A stretch of 32,000 nucleotides of DNA from Candidatus Pelagibacter sp. HTCC7211 (GTDB lineage Bacteria; Pseudomonadota; Alphaproteobacteria; Pelagibacterales; Pelagibacteraceae). Positions 1 to 32,000 of the stretch are shown piece by piece. The stretch is taken from NCBI RefSeq assembly GCF_000155895.1, contig NZ_DS995298.1, forward strand, positions 810,001-842,000, read 5' to 3'. The notes under the pieces are model-generated. The model was given only the letters and a program-made list of their open reading frames with translations. It did not search any database and was not told the origin of the DNA. Within the stretch, counting starts at the first letter, position 1; every line of letters starts with the position of its first letter. The translations under genes were made by a program, and so were the position numbers.

Positions 1-82
1 TGGAAGTTTTCTTTCTTTTTTGACTTTGCTCATGTCTACTTTTTCAGGATGAACACCTACACAATTGTTTAAAAAAAGTAGA

Positions 83-427
83 CTACTCAATACCAGTATA
101 ATTTGGAATAATTTCATATCCTCCATCTAGTTTTTCACAAGCGAGCGATCTATATTCAACTGGTATATAACCCTCCAGACCAGTCCATGTATAATATTTA
201 CATTCTTTAGCTATGCCTGCATCCTGTAAGAAATGTTTAACACCATCATCGCATTCAACAATTTCTTGATTTTTTTCACTTATAACTTTTCCATTTTCAT
301 CAACGGTTCTAATAAGTGAAGTTTTAATATTGCAGTATTGATTTTCTTGATTAGCTGAATGAGCTACATCAAAATAAGCTAACCAAACAAAATATCCTAG
401 CACAATAATTATAATATTTTTAATCAA
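83..427 (-). CDS. small secreted Cys-rich hypothetical protein (114 aa)
   Basis: ORF track. N-terminal hydrophobic signal-like segment (IIIIVLGYFVWLAYFDVAHSA) and 6 Cys. 8-nt overlap with the upstream gene 420..992 suggests one operon. Confidence 0.5.
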   Translation of the reverse strand: MIKNIIIIVLGYFVWLAYFDVAHSANQENQYCNIKTSLIRTVDENGKVISEKNQEIVECDDGVKHFLQDAGIAKECKYYTWTGLEGYIPVEYRSLACEKLDGGYEIIPNYTGIE

Positions 428-992
428 TATTTTTTAATACCTCCTTAACTTTTAATTTTAATTTATTAGGTTTTTTATTAGCCAGAACTAATTTTCTTTC
501 GGCTTTGATATCACTTAATACAACATCAATATCTTCTTTTGAAACTTTAACCTTAACGTAAGCTCGATAAGATTTGTGATGAGTAAAAAATATTTCAACT
601 TGTTCAACAACATAATCTTTAACTAAAGTATCACTGATTTTATTAACAACTGTATCCTCAGCTTGACCTGTAATATTATTATCTTCATCAATTCCAACCT
701 CTTCTTTAGTAATACTAGTCTGATTATTCATTTTACCATTAATACGGTCAGCTAGTTTTGCTTTGGCTAAAAGAGTTGATTTTTTTATGGCTAATTCAAG
801 GTCTGGAGAAACACTCGATGCTGTTTCATACATCCAATTCTTATCTTCACGTTTAAATTTTATATACCATTTAGGTGTTTTTGTTAGCTCACCTTTTTTT
901 GTCATGTCCCTTTTAACTGTATAGGTTGAACATTGAGCTAAAAATAAAGTTAATGATGAAACAATTAAAATTTTAAAAATATTTCTTATCAT
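420..992 (-). CDS. putative lipoprotein, possibly LPP20-like (190 aa)
   Basis: ORF track. Signal peptide ends in a lipobox-like LFLAQ-C (Q at -1 is atypical). Its start overlaps the stop of gene 992..1279. The family call is by eye only. Confidence 0.5.
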   Translation of the reverse strand: MIRNIFKILIVSSLTLFLAQCSTYTVKRDMTKKGELTKTPKWYIKFKREDKNWMYETASSVSPDLELAIKKSTLLAKAKLADRINGKMNNQTSITKEEVGIDEDNNITGQAEDTVVNKISDTLVKDYVVEQVEIFFTHHKSYRAYVKVKVSKEDIDVVLSDIKAERKLVLANKKPNKLKLKVKEVLKNID

Positions 993-1279
993 TATTTTTC
1001 ATCCAATCTTGGAAAATCAGAAAAAAAACCAGAAAGTTTATTTTTTACTATTTTTACATTTTTATTGTTTTGGTTTTTTACCTCTTTCCAACTTCTTATT
1101 TGAAAATCTTTAGTCTCTTCAACTTCTTGATTTATGCATTCCCAAAAGAGGTTGAATTTTTCACTAAGTTTATTAATATTATTTTCATCAGCATATATTG
1201 GTTGGATTAACATCAAAATTGCTGACAAAGTAATTATTATTTTTTTTACCATTTTATCCTTTTTTATTGAGTTTTTCAT
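992..1279 (-). CDS. small secreted hypothetical protein (95 aa), first gene of a 3-gene minus-strand operon
   Basis: ORF track. Hydrophobic N-terminus (IIITLSAILMLIQPIYA). ATG at 1279 lies exactly 6 nt after a -10-like hexamer of the operator-linked promoter. Confidence 0.55.
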   Translation of the reverse strand: MKNSIKKDKMVKKIIITLSAILMLIQPIYADENNINKLSEKFNLFWECINQEVEETKDFQIRSWKEVKNQNNKNVKIVKNKLSGFFSDFPRLDEK

Positions 1280-1285
1280 ATTTAG

Positions 1286-1313
1286 ATATTTGCATGAATT
1301 TCTATTTCGTCAA
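1286..1313 (-). promoter_or_regulatory. promoter TTGACG-N16-AAATAT, then N6-ATG (leaderless geometry) for the 1279..83 operon
   Basis: Read on the minus strand: TTGACG (1313..1308), 16-nt spacer, AAATAT (1291..1286), 6 nt, ATG (1279). Same register as the promoters at 7043 and 8581. Confidence 0.6.
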
Positions 1314-1323
1314 CTAGAGGAGC

Positions 1324-1351
1324 AGTGAAATGTTTACAATCTAATTTCACT
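1324..1351. promoter_or_regulatory. operator copy 1: AGTGAAAT-N12-ATTTCACT palindrome in a divergent promoter region
   Basis: Exact 8-bp inverted half-sites with a 12-bp spacer. It lies 10 nt from TTGACG of the minus-strand promoter and overlaps the -35/spacer of the plus-strand promoter for 1368. Confidence 0.75.
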
Positions 1352-1361
1352 TAGGTATGAT
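1333..1361 (+). promoter_or_regulatory. promoter TTTACA-N17-TATGAT, then N6-ATG for gene 1368..1850; buried inside operator copy 1
   Basis: TTTACA 1333..1338 lies in the operator spacer. TATGAT is at 1356..1361 and ATG at 1368. No Shine-Dalgarno sequence is visible. Confidence 0.55.
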
Positions 1362-1367
1362 AAAACT

Positions 1368-1850
1368 ATGTCAGGCTATTCTAGAAAATTAGTTTCATTA
1401 GAAATTACACTCAAAGAAATTATAAAAGATTTAAAAGCAGATGCTTTAAAAGAAATTACTGGTAAATCTGAATCTCATTTTAGAAAATGTAGTGATGAGA
1501 ATGATACTCAAGATATCCATCATATAGATTCAATTAAAATTGATATTGAGTGTTTAAAAAGAGGTTTGGGTAATCCAATGTTAAGTGCTCACGAAGATAT
1601 GTTGGAATCAACCAGTCCAGAGTATAAAAATTTAGATAATGTATCAAATACCTTAATTAACATTGGAGCAAAAATAGGTAAATTGATGGAAACTACTCAA
1701 AAAGCTACTAGCCCTAAAGGAGAAGGGGGCAGTAAAATTTCTGAAAGTGAAAAAAAACATATTAGTAAAGCTCTTAATGATGTTGAAGATAAAATATTAG
1801 AATTAAAACTTATTATTGAAAGATCCAATAAACTTAGTGAAATTAAATAG
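1368..1850 (+). CDS. hypothetical protein, candidate CII/CP76-like DNA-binding regulator (160 aa)
   Basis: ORF track. HTH-like segment ALKEITGKSESHFRKCSDEN. Its own promoter is overlapped by the operator, and its 3' end contains half of operator copy 2. The functional call is an inference. Confidence 0.6.
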   Translation: MSGYSRKLVSLEITLKEIIKDLKADALKEITGKSESHFRKCSDENDTQDIHHIDSIKIDIECLKRGLGNPMLSAHEDMLESTSPEYKNLDNVSNTLINIGAKIGKLMETTQKATSPKGEGGSKISESEKKHISKALNDVEDKILELKLIIERSNKLSEIK

Positions 1851-1863
1851 ATAACATTTCACT
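1836..1863. promoter_or_regulatory. operator copy 2: AGTGAAAT-N12-ATTTCACT
   Basis: Exact half-sites. The first half lies in the last codons of CDS 1368..1850. It is followed after 10 nt by TTGACG (1874..1879). Confidence 0.7.
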
Positions 1864-1900
1864 TCAATCTCAGTTGACGTAATAGAAAAGTGTGAGATTG
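1864..1900 (+). promoter_or_regulatory. -35 box TTGACG (1874..1879) bracketed by the inverted repeat CAATCTCA/TGAGATTG; promoter region of the 1941..6943 operon
   Basis: CAATCTCA 1864..1871 and TGAGATTG 1893..1900 flank the -35 box. The -10 is weak or unclear (GATTGT/ATTGTA). Unlike the other copies, the downstream gene has a leader with an AAGGA Shine-Dalgarno sequence. Confidence 0.4.
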
Positions 1901-1940
1901 TAAATTTATCAATAAAACAATCTAAAAAAAGGAAAATATA

Positions 1941-2672
1941 TTGAATAATTGTGAAATAAAGATGAAGACTGATTACAGAGATATTGTTAAGCTAAATTCG
2001 ATGAAAGATAAAACTGAAATGTTTAACTATTCTCCAAGTGAATTTGCCTTCGGTTTTGAGAGTTGTAAAAGATGTTATTATGATAAAAAAGTAAATAGTA
2101 TTGAACTAAAAGTTCCTTTTCCAGGAATATTCTCAAAATTTGATAGTTTACAAAAAAATTTTTATCACGGCAAATCAAGCAAAACTCTAACTGATAATCT
2201 TGAAGAGGGTGAAATTGTAGGTGATTTTAATAAAATGTTAAGATCAGAAGTTTTATATGATCTTAAAGATAGACCATTTACCATGAGTGGTAAAATAGAT
2301 GCTTATATTAAACATAAAGACTCATTCACTATAGTAGATTTTAAAACTACAAAAATTAATGAGAGTAAAATTGATGCTTATGCAACCCAGCTTCAAAGCT
2401 ATGCATTAATGATGGAAAAACCTAAAGAAGGTAGCTTAAAACTTACTCCAATAAAAAGATTAGGTATCTTTTGTTTTGAGCCAAGTAATATTTCAAGAGC
2501 AGAGAGTAATAATTGCAACATTCATATGGATACACAGTGGTATGATATACCAAGAGATGACAAAGATTTAATTGGTTATATTACCAAAATTCAAGATGTT
2601 TTATATTCTAAAGAAACTCCAGAGTCTGGATCAAGTTGTGGAATATGTAATTTTAGAAAGGTAATGAAATAA
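1941..2672 (+). CDS. PD-(D/E)XK nuclease, Cas4/RecB-like, with 4 Cys (243 aa)
   Basis: Motifs: GKIDAY, IVDFKTTK (D-x-K) and QLQSYALMM (QxxxY). CKRC near the N-terminus and CGIC near the C-terminus fit an Fe-S/Zn cluster pattern. TTG start at 1941 follows AAGGA; alternative ATG at 1962. Confidence 0.7.
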   Translation: MNNCEIKMKTDYRDIVKLNSMKDKTEMFNYSPSEFAFGFESCKRCYYDKKVNSIELKVPFPGIFSKFDSLQKNFYHGKSSKTLTDNLEEGEIVGDFNKMLRSEVLYDLKDRPFTMSGKIDAYIKHKDSFTIVDFKTTKINESKIDAYATQLQSYALMMEKPKEGSLKLTPIKRLGIFCFEPSNISRAESNNCNIHMDTQWYDIPRDDKDLIGYITKIQDVLYSKETPESGSSCGICNFRKVMK

Positions 2673-2968
2673 TGCAAAAACTTTCTAATTCTGAAGTTAA
2701 AGTTACAGAAGTCATTAGTTTTATTTTAGAACAATATAGAAATGAAAAAGTTAATCATGATCTTGAAGTTGCATCTGAATTAATTCTTATTGCTAGAATT
2801 CTTCATCAAAGATTTAAAATTTCAAATGGAACACAGGTTAAAGAGGATAAATCTGTTGTTTTAGCTAAAAATGAAATTCTTAAAGAAATTAAGGATGACG
2901 AATATTATGAGCTTATTAAAAACTTTATAAAAGATTATCGACAATTCAGAGATAAAAACGTAAATTAA
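2672..2968 (+). CDS. hypothetical helical protein (98 aa)
   Basis: ORF track. The ATG overlaps the stop of the upstream nuclease gene (TAATG), indicating translational coupling. Confidence 0.55.
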   Translation: MQKLSNSEVKVTEVISFILEQYRNEKVNHDLEVASELILIARILHQRFKISNGTQVKEDKSVVLAKNEILKEIKDDEYYELIKNFIKDYRQFRDKNVN

Positions 2969-2973
2969 TATTC

Positions 2974-5535
2974 ATGTGGAAGTTCATTAAGTACAGCTTC
3001 AATAAAGCTTTTGAGAAAAATTTATTAAATTTAATAATTTTTTTTATTGCACTTAGTTTTATTGGAGTATTTGTAATATCAACAGTAATTTTTATATTTC
3101 AAAAAATTGGACTTTTATCAGAAAATAACTTTTTTACAGAAACACTATGGCAAGGATTTAGGTTATTTTTTGATCAAAATGCTATTTTTGTTCTTGACAG
3201 TAATAAAAATAATTTTTTTGATTTCTTATTAAAGTTTAACCTTACCATATTTGGTGTTTTAATATTTTCTTCAATTATTGGAATTGTCACAAATTTTATA
3301 TCAGGAAGAATAGAATCGTTAAGATCTGGTAAAACCAAAATTGAAGAGGAAAATCATATTATTTTTTTTAATTTTTCTAGAAGATTAATTCCACTATTAA
3401 CTGAGTTATGTAATGCTTATGTAAAAGAAAAGCAGTCTTTTGTAATTGTAAGCACTGAAGAGCCTTTAACAGTAATGGAAAAAATAAATAGTGTTGTCAA
3501 AATTCCAAAAAATATAACGATAGTTGCTAGGAAAGGTTATGCTTGGCAAAAAAGTCTGCAAGATAGAATTAATTTAGAAAAAGCAAAACAAATTATCATT
3601 TTAAAACCAGATGCAGGTGTGACTTATAAAACTGAACTAGATTGTGATGTTGAGGTTGGAAAAAGTTTAGCATCACTACTTGCAAGTAAACATTGGGATA
3701 TAAATCCATGTAAGGTCTTAGCTGAGTTTCATGATGAAAAAAGAGGCTTTTTATACCTTTATTATTCAAAAGATATCATTGTTAAAAAAATGGAACAGAA
3801 GGGTAATACTTGGCAAGATCCAGATATCATCAGTTCATCAAATTTAAAAAACTCTTTATTAGCACAATGCACTAATACACCTGATCTATCAGAAATTTAT
3901 GACAACTTATTTGGTTATGAGGGATCAGAAGTTTACTTTGTTGATCCAAAGAATGAAAAATATTCTGAAATTCTTAAAAAAAACCAAGGCAAAACTATTA
4001 AAGATTTAAATGCTTTATGTGACAACATAATAATTATTGGATTTTTCCAAGATGATCAAAGACACAACTTAGGTTGGAATAAACTTTTTATTAATAGTCC
4101 AATAGATTTTCCTTTATCAGATAATTTTGGAATTATTTGTGTTGCTAAAGATGAAGACCAAATAATTAATGAGTTAAACAATATAGATAATCAAAGTAAA
4201 GAAGTTGCAGATATTTCACCTAATTTTAAAGAAGATAATAAGGATATAAATGTTTCAATGTTTGATTATAGTAAGGAGAATAACAATCTCTATCTTACTA
4301 GTCTAATCAACTCTATTATTGATAGTAACTATTATAATAATCTAAAAAGTCTTAAAGTTTACAGAGATAAATTTAATGGCAGTTTAACTGATAAAAAGTT
4401 TTTACCAGCTGCACCTGATTATAAAATTAATAAAGATGAGGTTAACCACCCTTTATTAGGAATTATATTTCATATTTTAAAAACTGAGGAAAAAAATAAG
4501 TTTGGTTTTCAAATATACTCAATCAATAAACAATCATCTTTAAGTGAAAAATTAAGCTCAGGAGATACTATTTTAAATATAGCATCAAAATCAGAAGCAG
4601 AGAGTCTTAAAGGAAAATCTGAAATTGAATTATCTTATAAATCTGCACCAGGAGGTGCTCATAAAAAATTTAAAGAAAAATTAATTAAATTAATTAATGA
4701 AAATGAAGAAGTTATTTTAATTGTTAAAAAATCTAGTTCTAAAGACATAGAGTTTATTGAAATTAAAAAAGATCAAATATCAAAAGATCAACAGCAAATT
4801 CATCAATCATTTGAAGAGATACAGTCGAACCGTCAACAAATGATCAAAGATCTTAATGATAATGTAACCTTTGAAGAAAAGAACTTAGAGGATGTTACAA
4901 AAGACATGAGTATGGGCACAGTAATGGAGTATGAAAAAGATAATTGTTATATCTTCTTTAATGAAACTAACCAACAGATCCAAAAGTTTAGAGAAAACCC
5001 TACAGAAGACCATGTAATGATTAATAATTTTGTTGGATTTTCAAACTTAAGACTAAGTGATGGTAAAATGGCAGATCATTCAATGATTACTGAGATTAAT
5101 GGATATAGAAGTAAAAAAATCCTAGAAGACTATAAAGCAAAGTACTTTAGTCCTTATATAGGCAATGATGTAATTGAATTGAATTCAATTGTGAGTAAAT
5201 ACTTAGCTGCAGGTACATTTGATATTAAAAATACTAAACTAATTGATCTTCTCTTTAGTAGAACACATACTGTTAAAGCTCACACATTAGTTGATAAAGA
5301 ATTAACAGCTACATTTTGTGAATTAGAAAAATACTTTCAAAATAAAAATGAAACCTTAATTGGAATAATTGACTATGAATTTGATAAGGATCAAAGACGA
5401 AAAATTAAAAATATATCAATTAACCCTAAGCAAACTGAAAACATTAAATTAGATCAAGGGGATCGATTAATAACTATTGCAAACTTTAATGATTTAGAGA
5501 TAGTTAATCAAAGTAGATATTTACACATATTATAA
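2974..5535 (+). CDS. CASTOR/POLLUX(DMI1)-like RCK-domain cation channel homolog with an inserted middle domain (853 aa)
   Basis: N-terminal TM helices. The segment TLWQGFRLFFDQNA...ESLRSGKTKIEEENHIIFFNFSRRL matches, by eye, the pore/filter-to-RCK junction of CASTOR (ALWLSWTFVADSGNHA...DSLRKGKSEVIEKNHILILGWSDKL). Colinear matches continue through both RCK-like halves to the C-terminus. Confidence 0.65.
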   Translation: MWKFIKYSFNKAFEKNLLNLIIFFIALSFIGVFVISTVIFIFQKIGLLSENNFFTETLWQGFRLFFDQNAIFVLDSNKNNFFDFLLKFNLTIFGVLIFSSIIGIVTNFISGRIESLRSGKTKIEEENHIIFFNFSRRLIPLLTELCNAYVKEKQSFVIVSTEEPLTVMEKINSVVKIPKNITIVARKGYAWQKSLQDRINLEKAKQIIILKPDAGVTYKTELDCDVEVGKSLASLLASKHWDINPCKVLAEFHDEKRGFLYLYYSKDIIVKKMEQKGNTWQDPDIISSSNLKNSLLAQCTNTPDLSEIYDNLFGYEGSEVYFVDPKNEKYSEILKKNQGKTIKDLNALCDNIIIIGFFQDDQRHNLGWNKLFINSPIDFPLSDNFGIICVAKDEDQIINELNNIDNQSKEVADISPNFKEDNKDINVSMFDYSKENNNLYLTSLINSIIDSNYYNNLKSLKVYRDKFNGSLTDKKFLPAAPDYKINKDEVNHPLLGIIFHILKTEEKNKFGFQIYSINKQSSLSEKLSSGDTILNIASKSEAESLKGKSEIELSYKSAPGGAHKKFKEKLIKLINENEEVILIVKKSSSKDIEFIEIKKDQISKDQQQIHQSFEEIQSNRQQMIKDLNDNVTFEEKNLEDVTKDMSMGTVMEYEKDNCYIFFNETNQQIQKFRENPTEDHVMINNFVGFSNLRLSDGKMADHSMITEINGYRSKKILEDYKAKYFSPYIGNDVIELNSIVSKYLAAGTFDIKNTKLIDLLFSRTHTVKAHTLVDKELTATFCELEKYFQNKNETLIGIIDYEFDKDQRRKIKNISINPKQTENIKLDQGDRLITIANFNDLEIVNQSRYLHIL

Positions 5536-5542
5536 TAAACTA

Positions 5543-5740
5543 ATGACTAAGTATGACCTTAAAAATAAGCTAAGATTACAATTAAGTGATGATATGAGGG
5601 AATTTGCGATAATAAATAATTTAACTGAACAAGATGTAATAAAAATTAGAGACAATAATTTGATACCTCAACCCCATCTAGGTTTTTTAACTGCATTATT
5701 AAAAGATAAACATTTTGAATTCTATAAAGAGGAAAAATGA
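5543..5740 (+). CDS. small hypothetical protein, possible short HTH (65 aa)
   Basis: ORF track. REFAIINNLTEQDVIKIRDNN resembles an XRE-type helix-turn-helix. The stop overlaps the next start (ATGA). Confidence 0.5.
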   Translation: MTKYDLKNKLRLQLSDDMREFAIINNLTEQDVIKIRDNNLIPQPHLGFLTALLKDKHFEFYKEEK

Positions 5741-6306
5741 CTGACGAGAATAAAATAGAAAACCTTGATGAAAGAATTAACTTAATTAAAAGTGCTTTTG
5801 AATTTTCTGAAGCAAAATGGATAGAGCCATTAGAAACAACCGAAGGAGATATTGTTGATCAAAAAATAAATACCAAAATAAGAGGAATGTATTATTTCTA
5901 TGAAAATAATTTTTATTTGGGTATTTCTTCAAAAGGAACTATTTATGATAGACACAAAACACATAAACCAAAATTTGATGTTGATTTACATCTTTTGTGG
6001 AAAAATCATTGGGACTTCTCAAAAGTTTGGCAAGAAGGTGTAAAAAAATTTTATCTAGAAAAAGATCCAGGGCCTATTCCATTTATTAAAAGAATTAATA
6101 AAGATCACAAACCTTATGCTGAAGAATTTACATTTCCAGTAATACATAAAATTAATACTGATAAAATCAAAGTTTTAATATGGAATATGGATCATTTACC
6201 TCCATGGCAAATTGAAATGATAGAAAAAATTGCAATATATAAGCTATGGCCATATTGTAATGATGAAACAAGCAGGAGGAGACAATATGAAAATAGACAT
6301 CTATAA
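5737..6306 (+). CDS. GIY-YIG domain protein (189 aa)
   Basis: GMYYFYENNFYLGISSKGTIYDRHKTH (GIY...YLG...R..H), then later EMIEKIAIYKLWPYCN (Glu/Asn of the GIY-YIG core). The GIY-YIG spacing is shorter than canonical. Confidence 0.55.
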   Translation: MTDENKIENLDERINLIKSAFEFSEAKWIEPLETTEGDIVDQKINTKIRGMYYFYENNFYLGISSKGTIYDRHKTHKPKFDVDLHLLWKNHWDFSKVWQEGVKKFYLEKDPGPIPFIKRINKDHKPYAEEFTFPVIHKINTDKIKVLIWNMDHLPPWQIEMIEKIAIYKLWPYCNDETSRRRQYENRHL

Positions 6307-6943
6307 ATCAAAATTTTTTATATTTATGGATTTTACTCAAGCAGAGATTATGGAAATGTCTTTTTCTAAAAATAGTGATTCAGAAAAAAAAATTCTTAGA
6401 GAAGGAAAAAAACATTCAAAAGAAATGACTAAATTATTTGATATAATAATTGATCCTTTTAAAAAAAATGGTCTTGACCAAACAGCTGAAAATAAAAAAC
6501 ATATATCTAGTTTAAAAAAGTATAAAAAAGAATATGAAGACATGTTTAACTACACTCCAAATCAAATGAGAAAATGGACAAGGAAGCTTTTATTGTTAAA
6601 AAAAAATATAATAGAAAAATTTATTCTTGAACAGCACCCAATAAAGAAATGCACCTATAGATATATTAATCCAATGCAAATAGGATTTTATGAACATTTT
6701 AAAATAGGACTAAATCACAAGGAGCCTCAAAAAAAAACAAAGTTTAATAAAGATATTCACTATGGACATCAAATAACAGTAGAGTTTAAAAATAATAATA
6801 AAGCAAATCAATTGAAAGATAAAAAAAAAGCTATAAATTTAAAAAATAAATTTGAAAAGTTTTATAATAAAAAATTTCTTACCCCATATAAATTTAATTT
6901 ATTTAATTTTGAAGATAAGATTGTAATTTCTAACTTGAATTAA
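6287..6943 (+). CDS. Lys-rich basic hypothetical protein (218 aa)
   Basis: The track ORF 6230..6943 was trimmed to the ATG at 6287, which follows a strong AGGAGGA (6273..6279). Overlaps the upstream gene by 20 nt. Confidence 0.55.
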   Translation: MKIDIYKSKFFIFMDFTQAEIMEMSFSKNSDSEKKILREGKKHSKEMTKLFDIIIDPFKKNGLDQTAENKKHISSLKKYKKEYEDMFNYTPNQMRKWTRKLLLLKKNIIEKFILEQHPIKKCTYRYINPMQIGFYEHFKIGLNHKEPQKKTKFNKDIHYGHQITVEFKNNNKANQLKDKKKAINLKNKFEKFYNKKFLTPYKFNLFNFEDKIVISNLN

Positions 6944-7004
6944 ATAATTTAGTCTATTTAAAAGCTATTAACCTATTTAACCAGGATAATAAACGTATTC
7001 ACAA

Positions 7005-7032
7005 AGTGAAATTTATCATTAAAAATTTCACT
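7005..7032. promoter_or_regulatory. operator copy 3: AGTGAAAT-N12-ATTTCACT
   Basis: Exact half-sites, 10 nt upstream of TTGACG 7043..7048. Confidence 0.75.
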
Positions 7033-7042
7033 CCCACCTGAG

Positions 7043-7070
7043 TTGACGGATTACACTTTTGCCTTATGAT
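7043..7070 (+). promoter_or_regulatory. promoter TTGACG-N16-TATGAT, then N6-ATG (leaderless geometry) for gene 7077
   Basis: TTGACG 7043..7048, TATGAT 7065..7070, ATG 7077. Near-identical to 8581..8608. Confidence 0.65.
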
Positions 7071-7076
7071 TAGTTT

Positions 7077-7637
7077 ATGAATACATTTAAATCTAACGAA
7101 GAAAATACTATCAGTAACTTTGTTTCAATTAACGAAGTAATTAACTATGAACCACCAAAATATATTCCTAACTGGGATGGTAGCTTTAATAAGATTAAAA
7201 GTGGTAAAAGCTCATACTTTAGACCCAATAAAGAGTTTTCTATTTTTAATATAAATATTATTAACAGTAACTCATTAAGATTAGATGCAAAATCTGAAGG
7301 TATTTATATTATCTTAAGTGAAAAGTTTAATTTCTTTTATGTTGGAAAAACCTTATCTAATATAAAACAAAGATTACACTCACACATACAAAAGCTTACC
7401 TCAACAAATAACAATAGGTATACAACACCTCTTAAATGGCAAAAGTTAGCATTTATCAGATATAATGCTTTAAAAGAAGAAAGTGTAAAGTTAGATGATC
7501 TTAAGATTAAATTTTATCATTCATCTGAATATTCAATGTGCAGTATTGATGAGCTAGAAAATAATATATATCTAAAATATAAAGCTTTATTGCCCAAATA
7601 CATATCATTGAATGATCCAAAGGCGCTTGAAAGTTAA
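7077..7637 (+). CDS. GIY-YIG nuclease domain protein (186 aa)
   Basis: Canonical GIYIILSEKFNFFYVGKTLSNIKQRLHSH (GIY-N10-YVG...R..H) followed by IDELENNIYLKY (catalytic Glu/Asn region). Confidence 0.7.
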   Translation: MNTFKSNEENTISNFVSINEVINYEPPKYIPNWDGSFNKIKSGKSSYFRPNKEFSIFNINIINSNSLRLDAKSEGIYIILSEKFNFFYVGKTLSNIKQRLHSHIQKLTSTNNNRYTTPLKWQKLAFIRYNALKEESVKLDDLKIKFYHSSEYSMCSIDELENNIYLKYKALLPKYISLNDPKALES

Positions 7638-7730
7638 AATTAATTTTAATAAGTTATTAGAAGGTAAAATATTTGCAGATAAAGATTAAGAAAAATTAAA
7701 AATACTTGATGAATGGATAGAAAAAAATAA

Positions 7731-7991
7731 ATGACAGATATATACAAAAAAATAACTGAGCTTAACTCCAAGTATGGTAATGATTCTTCTGAATTTGAAG
7801 AAGAATTAACTGAGCACCTTAAGAAGAAGTTTCCTGAACAATATAAATTATCATTGAAAGATCTTAAAAATGATGGTTCAGATGATCCTGAAATGGAAAT
7901 GACACCAGGTAGATTTGCAGATCATATTGGTGATAAAAGTGAAGAGTTATTGAAAGAATATGAAGCTATTCTAAAAAAACTTAATGGATAA
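7731..7991 (+). CDS. small acidic hypothetical protein (86 aa), paralog of 8248..8523
   Basis: ORF track. Shares EEEL..(H/K)LK..F.E.YK...(D/E)L.N...PG....I.D with the product of 8248..8523. Confidence 0.55.
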   Translation: MTDIYKKITELNSKYGNDSSEFEEELTEHLKKKFPEQYKLSLKDLKNDGSDDPEMEMTPGRFADHIGDKSEELLKEYEAILKKLNG

Positions 7992-8001
7992 AATAGGATA
8001 A

Positions 8002-8244
8002 ATGGCTTTTGAATATAAAAAACTTGGTAAACTTCAAGATCATTTAGAAGCAGAAGCAACTGACTGGATAGAAAATTATATCAAGGACCTACATGGAGTT
8101 AATGATTCGGTAGAGCTTACAAAAGAACAAATAAGTGAAATTGATAAAGCAGCTGAGGATGAGAAATTAGATATCTATGTAGGTTTAGCACTGAGAAATA
8201 TAGTTCAAGCTTGGTATGACCATAACGAACCCGATACTCTTTAA
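8002..8244 (+). CDS. small acidic hypothetical protein (80 aa)
   Basis: ORF track. Its stop is 3 nt from the stop of the convergent gene 8248..8523. Confidence 0.5.
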   Translation: MAFEYKKLGKLQDHLEAEATDWIENYIKDLHGVNDSVELTKEQISEIDKAAEDEKLDIYVGLALRNIVQAWYDHNEPDTL

Positions 8245-8247
8245 AAC

Positions 8248-8523
8248 TTAGTTTTCTAAATTATCAAACCAATCATTAACAATAGTTAAAGCATTAGCTT
8301 GATCAGCTTCAGGCAAATCTTCTATATAAGCTGATATAGTTCCAGGTGATGGTATTTCTTCTTCTGGATTATTAAGTTCATTAGCTGCAATTTTATAACT
8401 TTCACCAAAACTTTCTTTTAACTTTTTTGCTAATTCTTCCTCAAGAGATGTTGCATTGCCTGGACTGTTATTATTGTAAATTTTGTCCATTACTTCATTA
8501 ACTCTGTTACGTAAATTTCCCAT
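8248..8523 (-). CDS. small acidic hypothetical protein (91 aa), paralog of 7731..7991
   Basis: ORF track. Its upstream region runs into operator copy 4, with possible TTAATT-N16-TATATT overlapping the operator. Confidence 0.55.
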   Translation of the reverse strand: MGNLRNRVNEVMDKIYNNNSPGNATSLEEELAKKLKESFGESYKIAANELNNPEEEIPSPGTISAYIEDLPEADQANALTIVNDWFDNLEN

Positions 8524-8542
8524 ATTTAAATCTAATATATTT

Positions 8543-8570
8543 AGTGAAATTGTTCAATTAACATTTCACT
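8543..8570. promoter_or_regulatory. operator copy 4: AGTGAAAT-N12-ATTTCACT in a divergent promoter region
   Basis: Exact half-sites, 10 nt upstream of TTGACG 8581..8586. On the other strand it overlaps the putative promoter of 8248..8523. Confidence 0.75.
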
Positions 8571-8580
8571 CCTAGCTTGG

Positions 8581-8608
8581 TTGACGGATTAGGTTTCTGT
8601 TTTATGAT
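8581..8608 (+). promoter_or_regulatory. promoter TTGACG-N16-TATGAT, then N6-ATG (leaderless geometry) for gene 8615
   Basis: TTGACGGATTA...TTATGATTAGGTTATG parallels 7043..7079 almost base for base. Confidence 0.65.
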
Positions 8609-8614
8609 TAGGTT

Positions 8615-8806
8615 ATGAAAACATATAAACCTTTTAAGTTAAAAATAAAAAAAAAATCTACCTATAAACCAATACGTTTTAAAAAGCCTAAACCTTATAA
8701 AAGGGGCAGGTTATTAAAAAATGGTATTACTCAGCATATGAGAGTTTCAATTACAGGTAGACGTTATTGGACACCGATTATCACTAAAATAGATCGTCCA
8801 GACTAA
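8615..8806 (+). CDS. very basic small hypothetical protein (63 aa)
   Basis: ORF track. Lys/Arg/Pro-rich (KLKIKKKSTYKPIRFKKPKPYKRGR). First gene after operator copy 4. Confidence 0.45.
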   Translation: MKTYKPFKLKIKKKSTYKPIRFKKPKPYKRGRLLKNGITQHMRVSITGRRYWTPIITKIDRPD

Positions 8807-8824
8807 TAATTTTTTCATAAAAAA

Positions 8825-9112
8825 ATGAATAATAGTTTTAGATTCGAGACTAATTTTAATAATCCAATACTCTATGAAGTTATTTTCTTAAATGACCAAG
8901 TTACTACAATCGAATTTATAATCCGAGTTTTAAAACATATTTTCAATAAGGAACATAAACATGCTCTTAAACTTACCAGAAAAATTCATGAAGAAGGATA
9001 TGGAGTTGTTGGGTCATATATTTATGAAATTGCAGGACAGAAAGAATTAGAAACAAGTTTGATGGCAAGAGATGAAAATTTTCCTTTAAGAGTTGTTATA
9101 AAAATAAAATAA
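8825..9112 (+). CDS. clpS: ClpS-like ATP-dependent Clp protease adaptor (95 aa)
   Basis: YEVIFLNDQVTTIEFIIRVLKHIF...ALKLTRKIHEEGYGVVG...PLRVVI is colinear with the ClpS core (VILLNDDYTPMEFV..VL...F...A...M..VH..G.A.CG). Confidence 0.75.
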   Translation: MNNSFRFETNFNNPILYEVIFLNDQVTTIEFIIRVLKHIFNKEHKHALKLTRKIHEEGYGVVGSYIYEIAGQKELETSLMARDENFPLRVVIKIK

Positions 9113-9178
9113 CTTCTTTTTAAATTAAATAAAATTTAAAATAGCTGATAAATAAATTAAATATGTTATATTTGGTTT

Positions 9179-9328
9179 ATGAAAACATATAGAATTAGAG
9201 TAAGAATTGCTGGTGGAAGAATAGTTGATATTGAAATTCAAGCACCTGATGTACATGCTGCGTTAAACATGGCTAAATCACAATATGGTGAAGGCAATGT
9301 CCTAAGTGCTCCAATATTGGTAAGATAA
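9179..9328 (+). CDS. small ORF family member (49 aa), below the track size cutoff
   Basis: Manual translation: MKTYRIRVRIAGGRIVDIEIQAPDVHAALNMAKSQYGEGNVLSAPILVR. Paralog at 10951..11106; truncated copy at 13173..13262. Confidence 0.5.
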   Translation: MKTYRIRVRIAGGRIVDIEIQAPDVHAALNMAKSQYGEGNVLSAPILVR

Positions 9329-9332
9329 CAAA

Positions 9333-10184
9333 ATGAAGTTTAAAATTGTACCTACTAGACAATATGACATCAGCAAGTTCACAAAAGGTGAGCAAGAAAT
9401 TTGGGTACATGTAAATTGGGGTTATTGTGAAGCTGATGAGTTAAATGTATACAGCAGTGATTTGTTTGAAAATTGTACATCGATCGAACAAGTACAAAAA
9501 GTTGTAGATGATACAGTCAGTAAATGTAAGACAGTTACAAAAAATACCGATTTAGATAATTACGAAGAATATTGGAAAGACAGTCTGGAAACCGATGTGT
9601 ATGACAGCGCTGAATTAGGAGAAGCGCTCAAACTTGATTATGAGGTATTGCTGAATACAACATCAAGTGGTGGTACAAATTGTGAAATAATTTTTCATAA
9701 AAATGTATCAGATGAGGAATTCAACAAAGAACTAGACAATGATGGAGAAATTATCACACTCGAAGATGCCGCAAATATTTGGAGAGACGAAGTATTATCA
9801 AACGATGGTTGGTTGGAAAGCACAGATACTTATTATCAAGCACCACTTAAAGTCGTCAATGTGTTGAGTGAAAAAGAACAAGCTGAGTTAGAAGCAAGTG
9901 CAGAATATCAATTTAACAAGAACGAAAGTGCTAAACGATGGGCAAGTAAGATTAACATTTTATTCATGGACAAAAAACCAGAAACAACTGAGGTCGAAAA
10001 ACTACAAAAACAACTTAGTAATGTTAAACAAGAAGATTTAGATCTTATATTGCGTTACTATGAACAAAAACATGGTGATACGGAATTTAAAGGTGGTGGG
10101 ATTAAAAAAATAGATAATAATAAAAAAATTGAATTTTTAAAAAATTTAAAACAACAGAAAAGCAAAGAAATAAGAGTTAATTAA
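9333..10184 (+). CDS. acidic hypothetical protein (283 aa)
   Basis: ORF track. No recognisable motifs. Confidence 0.55.
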   Translation: MKFKIVPTRQYDISKFTKGEQEIWVHVNWGYCEADELNVYSSDLFENCTSIEQVQKVVDDTVSKCKTVTKNTDLDNYEEYWKDSLETDVYDSAELGEALKLDYEVLLNTTSSGGTNCEIIFHKNVSDEEFNKELDNDGEIITLEDAANIWRDEVLSNDGWLESTDTYYQAPLKVVNVLSEKEQAELEASAEYQFNKNESAKRWASKINILFMDKKPETTEVEKLQKQLSNVKQEDLDLILRYYEQKHGDTEFKGGGIKKIDNNKKIEFLKNLKQQKSKEIRVN

Positions 10185-10472
10185 ATGAGCAATAAAGAAG
10201 ATGAATTGTTTAAATTTGTCAAAGAATGGGAAAATAAAGATTATAATGAGTTTAACAGAAACTTTGAAGCCTTTGTGGAAAAATTAGAATTATCTTATGA
10301 GGAAACAAAAGAAATTTCATTATCCTTAGACGCAGAATCTTATAAAGATGGTAGTCCAAATTCAGGCAGTGCTCACTTGCAATATGCCGCTGACTTTTTT
10401 GTAATGATACTTGAAGATTACGATAATAATAATGAGTCAGATGATTCAAGAAAATATTTGATTAATGAATGA
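10185..10472 (+). CDS. small acidic hypothetical protein (95 aa)
   Basis: ORF track. Starts 1 nt after the previous stop. Possible distant relative of the 7731/8248 family (SYEETK...DGSPNSGSAHLQYAADF). Confidence 0.5.
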   Translation: MSNKEDELFKFVKEWENKDYNEFNRNFEAFVEKLELSYEETKEISLSLDAESYKDGSPNSGSAHLQYAADFFVMILEDYDNNNESDDSRKYLINE

Positions 10473-10876
10473 CAGACGATAAGAAAACTCTTTTTAATAA
10501 ATTAGAGAGCATTAATGAAGAAGCGCATAATTATGCTTACAATTTGTGGGAAGAAGCAGGCAGACTAGAAGATGAGCATGGATATACTGATGAAGTTGAA
10601 GAGAAAAAAATATTAGCTAGTGATGAACAAGCATCATCATTTAAAGAAATTTTTAATAAAGAGCTAACTATTGAACAAAAAAAATTATTTTGGAAATTAG
10701 TAAAAAATGCAGATCAAGATCCTGATAGAGGTTTAATTGAACAATATTTAGATTGGTTTTGCAACAATTCTGAAAGAATGAAAATATGCTTAATTAAAGA
10801 AATGAGCAAATTAGCCACCAACCAATATTTTGCAGACCTTTTTCAAATTAAAAACTTTAATTATTTGGAAGATTAA
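10469..10876 (+). CDS. hypothetical protein (135 aa)
   Basis: ORF track. ATGA overlap with the upstream gene. Confidence 0.5.
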   Translation: MTDDKKTLFNKLESINEEAHNYAYNLWEEAGRLEDEHGYTDEVEEKKILASDEQASSFKEIFNKELTIEQKKLFWKLVKNADQDPDRGLIEQYLDWFCNNSERMKICLIKEMSKLATNQYFADLFQIKNFNYLED

Positions 10877-10893
10877 AATGTATTGTAAGACAT

Positions 10894-10930
10894 TATAGGA
10901 TAACTTGCACCCTAGTTGCACTCAGAGATA
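10894..10930 (+). repeat. copy 0 of the TATAGGATAAC + (TTGCAC-N5-TTGCAC) + CAGAGATA junction motif
   Basis: TATAGGATAAC 10894..10904, TTGCAC 10905..10910 and 10916..10921. Homologous to 13584..13622 and 15403..15441. Confidence 0.6.
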
Positions 10931-10950
10931 CAATAATATAAAATATTTTT

Positions 10951-11106
10951 ATGGAAATGAAAGAATATGAATTTTATGTAACGTTACAAGATGGCAAAGG
11001 TTTTAAGGTTATTCAAAAAGCAAGAACAATGTCTGAAGCTAAACAAGCAGTAGAAGCACAGTATTCTAATGCTAAATCTGTTATGTTTACAAGAGTTCCT
11101 TATTAA
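10951..11106 (+). CDS. small ORF family member (51 aa; 49 aa if started at ATG 10957)
   Basis: Manual translation: MEMKEYEFYVTLQDGKGFKVIQKARTMSEAKQAVEAQYSNAKSVMFTRVPY. Same length and MK.Y...V....G....A..QY pattern as 9179..9328. Confidence 0.45.
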   Translation: MEMKEYEFYVTLQDGKGFKVIQKARTMSEAKQAVEAQYSNAKSVMFTRVPY

Positions 11107-11114
11107 GAAAGCTA

Positions 11115-11131
11115 TTGCACTATACTTACAC
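11115..11131 (+). repeat. tandem hexamers TTGCAC-N5-TTACAC (11-bp period)
   Basis: Same hexamer family and period as 10905..10921 and 13595..13611. Confidence 0.45.
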
Positions 11132-11180
11132 ATAAAAGAAAAAAATACTTAGTTTAAATTCTCGTAATATTTTTACATTA

Positions 11181-11207
11181 TTGACTAAATTAGTATCTCA
11201 ATATAAT
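11181..11207 (+). promoter_or_regulatory. promoter TTGACT-N15-TATAAT, 7 nt before ATG 11215
   Basis: Near-consensus hexamers. The spacer is short (15 nt). There is essentially no leader. Confidence 0.45.
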
Positions 11208-11214
11208 GTAAATT

Positions 11215-12051
11215 ATGCCATCAGTGAAAGAGATTGCAAAAGCAGCTAAATTAAAAGTTCAGTCAAAAAAAAAAATAACAAATGAAGCTTTTGATGAGAT
11301 AAAAAAAAATTTACCAGAAAATTGCGCACTATTATTACAAGTACTTAACAAAAGTTTTAAAATAAATAAAGATTTTGATGATTTAAATCACGAATTAAAG
11401 GAAATTACTAAAAATCTTCATTTTAATATAAATGATACATCATCAAAATATAAAAAAAGTATTAAAGATCTTTGGTCAAAAGAAAAAGCAGAACTTCAAA
11501 CAGATGGTATAATTATTTGTGATATATATTACAAAACAAAAAATTTAACTGCAAAGTATGGCTTTAAACAAATTGCAGATAAGAGCGAGGGCAATAGACA
11601 GCTAATAGCTGATGCACTTGCAAATCAAACTTATTATGACGATGTTATAATAAGAGTTTCTGCTAATCCAATTCAATCAATTGATGTTAATAATCTAACT
11701 AATCATCTTATTAATTTTTCAGAAATTGATATTAAAAAATTAGCACAATTAATTTCAAAAACCGAGTTTAATTGGACATTAATAACATTAGCAGGATTCT
11801 CTGGAGCAACGCCAAATAAAAAAATATATAAATTTAAAAATTATAAAAAAATGATTGAAAACCTTACCAATTTTTTAGTTGATGAGACTTCTAAAGAAAA
11901 AGGTGAAATTTTAAAATATTTTTCAAAAGGATTGGTTTCTTCAATATTTAGTATCGCAAATGAATTTTTGACAGGTTTTAAAAGAGAAGAAATTGATTTT
12001 GCTTCACAAATACTTTTTTATGATGAAAAGGGAAGAGAGAAGAAAATATAG
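11215..12051 (+). CDS. hypothetical protein (278 aa)
   Basis: ORF track. No recognisable motifs. Confidence 0.55.
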   Translation: MPSVKEIAKAAKLKVQSKKKITNEAFDEIKKNLPENCALLLQVLNKSFKINKDFDDLNHELKEITKNLHFNINDTSSKYKKSIKDLWSKEKAELQTDGIIICDIYYKTKNLTAKYGFKQIADKSEGNRQLIADALANQTYYDDVIIRVSANPIQSIDVNNLTNHLINFSEIDIKKLAQLISKTEFNWTLITLAGFSGATPNKKIYKFKNYKKMIENLTNFLVDETSKEKGEILKYFSKGLVSSIFSIANEFLTGFKREEIDFASQILFYDEKGREKKI

Positions 12052-12118
12052 AATAATTAAATAAATAAAATTATCTATATTTATAGTAAACTATTAAATA
12101 TATCTCTTTAAATTGTTT

Positions 12119-12274
12119 TTATCTAACTTCTTTTACTTGACCATTCTGCATGTAAATTCTAAATGATTTTCTACATTTTTTACAATAAGCGGGGCTACTA
12201 CCATTACTTACACCTACATTATGAGTGTCAGTATTCCCACAGCTTGGACAAGCTACAGTTTCTCTTGATGCCAT
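12119..12274 (-). CDS. small zinc-ribbon protein (51 aa), below the track size cutoff
   Basis: Manual translation of the minus strand: MASRETVACPSCGNTDTHNVGVSNGSSPAYCKKCRKSFRIYMQNGQVKEVR. It has CxxC...CxxC. Confidence 0.45.
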   Translation of the reverse strand: MASRETVACPSCGNTDTHNVGVSNGSSPAYCKKCRKSFRIYMQNGQVKEVR

Positions 12275-12360
12275 TAATAAATTATAATCTAAATATAATC
12301 GAAATACAATTAATATTAATATATAGAAATAGTTAAATAAGAAATAGAATATAAAAAAAA

Positions 12361-13170
12361 ATGTCTATATTAGATAAGTTAAATAAAAAAAAAGCTAATA
12401 ATAAATCTAATATTGAATCTGATCCAACACCTGATACTGAATTAGCTTATAAAGAAATTCACAAATTTCTTGCAACAACCTCCATTTTGATAAAGAAAGA
12501 AATGACTACTTATGTAGATGGTCTTATTAAAGCAAAATTTAAAAAAAAAAGTGATATTAATCGTTTTGAAAAAAATTTTAATAATTCAGCAATAACAGAT
12601 ACATATTGGTTTACTCAGAAAGATGGTTTTGAGTTAGATAAATTTGTTGCGGTAGGATTAAAAATTAAAAGTTTCAATGAACTACAAATTAAAGAAGAAG
12701 AAAAATTAATTAAATTTAATAAAAAAGAACCAAATTGGTTTAAACTAACCGGAGAAGATGGTGAAATTCCCTGGGAAAGTATTTCATTTTTAAAAAGAAA
12801 ATCTGCAAAACAAGCAGTACGAGATTTTAATCTAAATTACAAAAAAATTTTAGATATAAAAAATGTAAAAATTGAATTAAGTATTATATGCGCTTCAAAA
12901 ACTCTAAGTGGTAAAATCTCTGATATAGGATCAATTTTCTCAAAAAGAGTAGATACACATAAGGAAGATATATCATCATCAATAGATAGTAGTGTTAGTG
13001 ATGTGTTGTCTAAAATTGGAATAAAAAGAAATCCAGAAATTATTAAAATTTTGAGAGACACAAAACAAAAAGTTAAAGAGAAAGTTAAAGAAAGCTCTAT
13101 AAAAGATTATAAAAAAAATCTAGAAAAGATAACTGAATTATTGGCCTCAAAATATCTTAATATTTTATGA
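12361..13170 (+). CDS. Lys-rich hypothetical protein (269 aa)
   Basis: ORF track. Confidence 0.55.
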   Translation: MSILDKLNKKKANNKSNIESDPTPDTELAYKEIHKFLATTSILIKKEMTTYVDGLIKAKFKKKSDINRFEKNFNNSAITDTYWFTQKDGFELDKFVAVGLKIKSFNELQIKEEEKLIKFNKKEPNWFKLTGEDGEIPWESISFLKRKSAKQAVRDFNLNYKKILDIKNVKIELSIICASKTLSGKISDIGSIFSKRVDTHKEDISSSIDSSVSDVLSKIGIKRNPEIIKILRDTKQKVKEKVKESSIKDYKKNLEKITELLASKYLNIL

Positions 13171-13172
13171 TT

Positions 13173-13262
13173 ATGGCTAAATCACAATATGGTGAAGGTA
13201 ATGTTTTAGGTGCTCCAATGTTAGTGAGATCCTCATACAATAATAAAGAAGAAAATATTTGA
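13173..13262 (+). pseudogene. truncated 3' copy of the 9179..9328 small ORF
   Basis: 13173..13229 matches 9269..9325 at about 87% (ATGGCTAAATCACAATATGGTGAAGG...). Homology starts at an internal Met codon of the intact gene. Confidence 0.55.
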
Positions 13263-13304
13263 GTAAATGACAGTCGACAGAATTAAAAATTTAGAAAGTT
13301 AAAA

Positions 13305-13571
13305 ATGCTATATTCTGAAAAAGATGTTATTGAAAAAATTAAGAATTTAACAAAAACTGTTAAGAATGATCAAACATTTGAAAGTGTTGTTGATCGTTTT
13401 ATAAACGAAACCTTTGGTGATCCATCAGGCACAGGAAATACTGAGGGTGTAGAGTCATTGATATTAGATTTAACAAATAATAACGAAGAAATAAGAAAAT
13501 TTTTTAATAATGATCAATATAATATTTTAATTGAGAAATTAAATTTGTGGCAAGACCAAAATTTTGAATAA
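13305..13571 (+). CDS. small acidic hypothetical protein (88 aa)
   Basis: ORF track. Confidence 0.5.
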   Translation: MLYSEKDVIEKIKNLTKTVKNDQTFESVVDRFINETFGDPSGTGNTEGVESLILDLTNNNEEIRKFFNNDQYNILIEKLNLWQDQNFE

Positions 13572-13583
13572 ACTATAGGACTT

Positions 13584-13734
13584 TATAGGATAACTTGCAC
13601 AAGACTTGTACATGAGGAGATAAAATAAAAAAAATTTACTTATTAGCCTTGTTCAATTATAAATATTAGCATAAACACTCATGAAATTCATTAATGCCCT
13701 CGTGGTGAAATTGGTAGACACAAAGGACTTAAAA
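13584..13734 (+). repeat. direct repeat DR-L: junction motif + tRNA-Leu promoter region + 5' 39 nt of tRNA-Leu
   Basis: 13639..13734 is identical by eye to 15458..15553; 13584..13638 is diverged. The tRNA part (13696..13734) stops at the anticodon loop (CTTAAAA). Confidence 0.85.
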
Positions 13735-13757
13735 GGCGAGGGATAGAAGTTAAAGTC

Positions 13758-13783
13758 AGTCCATAGTAGTCCAAGGCAGTCTA
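13758..13783 (+). repeat. three tandem AGTCCA/AGTCTA sites, 10-bp period
   Basis: AGTCCAtagtAGTCCAaggcAGTCTA, just inside the left end of the insertion. Confidence 0.45.
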
Positions 13784-13861
13784 AAAAATCCTATAAAATC
13801 TTATAACCTTAACTTAGCTTTAAATTAATATTGGATAATAAGACTTAATTAATTTGTGCAA

Positions 13862-13881
13862 ACCAGCACAAAACCAGCACA
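13862..13881 (+). repeat. tandem CAGCAC sites (11-bp period), left-end copy
   Basis: 19/20 identical to 15412..15431 at the right end of the same insertion. Confidence 0.6.
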
Positions 13882-13970
13882 TAAATAGTTAAAAAAATTT
13901 TATTTACAACCCAAACTAGAGGGATATTTGTTTTTATTTACAAATATAGTCAATCTTATAAAATGAAATT

Positions 13971-14336
13971 GTGAGTTTAAAAAAAAAGTTACTATGTAGT
14001 GTAGCAGTTGCCACTGTAGCTATACCTTTATCATTAAACAATATTACTTCTTCTGCTAAAGCTGAATCTTGCTACTCCCTTGGTAACTCAATTTATTGCA
14101 GTGATGGTTTTAGCGCCTATTCTCTTGGAAACTCGGTTTATGGTAATGATGGTTATAGTTCATACTCTTTAGGTAACTCAACTTATGGCAATGATGGTTT
14201 TAGTTCCTATTCTCTTGGAAACTCGGTTTATGGTAATGATGGTTTTAGTGCCTATTCTCTTGGAAACTCGATTTATGGTAATGATGGTTTCAGTGCCTAT
14301 TCTCTTGGAAACTCTATATATAGTTTTGGCAATTAA
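13971..14336 (+). CDS. secreted repeat protein, 5.8 copies of the 15-aa unit YSLGNS(I/V/T)YGNDG(F/Y)S(A/S) (121 aa)
   Basis: GTG start. Sec-type signal (LLCSVAVATVAIPLSLNNITSSAKA|E). The whole mature part is G/N/S/Y-rich repeats. Confidence 0.6.
   Translation: MSLKKKLLCSVAVATVAIPLSLNNITSSAKAESCYSLGNSIYCSDGFSAYSLGNSVYGNDGYSSYSLGNSTYGNDGFSSYSLGNSVYGNDGFSAYSLGNSIYGNDGFSAYSLGNSIYSFGN
14073..14333 (+). repeat. in-frame 45-bp tandem DNA repeat (about 5.8 units)
   Basis: Units such as TATTCTCTTGGAAACTCGGTTTATGGTAATGATGGTTTTAGTGCC repeat head-to-tail with a few substitutions. Confidence 0.9.
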
Positions 14337-15059
14337 TTGAAAACAATTAAAGTTGGGTGGTTTATAGACGACACACATAGAGCTAAATTTCTTTTTAATG
14401 AACCTTTTCCAGTAAAAAAAACCAGAAGAATTCCTTTATCAAAAAGAGCGGTACAGGCATGTCCTGCAGTCAATCACTTCGAAAGACGATATTTTCAAGT
14501 AAACTTTCCTTACGATCTGAGACTAAGATATGAGTTTGAAAATGAAAAACATAATTTGTATGTAATTCCAGAAGAAACAAGAATCGACGATGATTTAATT
14601 GCACAAAATATTGTTTTAATGCCTCCAAAATTTTGGAGGGATGAAAATTTTCCAACTATTCAAATAATGTGTCCTTATGTTTTTATATCTGATGATGATG
14701 TTTTTATGTCACAACTACCACCATTCTTAGACTATAAGCATAATTTATGGCCTGGTTTAGTGACAGCAGGAAGGTTTCCTATAAATATTTGGCCAAGAAT
14801 TCTTTCTTGGGGATTTGAGTGGGTCGATAAAAAAAAAGATTTAATTTTTAAAAGAGGTGACCCCTGGTTTTATGTTTTTTTTGAATCAAAAGACCCAACT
14901 GACATAATTAATTTAATAATGGCTGATAATACTGATGAATTAAAAGAATATAGGAAAGGTATAGCAGATACTGTTAAATACACTTCAAATTCTTTTGGAT
15001 TATTTGAAGAAGCAAAAAAAAGAAGGCCAAAAAAACTTTTAAAAGAAAGGAAAAAGTGA
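14337..15059 (+). CDS. hypothetical protein (240 aa), coupled to the repeat protein
   Basis: ORF track. The TTG start immediately follows the TAA of 13971..14336, so the start is uncertain. Basic C-terminal tail. Confidence 0.5.
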   Translation: MKTIKVGWFIDDTHRAKFLFNEPFPVKKTRRIPLSKRAVQACPAVNHFERRYFQVNFPYDLRLRYEFENEKHNLYVIPEETRIDDDLIAQNIVLMPPKFWRDENFPTIQIMCPYVFISDDDVFMSQLPPFLDYKHNLWPGLVTAGRFPINIWPRILSWGFEWVDKKKDLIFKRGDPWFYVFFESKDPTDIINLIMADNTDELKEYRKGIADTVKYTSNSFGLFEEAKKRRPKKLLKERKK

Positions 15060-15355
15060 TGAGTATTAAATCTAATTTCTATTATGACGCTGTTAAAGGA
15101 ATTTATTTAAATGATAATATAGTAAAATTTAATATGGTTTCAGTACCAATGTCTCAAAACGAAATTGAAGAAAAAATTACATTAATTTCTTCGTTAAGTC
15201 GTTTCGAAGCAATGGTTAATTTTTTAAGTGGAGAACTAAAAAAGATGAAATCTTTAGAAATTTCAAACAATGGAGAAAATTCTGCTGAGGAAAAAATAGA
15301 AAATGAAAAAAAACCTGAAAAAGGTAAAATTTTAGGTTCTTTTGAAAAAAAATAA
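15056..15355 (+). CDS. hypothetical protein (99 aa)
   Basis: ORF track. GTGATG overlap with the upstream gene. Confidence 0.5.
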   Translation: MMSIKSNFYYDAVKGIYLNDNIVKFNMVSVPMSQNEIEEKITLISSLSRFEAMVNFLSGELKKMKSLEISNNGENSAEEKIENEKKPEKGKILGSFEKK

Positions 15356-15402
15356 AATTATAAAAAAATTAAGATATTAATTAAATTAATCGTCCTATAA
15401 AG

Positions 15403-15553
15403 TATAGGATAACCAGCACAAGACCAGCACACAGAGATATAAAATAAAAAAAATTTACTTATAGGTCTTGTTCAATTATAAATATTAGCATAAACACTCA
15501 TGAAATTCATTAATGCCCTCGTGGTGAAATTGGTAGACACAAAGGACTTAAAA
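15403..15553 (+). repeat. direct repeat DR-R (partner of 13584..13734), continuous with intact tRNA-Leu
   Basis: See DR-L. Preceded by the perfect palindrome TCCTATA-aag-TATAGGA (15393..15409). Confidence 0.85.
15454..15482 (+). promoter_or_regulatory. candidate tRNA-Leu/nadK promoter TTTACT-N17-TATAAA
   Basis: Good hexamers and spacing about 35 nt upstream of the tRNA. The same element is duplicated at 13635..13663. Confidence 0.4.
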
Positions 15554-15600
15554 TCCTTGCCGCTTGCGGAGTGCCAGTTCGAGTCTGGCCGAGGGCACCA
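15515..15600 (+). tRNA. tRNA-Leu (anticodon UAA)
   Basis: Manual cloverleaf: acceptor GCCCTCG/CGAGGGC, anticodon loop CT-TAA-AA, long variable arm, T-loop TTCGAGT, encoded CCA. Confidence 0.9.
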
Positions 15601-15604
15601 CTAA

Positions 15605-16375
15605 ATGAGCAAACCTCAAATTATTTCTGACAAAAATAAAAAATCATCAAATATTAAAAATTTACTTTTAAAAAAAATTAAAAATTACTCATTTAAACAA
15701 AAAGATCTTGTAATTGTCATTGGTGGTGATGGCTTTATGCTTAAAACATTAAAAAAAATTAAAAATTCAAAAAAAAGATTTTATGGAATTAATTCAGGAA
15801 ATTATGGATTCTTAATGAATAAGTTTTCTTCAAAAAATATAATTAAGAATTTATCTAATGCTAATATGATTTCAATTTCACCTCTAGAAATGGTTGTAAA
15901 AAATAAGAATAATCAAACAAAAAAATCCTTAGCTATTAATGAAGTTTCAGTACTAAGACAAAGCAGACAAGCAGCATCTTTATCAATTAAACATGGTTCA
16001 AAACAAATTATTAAGAATTTAGTTTCAGATGGAGTTCTAGTATCAACACCTGCGGGGAGTACTGCTTACAATCTGTCAGTTCATGGACCTATATTAGGGT
16101 TAAACTCAAAAAAATTATCTATTGCTCCCATTAGCCCATTTAGACCTAGAAGATGGAGGGGTAAAATAGTTGGTGATAAATTAAAAATTATAATTACTAA
16201 TTTAAACACAACCAAAAGGCCAATTAGTGCTGTTGCTGATAATTTAGAAGTTAGAAATGCTAAGTCTATTTCTATTCAAACTAATAATAAAATTAAGTTC
16301 AATCTTCTTTATGACAAAAATAGAAGCTTACAAAAAAAAATTAAAATTGAACAATTAAGAAGAGAAACAAGCTAA
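15605..16375 (+). CDS. nadK: NAD(+) kinase
   Basis: VIVIGGDGFML, GINSGNYGFL, NEVSVLR and DGVLVSTPAGSTAYNLSVHGPIL are NAD kinase signatures. The ATG is 4 nt after the tRNA-Leu CCA. Confidence 0.9.
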   Translation: MSKPQIISDKNKKSSNIKNLLLKKIKNYSFKQKDLVIVIGGDGFMLKTLKKIKNSKKRFYGINSGNYGFLMNKFSSKNIIKNLSNANMISISPLEMVVKNKNNQTKKSLAINEVSVLRQSRQAASLSIKHGSKQIIKNLVSDGVLVSTPAGSTAYNLSVHGPILGLNSKKLSIAPISPFRPRRWRGKIVGDKLKIIITNLNTTKRPISAVADNLEVRNAKSISIQTNNKIKFNLLYDKNRSLQKKIKIEQLRRETS

Positions 16376-16397
16376 CTTACCTAATTATATTTAATGA

Positions 16398-16443
16398 TGG
16401 TGCTTTCGCACGGATTCGAACTATAGACCTATTGATTATAAAT
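16398..16443 (-). repeat. decayed copy of the 3' end of tRNA-Thr (att-like site 1)
   Basis: TGGTGCtttCGCACGGATTCGAACtataGACCTATTGATTAtAAATt against the intact gene. All 9 differences are GC-to-AT transitions. Confidence 0.75.
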
Positions 16444-16504
16444 TAAAATTCATTTTTTTAAATAAGCATTATCTATTATCATTAATTGTTGAATATATTT
16501 AGTC

Positions 16505-16533
16505 TAGTCACACACTAATCAGAATGATAAGGT
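16505..16533 (+). promoter_or_regulatory. cassette C promoter TAGTCA-N17-TAAGGT (TG-extended), 7 nt before GTG 16541
   Basis: Positionally homologous to the cassette A and B promoters. Confidence 0.4.
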
Positions 16534-16540
16534 TTTTATT

Positions 16541-17581
16541 GTGAAAAATATTTTCATCTCATCACTTTTTTATTTATTTTTATTTTTACCATATTTAAAT
16601 TATACAAATGCTGATCACACACTTTTGCATAATTTAAATCAAAAAAAAGCAAAATCCAAAAATGAAATACAAGGATCAACATCGGCCAAAGACACTACTA
16701 AAACTCCAACTTTAGAAAAGTGTAAAAAAAAGATTGCTACTCTAGCAGTTGTTGAGCCGCAAGATTATGAGATGTTGGCATTATCACAATACTCTTTACC
16801 TTCACCAACATCATTAATAAGACTAATAGTACAACAGTCTAATTGTTTTATTGTTTTGGAAAGAGGTATTGCTATGCAAAATTTATTACAAGAAAGAACT
16901 CTTTCATCTTCAGGAGAGTTAAAGCAAGACCAAAATATGGGTAAAGGTCAAATGATTACAGCTGATTATATTTTAACACCAACGATTATATTTAAAGAAG
17001 CTAACACCGGAGGTGTGGGTGGATTATTAGGGGGATTATTACCTGGCAACGCTGGTTCTGTTGCTGGAATTATTGGAGGTAGTTTAAAATTTAGTGAGTC
17101 TCAAACCTCACTTACACTAGCTGATACAAGAAGTGGAATCCAAGTTGCTGCTGCTGCTGGTGCTTCTAAAAAATCAAGTTTTGGAGTTGTTGCAGGTTTA
17201 GGAGGAAGCTCAGCTGCAGCTGGTTTGGGTGCTTACTCAAATACTCCTGAAGGTAAAGTTGTAGCCGCAGCTTTTTTACAAACTTATAACTCTATAGTAG
17301 ATACAATTGAAGGTGATAAAGACCTAATAAGAGAAAACTCCTTACTAGAATTTAAAAAAGAAGGAGGAAAGAAAATTAAAAAAGCAAAAAAAAGTATTGT
17401 TGGAGAAGTTAGATTATCAAAAATAAATAATGTTCCAGTATTTACAAAACCTGATGGAGAAAATATTATATTTAAACTTACTTCAAAAGAAGAGGTTGTT
17501 ATATTGGGTGAAGAGGGAGATTACTATAATATAATGGGATCTGGTGGAGAAGGTTGGGTAAAAAAAATTTTAATTAAATAA
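16541..17581 (+). CDS. CsgG-family protein with Gly-rich insert and C-terminal SH3b-like domain (346 aa)
   Basis: SLIRLIVQQSNCFIVLERGIAMQNLLQERTL and ITADYILTPTIIFKEANTGGVGG parallel CsgG (AMLVTALKDSRWFIPLERQGLQNLLNERKI; ANIMVEGSIIGYESNVKSGGVGA). The C-terminus VPVFTKPDG...VVILGEEGDYYNI...GWVKK is SH3b-like. Confidence 0.6.
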   Translation: MKNIFISSLFYLFLFLPYLNYTNADHTLLHNLNQKKAKSKNEIQGSTSAKDTTKTPTLEKCKKKIATLAVVEPQDYEMLALSQYSLPSPTSLIRLIVQQSNCFIVLERGIAMQNLLQERTLSSSGELKQDQNMGKGQMITADYILTPTIIFKEANTGGVGGLLGGLLPGNAGSVAGIIGGSLKFSESQTSLTLADTRSGIQVAAAAGASKKSSFGVVAGLGGSSAAAGLGAYSNTPEGKVVAAAFLQTYNSIVDTIEGDKDLIRENSLLEFKKEGGKKIKKAKKSIVGEVRLSKINNVPVFTKPDGENIIFKLTSKEEVVILGEEGDYYNIMGSGGEGWVKKILIK

Positions 17582-17685
17582 CTAAATTATAAATAAATCC
17601 TGTAGGCAATTGCTACACACTTAATATAAATATTTATATAAAATCAAATTCTTCAAATATAATAATCTTTGATTTAATTTAATGA

Positions 17686-17736
17686 TGGTGCCCCCGCACG
17701 GATTCGAACCGCGGACCTATTGATTACAAATCAATT
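17686..17736 (-). repeat. exact copy of the 3' 51 nt of tRNA-Thr (att-like site 2)
   Basis: TGGTGCCCCCGCACGGATTCGAACCGCGGACCTATTGATTACAAATCAATT is identical to 20935..20985. Confidence 0.9.
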
Positions 17737-17790
17737 CTAAAAGTTTAAATAAACATATGTTTGCAACAATAATCTTAAAATATATTTAGC

Positions 17791-17820
17791 TTGGCAACAA
17801 TCTGGCAACAGTGATAAAGT
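17791..17820 (+). promoter_or_regulatory. cassette B promoter TTGGCA-N18-TAAAGT (TG-extended), N6-ATG; overlapped by the tandem 11-mers TGGCAACAATC/TGGCAACAGTG
   Basis: 11-mers at 17792..17813, -10 at 17815..17820, ATG at 17827. Confidence 0.45.
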
Positions 17821-17826
17821 TTTTTT

Positions 17827-18417
17827 ATGAAGCGAAATGGTTTCACATTAATAGAACTCTTAGTCGTAGTAGCAATCATCGGTATACTTGCTGCAGTGGG
17901 TGTTGTTGCTTATGATGGTTATACTAGTATTGCAAAAGATAATGCTGTTAAGGTAAATTGTAAACAAGTTGCTTCAGAGATAGGTTCGAAGTTTGGTTTT
18001 TGTGCAATGAATCCTGGATCATCTATACAACTAAAATCAATTGGTGGAAGACAAACCATAGAAAATGTTCAATGTGATAAAAATAAAACCAGTACAGGAC
18101 AGATGTTAATCAAAATAGTTAATCATTTAAATAATGAAGGTTATAAAAATCCTTATGGACATAATAGTGGTACAGAAGGTGTTCATAATGGACCCGGTGC
18201 CTATCAAGCAAGTTCTGGACTTTGGTGGCAAGATTTAATGATTAAAGGAAATAGCTATGATAAGTTATCACTAGGTAGATGTGTAGTGCAATATCATACC
18301 AATGGAGATATTGGTGTTACAGGTTTTTTTGATGCGGGAACTTTTAAAGCAAATGGTCGTGACCTTTCAGAAGCATTGCAATGGACACAATTAATCATGA
18401 CAGCTGATACTAGATGA
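17827..18417 (+). CDS. type IV pilin-like / pseudopilin protein with prepilin N-terminal motif (196 aa)
   Basis: MKRNG|FTLIELLVVVAIIGILAAVGVVAY is the canonical prepilin cleavage/methylation domain. Confidence 0.85.
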   Translation: MKRNGFTLIELLVVVAIIGILAAVGVVAYDGYTSIAKDNAVKVNCKQVASEIGSKFGFCAMNPGSSIQLKSIGGRQTIENVQCDKNKTSTGQMLIKIVNHLNNEGYKNPYGHNSGTEGVHNGPGAYQASSGLWWQDLMIKGNSYDKLSLGRCVVQYHTNGDIGVTGFFDAGTFKANGRDLSEALQWTQLIMTADTR

Positions 18418-18914
18418 AACAAAAAGGTTTCACCCTAATAGAACTCTTAGTCGTAGTTGCAATCATCGGTATTCTCGCTGCAGTAGGTGTGGTTGCTTAT
18501 AGTGGATATACGAGTGGTGCAAAGAAATCTGCCATTAAATCAAATTTTAAAACTGTAGAAAAATATACATCTGCTGAATTAATGAAGTGTCAAATAGGTC
18601 AAACAGATATTTTTATAAACTCTGGATCAAATAAAGTTAGTTGTAGTGGTGTAGATAATCCAGGTAGAACTTATACAGCAATGGTTTTTGATCCTAGTCT
18701 TAGATTCTTAAATCCAATTAATAATGGAATTGGAAATAGAGCTGACCAACATGTATTAAGAAACGATGTTTATAAAGGATCAAACATACCAGACAACATG
18801 ACTGGTTATATTTTTTTAAATTTCGGATCAACTTGGCCAGCAACTATGAGATCTTGTATTGAGGCACCTTGTTCAAATCCAAACAACATCTTAACTTCAA
18901 GTATTAATTATTAG
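18414..18914 (+). CDS. type IV pilin-like / pseudopilin protein, paralog with divergent C-terminus (166 aa)
   Basis: MKQKG|FTLIELLVVVAIIGILAAVGVVAY. ATGA overlap with the upstream pilin gene. Confidence 0.85.
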   Translation: MKQKGFTLIELLVVVAIIGILAAVGVVAYSGYTSGAKKSAIKSNFKTVEKYTSAELMKCQIGQTDIFINSGSNKVSCSGVDNPGRTYTAMVFDPSLRFLNPINNGIGNRADQHVLRNDVYKGSNIPDNMTGYIFLNFGSTWPATMRSCIEAPCSNPNNILTSSINY

Positions 18915-18918
18915 CAAC

Positions 18919-18972
18919 CGACTACTTGATTTGATAACAAACTGACAACAATCTGACAACACTTATTGTTGT
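18919..18972 (+). repeat. cassette B right end: CGACTACTTGAT box + three tandem 11-mers + an inverted copy
   Basis: CGACTACTTGAT 18919..18930. TGATAACAAAC, TGACAACAATC and TGACAACACTT span 18932..18964. ATTGTTGT is at 18965..18972. Confidence 0.65.
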
Positions 18973-19018
18973 AAGATTAGTTCCTGCATAGATATTTTAT
19001 ATGAAAAAGTAAGTGAAG

Positions 19019-19066
19019 TGGTGCCCCCGCACGGATTCGAACCGCGGACCTATTGATTACAAATCA
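19019..19066 (-). repeat. exact copy of the 3' 48 nt of tRNA-Thr (att-like site 3)
   Basis: Identical to 20935..20982. The 6 nt beyond the tRNA end (GTGAAG, 19013..19018) also match 20929..20934. Confidence 0.9.
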
Positions 19067-19124
19067 GGAATAAAACTTTAAATAGATCTTTGTTTTCAAC
19101 GAAATTCAATATTTAACTTTGATA

Positions 19125-19153
19125 TAGTCACACTAGCGTCACAGTGATAATAT
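19125..19153 (+). promoter_or_regulatory. cassette A promoter TAGTCA-N17-TAATAT (TG-extended), N6-ATG; overlapped by the tandem 11-mers
   Basis: 11-mers at 19126..19147, -10 at 19148..19153, ATG at 19160. Confidence 0.45.
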
Positions 19154-19159
19154 TTTTGT

Positions 19160-19627
19160 ATGGGAGATATTAATAAAGCACCAAATGACTTTTTCGAAAA
19201 TTGGAATAACCTTAAAAGTATGCCTTATAAAAATGTTATCGAACAATTTGTTAAAAGAAGTGATGAAAATAAAATGATGAATGCTACTCAGTTTGAAATT
19301 GAAAACTTCCCAAAGAAAGTTCGCAAAGATTTAACTGTTTCTGAAACTAATATATTTTATCACGGCTTATCAGGATTATTCAAAGATGATAAATGGTGGA
19401 AAGATGCGTCAGTTGCTGATGCTTGTACGTTTTATTTATCTTGTGCACGAAACTTTATTCCATATTTTAAAGATTATGCACAAGAGGAAGATAATCTATC
19501 TCAAAAGCAAAAAAATGAAATTTTTAGCTTATATCAAATATGTACATTATTTATTTCTTGGAACGCGATGAGAGAAAAGAATTTAAGAAAAATTATGGGT
19601 ATTAAGAAGGGTTTATTTTTAAGATGA
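19160..19627 (+). CDS. hypothetical protein (155 aa)
   Basis: ORF track. Confidence 0.55.
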   Translation: MGDINKAPNDFFENWNNLKSMPYKNVIEQFVKRSDENKMMNATQFEIENFPKKVRKDLTVSETNIFYHGLSGLFKDDKWWKDASVADACTFYLSCARNFIPYFKDYAQEEDNLSQKQKNEIFSLYQICTLFISWNAMREKNLRKIMGIKKGLFLR

Positions 19628-20076
19628 AAAAACTTTTAGGGATCGTGGTTCTTGGTTTGTTGTTGAGTGGGAATTCTTATGCAAAGATTATAAAACTACA
19701 CTGTGAATTTATAGCAGGGAATATTATTGAAAAAGTACCTCACCCTGGTCACGAGGATATTAAAAAAAATACAACGTATATTTCAATTAGTGAACACGAT
19801 ATAAAAGGCTATAATATAAAATTGGACACAACGAAGGAAGAAATTATTGAGGCTCCAAATTATAGTTCAGATGGTTCTACACGTATGTTTGGTGATGAAA
19901 TAATAGAATGGTTTGCTGCGCTTGGCTCTGGATCAGAACTTAAAGTACGCTACACATTAAATCGATATACTGGTCGATTAAGAGAATATCACAAACATTA
20001 TAAATATGGAGATACAGAAAATAACTATTGGATGGATCTTATTTATGATTGTTCAAAAGCTAAAAAATTATTTTAA
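19624..20076 (+). CDS. secreted hypothetical protein (150 aa)
   Basis: ORF track. Signal peptide LGLLLSGNSYA|K. ATGA overlap with the upstream gene. Confidence 0.55.
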   Translation: MKKLLGIVVLGLLLSGNSYAKIIKLHCEFIAGNIIEKVPHPGHEDIKKNTTYISISEHDIKGYNIKLDTTKEEIIEAPNYSSDGSTRMFGDEIIEWFAALGSGSELKVRYTLNRYTGRLREYHKHYKYGDTENNYWMDLIYDCSKAKKLF

Positions 20077-20077
20077 T

Positions 20078-20266
20078 ATGAAAAAACTTTTTGAAGATTT
20101 TAAGACACTAGATAACTCTTGGAAATTTATTATTGTAGGTAGTTTAATTGGATTGGTTGGTTATGTGATGAGTGAAACAGTTACTTATGAATTTTGGTAT
20201 TCTTTTCACTGGGTTGGTTTAGGTATAGCAATTTTTGGCTGGTTGATGGCAGCTTTTGGAAAATAA
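20078..20266 (+). CDS. small two-TM membrane protein (62 aa)
   Basis: Track ORF 20006..20266 trimmed to the ATG at 20078, just after the upstream stop. Two hydrophobic helices. Confidence 0.45.
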   Translation: MKKLFEDFKTLDNSWKFIIVGSLIGLVGYVMSETVTYEFWYSFHWVGLGIAIFGWLMAAFGK

Positions 20267-20268
20267 AA

Positions 20269-20820
20269 ATGAAAAAATTTTTAGAGATAACTATTCTTTG
20301 GCTTTTTTTAATTGGAAATTCTTATGCTATTGAAAATTGGGAAATTAAAAAAGTTATAGATAATAAATATATAGAAATATCTACAGAGGGACTTAATGTT
20401 AAAGGTGATAAATATAAGCTCCTTATGAAGCTAAATGGAAAATGTGATACTATTGAAGATGGCTTTACGTTTTATACAACAAAAAATAATCCAGGAGTTA
20501 TGCTTCTACCAGGAAAGAAAATTAAAATTGAGTCTATGGGAAAAATATTTGCATCTGAAATAAAAGCGGTTGTTCCAGTTTTAAGTGGTTCTCATCATCT
20601 AGTTTGGATAACAAATGGATTATATGAGTTTGAAGGACATACAAACTTTATAAGCCAAAGTGAAAAAAATGACGTTAAGTTACATTTTGTATTTGATGAT
20701 TTTGAGAAAGGAACAGGTTGGGAAGCAAAAGAATTTTTTAATGAAACAGAAAATACTTGGAGTCTGAAGAATTTTTCTGAAGCTGTGAAGTTGGGTCAAA
20801 AAATGTGTTTGGATAACTAA
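20269..20820 (+). CDS. secreted hypothetical protein (183 aa)
   Basis: Track ORF 20194..20820 trimmed to the ATG at 20269. Signal peptide LWLFLIGNSYA|I is similar to that of 19624..20076. Confidence 0.55.
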   Translation: MKKFLEITILWLFLIGNSYAIENWEIKKVIDNKYIEISTEGLNVKGDKYKLLMKLNGKCDTIEDGFTFYTTKNNPGVMLLPGKKIKIESMGKIFASEIKAVVPVLSGSHHLVWITNGLYEFEGHTNFISQSEKNDVKLHFVFDDFEKGTGWEAKEFFNETENTWSLKNFSEAVKLGQKMCLDN

Positions 20821-20822
20821 AA

Positions 20823-20869
20823 CGACTACTTGATCACACCACACTCACGTCACACTAACGTCACACTCA
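20823..20869 (+). repeat. cassette A right end: CGACTACTTGAT box + three tandem 11-mers
   Basis: CGACTACTTGAT 20823..20834. CACCACACTCA, CGTCACACTAA and CGTCACACTCA span 20837..20869. Confidence 0.65.
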
Positions 20870-20934
20870 TTAAAGAAATTTAATTTAAACTAAAACTTTA
20901 GAAAAAAATTTAACGTTGATTTTATTGAGTGAAG

Positions 20935-21010
20935 TGGTGCCCCCGCACGGATTCGAACCGCGGACCTATTGATTACAAATCAATTGCTCTACCAACTGAG
21001 CTACAAGGGC
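20935..21010 (-). tRNA. tRNA-Thr (anticodon UGU)
   Basis: Manual cloverleaf on the minus strand: acceptor GCCCTTG/CGGGGGC (two G-U pairs), anticodon loop TT-TGT-AA, T-loop TTCGAAT, encoded CCA. Confidence 0.9.
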
Positions 21011-21043
21011 ATGCGCAATAACTATTAATTATTTATAAAATAA

Positions 21044-21787
21044 TCAACTCTTTTTTTTTAAATAACTTAAATGATGAAATACAATTGCTGCACTATTTGA
21101 GATATTTAGACTTTCTATATCTTTATTTATATCTATTTTAACAAAAAAATCAGCGTATTTACCTGTATGTTCTTTCATACCAAAACCTTCGGATCCAAAA
21201 AGAAGAACATTTTTTCCTTCCCACTTAACATCAGTAAAATTTTTTTCGCCTCTTGCATCAAAACCATATACCCAAAAATTTTTCTCTCTTAAATTTTTAA
21301 GTGTAGAATTTATATTTGATACTTTAAAAATGTTTAGATGTTCCATACACCCACTTGCTGATTTATACATCAGCTTACTATCACTTGGAAAATGTCTTTC
21401 TTTGACAATTAATCCATCAATTTTAAATGATGCAGCACTTCTAATTAATGAACCAATATTTCTTGGATCAGTTACTTCATCCAAACATACAAAAGTACAA
21501 TCTTTTTTCTCTTTTATAAACTCTTTGAGATCAGGCTGTTCAAGATGTTCAACTTCTGCAATGTAACCATTATGCATTAATTGTTCTTTTGAAGTGTATT
21601 TATCTAATTCTTTTTTTGATTTAAAGTAAACTTTGACATCTTCTAATACATTTTTTCTAGAGTTCTTTTTATGAATATTTTTTTTTGCATCTTCAGTTAA
21701 AAATACTCTTAAAACCTTCCTGTTAGGATTTCTGAGAGCTTCTATTACAGCATGTTGGCCAGCGATGAAAAAGGATGATTTATTCAT
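21044..21787 (-). CDS. rlmB: TrmH/SpoU-family rRNA 2'-O-methyltransferase (RlmB-like)
   Basis: GQHAVIEAL N-terminal substrate-binding region, LDEVTDPRNIGSLIRSAASF, LLFGSEGFGM and SLNISNSAAIVF are SpoU methylase motifs. Confidence 0.85.
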   Translation of the reverse strand: MNKSSFFIAGQHAVIEALRNPNRKVLRVFLTEDAKKNIHKKNSRKNVLEDVKVYFKSKKELDKYTSKEQLMHNGYIAEVEHLEQPDLKEFIKEKKDCTFVCLDEVTDPRNIGSLIRSAASFKIDGLIVKERHFPSDSKLMYKSASGCMEHLNIFKVSNINSTLKNLREKNFWVYGFDARGEKNFTDVKWEGKNVLLFGSEGFGMKEHTGKYADFFVKIDINKDIESLNISNSAAIVFHHLSYLKKKS

Positions 21788-21915
21788 AAATTTAATAGAG
21801 TTTTACACGTTTTTTTGAATATTTTCTTATTAAATCACGTGTTGCATTTGCATAAATAAAATATATAAAACGCATGTTGTTTGAAGCTTTATTGAACAGG
21901 GGACACTTCCCCAAA

Positions 21916-22001
21916 GGAGGGGTTCCAGAGCGGTCAAATGGGGCGGGCTGTAAACCCGTTGACTTCGGTCTTCGAAAGTTCGAATCTTTCCCCCTCCACC
22001 A
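21916..22001 (+). tRNA. tRNA-Tyr (anticodon GUA)
   Basis: GGAGGGG...CCCCTCCACCA, anticodon loop CT-GTA-AA, long variable arm. Closely parallels E. coli tRNA-Tyr. Confidence 0.9.
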
Positions 22002-22046
22002 TTCAATAAAAATTTTAATAACGTGGAGTGTTACTCTTGGGGTTGT

Positions 22047-22120
22047 GCGGGTGTAGTTCAATGGTAGAACGCTAGCCTTCCAAGCTGGATGTAAGGGTTC
22101 GATTCCCTTTACCCGCTCCA
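22047..22120 (+). tRNA. tRNA-Gly (anticodon UCC)
   Basis: GCGGGTG...TACCCGCTCCA, anticodon loop CT-TCC-AA. Confidence 0.9.
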
Positions 22121-22166
22121 AGAAAAAGAAATTATTAATGAAAACAAAAACTGAGGTAAAAAAGTA

Positions 22167-23357
22167 ATGTCAAAAGAAAAATTTGTTAGAAGCAAACCCC
22201 ATTGTAACATTGGGACTATTGGTCATGTCGACCATGGTAAAACAACTCTTACTGCAGCTATTACAAATGTATTAGCAGAAGCTGGTGGTGGAACTGCTGT
22301 AGCTTACGATCAAATCGATAAGGCTCCAGAAGAAAAAGAAAGAGGAATTACAATTTCAACTGCACACGTTGAATACGAAACAGAAAAAAGACATTATGCT
22401 CACGTTGATTGTCCAGGTCACGCCGATTATGTAAAAAATATGATCACTGGTGCTGCACAAATGGATGGTGCTATCTTAGTAGTAAATGCTGCTGATGGTC
22501 CTATGCCTCAAACAAGAGAACATATTCTTTTAGGAAGACAAGTTGGAATCCCAGCAATTGTTGTTTACTTAAATAAAGTAGACCAAGTTGATGATAAAGA
22601 TATGATCGAACTTGTTGAAGAAGAAATTAGAGAACTTTTAACATCTTACAAATATCCTGGAGAAACAACTCCTATCGTAAAAGGTTCTGCATTAGCAGCT
22701 GTAGAAAAAAGAGATGATGAAATTGGAAAAAATTCAATTTTAGAATTAATGAAAGCTGTTGATGAGCATATTCCGCAACCAGCTAGAGAAGTTGACAAAC
22801 CTTTCTTGATGCCGGTTGAGGACGTTTTTTCAATTTCTGGAAGAGGAACAGTTGCAACTGGAAGAGTAGAGTCAGGTGTAATTAAAACTGGTGAAGAAGT
22901 TGAAATTGTTGGAATTAGAGAAACTAAAAAATCAGTTTGTACTGGTGTTGAAATGTTTAGAAAACTTTTAGATTCAGGTGAAGCTGGTGATAACGTTGGA
23001 ATTTTATTGAGAGGTATTGAAAGAACAGACATCGAAAGAGGACAAGTTCTTTGTAAGCCTGGTTCAATTACTCCACATACTAAATTTGAAGCTCAAGCGT
23101 ATGTACTTAAAAAAGATGAGGGTGGAAGACATACACCGTTCTTTACTAAATACAGACCACAGTTTTATTTTAGAACAACTGATGTAACAGGTGAAGTAGA
23201 GTTGCCAGCAGGTACTGAAATGGTAATGCCAGGTGATGATGCTAAATTTACTGTTAAGTTAATTACACCGATTGCAATGGCTGAACAATTAAACTTTGCA
23301 ATTAGAGAAGGTGGAAGAACTGTTGGAGCAGGAGTAGTAACTAAAATTATAGAGTAA
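22167..23357 (+). CDS. tuf: elongation factor Tu
   Basis: [18 protein letters not shown] and NKVD GTPase motifs with full-length EF-Tu colinearity. GAGG Shine-Dalgarno sequence upstream. Confidence 0.99.
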
Positions 23358-23367
23358 CTCTATAAAT

Positions 23368-23443
23368 AGGAGTGTAGCTCAATTGGTAGAGCGCCGGTCT
23401 CCAAAACCGGAGGCTGAGGGTTCGAGTCCCTCCGCTCCTGCCA
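23368..23443 (+). tRNA. tRNA-Trp (anticodon CCA)
   Basis: AGGAGTG...CGCTCCTGCCA, anticodon loop CT-CCA-AA. Conserved tuf-trpT-secE position. Confidence 0.9.
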
Positions 23444-23460
23444 ATTAGAGCTTAAAGATT

Positions 23461-23652
23461 ATGAAAAACCCGATTAAATTTATTCAGGAAGTTAAACAAG
23501 AGGCTTTTAAAGTTTCATGGCCTACATGGAAAGAGACATTACAAGGTGCTTTAATGGTATTTGCAATGGCTGTAATAATGTCATTGTTTTTTCTTCTTTT
23601 AGATCAGGTTTTAAAGTTTTTTTTAGAACTACTACTTAAAGTGAGTATTTAA
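23461..23652 (+). CDS. secE: preprotein translocase subunit SecE
   Basis: 63-aa single-TM protein (EVKQEAFKVSWPTWKET...) in the conserved position before nusG. Confidence 0.9.
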   Translation: MKNPIKFIQEVKQEAFKVSWPTWKETLQGALMVFAMAVIMSLFFLLLDQVLKFFLELLLKVSI

Positions 23653-24182
23653 TGAAAAATTGGTATATTGTTCAATCACATTCAAGCTTTGAAAACAAAG
23701 TGGCTGGCCTTATTAAAGAAGAGGCTGATAAAGCTAAAATTGGTGAAAAATTTGAGGAAATTATTGTTCCAACTCACGATGTAACTGAAGTTAAAAGAGG
23801 TAAGAGAGTTCAAAGAAAAAAGAAATATTTTCCAGGTTACGTGCTAATCAAAAGTGAAATGGACAACAATATCTATCACATGATTAAAAACATAAAGAGA
23901 GTGAGTGGTTTTCTTGGATCAAAAGGAATTCCTGTTCCAGTTTCAGATAAAGAAATAGAGAAGATATTAGGTCAAATAAAAGATGGTGTGGCTCAGCCAA
24001 AATCTGGTATAGAGTACAGCGTTGGTGAAAAAGTTCAGGTAGTTGATGGTCCTTTTGCATCATTCAGTGGAATGGTGGAAGATATAGATGAAGAAAAGTC
24101 TAGACTTAAGGTCTCTGTTTCTATATTTGGACGTCCAACACCAGTAGATTTAGAATATAACCAAGTTGAGAAAGTAAGTTAA
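23652..24182 (+). CDS. nusG: transcription termination/antitermination factor NusG
   Basis: WY.VQ..S..E NGN start and a C-terminal KOW ([22 protein letters not shown]). TAATG overlap with secE. Confidence 0.95.
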
Positions 24183-24607
24183 TGGCAAAAGAGATAAGTG
24201 GATTTATAAAATTACAAATTAAAGGTGGTCAAGCAAATCCTGCTCCACCTGTTGGTCCAGCATTAGGTCAACGTGGTGTTAACATTATGGAATTTTGCAA
24301 AGCATTTAATGACAAAACAAAATCAATGGCAGGTAAACCTGTACCAGTTGAGATAACGGTCTATAAAGACAAAAAATTTGATTTTAAAATTAAATCACCA
24401 CCAGCATCTTTTTTTATAAAAGAAGCAGTTAAACTTAAAGGTGGATCAAAAGAACCAGGTAGAAATATTGTTGCAACAATTTCAAAAAAACAATTAGAAG
24501 ATATTGCTAATCAAAAAATGGCTGATTTAAATGCTCATGATTTAGATGAAGCAATAAAAATTATTGCAGGTTCTGCAAGATCAATGGGTATAGAGGTAAA
24601 AGAATAA
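24182..24607 (+). CDS. rplK: 50S ribosomal protein L11
   Basis: [35 protein letters not shown]. Confidence 0.98.
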
Positions 24608-25296
24608 TGGCTTCAAAAAGATATAAAAAATTACCTAAAAATACTAAAGATTTAAATGCAGATGTAATTGAAAAATTATTACCTCAATTAAAAGAAAACT
24701 GTACAACTAAATTTGATGAGTCTTTAGACTTAAGTTTCCAGATTAATAATAAACAAAAGAAAAGCGAAGTTAATATTAGAACAGTTGTAAACTTACCTGG
24801 TGGAACTGGTAAAGATGTAAAAGTTGCTGTTGTTTGTGAAGAAAACAAAGCTCAAGAAGCAAGAGATGCTGGAGCAGATATTGTTGGAAGTGATGAATTT
24901 GTTGAAAAAATTAAAGGTGGTGAATTAAATTTTGAAAAATTAATTTGCACACCTGGTATGATGATCAAACTATCAAAATTAGGAAAAGTTTTAGGTCCAA
25001 AAGGATTGATGCCTAACCCAAAACTTGGTTCTGTATCTGAAAATATTAAAGAAGCTATTACAAACGCTAAATCAGGTCAAGTTGAAATTAGAAATGATAA
25101 AGATGGCAACATTGGTGTTAGCATTGGAAAAAAATCTTTTCATGATGATCAGTTATTAAAAAACTTCCATGCGGTATTAGATGCTCTAGAAAAAGAAAAG
25201 TCTAACAATACTCTCAAAGGTGATTTAATTAAAAATACTTTTGTAACTTCAACTATGGGTGTTTCATATAAAGTTAAATTAGGGAAGGCGATTTAG
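24607..25296 (+). CDS. rplA: 50S ribosomal protein L1
   Basis: LGPKGLMPNPKLGSV and overall L1 colinearity. Confidence 0.97.
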   Translation: MASKRYKKLPKNTKDLNADVIEKLLPQLKENCTTKFDESLDLSFQINNKQKKSEVNIRTVVNLPGGTGKDVKVAVVCEENKAQEARDAGADIVGSDEFVEKIKGGELNFEKLICTPGMMIKLSKLGKVLGPKGLMPNPKLGSVSENIKEAITNAKSGQVEIRNDKDGNIGVSIGKKSFHDDQLLKNFHAVLDALEKEKSNNTLKGDLIKNTFVTSTMGVSYKVKLGKAI

Positions 25297-25298
25297 TT

Positions 25299-25820
25299 AT
25301 GATGACCAAAGTTCAAAAAAAGAATTATATTTCTGAAATGTCAACACAGTTTGAAAATAGTAAAGCTGTTATGGTTACTCATTATCAGGGATTGACTATG
25401 GTTCAACTGGATGAATTAAGAGCTCAGATGAGAGAGCATGGAATTATTTTTAAAATTACAAAAAATAGAATCACTAAATTAGCTTTAGAAAATACTAAGT
25501 GTAAAGAATTGTCAGACTTATTTAAAGGACCAACAGCAGTAGCTTTTGGTGAAGATGCAATTATGTCTGCAAGAATTTTGTCTAAATTTGCAAAAGATAA
25601 CGATAGTTTAAAATTAATTGGTGGAATTATGGATAATGAGGTCTTAGACCAGGCCGGTGTCCAAAATGTAGCAAGTTTGCCAACATTAGATGAAGCAAGA
25701 GCAAATATTGTTGGTATTTTAAATGCTCCAGCGTCTAAATTAGTGAGTATTTTGCTTGCATACTCAGAAAAAATGAGTAGTTTGTCCGCAGAAAATTCTG
25801 AAACACAACCTAAAGAGTAA
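25299..25820 (+). CDS. rplJ: 50S ribosomal protein L10
   Basis: Conserved position between rplA and rplL. YQGLTMVQLDELRAQMRE. Start could be ATG 25302. Confidence 0.95.
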   Translation: MMTKVQKKNYISEMSTQFENSKAVMVTHYQGLTMVQLDELRAQMREHGIIFKITKNRITKLALENTKCKELSDLFKGPTAVAFGEDAIMSARILSKFAKDNDSLKLIGGIMDNEVLDQAGVQNVASLPTLDEARANIVGILNAPASKLVSILLAYSEKMSSLSAENSETQPKE

Positions 25821-25826
25821 TAAAAT

Positions 25827-26192
25827 ATGCCTGACCTAAATAAAATTATTGAAGACCTTTCGAGTTTAACTGTTGCAGAGGCAGCTGAACTTTCAAAACA
25901 ATTAGAAGAAAAATGGGGTGTTACTCCAATGGCAGCAGCAGCTCCAGCAGCAGCAGGTGGTGCAGCTCCAGCAGAAGACAAAGATGATTTTACAATTATG
26001 CTTGTGTCGGCTGGTGAGAAAAAAATTAACGTTATCAAAGAAGTTAGAGCAGCAACTTCATTAGGTTTAAAAGAAGCTAAAGATCTTGTAGAGGGAGCAC
26101 CAAAAGAAGTTAAATCTGGTGTTAATAAAAAAGAAGCTGAAGAGATCAAAGCTAAGTTAGAAGCTGCGGGCGCTAAAGTAGAACTTAAATAA
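25827..26192 (+). CDS. rplL: 50S ribosomal protein L7/L12
   Basis: Ala-rich hinge and C-terminal domain [25 protein letters not shown]. Confidence 0.98.
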
Positions 26193-26211
26193 ATTAACAA
26201 GAAAGAATTCG

Positions 26212-26237
26212 AATACTGATTATTTTTAATCAGTATT
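26212..26237 (+). terminator. AT-rich hairpin in the rplL-rpoB spacer (possible attenuator)
   Basis: AATACTGATTA-tttt-TAATCAGTATT is an 11-bp perfect stem but has only 2 GC pairs and a weak T tract. It sits where rplL-rpoB attenuators occur in other bacteria. Confidence 0.4.
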
Positions 26238-26248
26238 ATTAAATATAA

Positions 26249-32000
<5,752 letters not shown>

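What the first reader, a model, noticed from the sequence alone, without database searches (positions are those of the whole stretch)
1324..8608. Four exact copies of a 28-bp palindromic operator locked in register with a GTTGACG promoter: an island-wide regulon
AGTGAAAT-N12-ATTTCACT occurs at 1324..1351, 1836..1863, 7005..7032 and 8543..8570. All 16 specified bases are identical in all four copies, while the 12-bp spacers differ. In every copy exactly 10 nt separate the palindrome from a (G)TTGACG -35 box (1313..1308 on the minus strand, 1874..1879, 7043..7048, 8581..8586). Three of the four continue as TTGACG-N16-(AAATAT/TATGAT/TATGAT)-N6-ATG. This 60-70 bp composite module keeps its geometry while non-contact bases drift. 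That implies a single sequence-specific dimeric DNA-binding protein co-regulating at least four transcription units: the secreted-protein operon 1279..83, the nuclease/channel operon 1941..6943, the GIY-YIG unit from 7077, and the basic-protein/ClpS unit from 8615. The operator position (half-site centres near -68 and -48 relative to the predicted start site) fits an activator rather than a repressor for these promoters.
Basis: seen in the sequence. Interest (0 to 1): 0.8.

Follow-up and report, generated by a model that had tools for sequence, protein, structure and literature searches.

The report
SAR11 island regulon with CII-like regulator
Four identical 28-bp palindromes in a variable island of the ocean bacterium Pelagibacter HTCC7211 are real, conserved operator sites locked to promoters. 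The protein most likely to bind them is the adjacent 160-aa gene product, a distant relative of the phage 186 CII activator, giving a rare local regulon in a bacterium known for having very little gene regulation.

Summary
AGTGAAAT-N12-ATTTCACT occurs four times exactly (0 in 100 shuffles). Each copy lies exactly 10 nt from a TTGACG -35 box, and three continue as N16, a -10 box, N6, ATG.

The window is Ca. Pelagibacter sp. HTCC7211, in a hypervariable region next to tuf/rpoB. In 85 related SAR11 loci (452 kb) the module is conserved:
- TTGAC lies at offset 10 in 74 of 74 cases and at no other offset.
- The 10-nt linker is 60% GC, against a 28% background.
- Half-sites are kept while spacers drift.

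The best candidate binder is ORF 1368-1850 (PB7211_595):
- O1 lies 16 nt upstream of its ATG in every homologue of at least 76% identity examined, and contains that gene's own -35 box.
- Diverged clades carry symmetric operator variants.
- The family links through intermediates to Pfam Phage_CP76.
- The best PDB fold match is the 186 CII crystal structure, though weakly.
- 186 CII also binds a 28-bp inverted repeat with half-sites 20 bp apart.

Most likely mechanism: class-I-type activation of four promoters (half-sites near -48/-68) plus autorepression. This is inferred, not shown. I rate it a new variant of a known kind, of moderate to high interest.

The parts
1324..1351 (.). Operator O1 (AGTGAAAT-N12-ATTTCACT). 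Centre about -58.5 of the leftward promoter and about -30.5 of the rightward regulator promoter.
   Evidence: present 16 nt upstream of the ATG in every examined homologue locus of at least 76% identity.
1836..1863 (.). Operator O2. Overlaps the last 15 nt of the regulator gene and lies upstream of the nuclease operon promoter.
   Evidence: conserved at +468 to +471 from the regulator start in orthologous loci.
7005..7032 (.). Operator O3, upstream of the GIY-YIG unit.
   Evidence: orthologues in L146, L158 and L167 keep the half-sites with different spacers.
8543..8570 (.). Operator O4, upstream of the 63-aa basic protein/ClpS unit. It also overlaps the likely promoter of minus-strand ORF 8248-8523.
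   Evidence: L146 and L208 keep it. L208 carries the AATGAAAT/ATTTCATT variant.
1368..1850 (+). Candidate regulator, 160 aa (PB7211_595): N-terminal helix-turn-helix (GKS-ESHFRKCSD) and long C-terminal helices. A divergent relative of phage 186 CII.
1333..1361 (+). Regulator's own promoter, TTTACA-N17-TATGAT, then N6-ATG (predicted leaderless). The -35 box lies inside the O1 spacer.
   Evidence: the GTTTACAA spacer and the TAnGAT -10 box are conserved in all close homologue loci.
1286..1313 (-). Leftward promoter TTGACG-N16-AAATAT, then N6-ATG at 1279.
1874..1901 (+). Promoter TTGACG-N16-GATTGT with TGn (extended -10). Serves the operon from 1941.
   Evidence: the block GTTGACGTAATAGAAAAGTrTGAGATTGT is conserved.
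7043..7070 (+). Promoter TTGACG-N16-TATGAT, then N6-ATG at 7077 (predicted leaderless).
8581..8608 (+). Promoter TTGACG-N16-TATGAT, then N6-ATG at 8615 (predicted leaderless).
83..1279 (-). Target unit 1: small exported or lipoprotein-like proteins (95, 190 and 114 aa). In related contigs it continues into pilin-like (N_methyl) genes.
1941..6943 (+). Target unit 2: a Cas4-like PD-(D/E)XK nuclease, a 98-aa protein, an 853-aa protein (weak Castor/Pollux channel-domain hit), and 65-, 189- and 237-aa proteins.
7077..7637 (+). Target unit 3: GIY-YIG domain protein. It may extend through 7731-8244.
8615..9112 (+). Target unit 4: 63-aa basic protein and ClpS.
8248..8523 (-). Possible additional unit: a 91-aa acidic protein whose start lies 19 nt from O4, with a weak embedded promoter (TTAATT-N16-TATATT).
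   Evidence: Read from the sequence. Low confidence.

Best explanation
The four palindromes are operators for a symmetric oligomer (at least a dimer) of the protein encoded at 1368-1850. This protein is a divergent, chromosomally resident relative of the phage 186 CII activator. Like 186 CII, it would recognise two inverted half-sites whose centres are 20 bp (two helical turns) apart. At four promoters the operator ends exactly 10 bp upstream of a TTGACG -35 box. That places the half-sites near -48 and -68, one helical turn further upstream than 186 CII at pE (-38/-58) and on the same face of the helix. From that position the protein most likely activates transcription by recruiting RNA polymerase, probably through the alpha C-terminal domain placed on the unusually GC-rich 10-bp linker. 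At its own gene the operator encloses the -35 box and spacer (centre about -30.5), so the protein most likely represses itself. Most first genes are predicted to be translated from leaderless mRNAs. Steps shown here: the sites, their fixed phasing, their conservation, their co-occurrence with the gene, and its family relationship. Steps inferred: binding, the sign of regulation and the start sites.
For: The sites are real and far beyond chance.

Phasing: TTGAC sits at offset 10 after the palindrome in 74 of 74 cases and at no other offset from 0 to 29. There are 48 unique composites. Linker GC is 0.60, against 0.23 for the palindrome spacer and 0.28 for the background.

The half-sites, the -35 box and the -10 box are conserved among orthologous sites while spacers vary.

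The core NNTGAAAN-N12-NTTTCANN has 96 unique instances in 452 kb of loci that were retrieved by the protein, not by the motif. About 2.5 are expected from base composition (my estimate).

O1 lies 16 nt upstream of the ATG in all homologue loci of at least 76% identity that had enough upstream sequence. Diverged clades carry symmetric variants: AATGAAAT..ATTTCATT, GGTGAAAT..ATTTCACC and AGTGAAAG..TTTTCACA.

A 59%-identical orthologue of a target-operon gene keeps an operator although it is unlinked from the regulator.

Family: Phage_CP76 is the only Pfam family that matches recurrently. It matches 36 of 51 close homologues, below the threshold. It passes the gathering score in relatives recovered with the family profile: P0257 41 bits, P0228 34, P0176 33.6, P0219 28.7, against a cut-off of 26. 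P0257 sits in a prophage module with a CI-like (Peptidase_S24) gene followed by two rightward genes, the second being P0257.

Structure: the AF2 model has pLDDT 86. Six of its top seven PDB hits are 186 CII chains.

The 186 CII site is annotated as a 28-bp stretch, ATGTTTG-N13-CAAACAT, with half-site centres 20 bp apart. The protein contacts the alpha and sigma subunits from -38/-58 (PMC6593788).
Against: The window protein itself scores only 12.9 bits against Phage_CP76 (cut-off 26).

The direct profile-profile comparison with 186 CII is not significant.

The Foldseek E-values are about 0.1 and the TM-scores 0.35-0.40.

The target core promoters match the sigma-70 consensus at 10 of 12 positions, so they may not need an activator.

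No start sites, binding data or expression data were available.

About a third of the 56-66%-identity homologue loci show no core-matching operator near the gene.

More distant branches (47% identity and below) show no such motif.

The rest of the HTCC7211 genome could not be scanned, so sites elsewhere, and hence a non-local regulator, are not excluded.
Confidence: 0.6

Rival explanations
1. The same protein and sites, but the protein is a repressor at all promoters. The near-consensus TTGACG/TATGAT promoters would be constitutive. They would be silenced by a tetramer that loops DNA between operator pairs (O1-O2 are 512 bp apart, O3-O4 1538 bp), or by blocking access of the alpha subunit upstream of -35.
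For: The core promoters match the consensus at 10 of 12 positions. Operators come in pairs. O1 clearly overlaps a core promoter. That 186 CII self-associates beyond dimers is from my own knowledge and was not checked here.
Against: Operators that end 10 bp upstream of -35 do not occlude RNA polymerase. The absolutely fixed 10-bp phasing is what activators need and loop-forming repressors do not. The characterised relative, 186 CII, is a pure activator. Single operators also occur beside targets, for example at L147 15208 and L208 2386.
Confidence: 0.2
2. The palindromes are bound by a different regulator, either a host global factor or another island protein. ORF 1368-1850 would merely be one of its targets.
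For: Binding was not tested. The similarity of the window protein to CII is weak when measured directly. Some homologue loci lack a recognisable site.
Against: The motif follows the gene through different genomic contexts and gene neighbourhoods. Operator variants sort with protein clades: CSD versus CTD in the recognition helix. The unusual 20-bp half-site spacing is exactly that of the family the protein belongs to. No other protein in the island has a DNA-binding domain hit.
Confidence: 0.12
3. The repeats are not regulatory. They would be a dispersed repeat, a recombination site or an RNA hairpin/terminator copied along with a promoter cassette.
For: O3 and O4 are homologous from the palindrome into the first ~8 codons, so duplication contributed. 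As RNA the palindromes form weak hairpins of -5 to -9 kcal/mol.
Against: There is no T-tract after the hairpins and no Rfam match. The sites lie upstream of promoters. Half-sites are preserved while the spacers between them diverge, both among copies and among orthologues. This is the signature of selection on protein contacts, not of recent copying. Palindrome-only hits elsewhere in bacteria and viruses are unrelated chance matches or terminators.
Confidence: 0.04

Closest known systems
Bacteriophage 186 CII and its pE promoter (Pfam PF06892 Phage_CP76; PDB 6VLI/6VPE/6VMH)
   Same: A small (160-170 aa) protein with an N-terminal helix-turn-helix. Its 28-bp site has inverted half-sites 20 bp apart, centre to centre, upstream of and in fixed register with a sigma-70 promoter. 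The protein family is related through intermediates, and 186 CII is the best fold match.
   Different: The operator lies one helical turn further upstream (-48/-68 against -38/-58), so it does not touch the -35 box. The target promoters have good -35 boxes. There are four to six promoters instead of one. An autoregulatory operator encloses the regulator's own -35 box. There is no phage context: the composite is absent from viral contigs and no relative of the protein was found there. Direct sequence similarity is below significance.
Class I CRP-dependent promoters (e.g. lac P1, site centred at -61.5)
   Same: A symmetric site lies upstream of -35 on one helical face, with strict phasing. It leaves about one alpha-CTD footprint between the activator and the -35 box (my knowledge, plus the geometry).
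   Different: The protein fold is unrelated, the site is 28 bp with half-sites two turns apart, and the predicted centre is -58.5.
P2 Ogr / P4 Delta / 186 B activators of P2-family late promoters
   Same: An element-encoded activator controls several promoters through an upstream dyad. The TGT-N12-ACA dyad near -55 is from my knowledge. The 186 B protein is annotated as a homologue.
   Different: Those are zinc-finger proteins of about 70 aa, unrelated to this helix-turn-helix protein, and they have a different half-site.
Lambda CII at PRE/PI/PaQ
   Same: A phage-derived activator with several target promoters and sites in fixed register with the -35 region (one search states that the two CII proteins are functionally similar but unrelated).
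   Different: Lambda CII binds direct repeats (TTGC-N6-TTGC) flanking -35, and the protein family is unrelated.
Divergently transcribed, autoregulated regulators (LysR-type architecture)
   Same: The regulator gene is transcribed divergently from a target operon, and one shared site does both jobs (O1).
   Different: A different protein family, no T-N11-A box, and the sites are also used far from the regulator gene.

Membership tests
Phage_CP76 / 186 CII family (PF06892) | The protein scores above Pfam's gathering cut-off (26 bits). | tested here: not met
   The window protein scores 12.9 bits, E 0.1, covering only the C-terminal half. The best close homologue reaches E 1.5e-4.
Phage_CP76 / 186 CII family (PF06892) | Homology through intermediate sequences. 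| tested here: met
   The family profile A1 recovers P0176 (4e-16), P0228 (6e-12), P0219 (2e-12) and P0257 (3e-9). These score 33.6, 34, 28.7 and 41 bits on PF06892, above the cut-off. Phage_CP76 is the only family hit recurrently: 36 of 51 and 21 of 40 members.
Phage_CP76 / 186 CII family (PF06892) | Direct profile or sequence similarity to 186 CII itself. | tested here: not met
   hhalign probability is 0.6-2%, and hmmsearch scores are 1-3 bits. The alignment does place GKSESHFRKCSD opposite GMNVQTLRNKLNP, the 186 CII helix-turn-helix.
Phage_CP76 / 186 CII family (PF06892) | Fold like the 186 CII crystal structure. | tested here: inconclusive
   For the AF2 model (pLDDT 86, pTM 0.50), 6VPE, 6VLI and 6VMH take six of the top seven places among 350,542 chains. 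However, E is 0.1-0.9 and TM 0.32-0.40. Those chains are confirmed to be CII.
Phage_CP76 / 186 CII family (PF06892) | Recognises inverted half-sites 20 bp apart, centre to centre. | tested here: met
   Met at the level of sequence geometry only. The operator is 8-N12-8 = 28 bp with centres 20 bp apart. The annotated 186 site is 28 bp, ATGTTTG-N13-CAAACAT (PMC6593788). Actual binding cannot be tested here.
Phage_CP76 / 186 CII family (PF06892) | Activates a promoter by contacting RNA polymerase alpha and sigma subunits. | not testable with these tools
   Only the geometry is available: the sites lie one helical turn upstream of the 186 arrangement.
Phage_CP76 / 186 CII family (PF06892) | Encoded in a temperate phage immunity region and acts in the lysogeny decision. 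| tested here: not met
   The window shows no integrase, repressor or structural genes. The composite is absent from IMG/VR and no relative of the protein was found there. The locus is a SAR11 hypervariable region between conserved flanks.
Class I activator-dependent sigma-70 promoter | Activator site upstream of -35, on one helical face, in fixed register with the core promoter. | tested here: met
   TTGAC sits at offset 10 in 74 of 74 cases, giving a predicted centre of -58.5. Start sites are predicted, not mapped.
Class I activator-dependent sigma-70 promoter | The promoter depends on the activator. | not testable with these tools
   The core hexamers match the consensus at 10 of 12 positions, which argues neither way in a 28% GC genome. 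The generic scan finds 54 promoter-like sites against 65.6 expected.
Leaderless mRNA | Transcription starts at or within a few nt of the start codon, with no Shine-Dalgarno sequence. | tested here: inconclusive
   A -10 box followed by N6 and ATG is seen at 1368, 7077, 8615 and 1279(-), and in 32 of 48 composites. Start-site data for HTCC7211 exist (PMC5069720), but the table is not held.
Dispersed repeat / MITE / intrinsic terminator | A whole-element copy with flanking duplications, or a GC-rich stem followed by a T-tract. | tested here: not met
   The spacers differ among copies. Stems are 8 AT-rich pairs with 12-nt loops, -5 to -9 kcal/mol, without a T-tract. There is no Rfam hit.

The most novel reading that the evidence does not exclude
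A domesticated phage CII-type switch protein has become the master activator of a SAR11 hypervariable island. Its roughly 90-bp operator-promoter-start-codon cassette is portable: O3 and O4 are homologous into the first codons. Genes that land behind a cassette, such as nucleases, pilin-like proteins and ClpS, would immediately gain regulated, leaderless expression. The repeated cassettes would also serve as homology anchors for swapping genes within the island. This would be a previously unrecognised way in which a streamlined genome organises expression of its flexible gene pool, possibly as an inducible anti-phage or surface-variation programme.
Probability: 0.15. Interest if true: 0.8.

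Novelty: new variant of a known kind. Interest (0 to 1): 0.6.

Why it matters
SAR11 is the most abundant heterotroph in the ocean and is known for minimal transcriptional regulation, with hypervariable regions full of unknown genes.

This finding gives a concrete, conserved regulatory circuit inside one such region:
- a defined operator;
- a named candidate regulator (PB7211_595);
- four to six promoters with predicted start sites;
- target genes that include a Cas4-like nuclease, a GIY-YIG protein, a large protein with a weak ion-channel-domain hit, pilin-like proteins and ClpS.

It makes the function and control of island genes directly testable in vitro or in E. coli, which matters because SAR11 genetics is difficult.

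It also extends the little-studied 186 CII family from a single phage promoter to a chromosomal multi-promoter regulon, with the site shifted by one helical turn.

Tried and rejected
None has the TTGACG partner.
- Composite pattern in viral contigs: no hits. Protein family in viral contigs: none confirmed.
- First AF2 model, from close homologues only: pLDDT 69, and its fold search was uninformative. It was replaced by a model from a more diverse alignment.
- Direct comparisons with 186 CII were not significant: hhalign against a single sequence, hhalign against an 18-sequence alignment, and a local hmmsearch. A PDB sequence-profile search gave only spurious acetyltransferase hits.
- I looked for operators of the same kind next to distant family branches (L232 prophage, L234, L236, L238). 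No recurring inverted repeat with 20-bp spacing was found.
- I tried to read mapped HTCC7211 start sites from PMC5069720. The dataset is on figshare, and the held spreadsheet is truncated and lacks PB7211 rows.
- I tried to extend the window leftwards through an exact-protein look-up. Only metagenome contigs of 15 kb or less were returned.
- The 65-aa ORF 5543-5740 was rejected as the regulator. It has no DNA-binding hit and is absent from the diverged loci that still carry operators.


Full report
**1. Observation**

The pattern AGTGAAAT-N12-ATTTCACT occurs exactly four times, at 1324, 1836, 7005 and 8543. No match was found in 100 dinucleotide-preserving shuffles. Relaxing to three mismatches adds only one chance-level hit in the nusG region.

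GTTGACG is itself rare: 6 copies against 0.47 expected. Four of the six lie next to the palindromes. In each case the TTGACG hexamer begins exactly 10 nt after the palindrome.

Reading the sequence confirms three full modules:
- TTGACG-N16-AAATAT-N6-ATG, leftward, ATG at 1279.
- TTGACG-N16-TATGAT-N6-ATG, ATG at 7077.
- TTGACG-N16-TATGAT-N6-ATG, ATG at 8615.

The fourth copy (O2) has TTGACG-N16-GATTGT preceded by TGn, and serves a TTG start at 1941 with a Shine-Dalgarno sequence. The finding is therefore correct as described.

**2. Where the window comes from**

ORF 1368-1850 is identical to PB7211_595 of Candidatus Pelagibacter sp. HTCC7211.

The right third of the window carries tuf, secE, nusG, rplKAJL and rpoB. 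The left 21 kb is AT-rich (23-33% GC) and consists mostly of hypothetical genes.

In other SAR11 genomes, homologues of ORF 1368-1850 lie between the same conserved flanks but with different gene content. One flank is a beta-eliminating lyase side; the other is a SpoU methylase/tuf side. This is therefore one of the SAR11 hypervariable regions. It may correspond to HVR3 of Wilhelm et al. 2007, which lists 'unknowns' plus a recB-like gene. I did not verify that correspondence.

**3. The module is conserved and under selection**

I retrieved loci through the protein rather than the motif: 80 metagenome loci plus 5 long contigs, 452 kb in all.

The core NNTGAAAN-N12-NTTTCANN occurs in 96 unique versions in these loci. 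From base composition I estimate about 2.5 by chance.

The phasing and composition are striking:
- TTGAC follows the palindrome at offset 10 in 74 of 74 occurrences, and at no other offset between 0 and 29.
- This gives 48 unique composites.
- The 10-nt linker is 60% GC. The palindrome's 12-nt spacer is 23% GC and the background is 28%.

Among orthologous copies the half-sites, the -35 box and the -10 box are kept while spacers change. For example, the O3 spacer is TTATCATTAAAA, TTATTACATAAG or TAAACAATAAAA in different loci.

One target operon keeps an operator even when unlinked. The 190-aa protein of the leftward operon has a 59%-identical orthologue in contig L147 (E 1e-81). That orthologue lies 5 kb from the regulator homologue, and its operon is still preceded by AGTGAAAT-N12-ATTTCATT.

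As RNA the palindromes would form only weak hairpins, -5 to -9 kcal/mol, with no T-tract. Nothing in Rfam matches. These features fit a protein-binding operator in strict register with RNA polymerase. They do not fit a dispersed repeat or a terminator.

**4. Who binds**

*Position.* In every homologue locus of at least 76% identity that had enough upstream sequence, O1 lies exactly 16 nt upstream of the ATG of ORF 1368-1850. The O1 spacer there is conserved as GTTTACAA. That spacer contains a TTTACA -35 box, which together with TATGAT (N17) and N6-ATG forms the gene's own promoter. It is among the top-scoring promoter-like sites of the region, 10 of 12 matches.

*Co-variation.* More diverged clades (56-66% identity) carry symmetric operator variants next to the gene: AATGAAAT..ATTTCATT, GGTGAAAT..ATTTCACC and AGTGAAAG..TTTTCACA. 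One such variant also sits at an orthologous target promoter, L208, upstream of the 63-aa protein. The putative recognition helix KSESHFRKC(S/T)D is almost invariant, matching the invariant TGAAA/TTTCA core. The S-to-T variants go with the altered operators. This correlation is only suggestive, because the sequences are related by descent.

*Family.* The window protein has no significant Pfam hit. However, Phage_CP76 (phage regulatory protein CII, PF06892) is the only family hit recurrently: 36 of 51 close homologues, with a best E-value of 1.5e-4.
- A profile of the family finds 322 relatives among 1.84 billion representative proteins.
- Several of these pass Pfam's cut-off of 26 bits: P0257 41 bits, P0228 34, P0176 33.6 and P0219 28.7.
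- P0257 lies in a prophage module: a CI-like (Peptidase_S24) gene, then two rightward genes of which the second is P0257, next to ERF and YqaJ recombination genes.
- Direct comparison with 186 CII is not significant. The hhalign alignment nevertheless places GKSESHFRKCSD opposite GMNVQTLRNKLNP, the 186 CII helix-turn-helix that holds the V36E/Q37S DNA-binding mutation.

*Structure.* An AlphaFold2 model built from the diverse alignment reaches pLDDT 86. Six of its seven best matches among 350,542 PDB chains are 6VPE, 6VLI and 6VMH. These entries are 186 'Regulatory protein CII'. The scores are weak, however: E 0.1-0.9 and TM 0.32-0.40.

*Site geometry.* The GenBank record of phage 186 annotates the CII site as a 28-bp stretch. 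It reads ATGTTTG-N13-CAAACAT, with half-site centres 20 bp apart. [quoted passage not shown] The SAR11 operator has the same unusual 20-bp spacing between half-site centres.

No other island protein shows a DNA-binding domain.

**5. How it most likely works**

I assume the usual start about 7 nt downstream of the -10 box. The operator then spans about -72 to -45 at the four TTGACG promoters, with half-sites near -68 and -48. This is exactly one helical turn upstream of the 186 CII arrangement, on the same face of the DNA. It leaves a 10-bp gap next to the -35 box.

The invariant register is typical of class I activation. The GC-rich linker occupies the position where an A/T-rich UP element would normally help the alpha C-terminal domain. 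That fits a promoter which needs the activator to hold alpha in place. This step is inference.

At the regulator's own promoter the operator spans about -44 to -17 and encloses the -35 box. Binding there should exclude RNA polymerase, giving negative feedback. This too is inference. The minus-strand ORF 8248-8523 may have a similar embedded promoter at O4, but I hold that with low confidence.

The -10/N6/ATG arrangement at 1368, 7077, 8615 and 1279(-), and in 32 of 48 composites, predicts leaderless mRNAs for the first genes.

The inducing signal is unknown.

The main caveat is that the core promoters are near consensus. A repressor or looping model therefore remains possible; I give it about 0.2.

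**6. What is regulated**

- Leftward unit: small exported or lipoprotein-like proteins, continuing into pilin-like N_methyl genes in related contigs.
- Rightward operon from 1941: a Cas4-like PD-(D/E)XK nuclease (PADLOC Cas4 E 1e-10; PHROG 'CRISPR/Cas system associated' E 1.6e-9), an 853-aa protein with a weak hit to a Castor/Pollux ion-channel domain, and four unknowns.
- A GIY-YIG domain protein.
- A 63-aa basic protein with ClpS.

The nuclease-rich content hints at defence or mobile-element functions, but no known system is matched.

**7. Comparison and novelty**

The circuit works like 186 CII at pE and, more generally, like a class I activator. The protein is best described as a divergent relative of the Phage_CP76 family. 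It is not a demonstrated member: the direct gathering-score and direct-similarity tests were not met, and the phage-context test was not met.

What is new:
- the chromosomal, non-phage setting in a streamlined free-living bacterium;
- the multi-promoter regulon;
- the operator shifted one helical turn upstream;
- the embedded autoregulatory operator;
- the leaderless cassette.

Searches of the paper library found nothing linking SAR11 or Pelagibacter with this family.

I rate it a new variant of a known kind, with interest about 0.6. All conclusions on binding, the sign of regulation and the start sites need the experiments listed under next steps.

Noticed in passing
window 7000-7101 vs 8538-8639: The O3 and O4 modules are homologous well beyond the functional boxes, through the start codon and the first ~8 codons (MNTFKS.. 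vs MKTYKP..). Orthologues in L146 and L208 show the same (ATGAAAACATATAAACC). This looks like a duplicated or portable operator-promoter-start cassette placed in front of unrelated genes.
   Followed up: partly
window 1352-1361, 1864-1873, 7033-7042, 8571-8580 and 48 composites in L146-L231: The 10-nt linker between operator and -35 box is 60% GC in a 28% GC background, and is mostly C/T-rich ending in G. After the -35 box a (T/G)A(A/T)TAG block is also conserved. The cause is unknown: possibly an anti-UP element or a contact surface.
   Followed up: partly
window 1356-1370, 7065-7079, 8603-8617, 1277-1291(-): A -10 box lies exactly 6 nt before the ATG, with no Shine-Dalgarno sequence. This predicts leaderless mRNAs for the first gene of each unit, whereas internal operon genes (e.g. 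2672) have GGA-type Shine-Dalgarno sequences.
   Followed up: partly
window 1941-5535: The Cas4-like PD-(D/E)XK nuclease with C-terminal cysteines is followed by a 98-aa protein and an 853-aa protein with a weak Castor/Pollux channel-domain hit. This trio is conserved in L146 and may be an uncharacterised defence-like module.
   Followed up: no
window 15515-15600: A tRNA-Leu(TAA) gene lies inside the variable region, directly upstream of an NAD kinase gene. It could be an island boundary or integration site.
   Followed up: no
window 16541-18914: A CsgG-like lipoprotein with an SH3 domain is followed by two type IV pilin-like (N_methyl) genes. More pilin-like genes lie beyond the left edge of the window in related contigs (L136 614-1123).
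   Followed up: no
L147/L148 6100-11200: In a diverged SAR11 lineage the regulator homologue is flanked by a radical SAM/SPASM enzyme with tiny ORFs (29-55 aa; RiPP-like) on one side and an Ion_trans channel gene immediately downstream. The 'cargo' differs but the operator is the same.
   Followed up: no
L238 1120-1151: Upstream of a 34%-identical family member that carries a Phage_CP76 hit lies a GC-rich inverted repeat, CCGGAGG-N16-CCTCCGG, in an otherwise 29% GC contig. It may be that branch's operator.
   Followed up: no
L007, L019, L020, L023, L027, L038, L066, L072, L074-L076, L092, L095 (Bacillales genomes): The palindrome-only scan picked up a multi-copy Bacillales element, AGTGAAATTGAGyGnGCTCAATTTCACT, flanked by T-runs on both sides. 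It looks like a bidirectional-terminator or REP-like repeat and is unrelated to the SAR11 operator.
   Followed up: no
L121, L128, L129, L130, L133 (IMG/VR contigs): Five viral contigs share AGTGAAAT-N12-ATTTCACT flanked symmetrically by GAGGGG and next to a TTTACA..TATAAT promoter. This is a conserved phage operator-like site of another kind.
   Followed up: no
L234 and L236: Family members of 38-47% identity in other AT-rich (28% GC) marine contigs sit in islands with CHAT protease, HATPase_c_3, RmuC, ARPP-1 and ExoI-like genes. This suggests CII-like regulators are commonly associated with defence-type variable islands.
   Followed up: no

What the first reader, a model, noticed from the sequence alone, without database searches (positions are those of the whole stretch)
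1941..6943. Operator-controlled six-gene operon (Cas4-like nuclease, small protein, RCK cation channel, small HTH, GIY-YIG protein, basic protein): candidate novel defence or abortive-infection module
The genes are tightly coupled (TAATG at 2672, ATGA at 5737, a 20-nt overlap at 6287). They combine a PD-(D/E)XK Cas4/RecB-like nuclease with 4 Cys, an 853-aa ligand-gated-type membrane channel, a GIY-YIG domain protein and two small proteins. All lie inside a flexible island next to tRNA integration hot spots. Nucleic-acid-sensing or cleaving components paired with a membrane-permeabilising effector are a recurring design in anti-phage systems. I do not recognise this particular combination as any named system. 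It could equally be a phage or satellite-derived replication/recombination module.
Basis: inference. Interest (0 to 1): 0.75.

Follow-up and report, generated by a model that had tools for sequence, protein, structure and literature searches.

The report
Regulator-controlled nuclease–channel operon in SAR11
The six genes are a real, tightly packed operon in the marine bacterium Pelagibacter HTCC7211, but only its front part (a Cas4-like nuclease, a 98-residue partner and usually a CASTOR-type ion channel) recurs in other strains, and it is one of five units switched by a phage-186-CII-like regulator whose purpose, possibly phage defence, is unproven.

Summary
The observation largely holds. There are six co-oriented, translationally coupled ORFs. 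They include a Cas4-like PD-(D/E)XK nuclease, a CASTOR/DMI1-type tandem-RCK channel and a basic 218-aa protein. A GIY-YIG call for the 189-aa protein is not supported; the true GIY-YIG gene lies outside the finding, at 7077-7637. An operator exists: the 26-bp palindrome GTGAAAT-N12-ATTTCAC occurs four times in the window (0.06 expected), in front of five transcription units. It is conserved in related Pelagibacter loci. The likely regulator is the upstream 160-aa protein (1368-1850), which resembles phage 186 CII.

Co-occurrence across about 110 related loci splits the operon. The nuclease and the 98-aa protein are a constant pair. The channel follows them in about two thirds of nuclease-anchored loci and is cleanly absent in others. 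The 65-aa gene is clade-restricted. The 189- and 218-aa genes were found only in this strain. Nuclease orthologues also sit alone in a carnitine/betaine metabolic context.

No component matches a known defence system. Neighbouring cassettes in other strains include PD-T4-3-like, Mokosh-like and Ssp/Dnd-like genes. All core genes are under purifying selection, and no viral relatives were found. Defence is plausible but unproven.

The parts
992..1279 (-). 95-aa secreted protein, first gene of the leftward unit (95-aa, 190-aa lipoprotein, 114-aa, then a prepilin-type gene beyond the window edge)
   Evidence: On the minus side of operator 1 lies the same N11-TTGACG-N28-ATG layout as at units 3 and 4. 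22 of 41 related loci keep TTGAC[AG] at N10-13. The prepilin domain in the same cluster is shown.
1325..1350 (.). Operator 1, GTGAAATGTTTACAATCTAATTTCAC. It sits in the divergent region between the 95-aa gene and the regulator gene. The -35 (TTTACA) of the regulator promoter lies inside its spacer.
   Evidence: An operator sits at this junction in 23 non-redundant related loci.
1368..1850 (+). 160-aa regulator candidate (PB7211_595), phage 186 CII-like. Its promoter ends TATGAT-N6-ATG, so the mRNA is probably leaderless.
   Evidence: Pfam Phage_CP76 is sub-threshold in 5 of 11 orthologues, best E 0.003; PHROG 101 CII-like gives E 0.07. The AF2 model has pLDDT 74, and its top four PDB fold hits are 186 CII (6vli/6vpe; E 0.24-0.8, best probability 0.93, TM 0.31-0.38). 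The top viral fold hit is a 'Regulatory protein' at E 0.05. The gene is linked to the nuclease in most loci, in either orientation.
1837..1862 (.). Operator 2, GTGAAATTAAATAGATAACATTTCAC. It overlaps the regulator stop codon and is followed after 12 nt by TTGACG (1875-1880), the putative -35 of the operon in the finding.
   Evidence: An operator lies upstream of the nuclease gene in 60 related loci, and 36 of 61 keep TTGAC[AG] at N10-13.
1962..2672 (+). Cas4/RecB-like PD-(D/E)XK nuclease, 236 aa (alternative TTG start at 1941)
   Evidence: dN/dS is 0.03-0.09 in pairs with enough divergence.
2672..2968 (+). 98-aa helical partner protein with no known family, translationally coupled to the nuclease
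   Evidence: It follows the nuclease in 67 of 81 informative loci. Only 37 clusters in 1.84 billion representatives match it, all about 100 aa. dN/dS is 0.06-0.17.
2974..5535 (+). 853-aa CASTOR/DMI1-type channel: TM1, pore helix and TM2 (residues 2-118), then a tandem RCK ring. It has no GYG filter; the pore loop reads LFFDQNAIF.
   Evidence: It is optional in related loci.
5543..5740 (+). 65-aa protein, clade-restricted cargo
   Evidence: It is present only after channels of at least 74% identity (L013, L014, L015, L031, L035, L041, L046 and others). It matches no family.
5737..6306 (+). 189-aa strain-specific protein with a GMY..YLG motif only; GIY-YIG assignment not supported
6287..6943 (+). 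218-aa basic (pI 9.8) strain-specific protein
7006..7031 (.). Operator 3, followed by N11-TTGACG-N16-TATGAT-N6-ATG. It marks the end of the operon in the finding.
7077..7637 (+). 186-aa true GIY-YIG protein, first gene of unit 4 (followed by 86-aa and 80-aa acidic proteins up to 8244)
   Evidence: Pfam PF01541 gives 9.7e-8 and 32.6 bits against a cut-off of 22.6. It recurs in related loci.
8544..8569 (.). Operator 4, followed by N11-TTGACG-N17-TATGAT-N6-ATG of the 63-aa gene
8615..10876 (+). Unit 5: a 63-aa very basic protein, a ClpS-like adaptor (8825-9112), then 49-, 283-, 95- and 135-aa proteins
   Evidence: ClpS at 1e-21. Synteny is shown.

Best explanation
The finding is the second transcription unit of a five-unit accessory regulon. 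The regulon lies in a variable region of Candidatus Pelagibacter sp. HTCC7211.

Shown. A 26-bp palindrome (GTGAAAT-N12-ATTTCAC) lies in front of each of five units: the leftward lipoprotein/prepilin cluster, the 160-aa regulator gene, the nuclease operon, the GIY-YIG unit and the ClpS unit. At four of them it has a fixed geometry, operator-N11/12-TTGACG. At the regulator gene it overlaps the promoter itself.

Inferred. The 160-aa phage-186-CII-like protein binds these sites. It limits its own synthesis and co-regulates the other units, most likely by activating them.

Shown. The operon is modular. It has a constant 5' pair (Cas4-like nuclease plus 98-aa partner), an optional CASTOR-type cation channel, and a 3' cassette slot. 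In this strain the slot holds the 65-, 189- and 218-aa genes. Elsewhere it holds other genes, including PD-T4-3-like GIY-YIG nucleases.

Inferred, with low certainty. The regulon is an inducible programme for conflict with foreign DNA or phage. The nuclease/partner pair would act on DNA ends. The channel, where present, would add a membrane-potential or cation-flux output. It is not a self-contained six-gene system.
For: Operator. Four exact copies occur against 0.06 expected. They share flanking promoter geometry. Copies are conserved at the same gene junctions in 80 of 115 related loci.

Regulator. The sequence HMM and the predicted fold both point first to 186 CII. [quoted passage not shown] Here the half-site centres are 19 bp apart.

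Modularity. Searches show it. Mosaic dS between adjacent genes indicates recombination between modules.

Function retained. All core genes are under purifying selection, with dN/dS 0.03-0.17, and the catalytic residues are invariant.

Conflict context. PD-T4-3-like genes lie directly after the channel in L005 and L016 (3.6e-15 and 9.7e-10). Mokosh-like genes lie in L025 and SspD/DndC-like genes in L018. In the L008 lineage the nuclease is coupled to a second, GLIC-like membrane protein.
Against: No binding or expression data exist, and activation versus repression is not resolved. The TTGACG/TATGAT promoters are near consensus and might not need an activator.

The CII assignment is sub-threshold: Pfam E is 0.003 at best and Foldseek E is 0.24.

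No component other than the generic Cas4 fold matches a defence model. The island lacks typical sensors such as STAND or ATPase proteins.

Nuclease orthologues occur without operator, partner or channel in a metabolic gene cluster. The channel occurs without the nuclease in L018. The regulon also holds a ClpS gene and secreted lipoproteins, which fit a stress or envelope programme equally well.
Confidence: 0.5

Rival explanations
1. One reading: all six genes form one dedicated anti-phage or abortive-infection system. A nuclease sensor or effector is paired with a channel effector, and three accessory proteins complete it.
For: Tight translational coupling in this strain. The operon sits in a variable region with tRNA-associated islets. 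The design resembles systems that pair a membrane effector with a DNA-binding or nuclease partner, such as Kiwa (PMC11785009).
Against: The 189- and 218-aa genes are absent from all of about 110 related loci, including relatives with 90-96% channel identity. The 65-aa gene is clade-limited. There are no PADLOC hits for five of the six proteins.
Confidence: 0.05
2. A domesticated remnant of a temperate phage or satellite early region: a CII-type regulator, a Cas4-like recombination exonuclease, GIY-YIG homing-type endonucleases and small acidic early proteins. It would now be fixed at this chromosomal site with no unified cellular function.
For: The regulator resembles 186 CII. The promoters look leaderless and phage-like. 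Several GIY-YIG paralogues and many small acidic ORFans are present. Mosaic recombination is evident.
Against: No integrase, replication or structural genes were found. No relatives occur in IMG/VR or in 50,697 phage genomes, at either the protein or the operator level. The position beside the same lipoprotein/prepilin cluster is conserved across lineages with only 59% channel identity. Purifying selection is strong. No att repeats bracket the 1.3-13.6 kb region.
Confidence: 0.2
3. Ordinary host physiology. A cation-homeostasis channel and a DNA-repair nuclease happen to share an operon within a stress or envelope regulon (with ClpS, lipoproteins and a pilin). There is no link to phage.
For: The channel is a canonical-looking RCK-gated channel under purifying selection. 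A nuclease orthologue sits in a metabolic cluster. ClpS and envelope genes belong to the regulon. SAR11-wide vertical synteny is seen.
Against: The channel and the whole regulon show presence/absence polymorphism, and only 13 GTDB species representatives carry the channel by pattern scan. The nuclease is linked to a channel-type membrane protein in three different architectures. Known defence-type genes occupy the same cassette slots.
Confidence: 0.2

Closest known systems
Stand-alone Cas4 / RecB-family PD-(D/E)XK nucleases (Pfam PF12705, TIGR00372)
   Same: The motifs GxxD, (D/E)xK and QxxxY are present and invariant, and conserved cysteines flank the nuclease core.
   Different: No cas1, cas2 or CRISPR array is present. 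The cysteine pattern is CxxC...C...CxxC, not the 1+3 pattern I recall for Cas4/AddB. TIGR00372 scores 39 bits against a cut-off of 65. The protein is always paired with a SAR11-only 98-aa protein.
CASTOR/POLLUX/DMI1 and MthK/Slo/GsuK RCK-gated channels
   Same: A 2-TM pore is followed by two RCK domains. The best fold match is to the CASTOR and DMI1 gating rings.
   Different: It is bacterial and has a roughly 200-residue beta-rich insertion in the second half. It has no GYG. Its pore loop (FDQN, or VTE in one clade) differs from the CASTOR ADAGNH motif as I recall it. The Pfam Castor_Poll_mid hit is below the gathering score (22.1 against 26.7).
Phage 186 CII and its pE promoter
   Same: It is a small helical regulator whose best sequence and fold resemblance is to 186 CII. 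The target is an inverted repeat with half-sites about two helical turns apart, next to or across the -35 (PMC6593788).
   Different: It is chromosomal with no phage around it. It controls five units rather than one promoter. Half-sites lie at about -49/-68 at three promoters and about -21/-40 at its own, instead of -38/-58. The similarity is below family thresholds.
Defence systems that pair a membrane protein with a DNA-acting partner (for example Kiwa KwaA/KwaB)
   Same: A membrane-embedded oligomeric protein is encoded next to a DNA-directed protein in a variable island (PMC11785009).
   Different: There is no sequence or profile similarity. The membrane part here is a bona fide RCK channel and is dispensable in a quarter of loci. 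No phenotype is known.
PD-T4-3 / CMoRE, a single-gene GIY-YIG type IV restriction enzyme
   Same: Genes in the cassette slot right after the channel in L005 and L016 match its N-terminal GIY-YIG domain at 3.6e-15 and 9.7e-10 (PMC12923530).
   Different: Only the GIY-YIG domain aligns (profile positions 12-107 of 256). The window's own slot genes (189 and 218 aa) do not match it.

Membership tests
Cas4 / RecB-like PD-(D/E)XK nuclease | Catalytic motifs D...(D/E)xK and QxxxY | tested here: met
   D113, D126-F-K128 and Q143...Y147 are invariant in 20 homologues. PF12705 scores above its gathering score.
Cas4 / RecB-like PD-(D/E)XK nuclease | Four-cysteine Fe-S cluster in the canonical pattern (one N-terminal Cys plus a C-terminal CX2CX5C; from my knowledge of Cas4/AddB) | tested here: inconclusive
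   The conserved cysteines are C35-x2-C38, C171 and C226-x2-C229. The spacing differs and metal binding cannot be tested.
CRISPR-associated Cas4 | Neighbouring cas1/cas2 genes or a CRISPR array | tested here: not met
   No Cas models hit neighbouring proteins. No CRISPR-like repeat array occurs in the window. TIGR00372 scores below its cut-off.
CASTOR/POLLUX/DMI1-type RCK channel | Tandem RCK1-RCK2 gating ring | tested here: met
   Foldseek gives E 6e-16 and TMt 0.72 to 6o7c, 6o6j and 7vm8. A profile hmmsearch gives 2e-5.
CASTOR/POLLUX/DMI1-type RCK channel | N-terminal pore module (TM, pore helix, TM) | tested here: inconclusive
   Helices 2-45, 53-66 and 81-118 are predicted, but with pLDDT below 50 in a monomer model.
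K+-selective channel | T-V-G-Y-G selectivity filter | tested here: not met
   The pore loop reads LFFDQNAIF, or LFFVTEAFF in one clade, with no GYG.
GIY-YIG nuclease (claimed for the 189-aa protein) | Significant match to a GIY-YIG profile | tested here: not met
   No hit in four libraries. hhalign probability is 0.27% over 18 columns.
Phage 186 CII (Pfam Phage_CP76) regulator, for the 160-aa protein | Profile match above the family threshold | tested here: inconclusive
   5 of 11 orthologues match, best E 0.003, all below the 26-bit cut-off. The top PDB fold hits are 186 CII but at E 0.24.
Phage 186 CII (Pfam Phage_CP76) regulator, for the 160-aa protein | Binds an inverted repeat with half-sites two helical turns apart at a promoter | not testable with these tools
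   A matching site type is present and conserved, but binding was not measured.
Any named anti-phage system (PADLOC-DB 2.0) | The system's signature proteins are present together | tested here: not met
   Only generic Cas4/DruK-type nuclease hits were found for one protein, and nothing for the other five.
   The 189- and 218-aa genes occur in 0 related loci, the 65-aa gene in one clade only, and the channel is absent from 11 nuclease-p98 loci.

The most novel reading that the evidence does not exclude
A SAR11-specific inducible immune regulon. An unstable, 186-CII-like activator would switch on a Cas4-like nuclease/98-aa sensor pair. That pair would work with exchangeable ion-channel effectors (CASTOR-type RCK, or a GLIC-like channel in another lineage) and exchangeable GIY-YIG restriction cassettes to stop pelagiphage infection. 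This would be the first defence system built on an RCK-gated channel, and a major defence locus of the ocean's most abundant bacterium.
Probability: 0.18. Interest if true: 0.85.

Novelty: new variant of a known kind. Interest (0 to 1): 0.5.

Why it matters
SAR11 is the most abundant bacterial lineage in the ocean. It is noted for minimal transcriptional regulation, and how it copes with phages is debated.

A conserved multi-promoter regulon with a defined operator and a phage-type regulator is a concrete, testable regulatory circuit in a cultured strain, HTCC7211. If the nuclease/partner pair and the RCK channel act in phage conflict, this would add a new effector class (a gated cation channel) to bacterial immunity. 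It would also give a handle on SAR11-pelagiphage dynamics.

If it is a stress or envelope programme instead, it still defines one of the few SAR11 regulons. It also shows how cassette slots inside an operon generate strain-level diversity.

Tried and rejected
- My first synteny table used a frame-shifted nuclease query (start 1964). Its nuclease identities are invalid and were redone.
- Viral origin. The channel, nuclease and regulator have no relatives in IMG/VR. The region has no blastn match in 50,697 phage genomes. Four proteins have no tblastn match there. The operator-plus-TTGACG pattern has no hit in viral contigs.
- Remote homology for the 98-aa protein. It has no Pfam, PHROG, NCBIfam or PADLOC hit and no PDB hit. 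Only 37 SAR11-like clusters match in 1.84 billion representatives.
- A nuclease profile search against PDB sequences found nothing at E of 0.1 or better.
- Pfam on the channel's middle insertion and on the C-terminal part of the L008 674-aa protein gave nothing useful.
- Att-type repeats around the main island: none were found. Only a downstream 1.8-kb insert and the tRNA-Thr islets are bracketed by partial tRNA copies.
- Rfam found only tRNAs. The terminator scan found none at the operon end.
- Diversifying selection on p98 or the nuclease was rejected; dN/dS is 0.17 or lower in all pairs with enough divergence.
- The literature search found no description of this locus, and no paper containing both 'RCK domain' and 'anti-phage defense'.
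Full report
**Source and setting.** The window is about 27% GC and carries tuf-secE-nusG-rplKAJL-rpoB and five tRNAs. The 160-aa protein encoded at 1368-1850 is 100% identical to PB7211_595 of Candidatus Pelagibacter sp. HTCC7211. Contigs carrying the identical 853-aa protein reproduce the locus. The finding lies in a variable region between a lipoprotein/prepilin cluster (83-1279, minus strand) and tRNA-Leu at 15515.

**Checking the observation.**
- All six ORFs and their junctions are as described. The best starts are ATG 1962 for the nuclease and ATG 6287 for the last gene; the latter has AGGAGG 8 nt upstream.
- The nuclease is a Cas4/RecB-like PD-(D/E)XK protein. Its catalytic residues are invariant and its cysteines conserved across 20 homologues.
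- The 853-aa protein has many full-length Pelagibacter homologues at 56-91% identity.
- An AlphaFold2 model of the 853-aa protein (pLDDT 67; low in the membrane part) best matches the LjCASTOR and MtDMI1 gating rings (E 6e-16, TM 0.72). Slo1, Slo2.2, MthK and GsuK follow. A profile search of PDB sequences also hits CASTOR and DMI1.
- The channel has no GYG filter. Its pore loop is LFFDQNAIF in most homologues and LFFVTEAFF in one clade, so K+ selectivity cannot be assumed.
- The 218-aa protein is basic, pI 9.8.
- The 189-aa protein is not a demonstrable GIY-YIG protein. Four libraries give no hit, and hhalign against the local GIY-YIG family gives probability 0.27%. The true GIY-YIG gene is the next one, 7077-7637.
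- The 65-aa and 98-aa proteins match nothing.

**The operator.** GTGAAA-N14-TTTCAC, in full GTGAAAT-N12-ATTTCAC, occurs four times in the 32 kb window against 0.06 expected. The sites are 1325-1350, 1837-1862, 7006-7031 and 8544-8569.
- Sites 3 and 4 are followed by N11-TTGACG-N16/17-TATGAT-N6-ATG. Site 2 is followed by N12-TTGACG, then a weaker -10 and a leader carrying a Shine-Dalgarno sequence.
- Site 1 is palindromic and serves two promoters. On the minus side it has N11-TTGACG-N28-ATG of the 95-aa gene. On the plus side the -35 of the regulator promoter lies inside the operator.
- The pattern recurs at the same gene junctions in 80 of 115 related loci. It lies upstream of the nuclease gene in 60 non-redundant loci and at the regulator or 95-aa junction in more than 40. 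It also precedes a DUF4116 gene, the GIY-YIG gene and the 63-aa gene.
- The operon of the finding is therefore bounded exactly by operators 2 and 3. It is one of five co-marked units.

**The regulator.** The 160-aa protein gives sub-threshold but repeated matches to Pfam Phage_CP76, in 5 of 11 orthologues with best E 0.003, and to PHROG 101. Its model (pLDDT 74) has phage 186 CII (6vli, 6vpe) as its top four PDB fold matches, though weakly (E 0.24-0.8, TM 0.31-0.38). The top viral fold match is a 'Regulatory protein'. 186 CII is an unstable HTH activator that binds an inverted repeat two helical turns apart at -38/-58 of pE (PMC6593788). Here the half-site centres are 19 bp apart. Binding itself is inferred, not shown.

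**Co-occurrence.** I gathered loci anchored on the channel and on the nuclease, then compared them by tblastn.

| Architecture among informative loci | Loci |
|---|---|
| Nuclease, p98, channel in that order | 56 |
| Nuclease then channel, p98 not detected | 3 |
| Nuclease-p98 followed directly by the downstream GIY-YIG or 86-aa genes, no channel | 11 |
| Nuclease with a channel elsewhere in the locus, in another arrangement | 4 |
| Nuclease with neither p98 nor channel | 7 |

- Among nuclease-anchored loci only, about 42 of 62 have the channel immediately downstream.
- The seven loci with neither partner include orthologues at 67-70% identity that sit alone between a 4HBT thioesterase gene and a BKACE gene of a carnitine/betaine cluster. 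These have no operator.
- The regulator gene is adjacent to the nuclease in most loci, in either orientation.
- The 65-aa gene occurs only after channels of at least 74% identity.
- The 189- and 218-aa genes occur in no other locus. In relatives with 91-96% channel identity the same slot holds strings of small acidic proteins plus a 300-320-aa protein with a GIY..YIG-like motif.
- Identity is mosaic. L032 has 86% channel identity but 57% nuclease and 41% p98 identity. L005 shows the reverse: 59%, 81% and 83%.

**Selection.** NG86 dN/dS in pairs with enough divergence is 0.03-0.09 for the nuclease, 0.06-0.17 for p98, 0.05-0.16 for the channel and 0.04-0.11 for the regulator. These values are similar to the flanking genes. 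dS is discordant between adjacent genes. These are functional genes shuffled by recombination, not decaying remnants or fast-diversifying proteins.

**Evidence bearing on a defence role.**
- Against: PADLOC finds only generic Cas4/DruK-type hits for the nuclease and nothing for the other five proteins. There is no CRISPR array.
- Against a viral origin: no relatives of any part were found in viral collections.
- For, by association: a PADLOC scan of 140 proteins from the same islands in other strains found PD-T4-3-like GIY-YIG proteins, Mokosh-like helicase/PLD proteins and SspD/DndC-like proteins.
- The PD-T4-3-like genes sit directly after the channel in L005 and L016, at 3.6e-15 and 9.7e-10. 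The Mokosh-like genes lie near the nuclease in L025.
- The Ssp/Dnd-like genes flank the channel in L018. PD-T4-3 is a validated GIY-YIG type IV restriction enzyme (PMC12923530). These matches cover domains only and could be generic.
- For a nuclease-channel link: in L008 and L009 the nuclease orthologue is translationally coupled to a 674-aa membrane protein. That protein's best PDB match is the pentameric channel GLIC, including a YPFDxQ motif, at E 0.065; Pfam finds nothing. The CASTOR-type channel lies across a divergent region with the regulator. In L028 a 935-aa Castor-like gene lies 3.6 kb from the nuclease. Three architectures thus keep a channel-type protein near this nuclease.

**Interpretation.**
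- Best supported: a modular operon inside a regulator-controlled accessory regulon. It has a constant nuclease/p98 pair, an optional RCK channel and a cargo slot.
- Its purpose is unresolved. A role in conflict with foreign DNA or phage is my leading guess.
- Credible rivals are a domesticated mobile-element early region and a stress/envelope programme.
- The six-gene defence system as proposed is not supported as a unit.
- I found no prior description of the locus, and no paper containing both 'RCK domain' and 'anti-phage defense'.

Noticed in passing
window 13648-13737 and 15467-15556: A direct repeat of about 90 bp covers 48 nt upstream of tRNA-Leu(taa) plus its first ~41 nt. It brackets a 1.8-kb insert holding three ORFs, one of them a repeat protein with a 45-nt x 5.6 tandem array at 14072-14321. 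No integrase was seen.
   Followed up: partly
window 17686-17736, 19012-19066 and 20935-21010: The 3' half of tRNA-Thr(tgt) has two extra direct copies, plus a degenerate one near 16400. They delimit tandem islets, one of which carries two prepilin genes (17827-18914). This is the signature of repeated integration at this tRNA.
   Followed up: partly
L008/L009 4852-6876 (minus strand): A 674-aa membrane protein is translationally coupled to the nuclease orthologue. Its best PDB sequence match is the pentameric ligand-gated channel GLIC (E 0.065, with a YPFDxQ motif and TM1-TM3). Pfam finds nothing. It may be a second channel class paired with this nuclease.
   Followed up: partly
L072 2064-2841: Three tandem paralogues of the 98-aa protein (86%, 66% and 44% identity) follow the nuclease gene.
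   Followed up: no
window 1356-1370, 7065-7079, 8603-8617 and 1277-1292 (minus strand): Four of the five regulon promoters end with a -10-like hexamer, exactly 6 nt, then ATG. This suggests leaderless mRNAs. Only the nuclease operon has a leader with a Shine-Dalgarno sequence.
   Followed up: partly
L018 3961-9739: A channel orthologue lacking the nuclease sits beside a PAPS-reductase-like gene (SspD/DndC-like), a cysteine desulfurase gene and an 863-874-aa methyltransferase-like gene. This looks like an Ssp/Dnd-type DNA phosphorothioation cluster.
   Followed up: partly
L025 1-3137: A helicase (MkoA-like, 8e-20) and a PLD nuclease (MkoC-like, 5.5e-15) lie about 5 kb from a nuclease orthologue. 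That orthologue is preceded by a 97-aa p98-like gene and followed by relatives of the lipoprotein cluster.
   Followed up: partly
window 7731-8523: The 86-aa gene (+ strand) and the 91-aa gene (minus strand) encode paralogous small acidic proteins at 34% identity. Both recur in related islands, and their function is unknown.
   Followed up: no
window 2974-5535, protein residues ~480-650: The channel carries a confidently modelled beta-rich insertion (pLDDT 80-93) in its second RCK half. This is the least conserved part of the protein and matches no family. It may be a ligand or partner-binding module.
   Followed up: partly

Follow-up and report, generated by a model that had tools for sequence, protein, structure and literature searches.

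A predicted CASTOR/POLLUX/DMI1-type channel protein with a PDZ insert in its gating ring and a PDZ-associated C-terminal tail, encoded in a hypervariable island of a SAR11 bacterium

A window of 32,000 nucleotides from Candidatus Pelagibacter sp. HTCC7211 (contig NZ_DS995298.1, positions 810,001 to 842,000) was analyzed around a single long gene, whose product, P0001, on the evidence of profile searches and a predicted fold belongs over its full length to the CASTOR/POLLUX/DMI1 channel superfamily. We favor, with moderate confidence, the view that four copies of P0001 assemble into a ligand-gated cation channel of this superfamily whose gating is modulated by a PDZ domain. In addition, a C-terminal tail is found only in the PDZ-bearing forms of the family, and this phyletic coupling of tail and PDZ domain is reported here for the first time. 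The ORF is open throughout, its translation begins with MWKFIKY, and this start is kept in all close homologs (Table 1). The AF2 model of the protein has a pLDDT of 89.8 and a pTM of 0.84. Its best-conserved N-terminal segment is the helix of residues 2–15, which is presumably cytoplasmic.

Table 1. Features of the channel gene and its operon (nucleotide positions within the window; residues of P0001 in parentheses)
Feature	Position	Strand	Remarks
Inverted repeat AGTGAAAT-N12-ATTTCACT, then GTTGACG	1836..1879	+	In front of the channel operon
Cas4-like PD-(D/E)XK nuclease	1941..2672	+	Operon gene 1; generic Cas4 or PD-(D/E)XK models
98-aa protein of unknown function	2672..2968	+	Start overlaps nuclease stop; ends 5 nt before channel start
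Whole channel ORF, P0001	2974..5535	+	853 aa; 2TM-pore module, tandem RCK, PDZ insert, C-terminal tail
N-terminal amphipathic Lys-rich helix (2–15)	2977..3018	+	AF2 DSSP; mean entropy 0.33
TM1, outer helix (17–44)	3022..3105	+	AF2 DSSP
Pore helix (54–66)	3133..3171	+	AF2 DSSP; W59, F62, L64, F65 nearly invariant
Filter loop (67–80)	3172..3213	+	Reads D67-Q-N69; classical relatives D-x-G, CASTOR D265-S-G
TM2, inner helix, into LRxGK linker (81–118)	3214..3327	+	AF2 and conservation
RCK1 (about 119–410)	3328..4203	+	CASTOR alignment, clade profile
First beta-alpha-beta of RCK2 N-lobe (about 418–464)	4225..4365	+	AF2 model
PDZ-fold domain in RCK2 N-lobe (about 493–598)	4450..4767	+	Fold matches; L495-G496, GDTILNI
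Long helix after PDZ, 32 residues, part of insert (599–630)	4768..4863	+	AF2 model
Rest of RCK2 (about 655–837)	4936..5484	+	Collinear with CASTOR chain residues 411–510 and beyond
C-terminal tail, ends YLHIL-COOH (838–853)	5485..5532	+	Absent from all PDZ-less relatives

As a single sequence, P0001 gives borderline matches to the Pfam model Castor_Poll_mid (PF06241; 22.1 bits, with a cut-off of 26.7) and to CASTOR (6o6j; E=0.0045). Two relatives, P0122 with 36.4 bits and P0125 with 28.3 bits, exceed the PF06241 cut-off, and a precomputed match to this model is carried by most clusters at 56–68% identity. A profile built from the 850-aa clade alone has CASTOR/DMI1 as its sole matches in the PDB (E=4e-13), in collinear pieces covering residues 118–213, 285–322, 370–395, and 696–799. 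With phmmer, bacterial proteins of ~630 aa containing Castor_Poll_mid and two RCK domains are matched down to E=1e-23, and hhalign against the classical 630-aa bacterial Castor_Poll_mid proteins spans residues 8–845 with a probability of 100% and E=3.6e-59; its columns for residues ~398–660 are of low confidence and conflict with MAFFT and AF2 over the betaA strand of RCK2, where the structure model was followed. In Foldseek searches with the AF2 model, the gating rings of LjCASTOR and MtDMI1 (6o7a, 6o7c, 6o6j, and 7vm8) are the best matches (E=1e-23 to 1e-24; target TM-score 0.77–0.80), with full-length Slo1 and Slo2 channels ranking next. In a tree, the long-form family is sister to the classical bacterial Castor_Poll_mid proteins. 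PHROGs and NCBIfam gave no match for the channel, and a literature search returned nothing experimental or functional on bacterial members of the superfamily. The first-pass annotation, made from the DNA letters, had proposed colinearity with CASTOR/POLLUX over the full length; the motifs that it quoted were located at residues 57–72 (TLWQGFRLFFDQNA, pore helix and filter), 113–138 (ESLRSGKTKIEEENHIIFFNFSRRL), and 829–835 (C-terminal strand DRLITIA), and the clade profile, hhalign, and Foldseek all support the proposed homology, and a re-entrant pore loop is predicted.

This loop is predicted by AF2 as a pore helix between two TM helices (residues 17–44, 54–66, and 81–118; pLDDT 80–91). Among 122 relatives, almost no variation is seen at L74, N79, and D83 or at W59, F62, L64, and F65 of the pore helix. 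G94, a candidate gating hinge, is conserved in at least 90% of the 122 superfamily members sampled. The filter had been described as altered, and the alignment agrees: P0001 reads F-D-Q-N-A-I where the plant channels have AD(S/A)GNHA (PMC6697748), with the Asp kept and the Gly, Asn, and His not. In CASTOR this Asp, D265, is essential for conduction, and the D265N substitution abolishes the current (PMC6697748). The distance from the pore-helix Trp to D67 of P0001 equals that to the Asp of the bacterial D-x-G motif, and the equivalence of D67 to D265 is drawn through these bacterial relatives and the published filter motif. Of 122 close relatives, 120 have an acid at position 67 or 69 and two do not; a subclade with VTEAF instead of DQNAI has the acid shifted to position 69, and the filters of the more distant P0128 and P0129 read NPG and SSG. 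Variability within the N-terminal module is comparatively high in the filter loop (mean entropy 0.96 vs. 0.60 for TM2). Since the filter Gly is replaced by Asn and the acid is absent from some relatives, conduction is not guaranteed. P0001 contains no TVGYG-like motif, and Ion_trans_2 (PF07885) finds no match in the whole 1.46-Mb genome, the pore of P0001 included; P0001 is the only pore-loop channel candidate encoded there.

In RCK1, the loop FGYEGSEVYF (residues 312–321) aligns with the loop of the Ca(II)/monovalent-ion site of CASTOR, and E319, at which the clade shows no variation, is paired there with E493 of the Ca(II)/Na site. D553/D554 of CASTOR correspond to D393/E394 in the alignment, and the ligands of the Ca(I)/Ca(III) sites are partly kept, S345 being replaced by K151 and D442 corresponding to D254 at a variable position. 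Replacement of the ILGWS strand by FFNFS, which had also been read from the letters, is seen in the alignment as well.

The N-lobe of RCK2 is interrupted by an insert of ~170 aa (about residues 485–655), which has no counterpart in the 630-aa relatives and ~137 aa of which are absent from a 720-aa form in Pelagibacteraceae. An earlier guess that this insert, with its motif GIIFHILKTEEKNKFGFQIYSINK...GDTILNI (found from residue 495 on), is PDZ-like is borne out by the predicted fold: PDZ domains take all of the first 50 places among the VIA-align matches (Z 8.3–5.5, 70–93 residues aligned), the Foldseek list is made up almost entirely of PDZ domains (best E=9e-3), and the language-model neighbors of the insert are PDZ clusters, with low scores. 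The assignment rests on the fold, because the Pfam PDZ models gave no match at E up to 1 among 10 insert sequences. L495-G496, invariant or nearly so, lie directly before the strand of residues 497–503 and by sequence make a candidate GLGF-like loop. PDZ domains of the bacterial protease type bind hydrophobic carboxy-termini, for example YxF-COOH, and the structure of DegS with an OMP peptide (3gcn) is among the VIA-align matches to the insert.

Of the five lineages with a PDZ domain, four have a tail of 16–20 aa with a hydrophobic carboxy-terminus, namely the close clade, P0122, P0123/P0125, and P0128/P0129; this tail is absent from all of the ~96 PDZ-less proteins compared. It ends in LHIL in 111 of 120 close relatives, and residues 851–852 are modeled by AF2 in a beta-strand. 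In a nested 720-aa clade the PDZ domain has been lost, and the tail is absent too. The P0126-like lineage has the PDZ domain without the tail, and therefore tail binding is not the only role of this domain.

These features can be combined into a mechanism for the PDZ-modulated channel that we favor. Its pore would be built by four 2TM-plus-pore-helix modules, in which a ring of D67 carboxylates would provide cation selectivity and possibly divalent permeability. Four tandem-RCK units would make up the cytoplasmic gating ring, pulling the inner helix via the conserved LRxGK linker, and this ring has probably retained cation binding at the conserved GYEGSEVY loop, where E319 would take the place of the CASTOR Ca(II) ligand E493. 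The PDZ domain on the RCK2 N-lobe is inferred to bind a hydrophobic carboxy-terminus, which in most lineages would be the channel's own tail (...YLHIL-COOH), offered in cis or by a neighboring subunit, and docking of the tail may latch or tune the gating ring.

A SAR11 hypervariable island carries the channel gene as accessory cargo. The gene was not found in 60 related genomes, its region adjoins pilin-like genes, and the interval between conserved flanks is hypervariable, 18 kb long here and, in two relatives, 13 and 26 kb. Of the first-pass claim of a mobile island, the accessory location stood and the mobile element did not: the scanned ORFs (G000, 807.5 kb to 825.6 kb) yielded neither an integrase nor a transposase, and neither tblastn against 50,697 phage records nor an IMG/VR pattern scan gave a match that would indicate phage origin. 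The term "mobile island" is too strong, "flexible island" fits better, and an integrative mobile element was rejected on the result of this ORF scan. A six-gene block considered as the backbone of an element was also discarded, one of its members being a prepilin-type protein. Nor is the protein an oddity of a single genome, since its family is large and extends across marine and other metagenomes. The channel is probably co-transcribed with the Cas4-like nuclease and the 98-aa protein, and copies resembling the inverted repeat in front of this operon lie near positions 1325, 7005, and 8543.

Two alternatives concern the pore itself. A role for P0001 in K+ homeostasis, as a canonical MthK- or Kch-type K+ channel, appears extremely improbable: although the 2TM-pore-plus-RCK architecture, the reach of the superfamily profile to MthK and Slo1 (E about 1e-15), and the lack of any other pore-loop channel in the genome would suit such a role, the FDQNA loop is not TVGYG-like, CASTOR/DMI1 and not MthK are closest by both sequence and fold, TrkA-type K+ uptake components are already encoded in the genome, and most relatives do without the gene. 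It is also very unlikely that the protein conducts no ions and serves as a membrane-anchored sensor or scaffold, with the pore left as a relic and the RCK-PDZ ring regulating another protein upon binding of a ligand or peptide. The variability of the filter loop, the loss of the filter Gly, the absence of the acidic residue from some relatives, and the failure of the Ion_trans_2 model on the pore all point in this direction; however, the pore-helix aromatics, the inner-helix Gly, and the LRxGK linker are strongly conserved, and the carboxylate is kept in all but two of the 122 relatives, if at position 69 in one subclade. Moreover, classical members of the CASTOR family escape Ion_trans_2 too, yet CASTOR conducts (PMC6697748).

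Other alternatives accept a conducting pore and concern its purpose. The channel might serve an undescribed, island-borne anti-phage system as its membrane-depolarizing effector, a reading that we regard as unlikely. Such an effector would stay closed until infection is sensed; the trigger could be a peptide whose carboxy-terminus competes for the PDZ domain, or a signal coupled to the neighboring Cas4-like or GIY-YIG nucleases. Once open, the channel would dissipate ion gradients and abort infection. This reading draws on the accessory nature of the gene in a hypervariable region, on its position behind the Cas4-like nuclease in an operator-fronted operon in 12 loci (11 loci and G139), on the recurrence of Cas4-like (50–54% identity), GIY-YIG, and regulator homologs at most a few kb from channels whose identity is only 28–45%, and on the precedent of an ion-channel effector reported for a type X Thoeris system (preprint 10.64898/2025.12.03.692087). 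On the other hand, in PADLOC-DB 2.0 the channel matches no defense-system model and the nuclease only generic Cas4 or PD-(D/E)XK models, the order and orientation of the nuclease and channel genes vary between loci, and the window contains no TIR, cyclase, or other known sensor. An obligate pairing of nuclease and channel was rejected, since each is found without the other: the channel stands without the nuclease at L008 and L017, and the nuclease without the channel in G008 (where a DNA ligase follows it), G124, and G108, while stand-alone channel genes lie among metabolic genes or beside another channel gene. The co-occurrence may reflect only an island type shared by related genomes. A more elaborate proposal joins the anti-phage role to the tail and, taken as a whole, is quite unlikely: P0001 would be a peptide-gated "executioner" or alarm channel with its own tail as a lid, acting with the Cas4-like and GIY-YIG nucleases in an undescribed SAR11 defense module. 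The tail in the PDZ groove would keep the gating ring shut, until carboxy-termini arising from phage infection or proteotoxic stress displace it and open a pore for Ca2+ or other cations.

The bacterial relatives of the plant symbiosis channels CASTOR, POLLUX, and DMI1 are numerous. The gain of a PDZ domain by an RCK gating ring, usually accompanied by a hydrophobic tail to match, suggests a built-in PDZ-tail latch as a regulatory principle; to our knowledge, no described channel has such a latch on its RCK ring. As accessory cargo in a hypervariable island beside nucleases, the gene therefore bears on variation in ion signaling or phage resistance among streamlined ocean bacteria. P0001 is small, rich in soluble domains, and confidently predicted, and so is tractable for structural work and electrophysiology.

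Among known systems, the Ca2+-regulated channels of the plant nuclear envelope, LjCASTOR, LjPOLLUX, and MtDMI1 (6o6j, 6o7a, 6o7c, and 7vm8), are the best matches in both sequence and fold. In these channels as in P0001, an Asp-containing, non-TVGYG filter comes after a pore helix, the inner helix leads through an LRxGK-type linker into a tandem-RCK module, and the ion site has the conserved G-x-E-x-x-E-x-Y loop. The plant proteins have four predicted TM segments, whereas P0001 has two and an N-terminal amphipathic helix; its filter reads D-Q-N-A against D-S/A-G-N-H-A, FFNFS stands for ILGWS, the Ca(I)/Ca(III) ligands are only partly kept, and P0001 alone has the PDZ domain and long helix in the RCK2 N-lobe and the hydrophobic tail. 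The classical bacterial Castor_Poll_mid proteins (about 610–660 aa; P0153, P0160, and P0163) are collinear over the full length, with the same 2TM topology and the same W..F....D spacing in the pore, but have a D-x-G....D-x-G filter, keep the ILGW strands, and possess neither PDZ insert nor tail. BK/Slo1, Slo2.2, and MthK resemble P0001 in combining a pore with a gating ring and in tolerating large insertions in RCK2, and the Slo channels also in having two RCK domains per polypeptide; in contrast, all three have a K+ selectivity filter, no PDZ domain, and a far more distant sequence, and the Slo channels have voltage sensors in addition. Finally, the PDZ domains of the proteases CtpA/Prc, DegP/DegQ/DegS, and HtrA differ from the insert in being attached to proteases rather than embedded in a cytoplasmic RCK domain and give no match at the sequence level, but they share its fold over residues ~493–598 (Z 7–8.3) and the GD-x-IL-x-I motif, and their GLGF loop has a candidate counterpart in L495-G496.

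The predicted channel is encoded in a complete genome of 1,456,888 bp, and its homologs and related loci carry the labels Candidatus Pelagibacter or Pelagibacteraceae. As a single sequence it gives only borderline matches to Castor_Poll_mid (22.1 bits; cut-off 26.7), Slo-like_RCK (E = 0.043) and LjCASTOR 6o6j (E = 0.0045). Exhaustive phmmer retrieved 1351 matches, headed by a handful of full-length relatives (31–46% identity) and followed by many proteins of about 610–660 aa (E = 1e-15 to 1e-23), which contain Castor_Poll_mid and two RCK-type domains (Castor_Poll_mid, 84–107 bits in the five scanned). The identification as a CASTOR/POLLUX/DMI1 relative, proposed in the first-pass annotation, proved right: a profile of the ~850-aa clade only had CASTOR and DMI1 as its sole PDB matches (E = 4e-13, four collinear pieces), and hhalign aligned this clade with 30 classical bacterial members, PDZ-less proteins of 610–660 aa, over residues 8–845 (probability 100%, E = 3.6e-59). 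An AlphaFold2 model built on a 122-sequence alignment (pTM 0.84, pLDDT 89.8) is composed of an amphipathic helix (2–15), TM1 (17–44), a pore helix (54–66), a short loop, TM2 (81–118) and two Rossmann-type modules. Foldseek placed the LjCASTOR and MtDMI1 gating rings on top (E about 1e-24, target TM-score 0.77–0.80), followed by full-length Slo1 and Slo2.2 channels. By these matches and the TM1/pore helix/TM2 order, therefore, neither the RCK/Castor domains nor the re-entrant pore is lacking. Two paralogous genes of the long family (~710 and ~932 aa) lie on the same strand less than 3 kb apart in two metagenome contigs, and in a MAG labelled Rhodospirillaceae the homolog is divided into two ORFs, which could reflect a frameshift, a pseudogene or an assembly error; regulator and pilin-block homologs are close to this split gene.

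The filter is altered, as had been claimed. Classical bacterial members have the pore pattern W-x2-F-x4-D-x-G-x4-D-x-G, whereas the query has W59-x2-F62-x4-D67-Q-N69-x5-D75-S-N77. The CASTOR filter is AD265S(A)GNHA, and D265N abolishes its current (Kim et al., PMC6697748); the critical Asp is therefore retained in the query but Gly-Asn-His is not. Of 122 close relatives, 99 have D at residue 67, 20 have V and 3 have N, and in the V67 proteins VTEAF replaces DQNAI, so that E69 is present; a carboxylate at 67 or 69 is thus found in 120 of the 122. W59, F62, L64, F65, L74, N79 and D83 are nearly invariant in these relatives, and inner-helix G94 is at least 90% conserved in a 122-member superfamily sample. 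This conservation pattern fits a working pore bearing a carboxylate ring. The host genome encodes TrkA-type RCK proteins, and no Ion_trans_2 pore was found in it.

Within the gating ring, RCK1 is best conserved at FGYEGSEVYF, a motif aligned with the GFENCEFY loop that forms the Ca(II) and Na/K sites in the CASTOR crystal structure. The sole side-chain ligand of CASTOR Ca(II), E493, corresponds to the invariant E319. The remaining Ca2+ sites are only partly kept, since S345 corresponds to K151, D442 to the variable position 254, and D553/D554 to D393/E394. The reported replacement of the GW motif holds as well; the strand reads ILGWS in relatives and FFNFS in the query.

The 630-aa relatives have nothing that corresponds to residues from about 485 to 655, and about 137 of the insert residues are missing from a 720-aa Pelagibacteraceae form. 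The earlier guess of a PDZ-like insert was confirmed by its fold: when the segment was modelled separately (pLDDT 79), the best 50 matches in an all-against-all structural search were PDZ domains throughout, including CtpA, DegP, DegQ, DegS, HtrA and eukaryotic PDZs (Z 8.3 to 5.5; 70–93 residues aligned). Foldseek also listed PDZ domains, with weak E-values (from 9e-3), and the language-model neighbors were PDZ clusters with low scores (0.76–0.78); Pfam PDZ models did not match the insert. The invariant L495-G496 preceding the first long strand, and GDTILNI, would fit the usual PDZ signatures. In the AlphaFold2 model, the PDZ lies between strands two and three of the RCK2 N-lobe and is followed by a 32-residue helix.

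The query clade also has a 16-aa extension past the final RCK2 strand, which ends in LHIL in 111 of 120 relatives. Equivalent extensions in other PDZ-bearing lineages have the hydrophobic ends LYFL, ARLI/ASLL, CYSI/YYSI, YSFL and FSLL/FSLI; the PDZ-less proteins, about 96 in number, all lack a tail of this kind. In a quick maximum-likelihood tree with midpoint rooting only, the long-form family is a single strongly supported branch with the 720-aa group nested within, which implies that PDZ was gained once and lost once. The 720-aa group is also without the tail, yet a P0126-like lineage has the PDZ-like insert and no tail; the tail thus requires the PDZ, but the PDZ does not require the tail. 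Residues 851–852 are in a strand in the AlphaFold2 model, and the tail would dock into the PDZ groove, latching the gating ring.

The channel starts 5 nt past the stop of a 98-aa ORF, which overlaps the stop of a gene for a 243-aa PD-(D/E)XK (Cas4-like) nuclease. An inverted repeat followed by GTTGACG stands ahead of the nuclease gene, and three further copies lie elsewhere in the window; all four adjoin a −35-like TTGACG hexamer, extended to GTTGACG in the three on the plus strand. The copies share the same arms but not the same 12-nt spacer and are therefore not exact 28-bp copies. The 65-aa ORF directly 3′ of the channel is 80–100% identical in three loci (L003, L004, L005) and missing from other loci. 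A conserved six-gene minus-strand block to the left of this operon may be a minor-pilin cluster.

Features of the channel locus and of related loci
Feature	Position	Strand	Remark
Channel ORF	window 2974-5535	+	open frame, 853 codons
65-aa ORF	window 5543-5740
Prepilin-type proteins, N-terminal methylation motif	host genome (G000) C1:809084-809593 (= L023:2084-2593); window 17827-18417, 18414-18914	− (C1 gene)	flank hypervariable interval on both sides
Inverted repeat AGTGAAAT-N12-ATTTCACT, four copies	window 1325-1352, 1836-1863, 7005-7032, 8543-8570	three +	in front of island operons
45-nt tandem units, five	window 14069-14366		62–84% identical to first; inside ORF 13971-14336
21-nt word	window 7764-7784		related to 45-nt array
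151-nt direct repeat	window 13584-13734, 15403-15553		91% identity; second copy extends into 5′ part of tRNA-Leu (15515-15600)
58-nt direct repeat	window 9269-9326, 13173-13230		88% identity; ATG at its start
Paralogous channel genes	L049:1935-4064, 6804-9602; L050:146-2275, 5015-7813	same
Split channel homolog	L019:4658-5401, 5480-6763		247 aa, 427 aa
PDZ-less 720-aa form	L017:8001-10163
241-aa Ion_trans channel gene	L017:10443-11168	−	voltage-gated type
Cas4-like nuclease, G008	L024:4094-4753		54% identical to that of window
ATP-dependent DNA ligase, G008	L024:4785-6137		follows nuclease

The channel was found in none of 60 related genomes, including 36 of the same genus. A conserved 406-aa gene on one side and the gene for NAD kinase on the other bound a hypervariable interval, which measures 18 kb here; it is 13 kb long in G008 and 26 kb long in G010, two genomes without the channel. 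In G008 a DNA ligase gene replaces the 98-aa gene and the channel after the nuclease. The ORFs scanned included no integrase or transposase, and the searches for phage and viral-contig matches found none. The 151-nt direct repeat may be a scar left by a cassette that inserted beside the tRNA, and the 58-nt repeat, lying directly ahead of two different island ORFs, would give both sites an identical peptide start.

The nuclease and 98-aa genes are immediately upstream of the channel in 11 genome loci and another genome, G139. Of 18 metagenome loci with channels of only 28–45% identity, 8 have a Cas4-like nuclease no more than a few kb away, in varying order and orientation, and GIY-YIG and regulator homologs recur too. 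In one locus (L008) the channel is alone among metabolic genes, and in another (L017) the PDZ-less 720-aa form and a voltage-gated-type channel gene lie on opposite strands, separated by about 280 bp.

The protein most likely serves as a cation channel in which the PDZ modulates the RCK ring, and its novel element is a PDZ domain within the gating ring together with a companion tail. Its gene's neighbors suggest a less likely reading, a putative defence effector, as does type X Thoeris, for which an ion-channel effector has been reported (preprint 10.64898/2025.12.03.692087).

Follow-up and report, generated by a model that had tools for sequence, protein, structure and literature searches.

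A tandem array of three small gene cassettes at the tRNA-Thr(UGU) gene of Candidatus Pelagibacter sp. HTCC7211 probably arose by serial tyrosine-integrase insertion of integrase-less mini-elements, with the integrase coming from satellite-like elements, a reading to which we assign a probability of roughly 65%. The array occupies positions 16398–21010 of the DNA analysed (the window, 32,000 nt; Table 1). As originally predicted, the 3′ 48–51 nt of the tRNA gene recur as two exact copies and one decayed copy, and these delimit units of 1.9, 1.3 and 1.3 kb, in agreement with the measured lengths. All three fragments have the orientation of the tRNA gene, and the 14-mer GCACGGATTCGAAC occurs four times (0.01 expected by chance). 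Of the copies, fragment 1 is the oldest and lies farthest from the gene, and cassette 3 is probably the newest of the array because it lies nearest to tRNA-Thr. Identity to the tRNA stops 46–62 nt from the 3′ end, past the anticodon loop in every case, and the anticodon stem (ATTGA/TCAAT) encloses the loop TTACAAA, giving inverted half-sites around a short overlap as in the attP core of a heterobivalent tyrosine integrase. The predicted lack of a recombinase anywhere in the window also held, since neither tblastn of the window nor Pfam searches of the cassette and island ORFs gave an integrase match. An Rfam search of the window between 13 and 23 kb returned tRNAs only, so no known RNA family accounts for the conserved cassette ends.

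Table 1. Features of the tRNA-Thr(UGU) array and of a second array in the window
Feature	Position	Strand	Description
Second array, at tRNA-Leu(TAA) (15515-15600)	13584..15600	+	Mirror image
tRNA-Thr 3′ fragment 1	16398..16443	-	Decayed; 37/45 identical (8 mismatches, first 45 nt)
Cassette 1	16398..17685	+	1288 bp; both ends decayed; one cargo gene
Cassette 1 cargo	16541..17581	+	346-aa CsgG-like lipoprotein; Pfam CsgG E=1.1e-11; weak C-terminal SH3_3 match
tRNA-Thr 3′ fragment 2	17686..17736	-	51 nt, exact
Cassette 2	17686..19018	+	1333 bp
Cassette 2 left arm	17790..17820	+	Tandem 11-mers GGCAACA x2 (17793, 17804) overlapping extended -10-like TGATAAAGT (17812-17820); ATG at 17827, 6 nt past TGATAAAGT
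Cassette 2 cargo	17827-18417, 18414-18914	+	Two type IV pilin-like genes; Pfam N_methyl E=1e-8 and 9e-10
Cassette 2 right arm	18919..18963	+	CGACTACTTGAT box (18919), then three tandem 11-mers GA(T/C)AACA (18933-18961; GATAACA, GACAACA x2), same type as left arm
tRNA-Thr 3′ fragment 3	19019..19066	-	48 nt, exact; ends 3 nt beyond anticodon loop
Cassette 3	19019..20934	+	1916 bp
Cassette 3 left arm	19123..19153	+	Tandem 11-mers AGTCACACT/AGCGTCACAG (GTCACAC/GTCACAG; 19127, 19138) overlapping TGATAATAT; ATG at 19160, 6 nt past TGATAATAT
Cassette 3 cargo	19160-19627, 19624-20076, ~20078-20266, ~20269-20820	+	Four small genes without Pfam match
Cassette 3 right arm	20823..20868	+	CGACTACTTGAT box (20823), then three tandem 11-mers (20839-20866; CCACACT, GTCACAC x2)
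TTTAAATA(A/G) boxes, left ends of the three cassettes	16457, 17744, 19077		
TGnTAnnnT, left ends of the three cassettes	16525, 17812, 19145		
tRNA-Thr(UGU) gene, intact	20935..21010	-	ARAGORN and Rfam tRNA, 72.5 bits; attB/attR end of array

The window cassettes belong to a large family with a shared layout. Across 80 SAR11 genomes and 120 metagenome contigs we found 135 fragments and ~114 distinct cargo sets or clusters. Because the metagenome loci were picked by the cassette motif itself and are biased in this respect, conservation statistics come only from 33 genome-derived cassettes, which were picked via the neighbouring SpoU gene. The tRNA fragment is followed by ~60 nt, two tandem 11-mers and TGnTAnnnT at offset 126; after the cargo come the CGACTACTTGAT box, 2–5 tandem 11-mers, again of that cassette's type, and ~55 nt leading to the next fragment. 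TGnTAnnnT is present in 30/32 genome-derived cassettes, at that offset in nearly all of these, and in 22 of them the start codon lies 5–8 nt past it, with the first start codon ~142 nt from the fragment start across unrelated cargo. Both ends are conserved, the cargo is always on one strand, and cassettes are small (median ~1.3 kb), their 84 cargo ORFs falling into 79 clusters. Left and right 11-mers of one cassette share a mean of 4.04 7-mers, versus 1.06 between different cassettes (permutation P < 1e-4), and within arrays the right-end 11-mers match the left end of their own cassette, not that of the next; in ~30% of cassettes left and right are unmatched. No trace of an integrase or backbone occurs in 33/37 genome cassettes, only one truncated integrase lies inside a cassette in the 80 genome loci, and the cassettes have no replication module (primase/helicase). 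The common plan that had been described for each unit, of fragment, box, 11-mers, cargo and right-end repeats, is borne out in the window. The suggestion that paired flanks mark two element lineages was roughly right, in that two right-end variants exist, but the pairing mixed both: GTGAAG had been taken to pair site 3 with the intact gene, and the intact gene's GTGAAG belongs to the GAGTGA variant.

The cargo had been expected to encode envelope or secreted proteins. Only part of it fits: the CsgG-like lipoprotein and the two pilin-like proteins, both of which have N-terminal methylation motifs. The four cassette 3 proteins are of unknown function, and two of these start with signal-peptide-like MKK...L N-termini. 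Across the wider family the cargo ranges from candidate phage-defence systems of a single gene and type IV restriction enzymes to pilins, the CsgG-like lipoprotein, a DMSP lyase and a peroxiredoxin. A promoter overlapped by the tandem 11-mers had also been proposed. The overlap of motifs is present, and from sequence we infer that the left-end promoter works; a generic promoter scan of the region was overall not above chance or shuffles and flagged only cassette 2 (TTGGCA-18-TAAAGT with TG).

Occupancy of the site varies across SAR11. The position between ppnK and tRNA-Thr/SpoU is conserved in the 56 genomes that could be evaluated, those with both flanking genes; 12 are empty, 24 carry 1–3 fragments, and the other 20 contain additional DNA in which no fragment is recognisable. 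Neighbouring cassettes assort independently, distal fragments are the more decayed in 10/10 informative comparisons, and one cassette shows 97.0% identity between genomes with 87.4% identity in their core flank. These observations support serial site-specific accretion as originally predicted.

Elements that could supply the integrase share the cassettes' attachment-site design. Circular 5.5–7 kb integrase-plus-primase elements have the cassettes' attP layout and the same 11-mer types, including that of cassette 3, whose left 11-mer also flanks the attP of the integrase-bearing element L215. In L002, L208–211 and L212–216, core and spacing are those of the cassettes, the integrase ATG lies 94 nt after the core, and the 11-mers of the P and P′ arms match each other and belong to types that recur in cassettes (AAGCACACT, CGTCACACT (that of window cassette 3), TGCAACA and GTCCGCA). 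Assemblies contain these elements as circular permutations or concatemers, and genes of the relatives include a DUF5906/AAA_25 primase and terS. The N-terminus of their integrases, which belong to a family with 3947 homologues, resembles Int_N (E=4e-4, below the Pfam cut-off) and has variable residues. The agreement in core, geometry and 11-mer type gives a proposed integrase acting in trans support from sequence only.

Other searches define the range of the motif. Among 121 cassette-motif matches, 83 have the tRNA-Thr core upstream. Most of the remainder are truncated at the end of a contig or have a fragment that is decayed or absent, ~9 are chance hits, and none has another tRNA immediately upstream. 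A scan of IMG/VR gave no match to the cassette motif; with the 38-nt core it gave two contigs, one a phage tRNA cluster and the other L002, which was also the only hit there in a search for relatives of its integrase. Only generic tRNA matches came from blastn against a cultured-phage database. No circular cassette junctions were seen; terminal overlaps in L118 and L178 were considered as evidence of circular cassettes and rejected, because they lie inside the repeated core and are expected from de Bruijn assembly.

We interpret the array as an additive genomic island that probably grew through successive rounds of tyrosine-integrase recombination in the tRNA-Thr(UGU) anticodon loop. Units are miniature integrative elements in this view, and the ends of a unit, once joined, form a complete attP: the P arm comprises the CGACTACTTGAT box, 2–5 tandem 11-mers and ~55 nt, the core is the 3′ half of the tRNA, and the P′ arm comprises ~60 nt and two tandem 11-mers. 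The 11-mers are putative integrase-binding arm-type sites. A unit contains cargo only, its first gene beginning exactly where the integrase starts in autonomous relatives, and the integrase would come from the circular integrase-plus-primase elements, which resemble the phage satellites known as VEIMEs, or tycheposons. Element lineages differ in their 11-mers, and matching types occur in cassettes. Cassettes may be mobilised as circles in trans, or may move in cis through accretion with an integrase element next to them. New cassettes would arrive at the intact tRNA, and the older ones, displaced outwards, would decay. In the left arm, the second 11-mer overlaps the presumed extended -10 element, and leaderless cargo mRNAs would be expected.

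Several features of the locus can be read differently. The units might be dead scars of successive integrase-bearing elements or prophages, from which later deletions removed integrase and backbone to leave immobile cargo between att remnants. Some loci look like this: the first ORF of the L005 cassette is a 78-aa N-terminal stump of an integrase, followed by cargo; L204–207 have a chromosomal integrase at the tRNA-Thr locus and have lost the left fragment; L057 and L063 retain right-end remnants only; and many genomes have fragment-free extra DNA at the site. Yet random deletion would not fix unrelated start codons at one offset in ~30 independent cassettes, nor would it leave both arms intact and matched, and nearly all genome cassettes are free of integrase and backbone traces, so we consider this origin unlikely. 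Very unlikely, in our view, is turnover mainly by homologous recombination through the conserved flanks (ppnK, tRNA, SpoU), the 48-nt repeats or the cassette ends, with site-specific integration only as an ancient origin. High recombination is known in SAR11 (PMC2217521), the same cargo can occur with different left-end types (window cassette 3 and L203; L013 and L113), and L025, a 202-nt cassette without cargo, looks as if everything between its left and right 11-mers had been deleted. Second genes are also common to cassettes with differing first genes, and gene-level mosaicism begins at the ATG, which suggests further routes of recombination. Homologous exchange leaves unexplained, however, why the arms are matched in the format of an integrase attP and why every fragment stops shortly beyond the anticodon loop, and unequal crossing-over would not give the unlike junctions of two tandem copies in L089 (TC|TTG versus TCAA|TTG).

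The function of the 11-mers and the origin of the fragments also admit other accounts. Instead of arm-type sites, the 11-mers could be operators or promoter elements through which a transcription factor regulates the cargo, a view compatible with serial integration. They overlap the -10-like element, and a type-A left end with cargo occurs without a tRNA-Thr fragment in L179, inside an integrase-primase-terS element at tRNA-Met(CAU), and in L199, in an island at tRNA-fMet; the 11-mer/promoter module may on this evidence serve expression instead of, or besides, recombination. The same 11-mers nevertheless stand at the right end, from which nothing is transcribed, and in the integrase elements they occur on either side of the core and co-vary among integrases that are closely related; we regard a purely regulatory role as unlikely. 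That the fragments reflect tRNA gene duplication and decay without integration, the alternative named in the original prediction, has nothing in its favour beyond the existence of repeats. Only the 3′ part is ever repeated and never the 5′ half, fragment number ranges from 0 to 3 among genomes, and every fragment comes joined to conserved element ends; duplication is effectively refuted.

A second array in the window has a comparable design. The 5′ 40 nt of tRNA-Leu(TAA) and 111 nt upstream are repeated at 13584–13734, and the unit at 13735–15514 has matched CCAGCACA 11-mers at each end. We tentatively entertain a wider proposal, which we think somewhat more apt to be wrong than right, that SAR11 has a distributed, integron-like system of gene capture. 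In such a system a large pool of standardised, enzyme-less cassettes of one or two genes, each with a leaderless promoter and a full attP, would be inserted and excised by satellite integrases, and their arm sites would have co-diversified with the integrase lineages; the cassettes would be hyper-parasites of the phage satellites and the main route for defence, surface and metabolic genes into a streamlined bacterium supposed to be free of mobile elements, with the same principle applying at tRNA-Leu(TAA) through another integrase family.

Additive tRNA-linked islands, tycheposons and CIMEs are already known; the standardised cassette family appears to be undescribed in the literature. Additive islands of Alteromonas (PMC4898812), Ca. 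Methylopumilus (PMC10872708) and SAR11 (GI-20/30/50/58; PMC11796062) are, in the available text of these reports, likewise tRNA hot spots with strain-dependent cassettes bounded by partial-tRNA direct repeats, and the present locus has the same conserved tRNA position, repeats and variable cassette number and identity. That text gives the tRNA repeats but not a standard anatomy (start offset, matched 11-mers, CGACTACTTGAT box, leaderless-type promoter) or a link from cassettes to specific integrase elements, and its cassettes are far larger than ours. CIMEs of Streptococcus ICESt1/ICESt3 are also bounded by an autonomous relative's att sites, without integrase or excisionase and tandem at one site, and are thought to move by accretion-mobilisation via a relative's recombinase (PMC5704250). 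The cassettes similarly have the att layout of L002/L208–216 and no recombination or transfer genes. CIMEs, however, are few, usually several kb and seen as decayed ICEs, whereas here there are >100 cargo sets of uniform promoter-plus-cargo design, and the candidate donors are satellite-like integrase-primase elements rather than ICEs. Tycheposons of Prochlorococcus (bioRxiv 10.1101/2020.12.28.424599) and Pelagibacter VEIMEs (PMC9618062) encode a tyrosine recombinase and primase/helicase, use tRNA 3′ ends, build islands in tandem separated by partial tRNAs, and form concatemers or circles; L002, L179 and L208–216, all with a recombinase, fit this description. The window cassettes likewise use the 3′ part of a tRNA for integration, with partial repeats and tandem arrays, but fall outside the definition for want of a recombinase or replication gene, and look like parasites or derivatives of satellite elements. 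Integron cassettes, to which the array had been likened, are also small promoter-proximal units, mostly of 1–2 genes, hugely diverse in cargo and stacked in one orientation at one site, with the newest beside the insertion point. The likeness holds as an analogy but not as membership: integrons have intI, attI and folded attC, whereas no integrase occurs in the window or beside the arrays in the 80 genome loci, cassette ends are by description a linear box, tandem direct 11-mers and a tRNA fragment, and every cassette carries a promoter-like element of its own. The use of a tRNA core and arm-type direct repeats for recombination would be heterobivalent phage-type integrase chemistry, unlike that of integrons.

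Because the SAR11 pangenome is open and yet its islands, in the available text of their description, hold no canonical mobile elements (PMC11796062), the entry route of single flexible genes is in question. The locus offers a concrete mechanism, with the tRNA-Thr anticodon loop as attB, cassettes with defined ends, and candidate integrases whose arm sites match. A compact attP with a small integrase could also serve as a genetic tool for SAR11, for which no established genetic system is known. The cargo bears on phage–host dynamics and niche adaptation, and the array suggests how a bacterium thought to be free of mobile DNA acquires single genes.

Copies of the tRNA-Thr 3′ end divide the DNA between ppnK and the tRNA-Thr gene into a tandem array that very likely (probability about 0.9) originated by serial integrase-mediated insertion. 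The genome is a Pelagibacter of SAR11 subclade Ia-like affiliation, and its nearest loci, from Pelagibacteraceae single-cell genomes, encode SpoU methyltransferases that are 97–98% identical. A 14-mer from the tRNA-Thr 3′ end occurs four times, against an expectation of 0.01, and no integrase was detectable within the window. Every feature listed in the original prediction, including the three tRNA copies and the lack of an integrase, was recovered, and the main points of its interpretation are supported. Cargo in the window comprises a CsgG-like lipoprotein, two type IV pilin-like proteins, and four small proteins without a Pfam match.

Genes and tRNA-Thr fragments of the array locus, in window coordinates
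Feature	Position	Strand	Remarks
tRNA-Leu(TAA)	15515-15600	+	first in gene order
NAD kinase (ppnK)	15605-16375	+	precedes array
tRNA-Thr 3′ end copy	from 16398		37/45 identical
tRNA-Thr 3′ end copy	from 17686		51 nt, exact
tRNA-Thr 3′ end copy	from 19019		48 nt, exact
tRNA-Thr(UGU)	20935-21010	-	closes array
SpoU methylase	21044-21787	-	then tRNA-Tyr, tRNA-Gly, tuf region, rpoB

Cassettes share one uniform layout, which we derived from genome-derived cassettes only, a set chosen without use of the motif. Each opens with a tRNA 3′ half that matches the gene over 46–62 nt, spans the anticodon loop TTACAAA in every case, and loses identity in or past the 5′ strand of the anticodon stem. This is followed by a spacer of about 60 nt (a handful of related types, with a TT.AAATA.ATA box), a left arm of two tandem 11-mers with the pattern NNNNCACACT-NNNNCACAG, and the motif TGnTAnnnT (30/32 cassettes, at offset 126 in nearly all), past which the long-ORF start codon lies 5–8 nt away in 22 cassettes, placing the first codon at about nt 142. 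One to five cargo genes on a single strand come next, with a box (A)ACGACTACTTGAT immediately 3′ of the final stop codon, a right arm of 2–5 tandem 11-mers, and about 55 nt in two variants (...TTTGCAAAAATAATTAGTGTTGATTTTATTGAGTGA or ...CACTTATTGT..AAAAAGTAAGTGAAG) before the unit ends at the next fragment or at the tRNA gene itself. With a start codon some 6 nt beyond TGnTAnnnT and no Shine-Dalgarno sequence, this arrangement has the look expected of an extended −10 promoter that would give a leaderless mRNA; a generic promoter scan was uninformative. One compared locus, L025 (reverse-complement 3873-4074), holds a gene-less, “empty” cassette of 202 nt, in which the tRNA fragment and left end run through three contiguous 11-mers straight into the right end.

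By their sequence relationships, the 11-mers appear to behave like arm-type recombination sites. Left and right 11-mers of the same cassette are of the same type, sharing on average 4.04 7-mers compared with 1.06 between different cassettes (0/10,000 permutations reached the observed value). In about 30% of cassettes the two arms do not match. Within arrays, a cassette's right end is matched by the left end of that cassette, not by that of the neighbor beyond the shared fragment, so the unit with matched arms is the fragment-to-fragment cassette. A circularized cassette would place arms on both sides of a single core, as in an attP.

Integrase-bearing relatives possess this structure. The IMG/VR contig L002 carries GAGTGAAG and 56 nt of the tRNA-Thr 3′ end, flanked on both sides by tandem 11-mers TCCGCAAT. 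Its tyrosine integrase (328 aa, Pfam Phage_integrase E = 1e-18), whose ATG lies 94 nt past the core, where cassettes have their first cargo codon, has 3947 homologues in the protein collection. Their contexts reveal elements of 5.5–7 kb that combine the integrase with small ORFs and with a primase/helicase of DUF5906 or AAA_25 type, assembled as concatemers or circular permutations (L208-211, L212, L214-216). P and P′ 11-mers are matched in every attP, and their type varies among elements with integrases 73–79% identical: GGTCGCA in L208, GTCCGCA in L002, TGCAACA in L212, GATCACA in L213, AAGCACACT in L214-216, and CGTCACACT at a second att of L215. Several of these types recur in cassettes: CGTCACACT/AGCGTCACA is the 11-mer of the window cassette nearest the tRNA gene, AAGCACACT is found in the commonest (“type A”) right ends, TGCAACA in L158, and GTCCGCA-like 11-mers in L019, L075, and L121. 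Inside cassettes of the 80 genome loci, integrase sequence occurs only once, as an N-terminal stump of 78 aa in L005.

The integrase-bearing elements fit published accounts of Pelagibacter-associated virion-encapsidated integrative mobile elements (PMC9618062) and of tycheposons (bioRxiv 10.1101/2020.12.28.424599). Additive tRNA-linked islands with telltale partial tRNA repeats are well described for Alteromonas (PMC4898812) and for Methylopumilus (PMC10872708), and elements that lack an integrase but are bordered by an autonomous relative's att sites have been termed CIMEs (PMC5704250). Our literature search, whose coverage was incomplete so that an earlier description is possible, found no account of the standardized cassette design, of co-varying arm sites common to cassettes and specific satellite-type integrases, or of cargo diversity on such a scale.

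The same locus was taken from 80 SAR11 species genomes by means of the SpoU protein, and occupancy was counted in the 56 that have both ppnK and tRNA-Thr in the locus. The site is empty in 12/56, holds 1–3 tRNA fragments in 24/56, and contains 0.2–7.8 kb of extra DNA with no recognizable fragment in 20/56. Ten of the 12 empty sites hold only a conserved 44-codon ORF directly preceding the tRNA 3′ end and encoding a small hydrophobic protein (MNKFNPII...CYVRIE...LTAW; L024, L027, L034, L070, and others); the window has no such ORF, and its oldest fragment abuts ppnK. At the same locus, L204-L207 carry a chromosomal integrase 84% identical to that of L002, with genes for NeuB, CMP-sugar synthetase, and glycosyltransferase behind it and then a type-A-like right end adjoining the intact tRNA; the left tRNA fragment is lost, and here a larger island, for surface glycans, was built at the ppnK/tRNA-Thr site.

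Scanning metagenomes with the left-end motif yielded 120 contigs. Among cases with available, intact upstream sequence, a tRNA-Thr core came before the motif in 83 and another tRNA in none. Our overall collection comprises 135 fragments, which group into about 114 clusters by sequence, together with 74 complete units ranging from 202 to 7822 bp (median near 1.3 kb); the genome set's 84 cargo ORFs form 79 clusters. Cargo across the family includes nuclease- or restriction-related domains (HNH, NucS_C, PDDEXK, MrcB_N, SAD_SRA, HSDR_N_2), DUF4268, T5orf172, PrsW, and trypsin-like proteases, as well as an autotransporter, DMSP lyase, AhpC, and CBS and TPR proteins. There is also a set of PADLOC matches, to type IV restriction enzymes and to candidate single-gene defence systems.

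The window holds a second accretion array (10894-15600), a mirror image at tRNA-Leu(TAA) in which no integrase was found. The 5′ 40 nt of this tRNA and the 111 nt preceding them form a repeat (13584-13734 and 15403-15553, 91% identical), the unit at 13735-15514 has matched tandem 11-mers CCAGCACA at each end, the preceding unit has a right end with ACTTGCACAAG/ACTTGTACATG, and a third right-end signature, TATAGGATAAC, lies at 10894, its tRNA fragment lost. The first gene of the tRNA-Leu cassette (13971-14336) encodes a signal-peptide protein without a Pfam match, made of about six 15-aa repeats (SLGNS.YGNDGFS.Y) specified by 45-nt tandem repeats. Elsewhere in the window, a 90-nt direct repeat (7005-7094 and 8543-8632, 79% identical, 1538 nt apart) opens with a short hairpin (AGTGAAATT...AATTTCACT) just 5′ of small genes, one for a GIY-YIG protein (7077-7637), and may be another sort of cassette boundary. 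In L070, whose tRNA-Thr site is empty, an integrase of 347 aa and small phage-like ORFs (11770-17000) lie immediately 5′ of tRNA-Leu(TAA). Three tandem repeats (..GTGCAT) separate the stop codon of the integrase gene from this tRNA, which is altered in its 5′ part; the arrangement agrees with the pelagiphage integration published for tRNA-Leu(TAA) (bioRxiv 10.1101/410191).

Type-A left ends with cargo also occur without a tRNA-Thr fragment. In L179 (minus strand), an integrase-primase-terS element at a tRNA-Met(CAU) 3′ fragment (tandem 11-mers CTTGTACTCAC x2, a 315-aa integrase, primase/helicase, and terS-like gene) is followed by such a left end, the cargo gene of the L013/L023/L113 cassettes, and a right end of the TATAGGATAA family, as at the window tRNA-Leu. 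In the tRNA-fMet island L199, an intact initiator-type tRNA-Met precedes tandem repeats CGTCTTGACGTAG/CCTTGACGTAAG and an N-terminal integrase stump of 41 aa (1-420), and a type-A-promoter cassette reads toward them from the opposite contig end. Hence the 11-mer/promoter module may have an additional role in expression, or other elements may capture cassettes. About 190 nt of conserved non-coding sequence just 3′ of the integrase gene, opening with a GGGAGAGAGAATAAGAGAA...TTCTCTCTTTCTCTC hairpin, are common to the tRNA-Met element (L179 4590-4400, minus strand) and the tRNA-Thr-locus integrase (L204 10985-11170), and may be a regulatory RNA or binding region.

Comparisons among arrays bear on how cassettes accumulate. 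Mismatches are more numerous in the distal than in the proximal fragment in 10/10 informative adjacent comparisons (P about 0.002, two-sided sign test), a pattern of decay that fits insertion at the intact tRNA. One cassette can have different neighbors, as C2 does in L138 and L158, and likewise C1, C7, and C10, and the cassette common to L013 and L023 is 97.0% identical compared with 87.4% over 6 kb of conserved core flank. In L089 (FUFK010015006.1), a 1.9-kb cassette is present twice in tandem, in copies 99.7% identical whose junctions (marked by slashes) differ by 2 nt (CAAATC/TTGTATC vs. CAAATCAA/TTGTATC, that is, TC/TTG vs. TCAA/TTG); two integration events fit this duplication better than unequal crossing-over. 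The same cargo is also found behind differing left-end types, with similarity starting at or near the ATG, suggesting that other recombination shuffles modules. We found no direct evidence of circular cassettes in the collected contigs and no cassette motif in IMG/VR. Together, our results suggest that the cassettes are probably an integrase-dependent family that can still be mobilized.

Follow-up and report, generated by a model that had tools for sequence, protein, structure and literature searches.

Tandem 11-bp repeats at the ends of SAR11 tRNA-Thr cassettes: candidate arm-type sites for satellite-encoded tyrosine integrases

Why are small gene cassettes that carry no integrase framed at both ends by tandem 11-bp repeats, which are alike at the two ends of one cassette and different in the cassette next to it? 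The question is raised by a SAR11 (Pelagibacter) locus, where, in a window of 32,000 nucleotides (the whole stretch of DNA that was analysed), cassettes C, B and A are stacked between an NAD kinase gene and a tRNA-Thr gene. The initial annotation had proposed that the repeats are arm-type recombinase sites that double as promoter operators. The reading that we favour, with a probability of about 0.75, is that the 11-mers are arm-type sites for the N-terminal domains of lambda-type tyrosine integrases from SAR11 satellites, and that the cargo cassettes could be moved in trans.

The tRNA-Thr locus and its repeats

The 3' 48 nt of the tRNA-Thr gene (20935-20982) form the attachment (att) core for all cassettes, with exact copies at 19019 and 17686 and a copy with 9 mismatches at 16398. 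These core repeats bear out the previously proposed cassette ends as real.

20935..21010, minus strand: tRNA-Thr(TGT) gene, called by ARAGORN
19019..20934, plus strand: cassette A, 1916 bp, with an exact 48-nt att copy at 19019-19066
17686..19018, plus strand: cassette B, 1333 bp, with an exact att copy at 17686-17733
16398..17685, plus strand: cassette C, 1288 bp, att copy with 9/48 mismatches

Cassette A is the newest of the three, and C is the oldest and decaying. The cargo of A consists of four small ORFs that have no match in Pfam and include no integrase, B carries two type IV pilin genes, likewise without an integrase, and C carries a CsgG-like lipoprotein gene. No integrase was found in the window by Pfam on the cassette ORFs or by tblastn with a satellite integrase, and the cassette ORFs encode no recognisable DNA-binding protein. 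Cassettes A and B, with exact 48-nt att copies at both ends and no integrase, thus resemble CIMEs in structure. The repeats at the cassette ends are as follows.

17792..17813, plus strand: cassette B left pair, TGGCAACAATC and TGGCAACAGTG (GGCAA-CA twice), predicted arm-type
18919..18930, plus strand: cassette B right-end box CGACTACTTGAT, 4 nt past the stop codon
18932-18964, plus strand: cassette B right set of direct 11-mers, TGATAACAAAC, TGACAACAATC and TGACAACACTT (GATAA/GACAA/GACAA-CA), predicted arm-type
18965-18972, plus strand: cassette B inverted partial copy ATTGTTGT (total span of the right set 18932..18972)
19126..19147, plus strand: cassette A left pair, aGTCACACTAG and CGTCACAGTGA (AGTCA-CA-CTAG, CGTCA-CA-GTGA), predicted arm-type
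20823..20834, plus strand: cassette A right-end box CGACTACTTGAT, 2 nt past the last stop codon
20837..20869, plus strand: cassette A right set, CACCACACTCA, CGTCACACTAA and CGTCACACTCA (CACCA/CGTCA/CGTCA-CA), 3 x 11 bp, predicted arm-type
~16504-16521 (copy 16510-16519) and ~17610-17625 (copy 17615-17625), plus strand: decayed 11-mers of cassette C

In cassette A the left pair begins about 55-60 nt past the att core and the right set ends 65 nt short of the tRNA core. The first right-hand repeat is degenerate in both A and B, and the direct-plus-inverted layout of the right set of B is the same as that of satellite attP regions. Every repeat listed in the initial annotation was found in place, including the degraded copies of cassette C at 16510-16519 and 17615-17625, and its match counts were reproduced for the ends of A (16/17), the ends of B (10/11) and a tRNA-Leu element (19/20, 13862 versus 15412). 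Two details were corrected: the box, given as 3-5 nt past the stop codon, lies at 4 nt in B and 2 nt in A, and TGCAACAAT at 17762, taken for a further repeat specific to cassette B, is part of a spacer common to cassettes of other site classes (L035, L043).

The same repeat theme recurs at tRNA-Leu-type elements in the window.

13735..15553, plus strand: tRNA-Leu(TAA) element
13860-13881, plus strand: its left pair, ACCAG-CA twice
15411-15432, plus strand: its right pair
13584..13734, plus strand: right end of an older tRNA-Leu element and the displaced tRNA-Leu 5' half
10893..10950, plus strand: third tRNA-Leu-type right-end module, tataggataac + ACTTGCACCCT AGTTGCACTCA + cagagata...

As att, the tRNA-Leu element uses the 5' half of tRNA-Leu (15515-15553), of which a copy lies at 13696-13734. 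The sites of the older element read ACTTG-CA and ACTTG-TA (13592-13613), and no att follows the third module.

Tandem 11-mer clusters, defined as at least 9/11 identical with at least 7 G+C in 22 nt, numbered 6 in the window versus 1.4 ± 1.3 in 200 first-order Markov simulations, and each of the six marked an end of a cassette or element. The pattern N5-CA-[CA]-N3-N5-CA occurred 15 times on the plus strand and once on the minus strand, where about 1.5 were expected per strand. Tandem Repeats Finder called the right sets of both A and B independently.

End matching and promoter overlap in other SAR11 cassettes

The layout seen in the window was kept in 38 cassettes from 80 SAR11 loci in other genomes. 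At the left end, att is followed by two 11-mers starting 54-58 nt on, then by TGnTAnnnT and an ATG; at the right end, the stop codon is followed by the CGACTACTTGAT box, two to five 11-mers and the next att, with the set ending 55-88 nt ahead of that att. The box was present in 22/38 cassettes and is homologous to GACTCTTG of satellites. The cassettes measure 0.6-8 kb, are packed ORF to ORF and have a promoter each.

If one integrase bridges both arms of one cassette, the ends of that cassette must match each other and may differ from those of its neighbours. Such co-variation of left and right repeats, named beforehand in the initial annotation as decisive, was found among 30 cassettes. An exact 7-mer was common to the own left and right sets in 16/30, compared with 8% of non-own pairs (p = 2e-5), and the own sets were at most one base apart in 25/30, compared with 38% of non-own pairs. 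Shared 8-mers averaged 4.24 in own pairs and 1.0 in others (p <= 5e-5). Leaving out one left-end type, the exact 7-mer match rose to 14/18 cassettes; the 'type a' left end (12 cassettes) mostly had mismatched right ends, with 2/12 exact. Proteins identical to those of cassettes A and B were encoded beside different neighbours in other assemblies.

Integrases at the 80 genome loci were limited to a single 74-residue remnant (L003). Since the window also lacks an integrase, the cassettes may currently be immobile; an integrase of the right class, brought in from outside, could still move them. Excised, circular cassettes were looked for and not found, and one circular-looking contig was rejected as such, an assembly-graph break explaining its appearance.

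The left pairs overlap a conserved motif. CA[AG]TGnTAnnnT was located at exactly +75 from att in 28/38 cassettes, and in 22 of these 28 an ATG follows it by 5-7 nt. The corresponding elements in the window are given below.

19145..19162, plus strand: cassette A extended -10 (TG at 19145-6, TAATAT at 19148-53, 6 nt, ATG at 19160)
17815-17820, plus strand: cassette B extended -10, TAAAGT (its TG is the last TG of the left pair; ATG at 17827)

This predicted extended -10 promoter probably gives leaderless transcripts. A generic promoter scan of this A+T-rich region showed no excess of sigma-70-like sites (24 found, 23.5 expected). The initial annotation had placed the left sets between the -35 and -10 boxes; the overlap with the promoter held, but the pairs cover the -35 and the spacer and run into the extended -10. 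Their position in the sequence supports a putative second role of the left repeats as operators, and KplE1 IntS provides an experimental precedent, in which arm-type sites overlap the promoter PintS in attL (PMC2951348).

Satellite integrases and the site code

The layout of the cassette ends is shared by the attP of marine PICI/VEIME-like satellites of 6-9 kb, where it lies upstream of a gene for a lambda-type tyrosine integrase. The first such element to be found, L084, combines an exact copy of the tRNA-Thr core with genes for an integrase (PF00589 E = 1.1e-18; phrog_1 3.7e-53), an AAA_25 primase/helicase-like protein and a small terminase subunit, and thus has the tRNA-targeting tyrosine recombinase, replication module and packaging gene of a satellite in the 5-10 kb range. 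A further 80 integrase loci were found in metagenomes; many satellite contigs were 6-7 kb long, and one 17-kb contig held two copies 6966 bp apart. Candidate integrases of the kind foreseen in the initial annotation are therefore encoded by satellite elements in metagenomes, with none in the window.

The attP arms of the satellites match exactly across the core in 25/31 unique regions, compared with 6.6% of non-own pairs. Satellites and cassettes alike have two to five sites upstream of the 48-nt core and two downstream, unlike the core in sequence, of the form N5-CA-C and spaced by 11 bp, that is, one helical turn. At least 16 site classes were present among the integrase loci, and 65/137 cassette N5 words occurred in the integrase set, compared with 2.8% expected at random. 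The conserved boxes (CGACTACTTGAT / GACTCTTG, inverted TTAACGTTGA / TCAACGTTAA) show no evident fit to the IHF consensus, and Pfam and PHROGs searches found no excisionase.

A profile search with the integrase matched P2 Int (5c6k) and lambda Int, with lambda Int 71-236 aligned to residues 55-222 of the query and residues 1-54 extra. The AlphaFold2 model (pLDDT 81) predicts three strands, at residues 3-7, 10-17 and 20-27, followed by a helix at 30-46, with a pLDDT of about 88 for this part. Foldseek aligned the model over its whole length to full-length lambda Int, the alignments to Int(75-356) being ~60 columns shorter. The satellite integrase is thus of lambda-Int architecture, with a predicted N-domain of three strands and a helix. 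In prophages, among them several that are G+C-rich, distant homologues (~24-39% identity) have two 11-mers just upstream of int, and most also have an upstream tRNA or tRNA fragment.

Site N5 sequence tracked integrase residues 3-17 (Mantel r = 0.34, p = 1e-4), with the same values in a partial test controlling for the catalytic domain; for the catalytic domain itself the correlation was r = 0.08 (p = 0.056). Among the 24 pairs that share a site but not a tRNA core, residues 3-17 were 84% identical, the core-binding domain 68.5% and the catalytic domain 77.4%; with a different site and the same core, the respective values were 59.6%, 73.1% and 80.5%. In elements with an Asn-like core both arms were still matched. 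Residues 12, 8, 5 and 14 were among the most variable (entropy 3.1, 2.7, 2.5 and 2.1, respectively; mean 0.67) and are interspersed with the invariant K10, W11, I15, R16 and R17. Integrases of the AGTCA class of cassette A (L116, L125, L135, L154) have the N-terminus ..SGKWLVQIRR, with the mismatch that the sites of cassette A read CGTCA and those of the integrase loci AGTCA; the class of cassette B is represented by L162 (sites GACGA/GACAA).

Part of this co-variation could be plain linkage, as no more than 12-35 bp separate the left sites from integrase codons 1-17. Two observations argue against linkage, namely that the right arm matches across a swapped core and that the variation is focused on four residues. 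With linkage as a caveat, the correlations suggest that it is the N-domain that dictates the sequence of the arm sites, irrespective of which core is recognised. The arm-type-site proposal of the initial annotation thus gained support from integrase-bearing elements with the same attP layout, from site sequences that follow the N-terminus and from the lambda-Int architecture.

Proposed mechanism, alternatives and related systems

We propose that integrases of PICI/VEIME/tycheposon-like SAR11 satellites bind the 11-mers by their N-terminal domain in two-site binding, in which the invariant K10, W11, R16 and R17 would read the conserved CA(C) and hypervariable residues 5, 8, 12 and 14 the N5. 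The satellite attP of ~250 bp begins with the box GACTCTTG, two direct sites and one inverted site and continues through a spacer, a ~48-nt core identical to half a tRNA gene, a spacer of ~55-70 nt and two direct sites to the int start codon. Cassettes A, B and C would be integrase-less derivatives, in which arms and core are kept and cargo replaces the satellite genes, stacked by successive integrations at tRNA-Thr. A class-matched integrase acting in trans would hold the left and right arms of a single cassette together and carry out recombination between its two att copies. Mobilisation of this kind has indirect support from the changing neighbours of the same cassettes and from the cognate site classes among the integrases. 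The left pair covers the -35 and spacer of a predicted extended -10 promoter 5-7 nt before the first ATG, so the cargo would be expressed leaderless without integrase and probably repressed when the pair is bound.

The repeats could instead be inherited relics of ancestral satellite arms, with ends that match by descent and are now inert except as part of a promoter. SAR11 genomes have next to no integrases at the tRNA-Thr locus, no circular forms were found, and signs of decay and of mismatch between ends are seen in cassette C and at left ends of 'type a', as relics would have it; a report of one integrase and no canonical mobile elements in SAR11 genomes counts the same way (PMC11796062). 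We nevertheless consider this unlikely. The cassette flanks (GTGATAAAGT..ATG, CGACTACTTGAT) differ from the satellite flanks (ACATAGGAGG, TTGACTCTTG) and occur with many site classes, one flank family carrying different classes. Moreover, in the AGTCA and CGACA classes the sites are ~3x more conserved than the spacers (pi 0.04 vs 0.12), the box-to-att distance shifts in steps of about one helical turn, and the same cassettes stand beside different neighbours.

That the 11-mers serve transcription alone, bound as promoters or operators by RNA polymerase or by a transcription factor of the host or the cassette, is highly improbable. Overlap of the left pair with the conserved extended -10 promoter and the resemblance of many 11-mers to a -35 hexamer (TTGGCA, TGACAA) would fit this idea, but the right sets come after the last stop codon with no gene downstream, the sites keep fixed distances on both sides of the att core, and the cassettes encode no recognisable DNA-binding protein. 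Site sequence also changes together with the integrase N-domain, and distant prophages have retained the repeats beside int. Tandem, element-specific repeats are typical of replication iterons, and the satellites carry an AAA_25 primase/helicase-like gene; the repeats might accordingly be bound by an initiator of that type and be kept for replication in trans after excision. We regard this as barely plausible, given that the repeats are split into two sets around a recombination core, abut the int start codon and not a replication gene, and track the integrase N-terminus. They are also kept in 25-50 kb prophages with the same integrase family, for which different replication machinery would be expected.

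Read as arm-type sites, the repeats resemble those of the lambda-type integrases (lambda P1, P2, P'1-3; P2 and HP1 arm repeats) in the extra N-domain of three strands and a helix, here predicted, and in short direct repeats on both sides of the core, unlike it in sequence, in an attP of ~250 bp. In lambda both arms are needed for one intasome, as is well established (PMC2951348, PMC9791396). The SAR11 sites differ from lambda in their strict 11-bp phasing next to the int start, in the at least 16 site/N-domain classes of one integrase family and in the complete arm sets on integrase-less elements; neither sites nor genes for IHF or Xis were identified. KplE1 (HK620-type) IntS/TorI shares the tRNA insertion, an int transcribed away from att and arm-type P' sites over a promoter. 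There IntS represses its own gene, and the same is predicted for 61.5% of tRNA-associated integrase genes (PMC2951348), whereas in the cassettes the promoter under the arm sites, an extended -10 with an ATG 5-7 nt downstream and putative regulation, drives cargo instead of int.

Integron cassettes are similarly small, with mostly single-operon cargo, no recombinase of their own and an array with an age gradient. An integron was rejected here, given direct 48-nt tRNA-fragment boundaries and no integrase adjoining the array; the SAR11 cassettes have tRNA fragments of 48 nt and duplex arm sites instead of a folded attC, and each brings its own promoter in place of a resident IntI and Pc promoter. 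CIMEs, known together with site-specific accretion at the attachment sites of ICEs, are likewise att-bounded, without their own integrase and in tandem with related elements whose integrase is thought to mobilise them (PMC5704250, PMC7563491). In contrast, the SAR11 helpers are phage-satellite-like and not conjugative, and the cassettes (0.6-8 kb) are packed ORF to ORF with their own promoter and many arm-site classes. The portions of the tycheposon and VEIME literature considered here describe no arm-type sites, site/N-domain code or integrase-less cassettes with full arms. The tycheposons of Prochlorococcus and the VEIMEs and PICI-like satellites do share with the SAR11 satellites a tRNA-targeting tyrosine recombinase, a replication module and a small terminase subunit, as well as tandem arrays in genomic islands, in which partial tRNAs and degraded remnants occur, and Pelagibacter is already known as a host of VEIMEs.

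The tRNA-Thr cassettes and their repeat arms

The last 48 nt of the tRNA-Thr gene (the att sequence) recur as exact copies at 19019 and 17686 and as a copy with nine mismatches at 16398, and these copies delimit three tandem cassettes between the NAD kinase gene and the tRNA:

15605-16375, NAD kinase gene, border of the cassette array far from tRNA-Thr
16398-17685, cassette C, gene for a CsgG-like lipoprotein
17686-19018, cassette B, two type IV pilin genes
19019-20934, cassette A, four small ORFs with no Pfam match
20935-21010, minus strand, tRNA-Thr(TGT)

No integrase was present among the ORFs of cassettes A, B and C, all of which were checked. The window comes from a SAR11 (Pelagibacter) genome. 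The SpoU-type methyltransferase adjoining the tRNA is 98% identical to its counterpart in Pelagibacteraceae AG-325-C10, and all 80 of the 80 related loci belong to Pelagibacter. The site is empty in some SAR11 genomes, with the NAD kinase stop codon immediately beside tRNA-Thr. Two such empty states were distinguished (L062, L072 and L074 versus L020-L042), with either that stop codon or a small conserved ORF ending in ...CWKLTAW* next to the tRNA. The cassette B pilin was also seen inside runs of up to eight successive type IV pilin genes (loci L174, L175 and L176), which suggests that these runs are pilin cassette arrays.

Re-examination of the tandem 11-mers described in the initial annotation reproduced all of their positions, as well as the end-to-end matches of 16/17 for cassette A, 10/11 for cassette B and 19/20 for the tRNA-Leu element. 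The conserved right-end box, placed there 3-5 nt past the stop codon, in fact follows it by 2 and 4 nt, and TGCAACAAT at 17762, listed as a cassette-specific repeat, is a spacer piece common to cassettes of other classes. The left pair had been located between two promoter boxes; the left 11-mers instead extend into an extended -10. Tandem 11-mer clusters (at least 9/11 identical) numbered 6 in the window compared with 1.4 ± 1.3 in Markov simulations, and 6/6 lay at cassette or element ends. The pattern N5-CA-[CA]-N3-N5-CA occurred 15 times on the plus strand and once on the minus strand, with an expectation of about 1.5 per strand. For cassette A, the predicted circle junction would read ...CGTCACACTCATTAAAG...TTGAGTGAAG (right arm), att, GGAATAAAACTTT... 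(left arm).

We took 36 further att-bounded cassettes from the 80 loci, and a rigid plan was the shared feature of the short ones. At the left end, the 48-nt core is followed by two 11-mers starting 54-58 nt on, and CA[AG]TGnTAnnnT stands exactly at +75 from att in 28 of 38 cassettes, with an ATG 5-7 nt past the motif in 22 of these 28. The corresponding putative extended -10 promoters (TGnTAnnnT) lie at 19145-19162 in cassette A and 17812-17829 in cassette B. Based on the fixed position of the extended -10 and the start codon 5-7 nt downstream, the cargo mRNAs are predicted to be leaderless. A generic sigma-70 scan gave no enrichment over shuffles and was uninformative in this A+T-rich DNA, so the case for a promoter rests on conservation across cassettes. 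At the right end, the CGACTACTTGAT box was found in 22/38 cassettes, mostly with a stop codon 0-2 nt ahead of it, and is followed by two to five 11-mers, an A/T-rich spacer and the next att. Box and att are 77, 87-88, 97-100 or 108 nt apart, successive values differing by roughly one helical turn. Each 11-mer reads N5-CA-C/A, and N5 alone varies between cassettes.

Many cassettes also carry inverted motifs on either side of the core: TTAACGTTGA precedes att by about 14 nt, and TCAACGTTAA follows it by about 29 nt (for example, window 20905-20934 and the left ends of L002 and L014). The tRNA-Thr core is shared by a second family of integrase-less cassettes, which are longer (L005, RC 5008-9888; L056, RC 1251-9072; L066, RC 7346-9888), with right ends also in L013, L038, L052, L069, L070 and L071. 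Its flanks are distinct, with ...GAGATTTTAG ahead of att, and so are its tandem 11-mers, which are specific to each element and stand at either end roughly 100 nt from att (AAATTCACTTC, AAAGACTACAA, GAATAACTACA). No integrase was found within the longer cassettes L005, L056a and L066b, whose cargo comprises a helicase-like protein, membrane proteins and an autotransporter-like protein. This family probably serves another integrase family.

The initial annotation had staked its proposal on co-variation of the left and right repeats, and such co-variation was observed. The two ends of a cassette shared 4.24 8-mers, compared with 1.0 for non-own pairs (p ≤ 5e-5). Right sets were compared by register-free 7-mers; the automatic repeat register was unreliable where CA recurs. 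An exact copy of a left 7-mer stood in the right end of its own cassette in 16/30 cases versus 8% for the right ends of other cassettes (p = 2e-5); with at most one mismatch allowed, the figures were 25/30 versus 38%. Mismatched ends were concentrated in one kind of left end, type a (exact in 2/12), without which 14/18 cassettes matched exactly. Type a was also seen without an att on its left and beside a fixed CBS-like gene, and looks like an old resident end that was joined to later cargo by deletion.

Satellite integrases and putative arm-site classes

An IMG/VR scan for the exact tRNA-Thr core yielded an 8.9-kb contig (L084) encoding a candidate for the integrase that the initial annotation had supposed to bind the repeats. 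Ahead of the core it carries TGATCCGCAAT CTGTCCGCAAT and an inverted copy, and 57 nt past the core CTGTCCGCACT ATGTCCGCAAC, then AGGAGG, then a 328-residue ORF for a tyrosine integrase (PF00589, E = 1e-18). As the contig also encodes an AAA_25 primase/helicase-like protein and a small terminase subunit, it is a PICI/VEIME/tycheposon-like satellite; Pelagibacter is a known VEIME host (PMC9618062). A scan of IMG/VR for close relatives of the integrase returned the query contig alone, while homologues at E ≤ 1e-10 numbered 3947, and an alignment-based scan found the same attP plan at 80 metagenome loci, many on 6-7 kb contigs. In these integrase-bearing satellites AGGAGG occupies the position of the cassette extended -10. 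No excisionase was identified among the satellite genes using Pfam and PHROGs. In several cases (L093, L106 and L133) a cassette-type right end precedes the integrase-bearing locus, placing satellites and cassettes in common arrays, and a genomic cassette (L003) retains a 74-residue integrase remnant where an integrase would be expected. Integrases were rare in SAR11 genomes in our own scan, in agreement with PMC11796062. One 17.1-kb contig (L160/L161, JGI24003J15210_10000477) contains the same satellite integrase locus twice, 6966 bp apart, and represents a satellite in tandem or concatemeric form, or else an assembled circle.

A search with the pattern GTCACACTNNNGTCACA was unspecific (>120 matches), yet it pointed to remote homologues of the integrase that share this layout. 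These prophage integrases (~24-39% identity; L210, L236, L196, L240, L335, L314-L318, L321, L323 and L327), several from G+C-rich hosts, have two tandem 11-mers just upstream of int, for example AGTCACACTCC AGTCACACCGG and TTGCCACACTC TTGCCACACTG. Most of the pairs lie downstream of a tRNA or tRNA fragment, and in L335 the same word recurs beyond the core.

The integrase family profile matched P2 and lambda integrases. Residues 71-236 of lambda align to 55-222 of the query, leaving about 54 extra N-terminal residues. An AlphaFold2 model (pLDDT 81) predicted strands at 3-7, 10-17 and 20-27 and a helix at 30-46; the arm-binding domains of lambda and Tn916 are of this fold type. The best Foldseek matches include full-length lambda Int, over about 60 columns more than the alignments to Int(75-356).

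For the N5 words of the two sites, Mantel tests on 41 unique combinations gave a correlation with residues 3-17 of the integrase (r = 0.34, p = 1e-4) and none with its catalytic domain (r = 0.08, p = 0.056); with the catalytic domain controlled, the partial Mantel value was again r = 0.34 (p = 1e-4).

Integrase residues 5-17 and the N5 words of the accompanying sites
RKKREKWCVEIRR, GGTCG
RTKNGNWHVEIRR, GTCCG
SKKFGKWYVQIRR, ATACA
TKKSGKWLVQIRR, AGTCA
YKRMGKWGVWIRR, TGCAA
YKKRGKWGVWIRR, GACGA / GACAA
RKRFGKWQCQIRR, CGACA

Variability within the integrase is among the highest at residues 12, 8, 5 and 14, which lie between the invariant K10, W11, I15, R16 and R17. Linkage contributes to the correlation, since the left sites are just 12-35 bp from integrase codons 1-17. 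At least two cores occur in the family: that of tRNA-Thr, and a second one that we read as the 3' half of tRNA-Asn(GTT). Identical pairs of N-terminus and site were found with both cores, and the right arm beyond the swapped core matches too. In satellite attP regions the arms matched exactly in 25/31 unique regions versus 6.6% for non-own pairs, and 3/6 mismatches reflected a wrong anchor chosen by the box-finder.

Identity of integrase regions (residues 3-17; core-binding; catalytic)
Pairs sharing the site but not the core (n = 24): 84%; 68.5%; 77.4%
Pairs sharing the core but not the site: 59.6%; 73.1%; 80.5%

Possible cassette movement and the tRNA-Leu element

The sites of cassette A (AGTCA/CGTCA-CA) match those of four integrase loci (L116, L125, L135 and L154), and those of cassette B (GGCAA/GACAA-CA, including the inverted copy) match L162 (GACGA/GACAA), with TGCAA a near neighbour. 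Overall, 65/137 cassette N5 words belonged to the 29-word integrase set, against a random expectation of 2.8%. Cassettes with proteins identical to those of A/B were found between the native flank and the tRNA (L169), and with a TGGCA-class (L170) or a GGTAG-class (L177) cassette on the left. Judged from their sequences, these differing neighbours fit independent movement. A 1946-nt Logan contig (L167) consists of exactly cassette A plus a 30-nt terminal overlap within att; it was rejected as a circular cassette, as an assembly graph with k=31 that breaks within the 48-nt repeat yields the same overlap. The junction of the cassette A att and left flank had zero matches in IMG/VR, and no circular cassette was seen in either the Logan contigs or this junction search.

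In the tRNA-Leu element, the first ORF includes 5.6 tandem 45-bp units (window 13971-14336) that encode the 15-residue repeat YSLGNSxYGNDGFSA; this ORF has no Pfam match. A third right-end module of the tRNA-Leu type occurs at 10893-10950 (tataggataac, ACTTGCACCCT AGTTGCACTCA, cagagata...). No tRNA fragment follows it, which suggests that it stems from an older array and that the att there was lost by deletion. The 5' half of tRNA-Leu(TAA) at 15512-15556 and the attP core of pelagiphage HTVC105P (L081 2501-2545) are identical over 45 nt. A pelagiphage integrase was nevertheless rejected as helper, because the HTVC105P attP flanks lack the tandem N5-CA 11-mers found in the tRNA-Leu element of the window. 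The tRNA-Leu arms ACCAGCACANNACCAGCACA were also sought in viral sequences, where the sole inspected match (L184) falls within a large ORF, and none of the five viral contigs matching the arms (0/5) encodes a homologue of the satellite integrase. The tRNA-Thr core was absent from GenBank pelagiphages.

Proposed mechanism, alternatives and known systems

We give a probability of about 0.45 to the reading that SAR11 maintains an integron-like cassette economy via phage satellites. A simple arm code, five variable bases read by about four N-domain residues, would assign integrase-less, promoter-equipped cargo cassettes (with pilins, lipoproteins and defence-like genes) to 16 or more integrase specificity classes. 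Each integrase would move solely the cassettes with its own code at both ends, and arrays would be edited cassette by cassette. In the mechanism that we consider most likely, the satellite integrase would place its C-terminal domains on the core and its N-domain on the phased 11-mers of both arms. Within an array, every att copy has the right arm of one cassette on one side and, on the other, the left arm of the cassette that follows. A class X integrase would form an excision complex solely on two att copies with X arms inward, that is, on the ends of one cassette; this need for X arms on the inner sides would explain why the ends of a cassette match each other and may differ from their neighbours. 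The left pair would sit on the conserved extended -10, with a predicted transcription start at the A of the ATG (19160 and 17827), such that cargo would be on without integrase and should be repressed by bound integrase.

That the repeats are inherited relics with no function today seems unlikely, as the sites are about three times more conserved than the spacers (in two classes), site classes interchange inside a single flank family, and helical phasing is kept. Transcription-factor sites and nothing else would hardly account for right sets past the last gene, or for site classes that track the integrase, and we consider this explanation very improbable. Replication iterons are scarcely credible, given that the repeat sets are divided either side of the core and that the prophage homologues retain their two 11-mers just upstream of int.

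Arm-type sites, heterobivalent integrases, attL/promoter overlap, accretion arrays and marine satellites are already known. We found no description in the literature of the SAR11 arm layout, of a multi-class code between N-domain and site, or of integrase-less cassettes with complete arm sets fused to a predicted leaderless promoter. No paper pairing 'Pelagibacter' with 'arm-type' was found among those searched, and the available portions of the tycheposon preprint, the VEIME paper and the SAR11 island papers make no mention of these features. No bacterial clade in the ocean is more abundant than SAR11, which, to our knowledge, was long held to be without mobile elements. Its genomic islands contain cassettes bounded by partial tRNAs, yet "no canonical mobile genetic elements" to account for them (PMC11796062). 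The sequence architecture ties such cassettes to the integrases of satellites associated with Pelagibacter (VEIMEs, PMC9618062) and so provides a specific route of gene flow that can be tested. If the integron-like reading is true, single-cassette editing of arrays would take place at tRNA-Thr and the other tRNA genes of this integrase family. The natural series of N-domain/arm-site pairs offers a handle on how the N-domain reads DNA and possibly on non-cross-reacting integrases by design, and a module as rigid as this one, in which att, arms, extended -10 and ATG follow one another, would imply leaderless cargo expression.

The predicted division of labour is that of lambda Int, which binds arms by its N-domain and the core by its C-terminal domains. 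Integrase-less cassettes mobile solely in the presence of a matching satellite would resemble CIMEs beside ICEs, for which mobilisation by the integrase of a related element has been proposed (PMC5704250). The proposed repression of the cargo promoter by bound integrase would have its counterpart in KplE1, where repression of PintS by IntS has been shown (PMC2951348).
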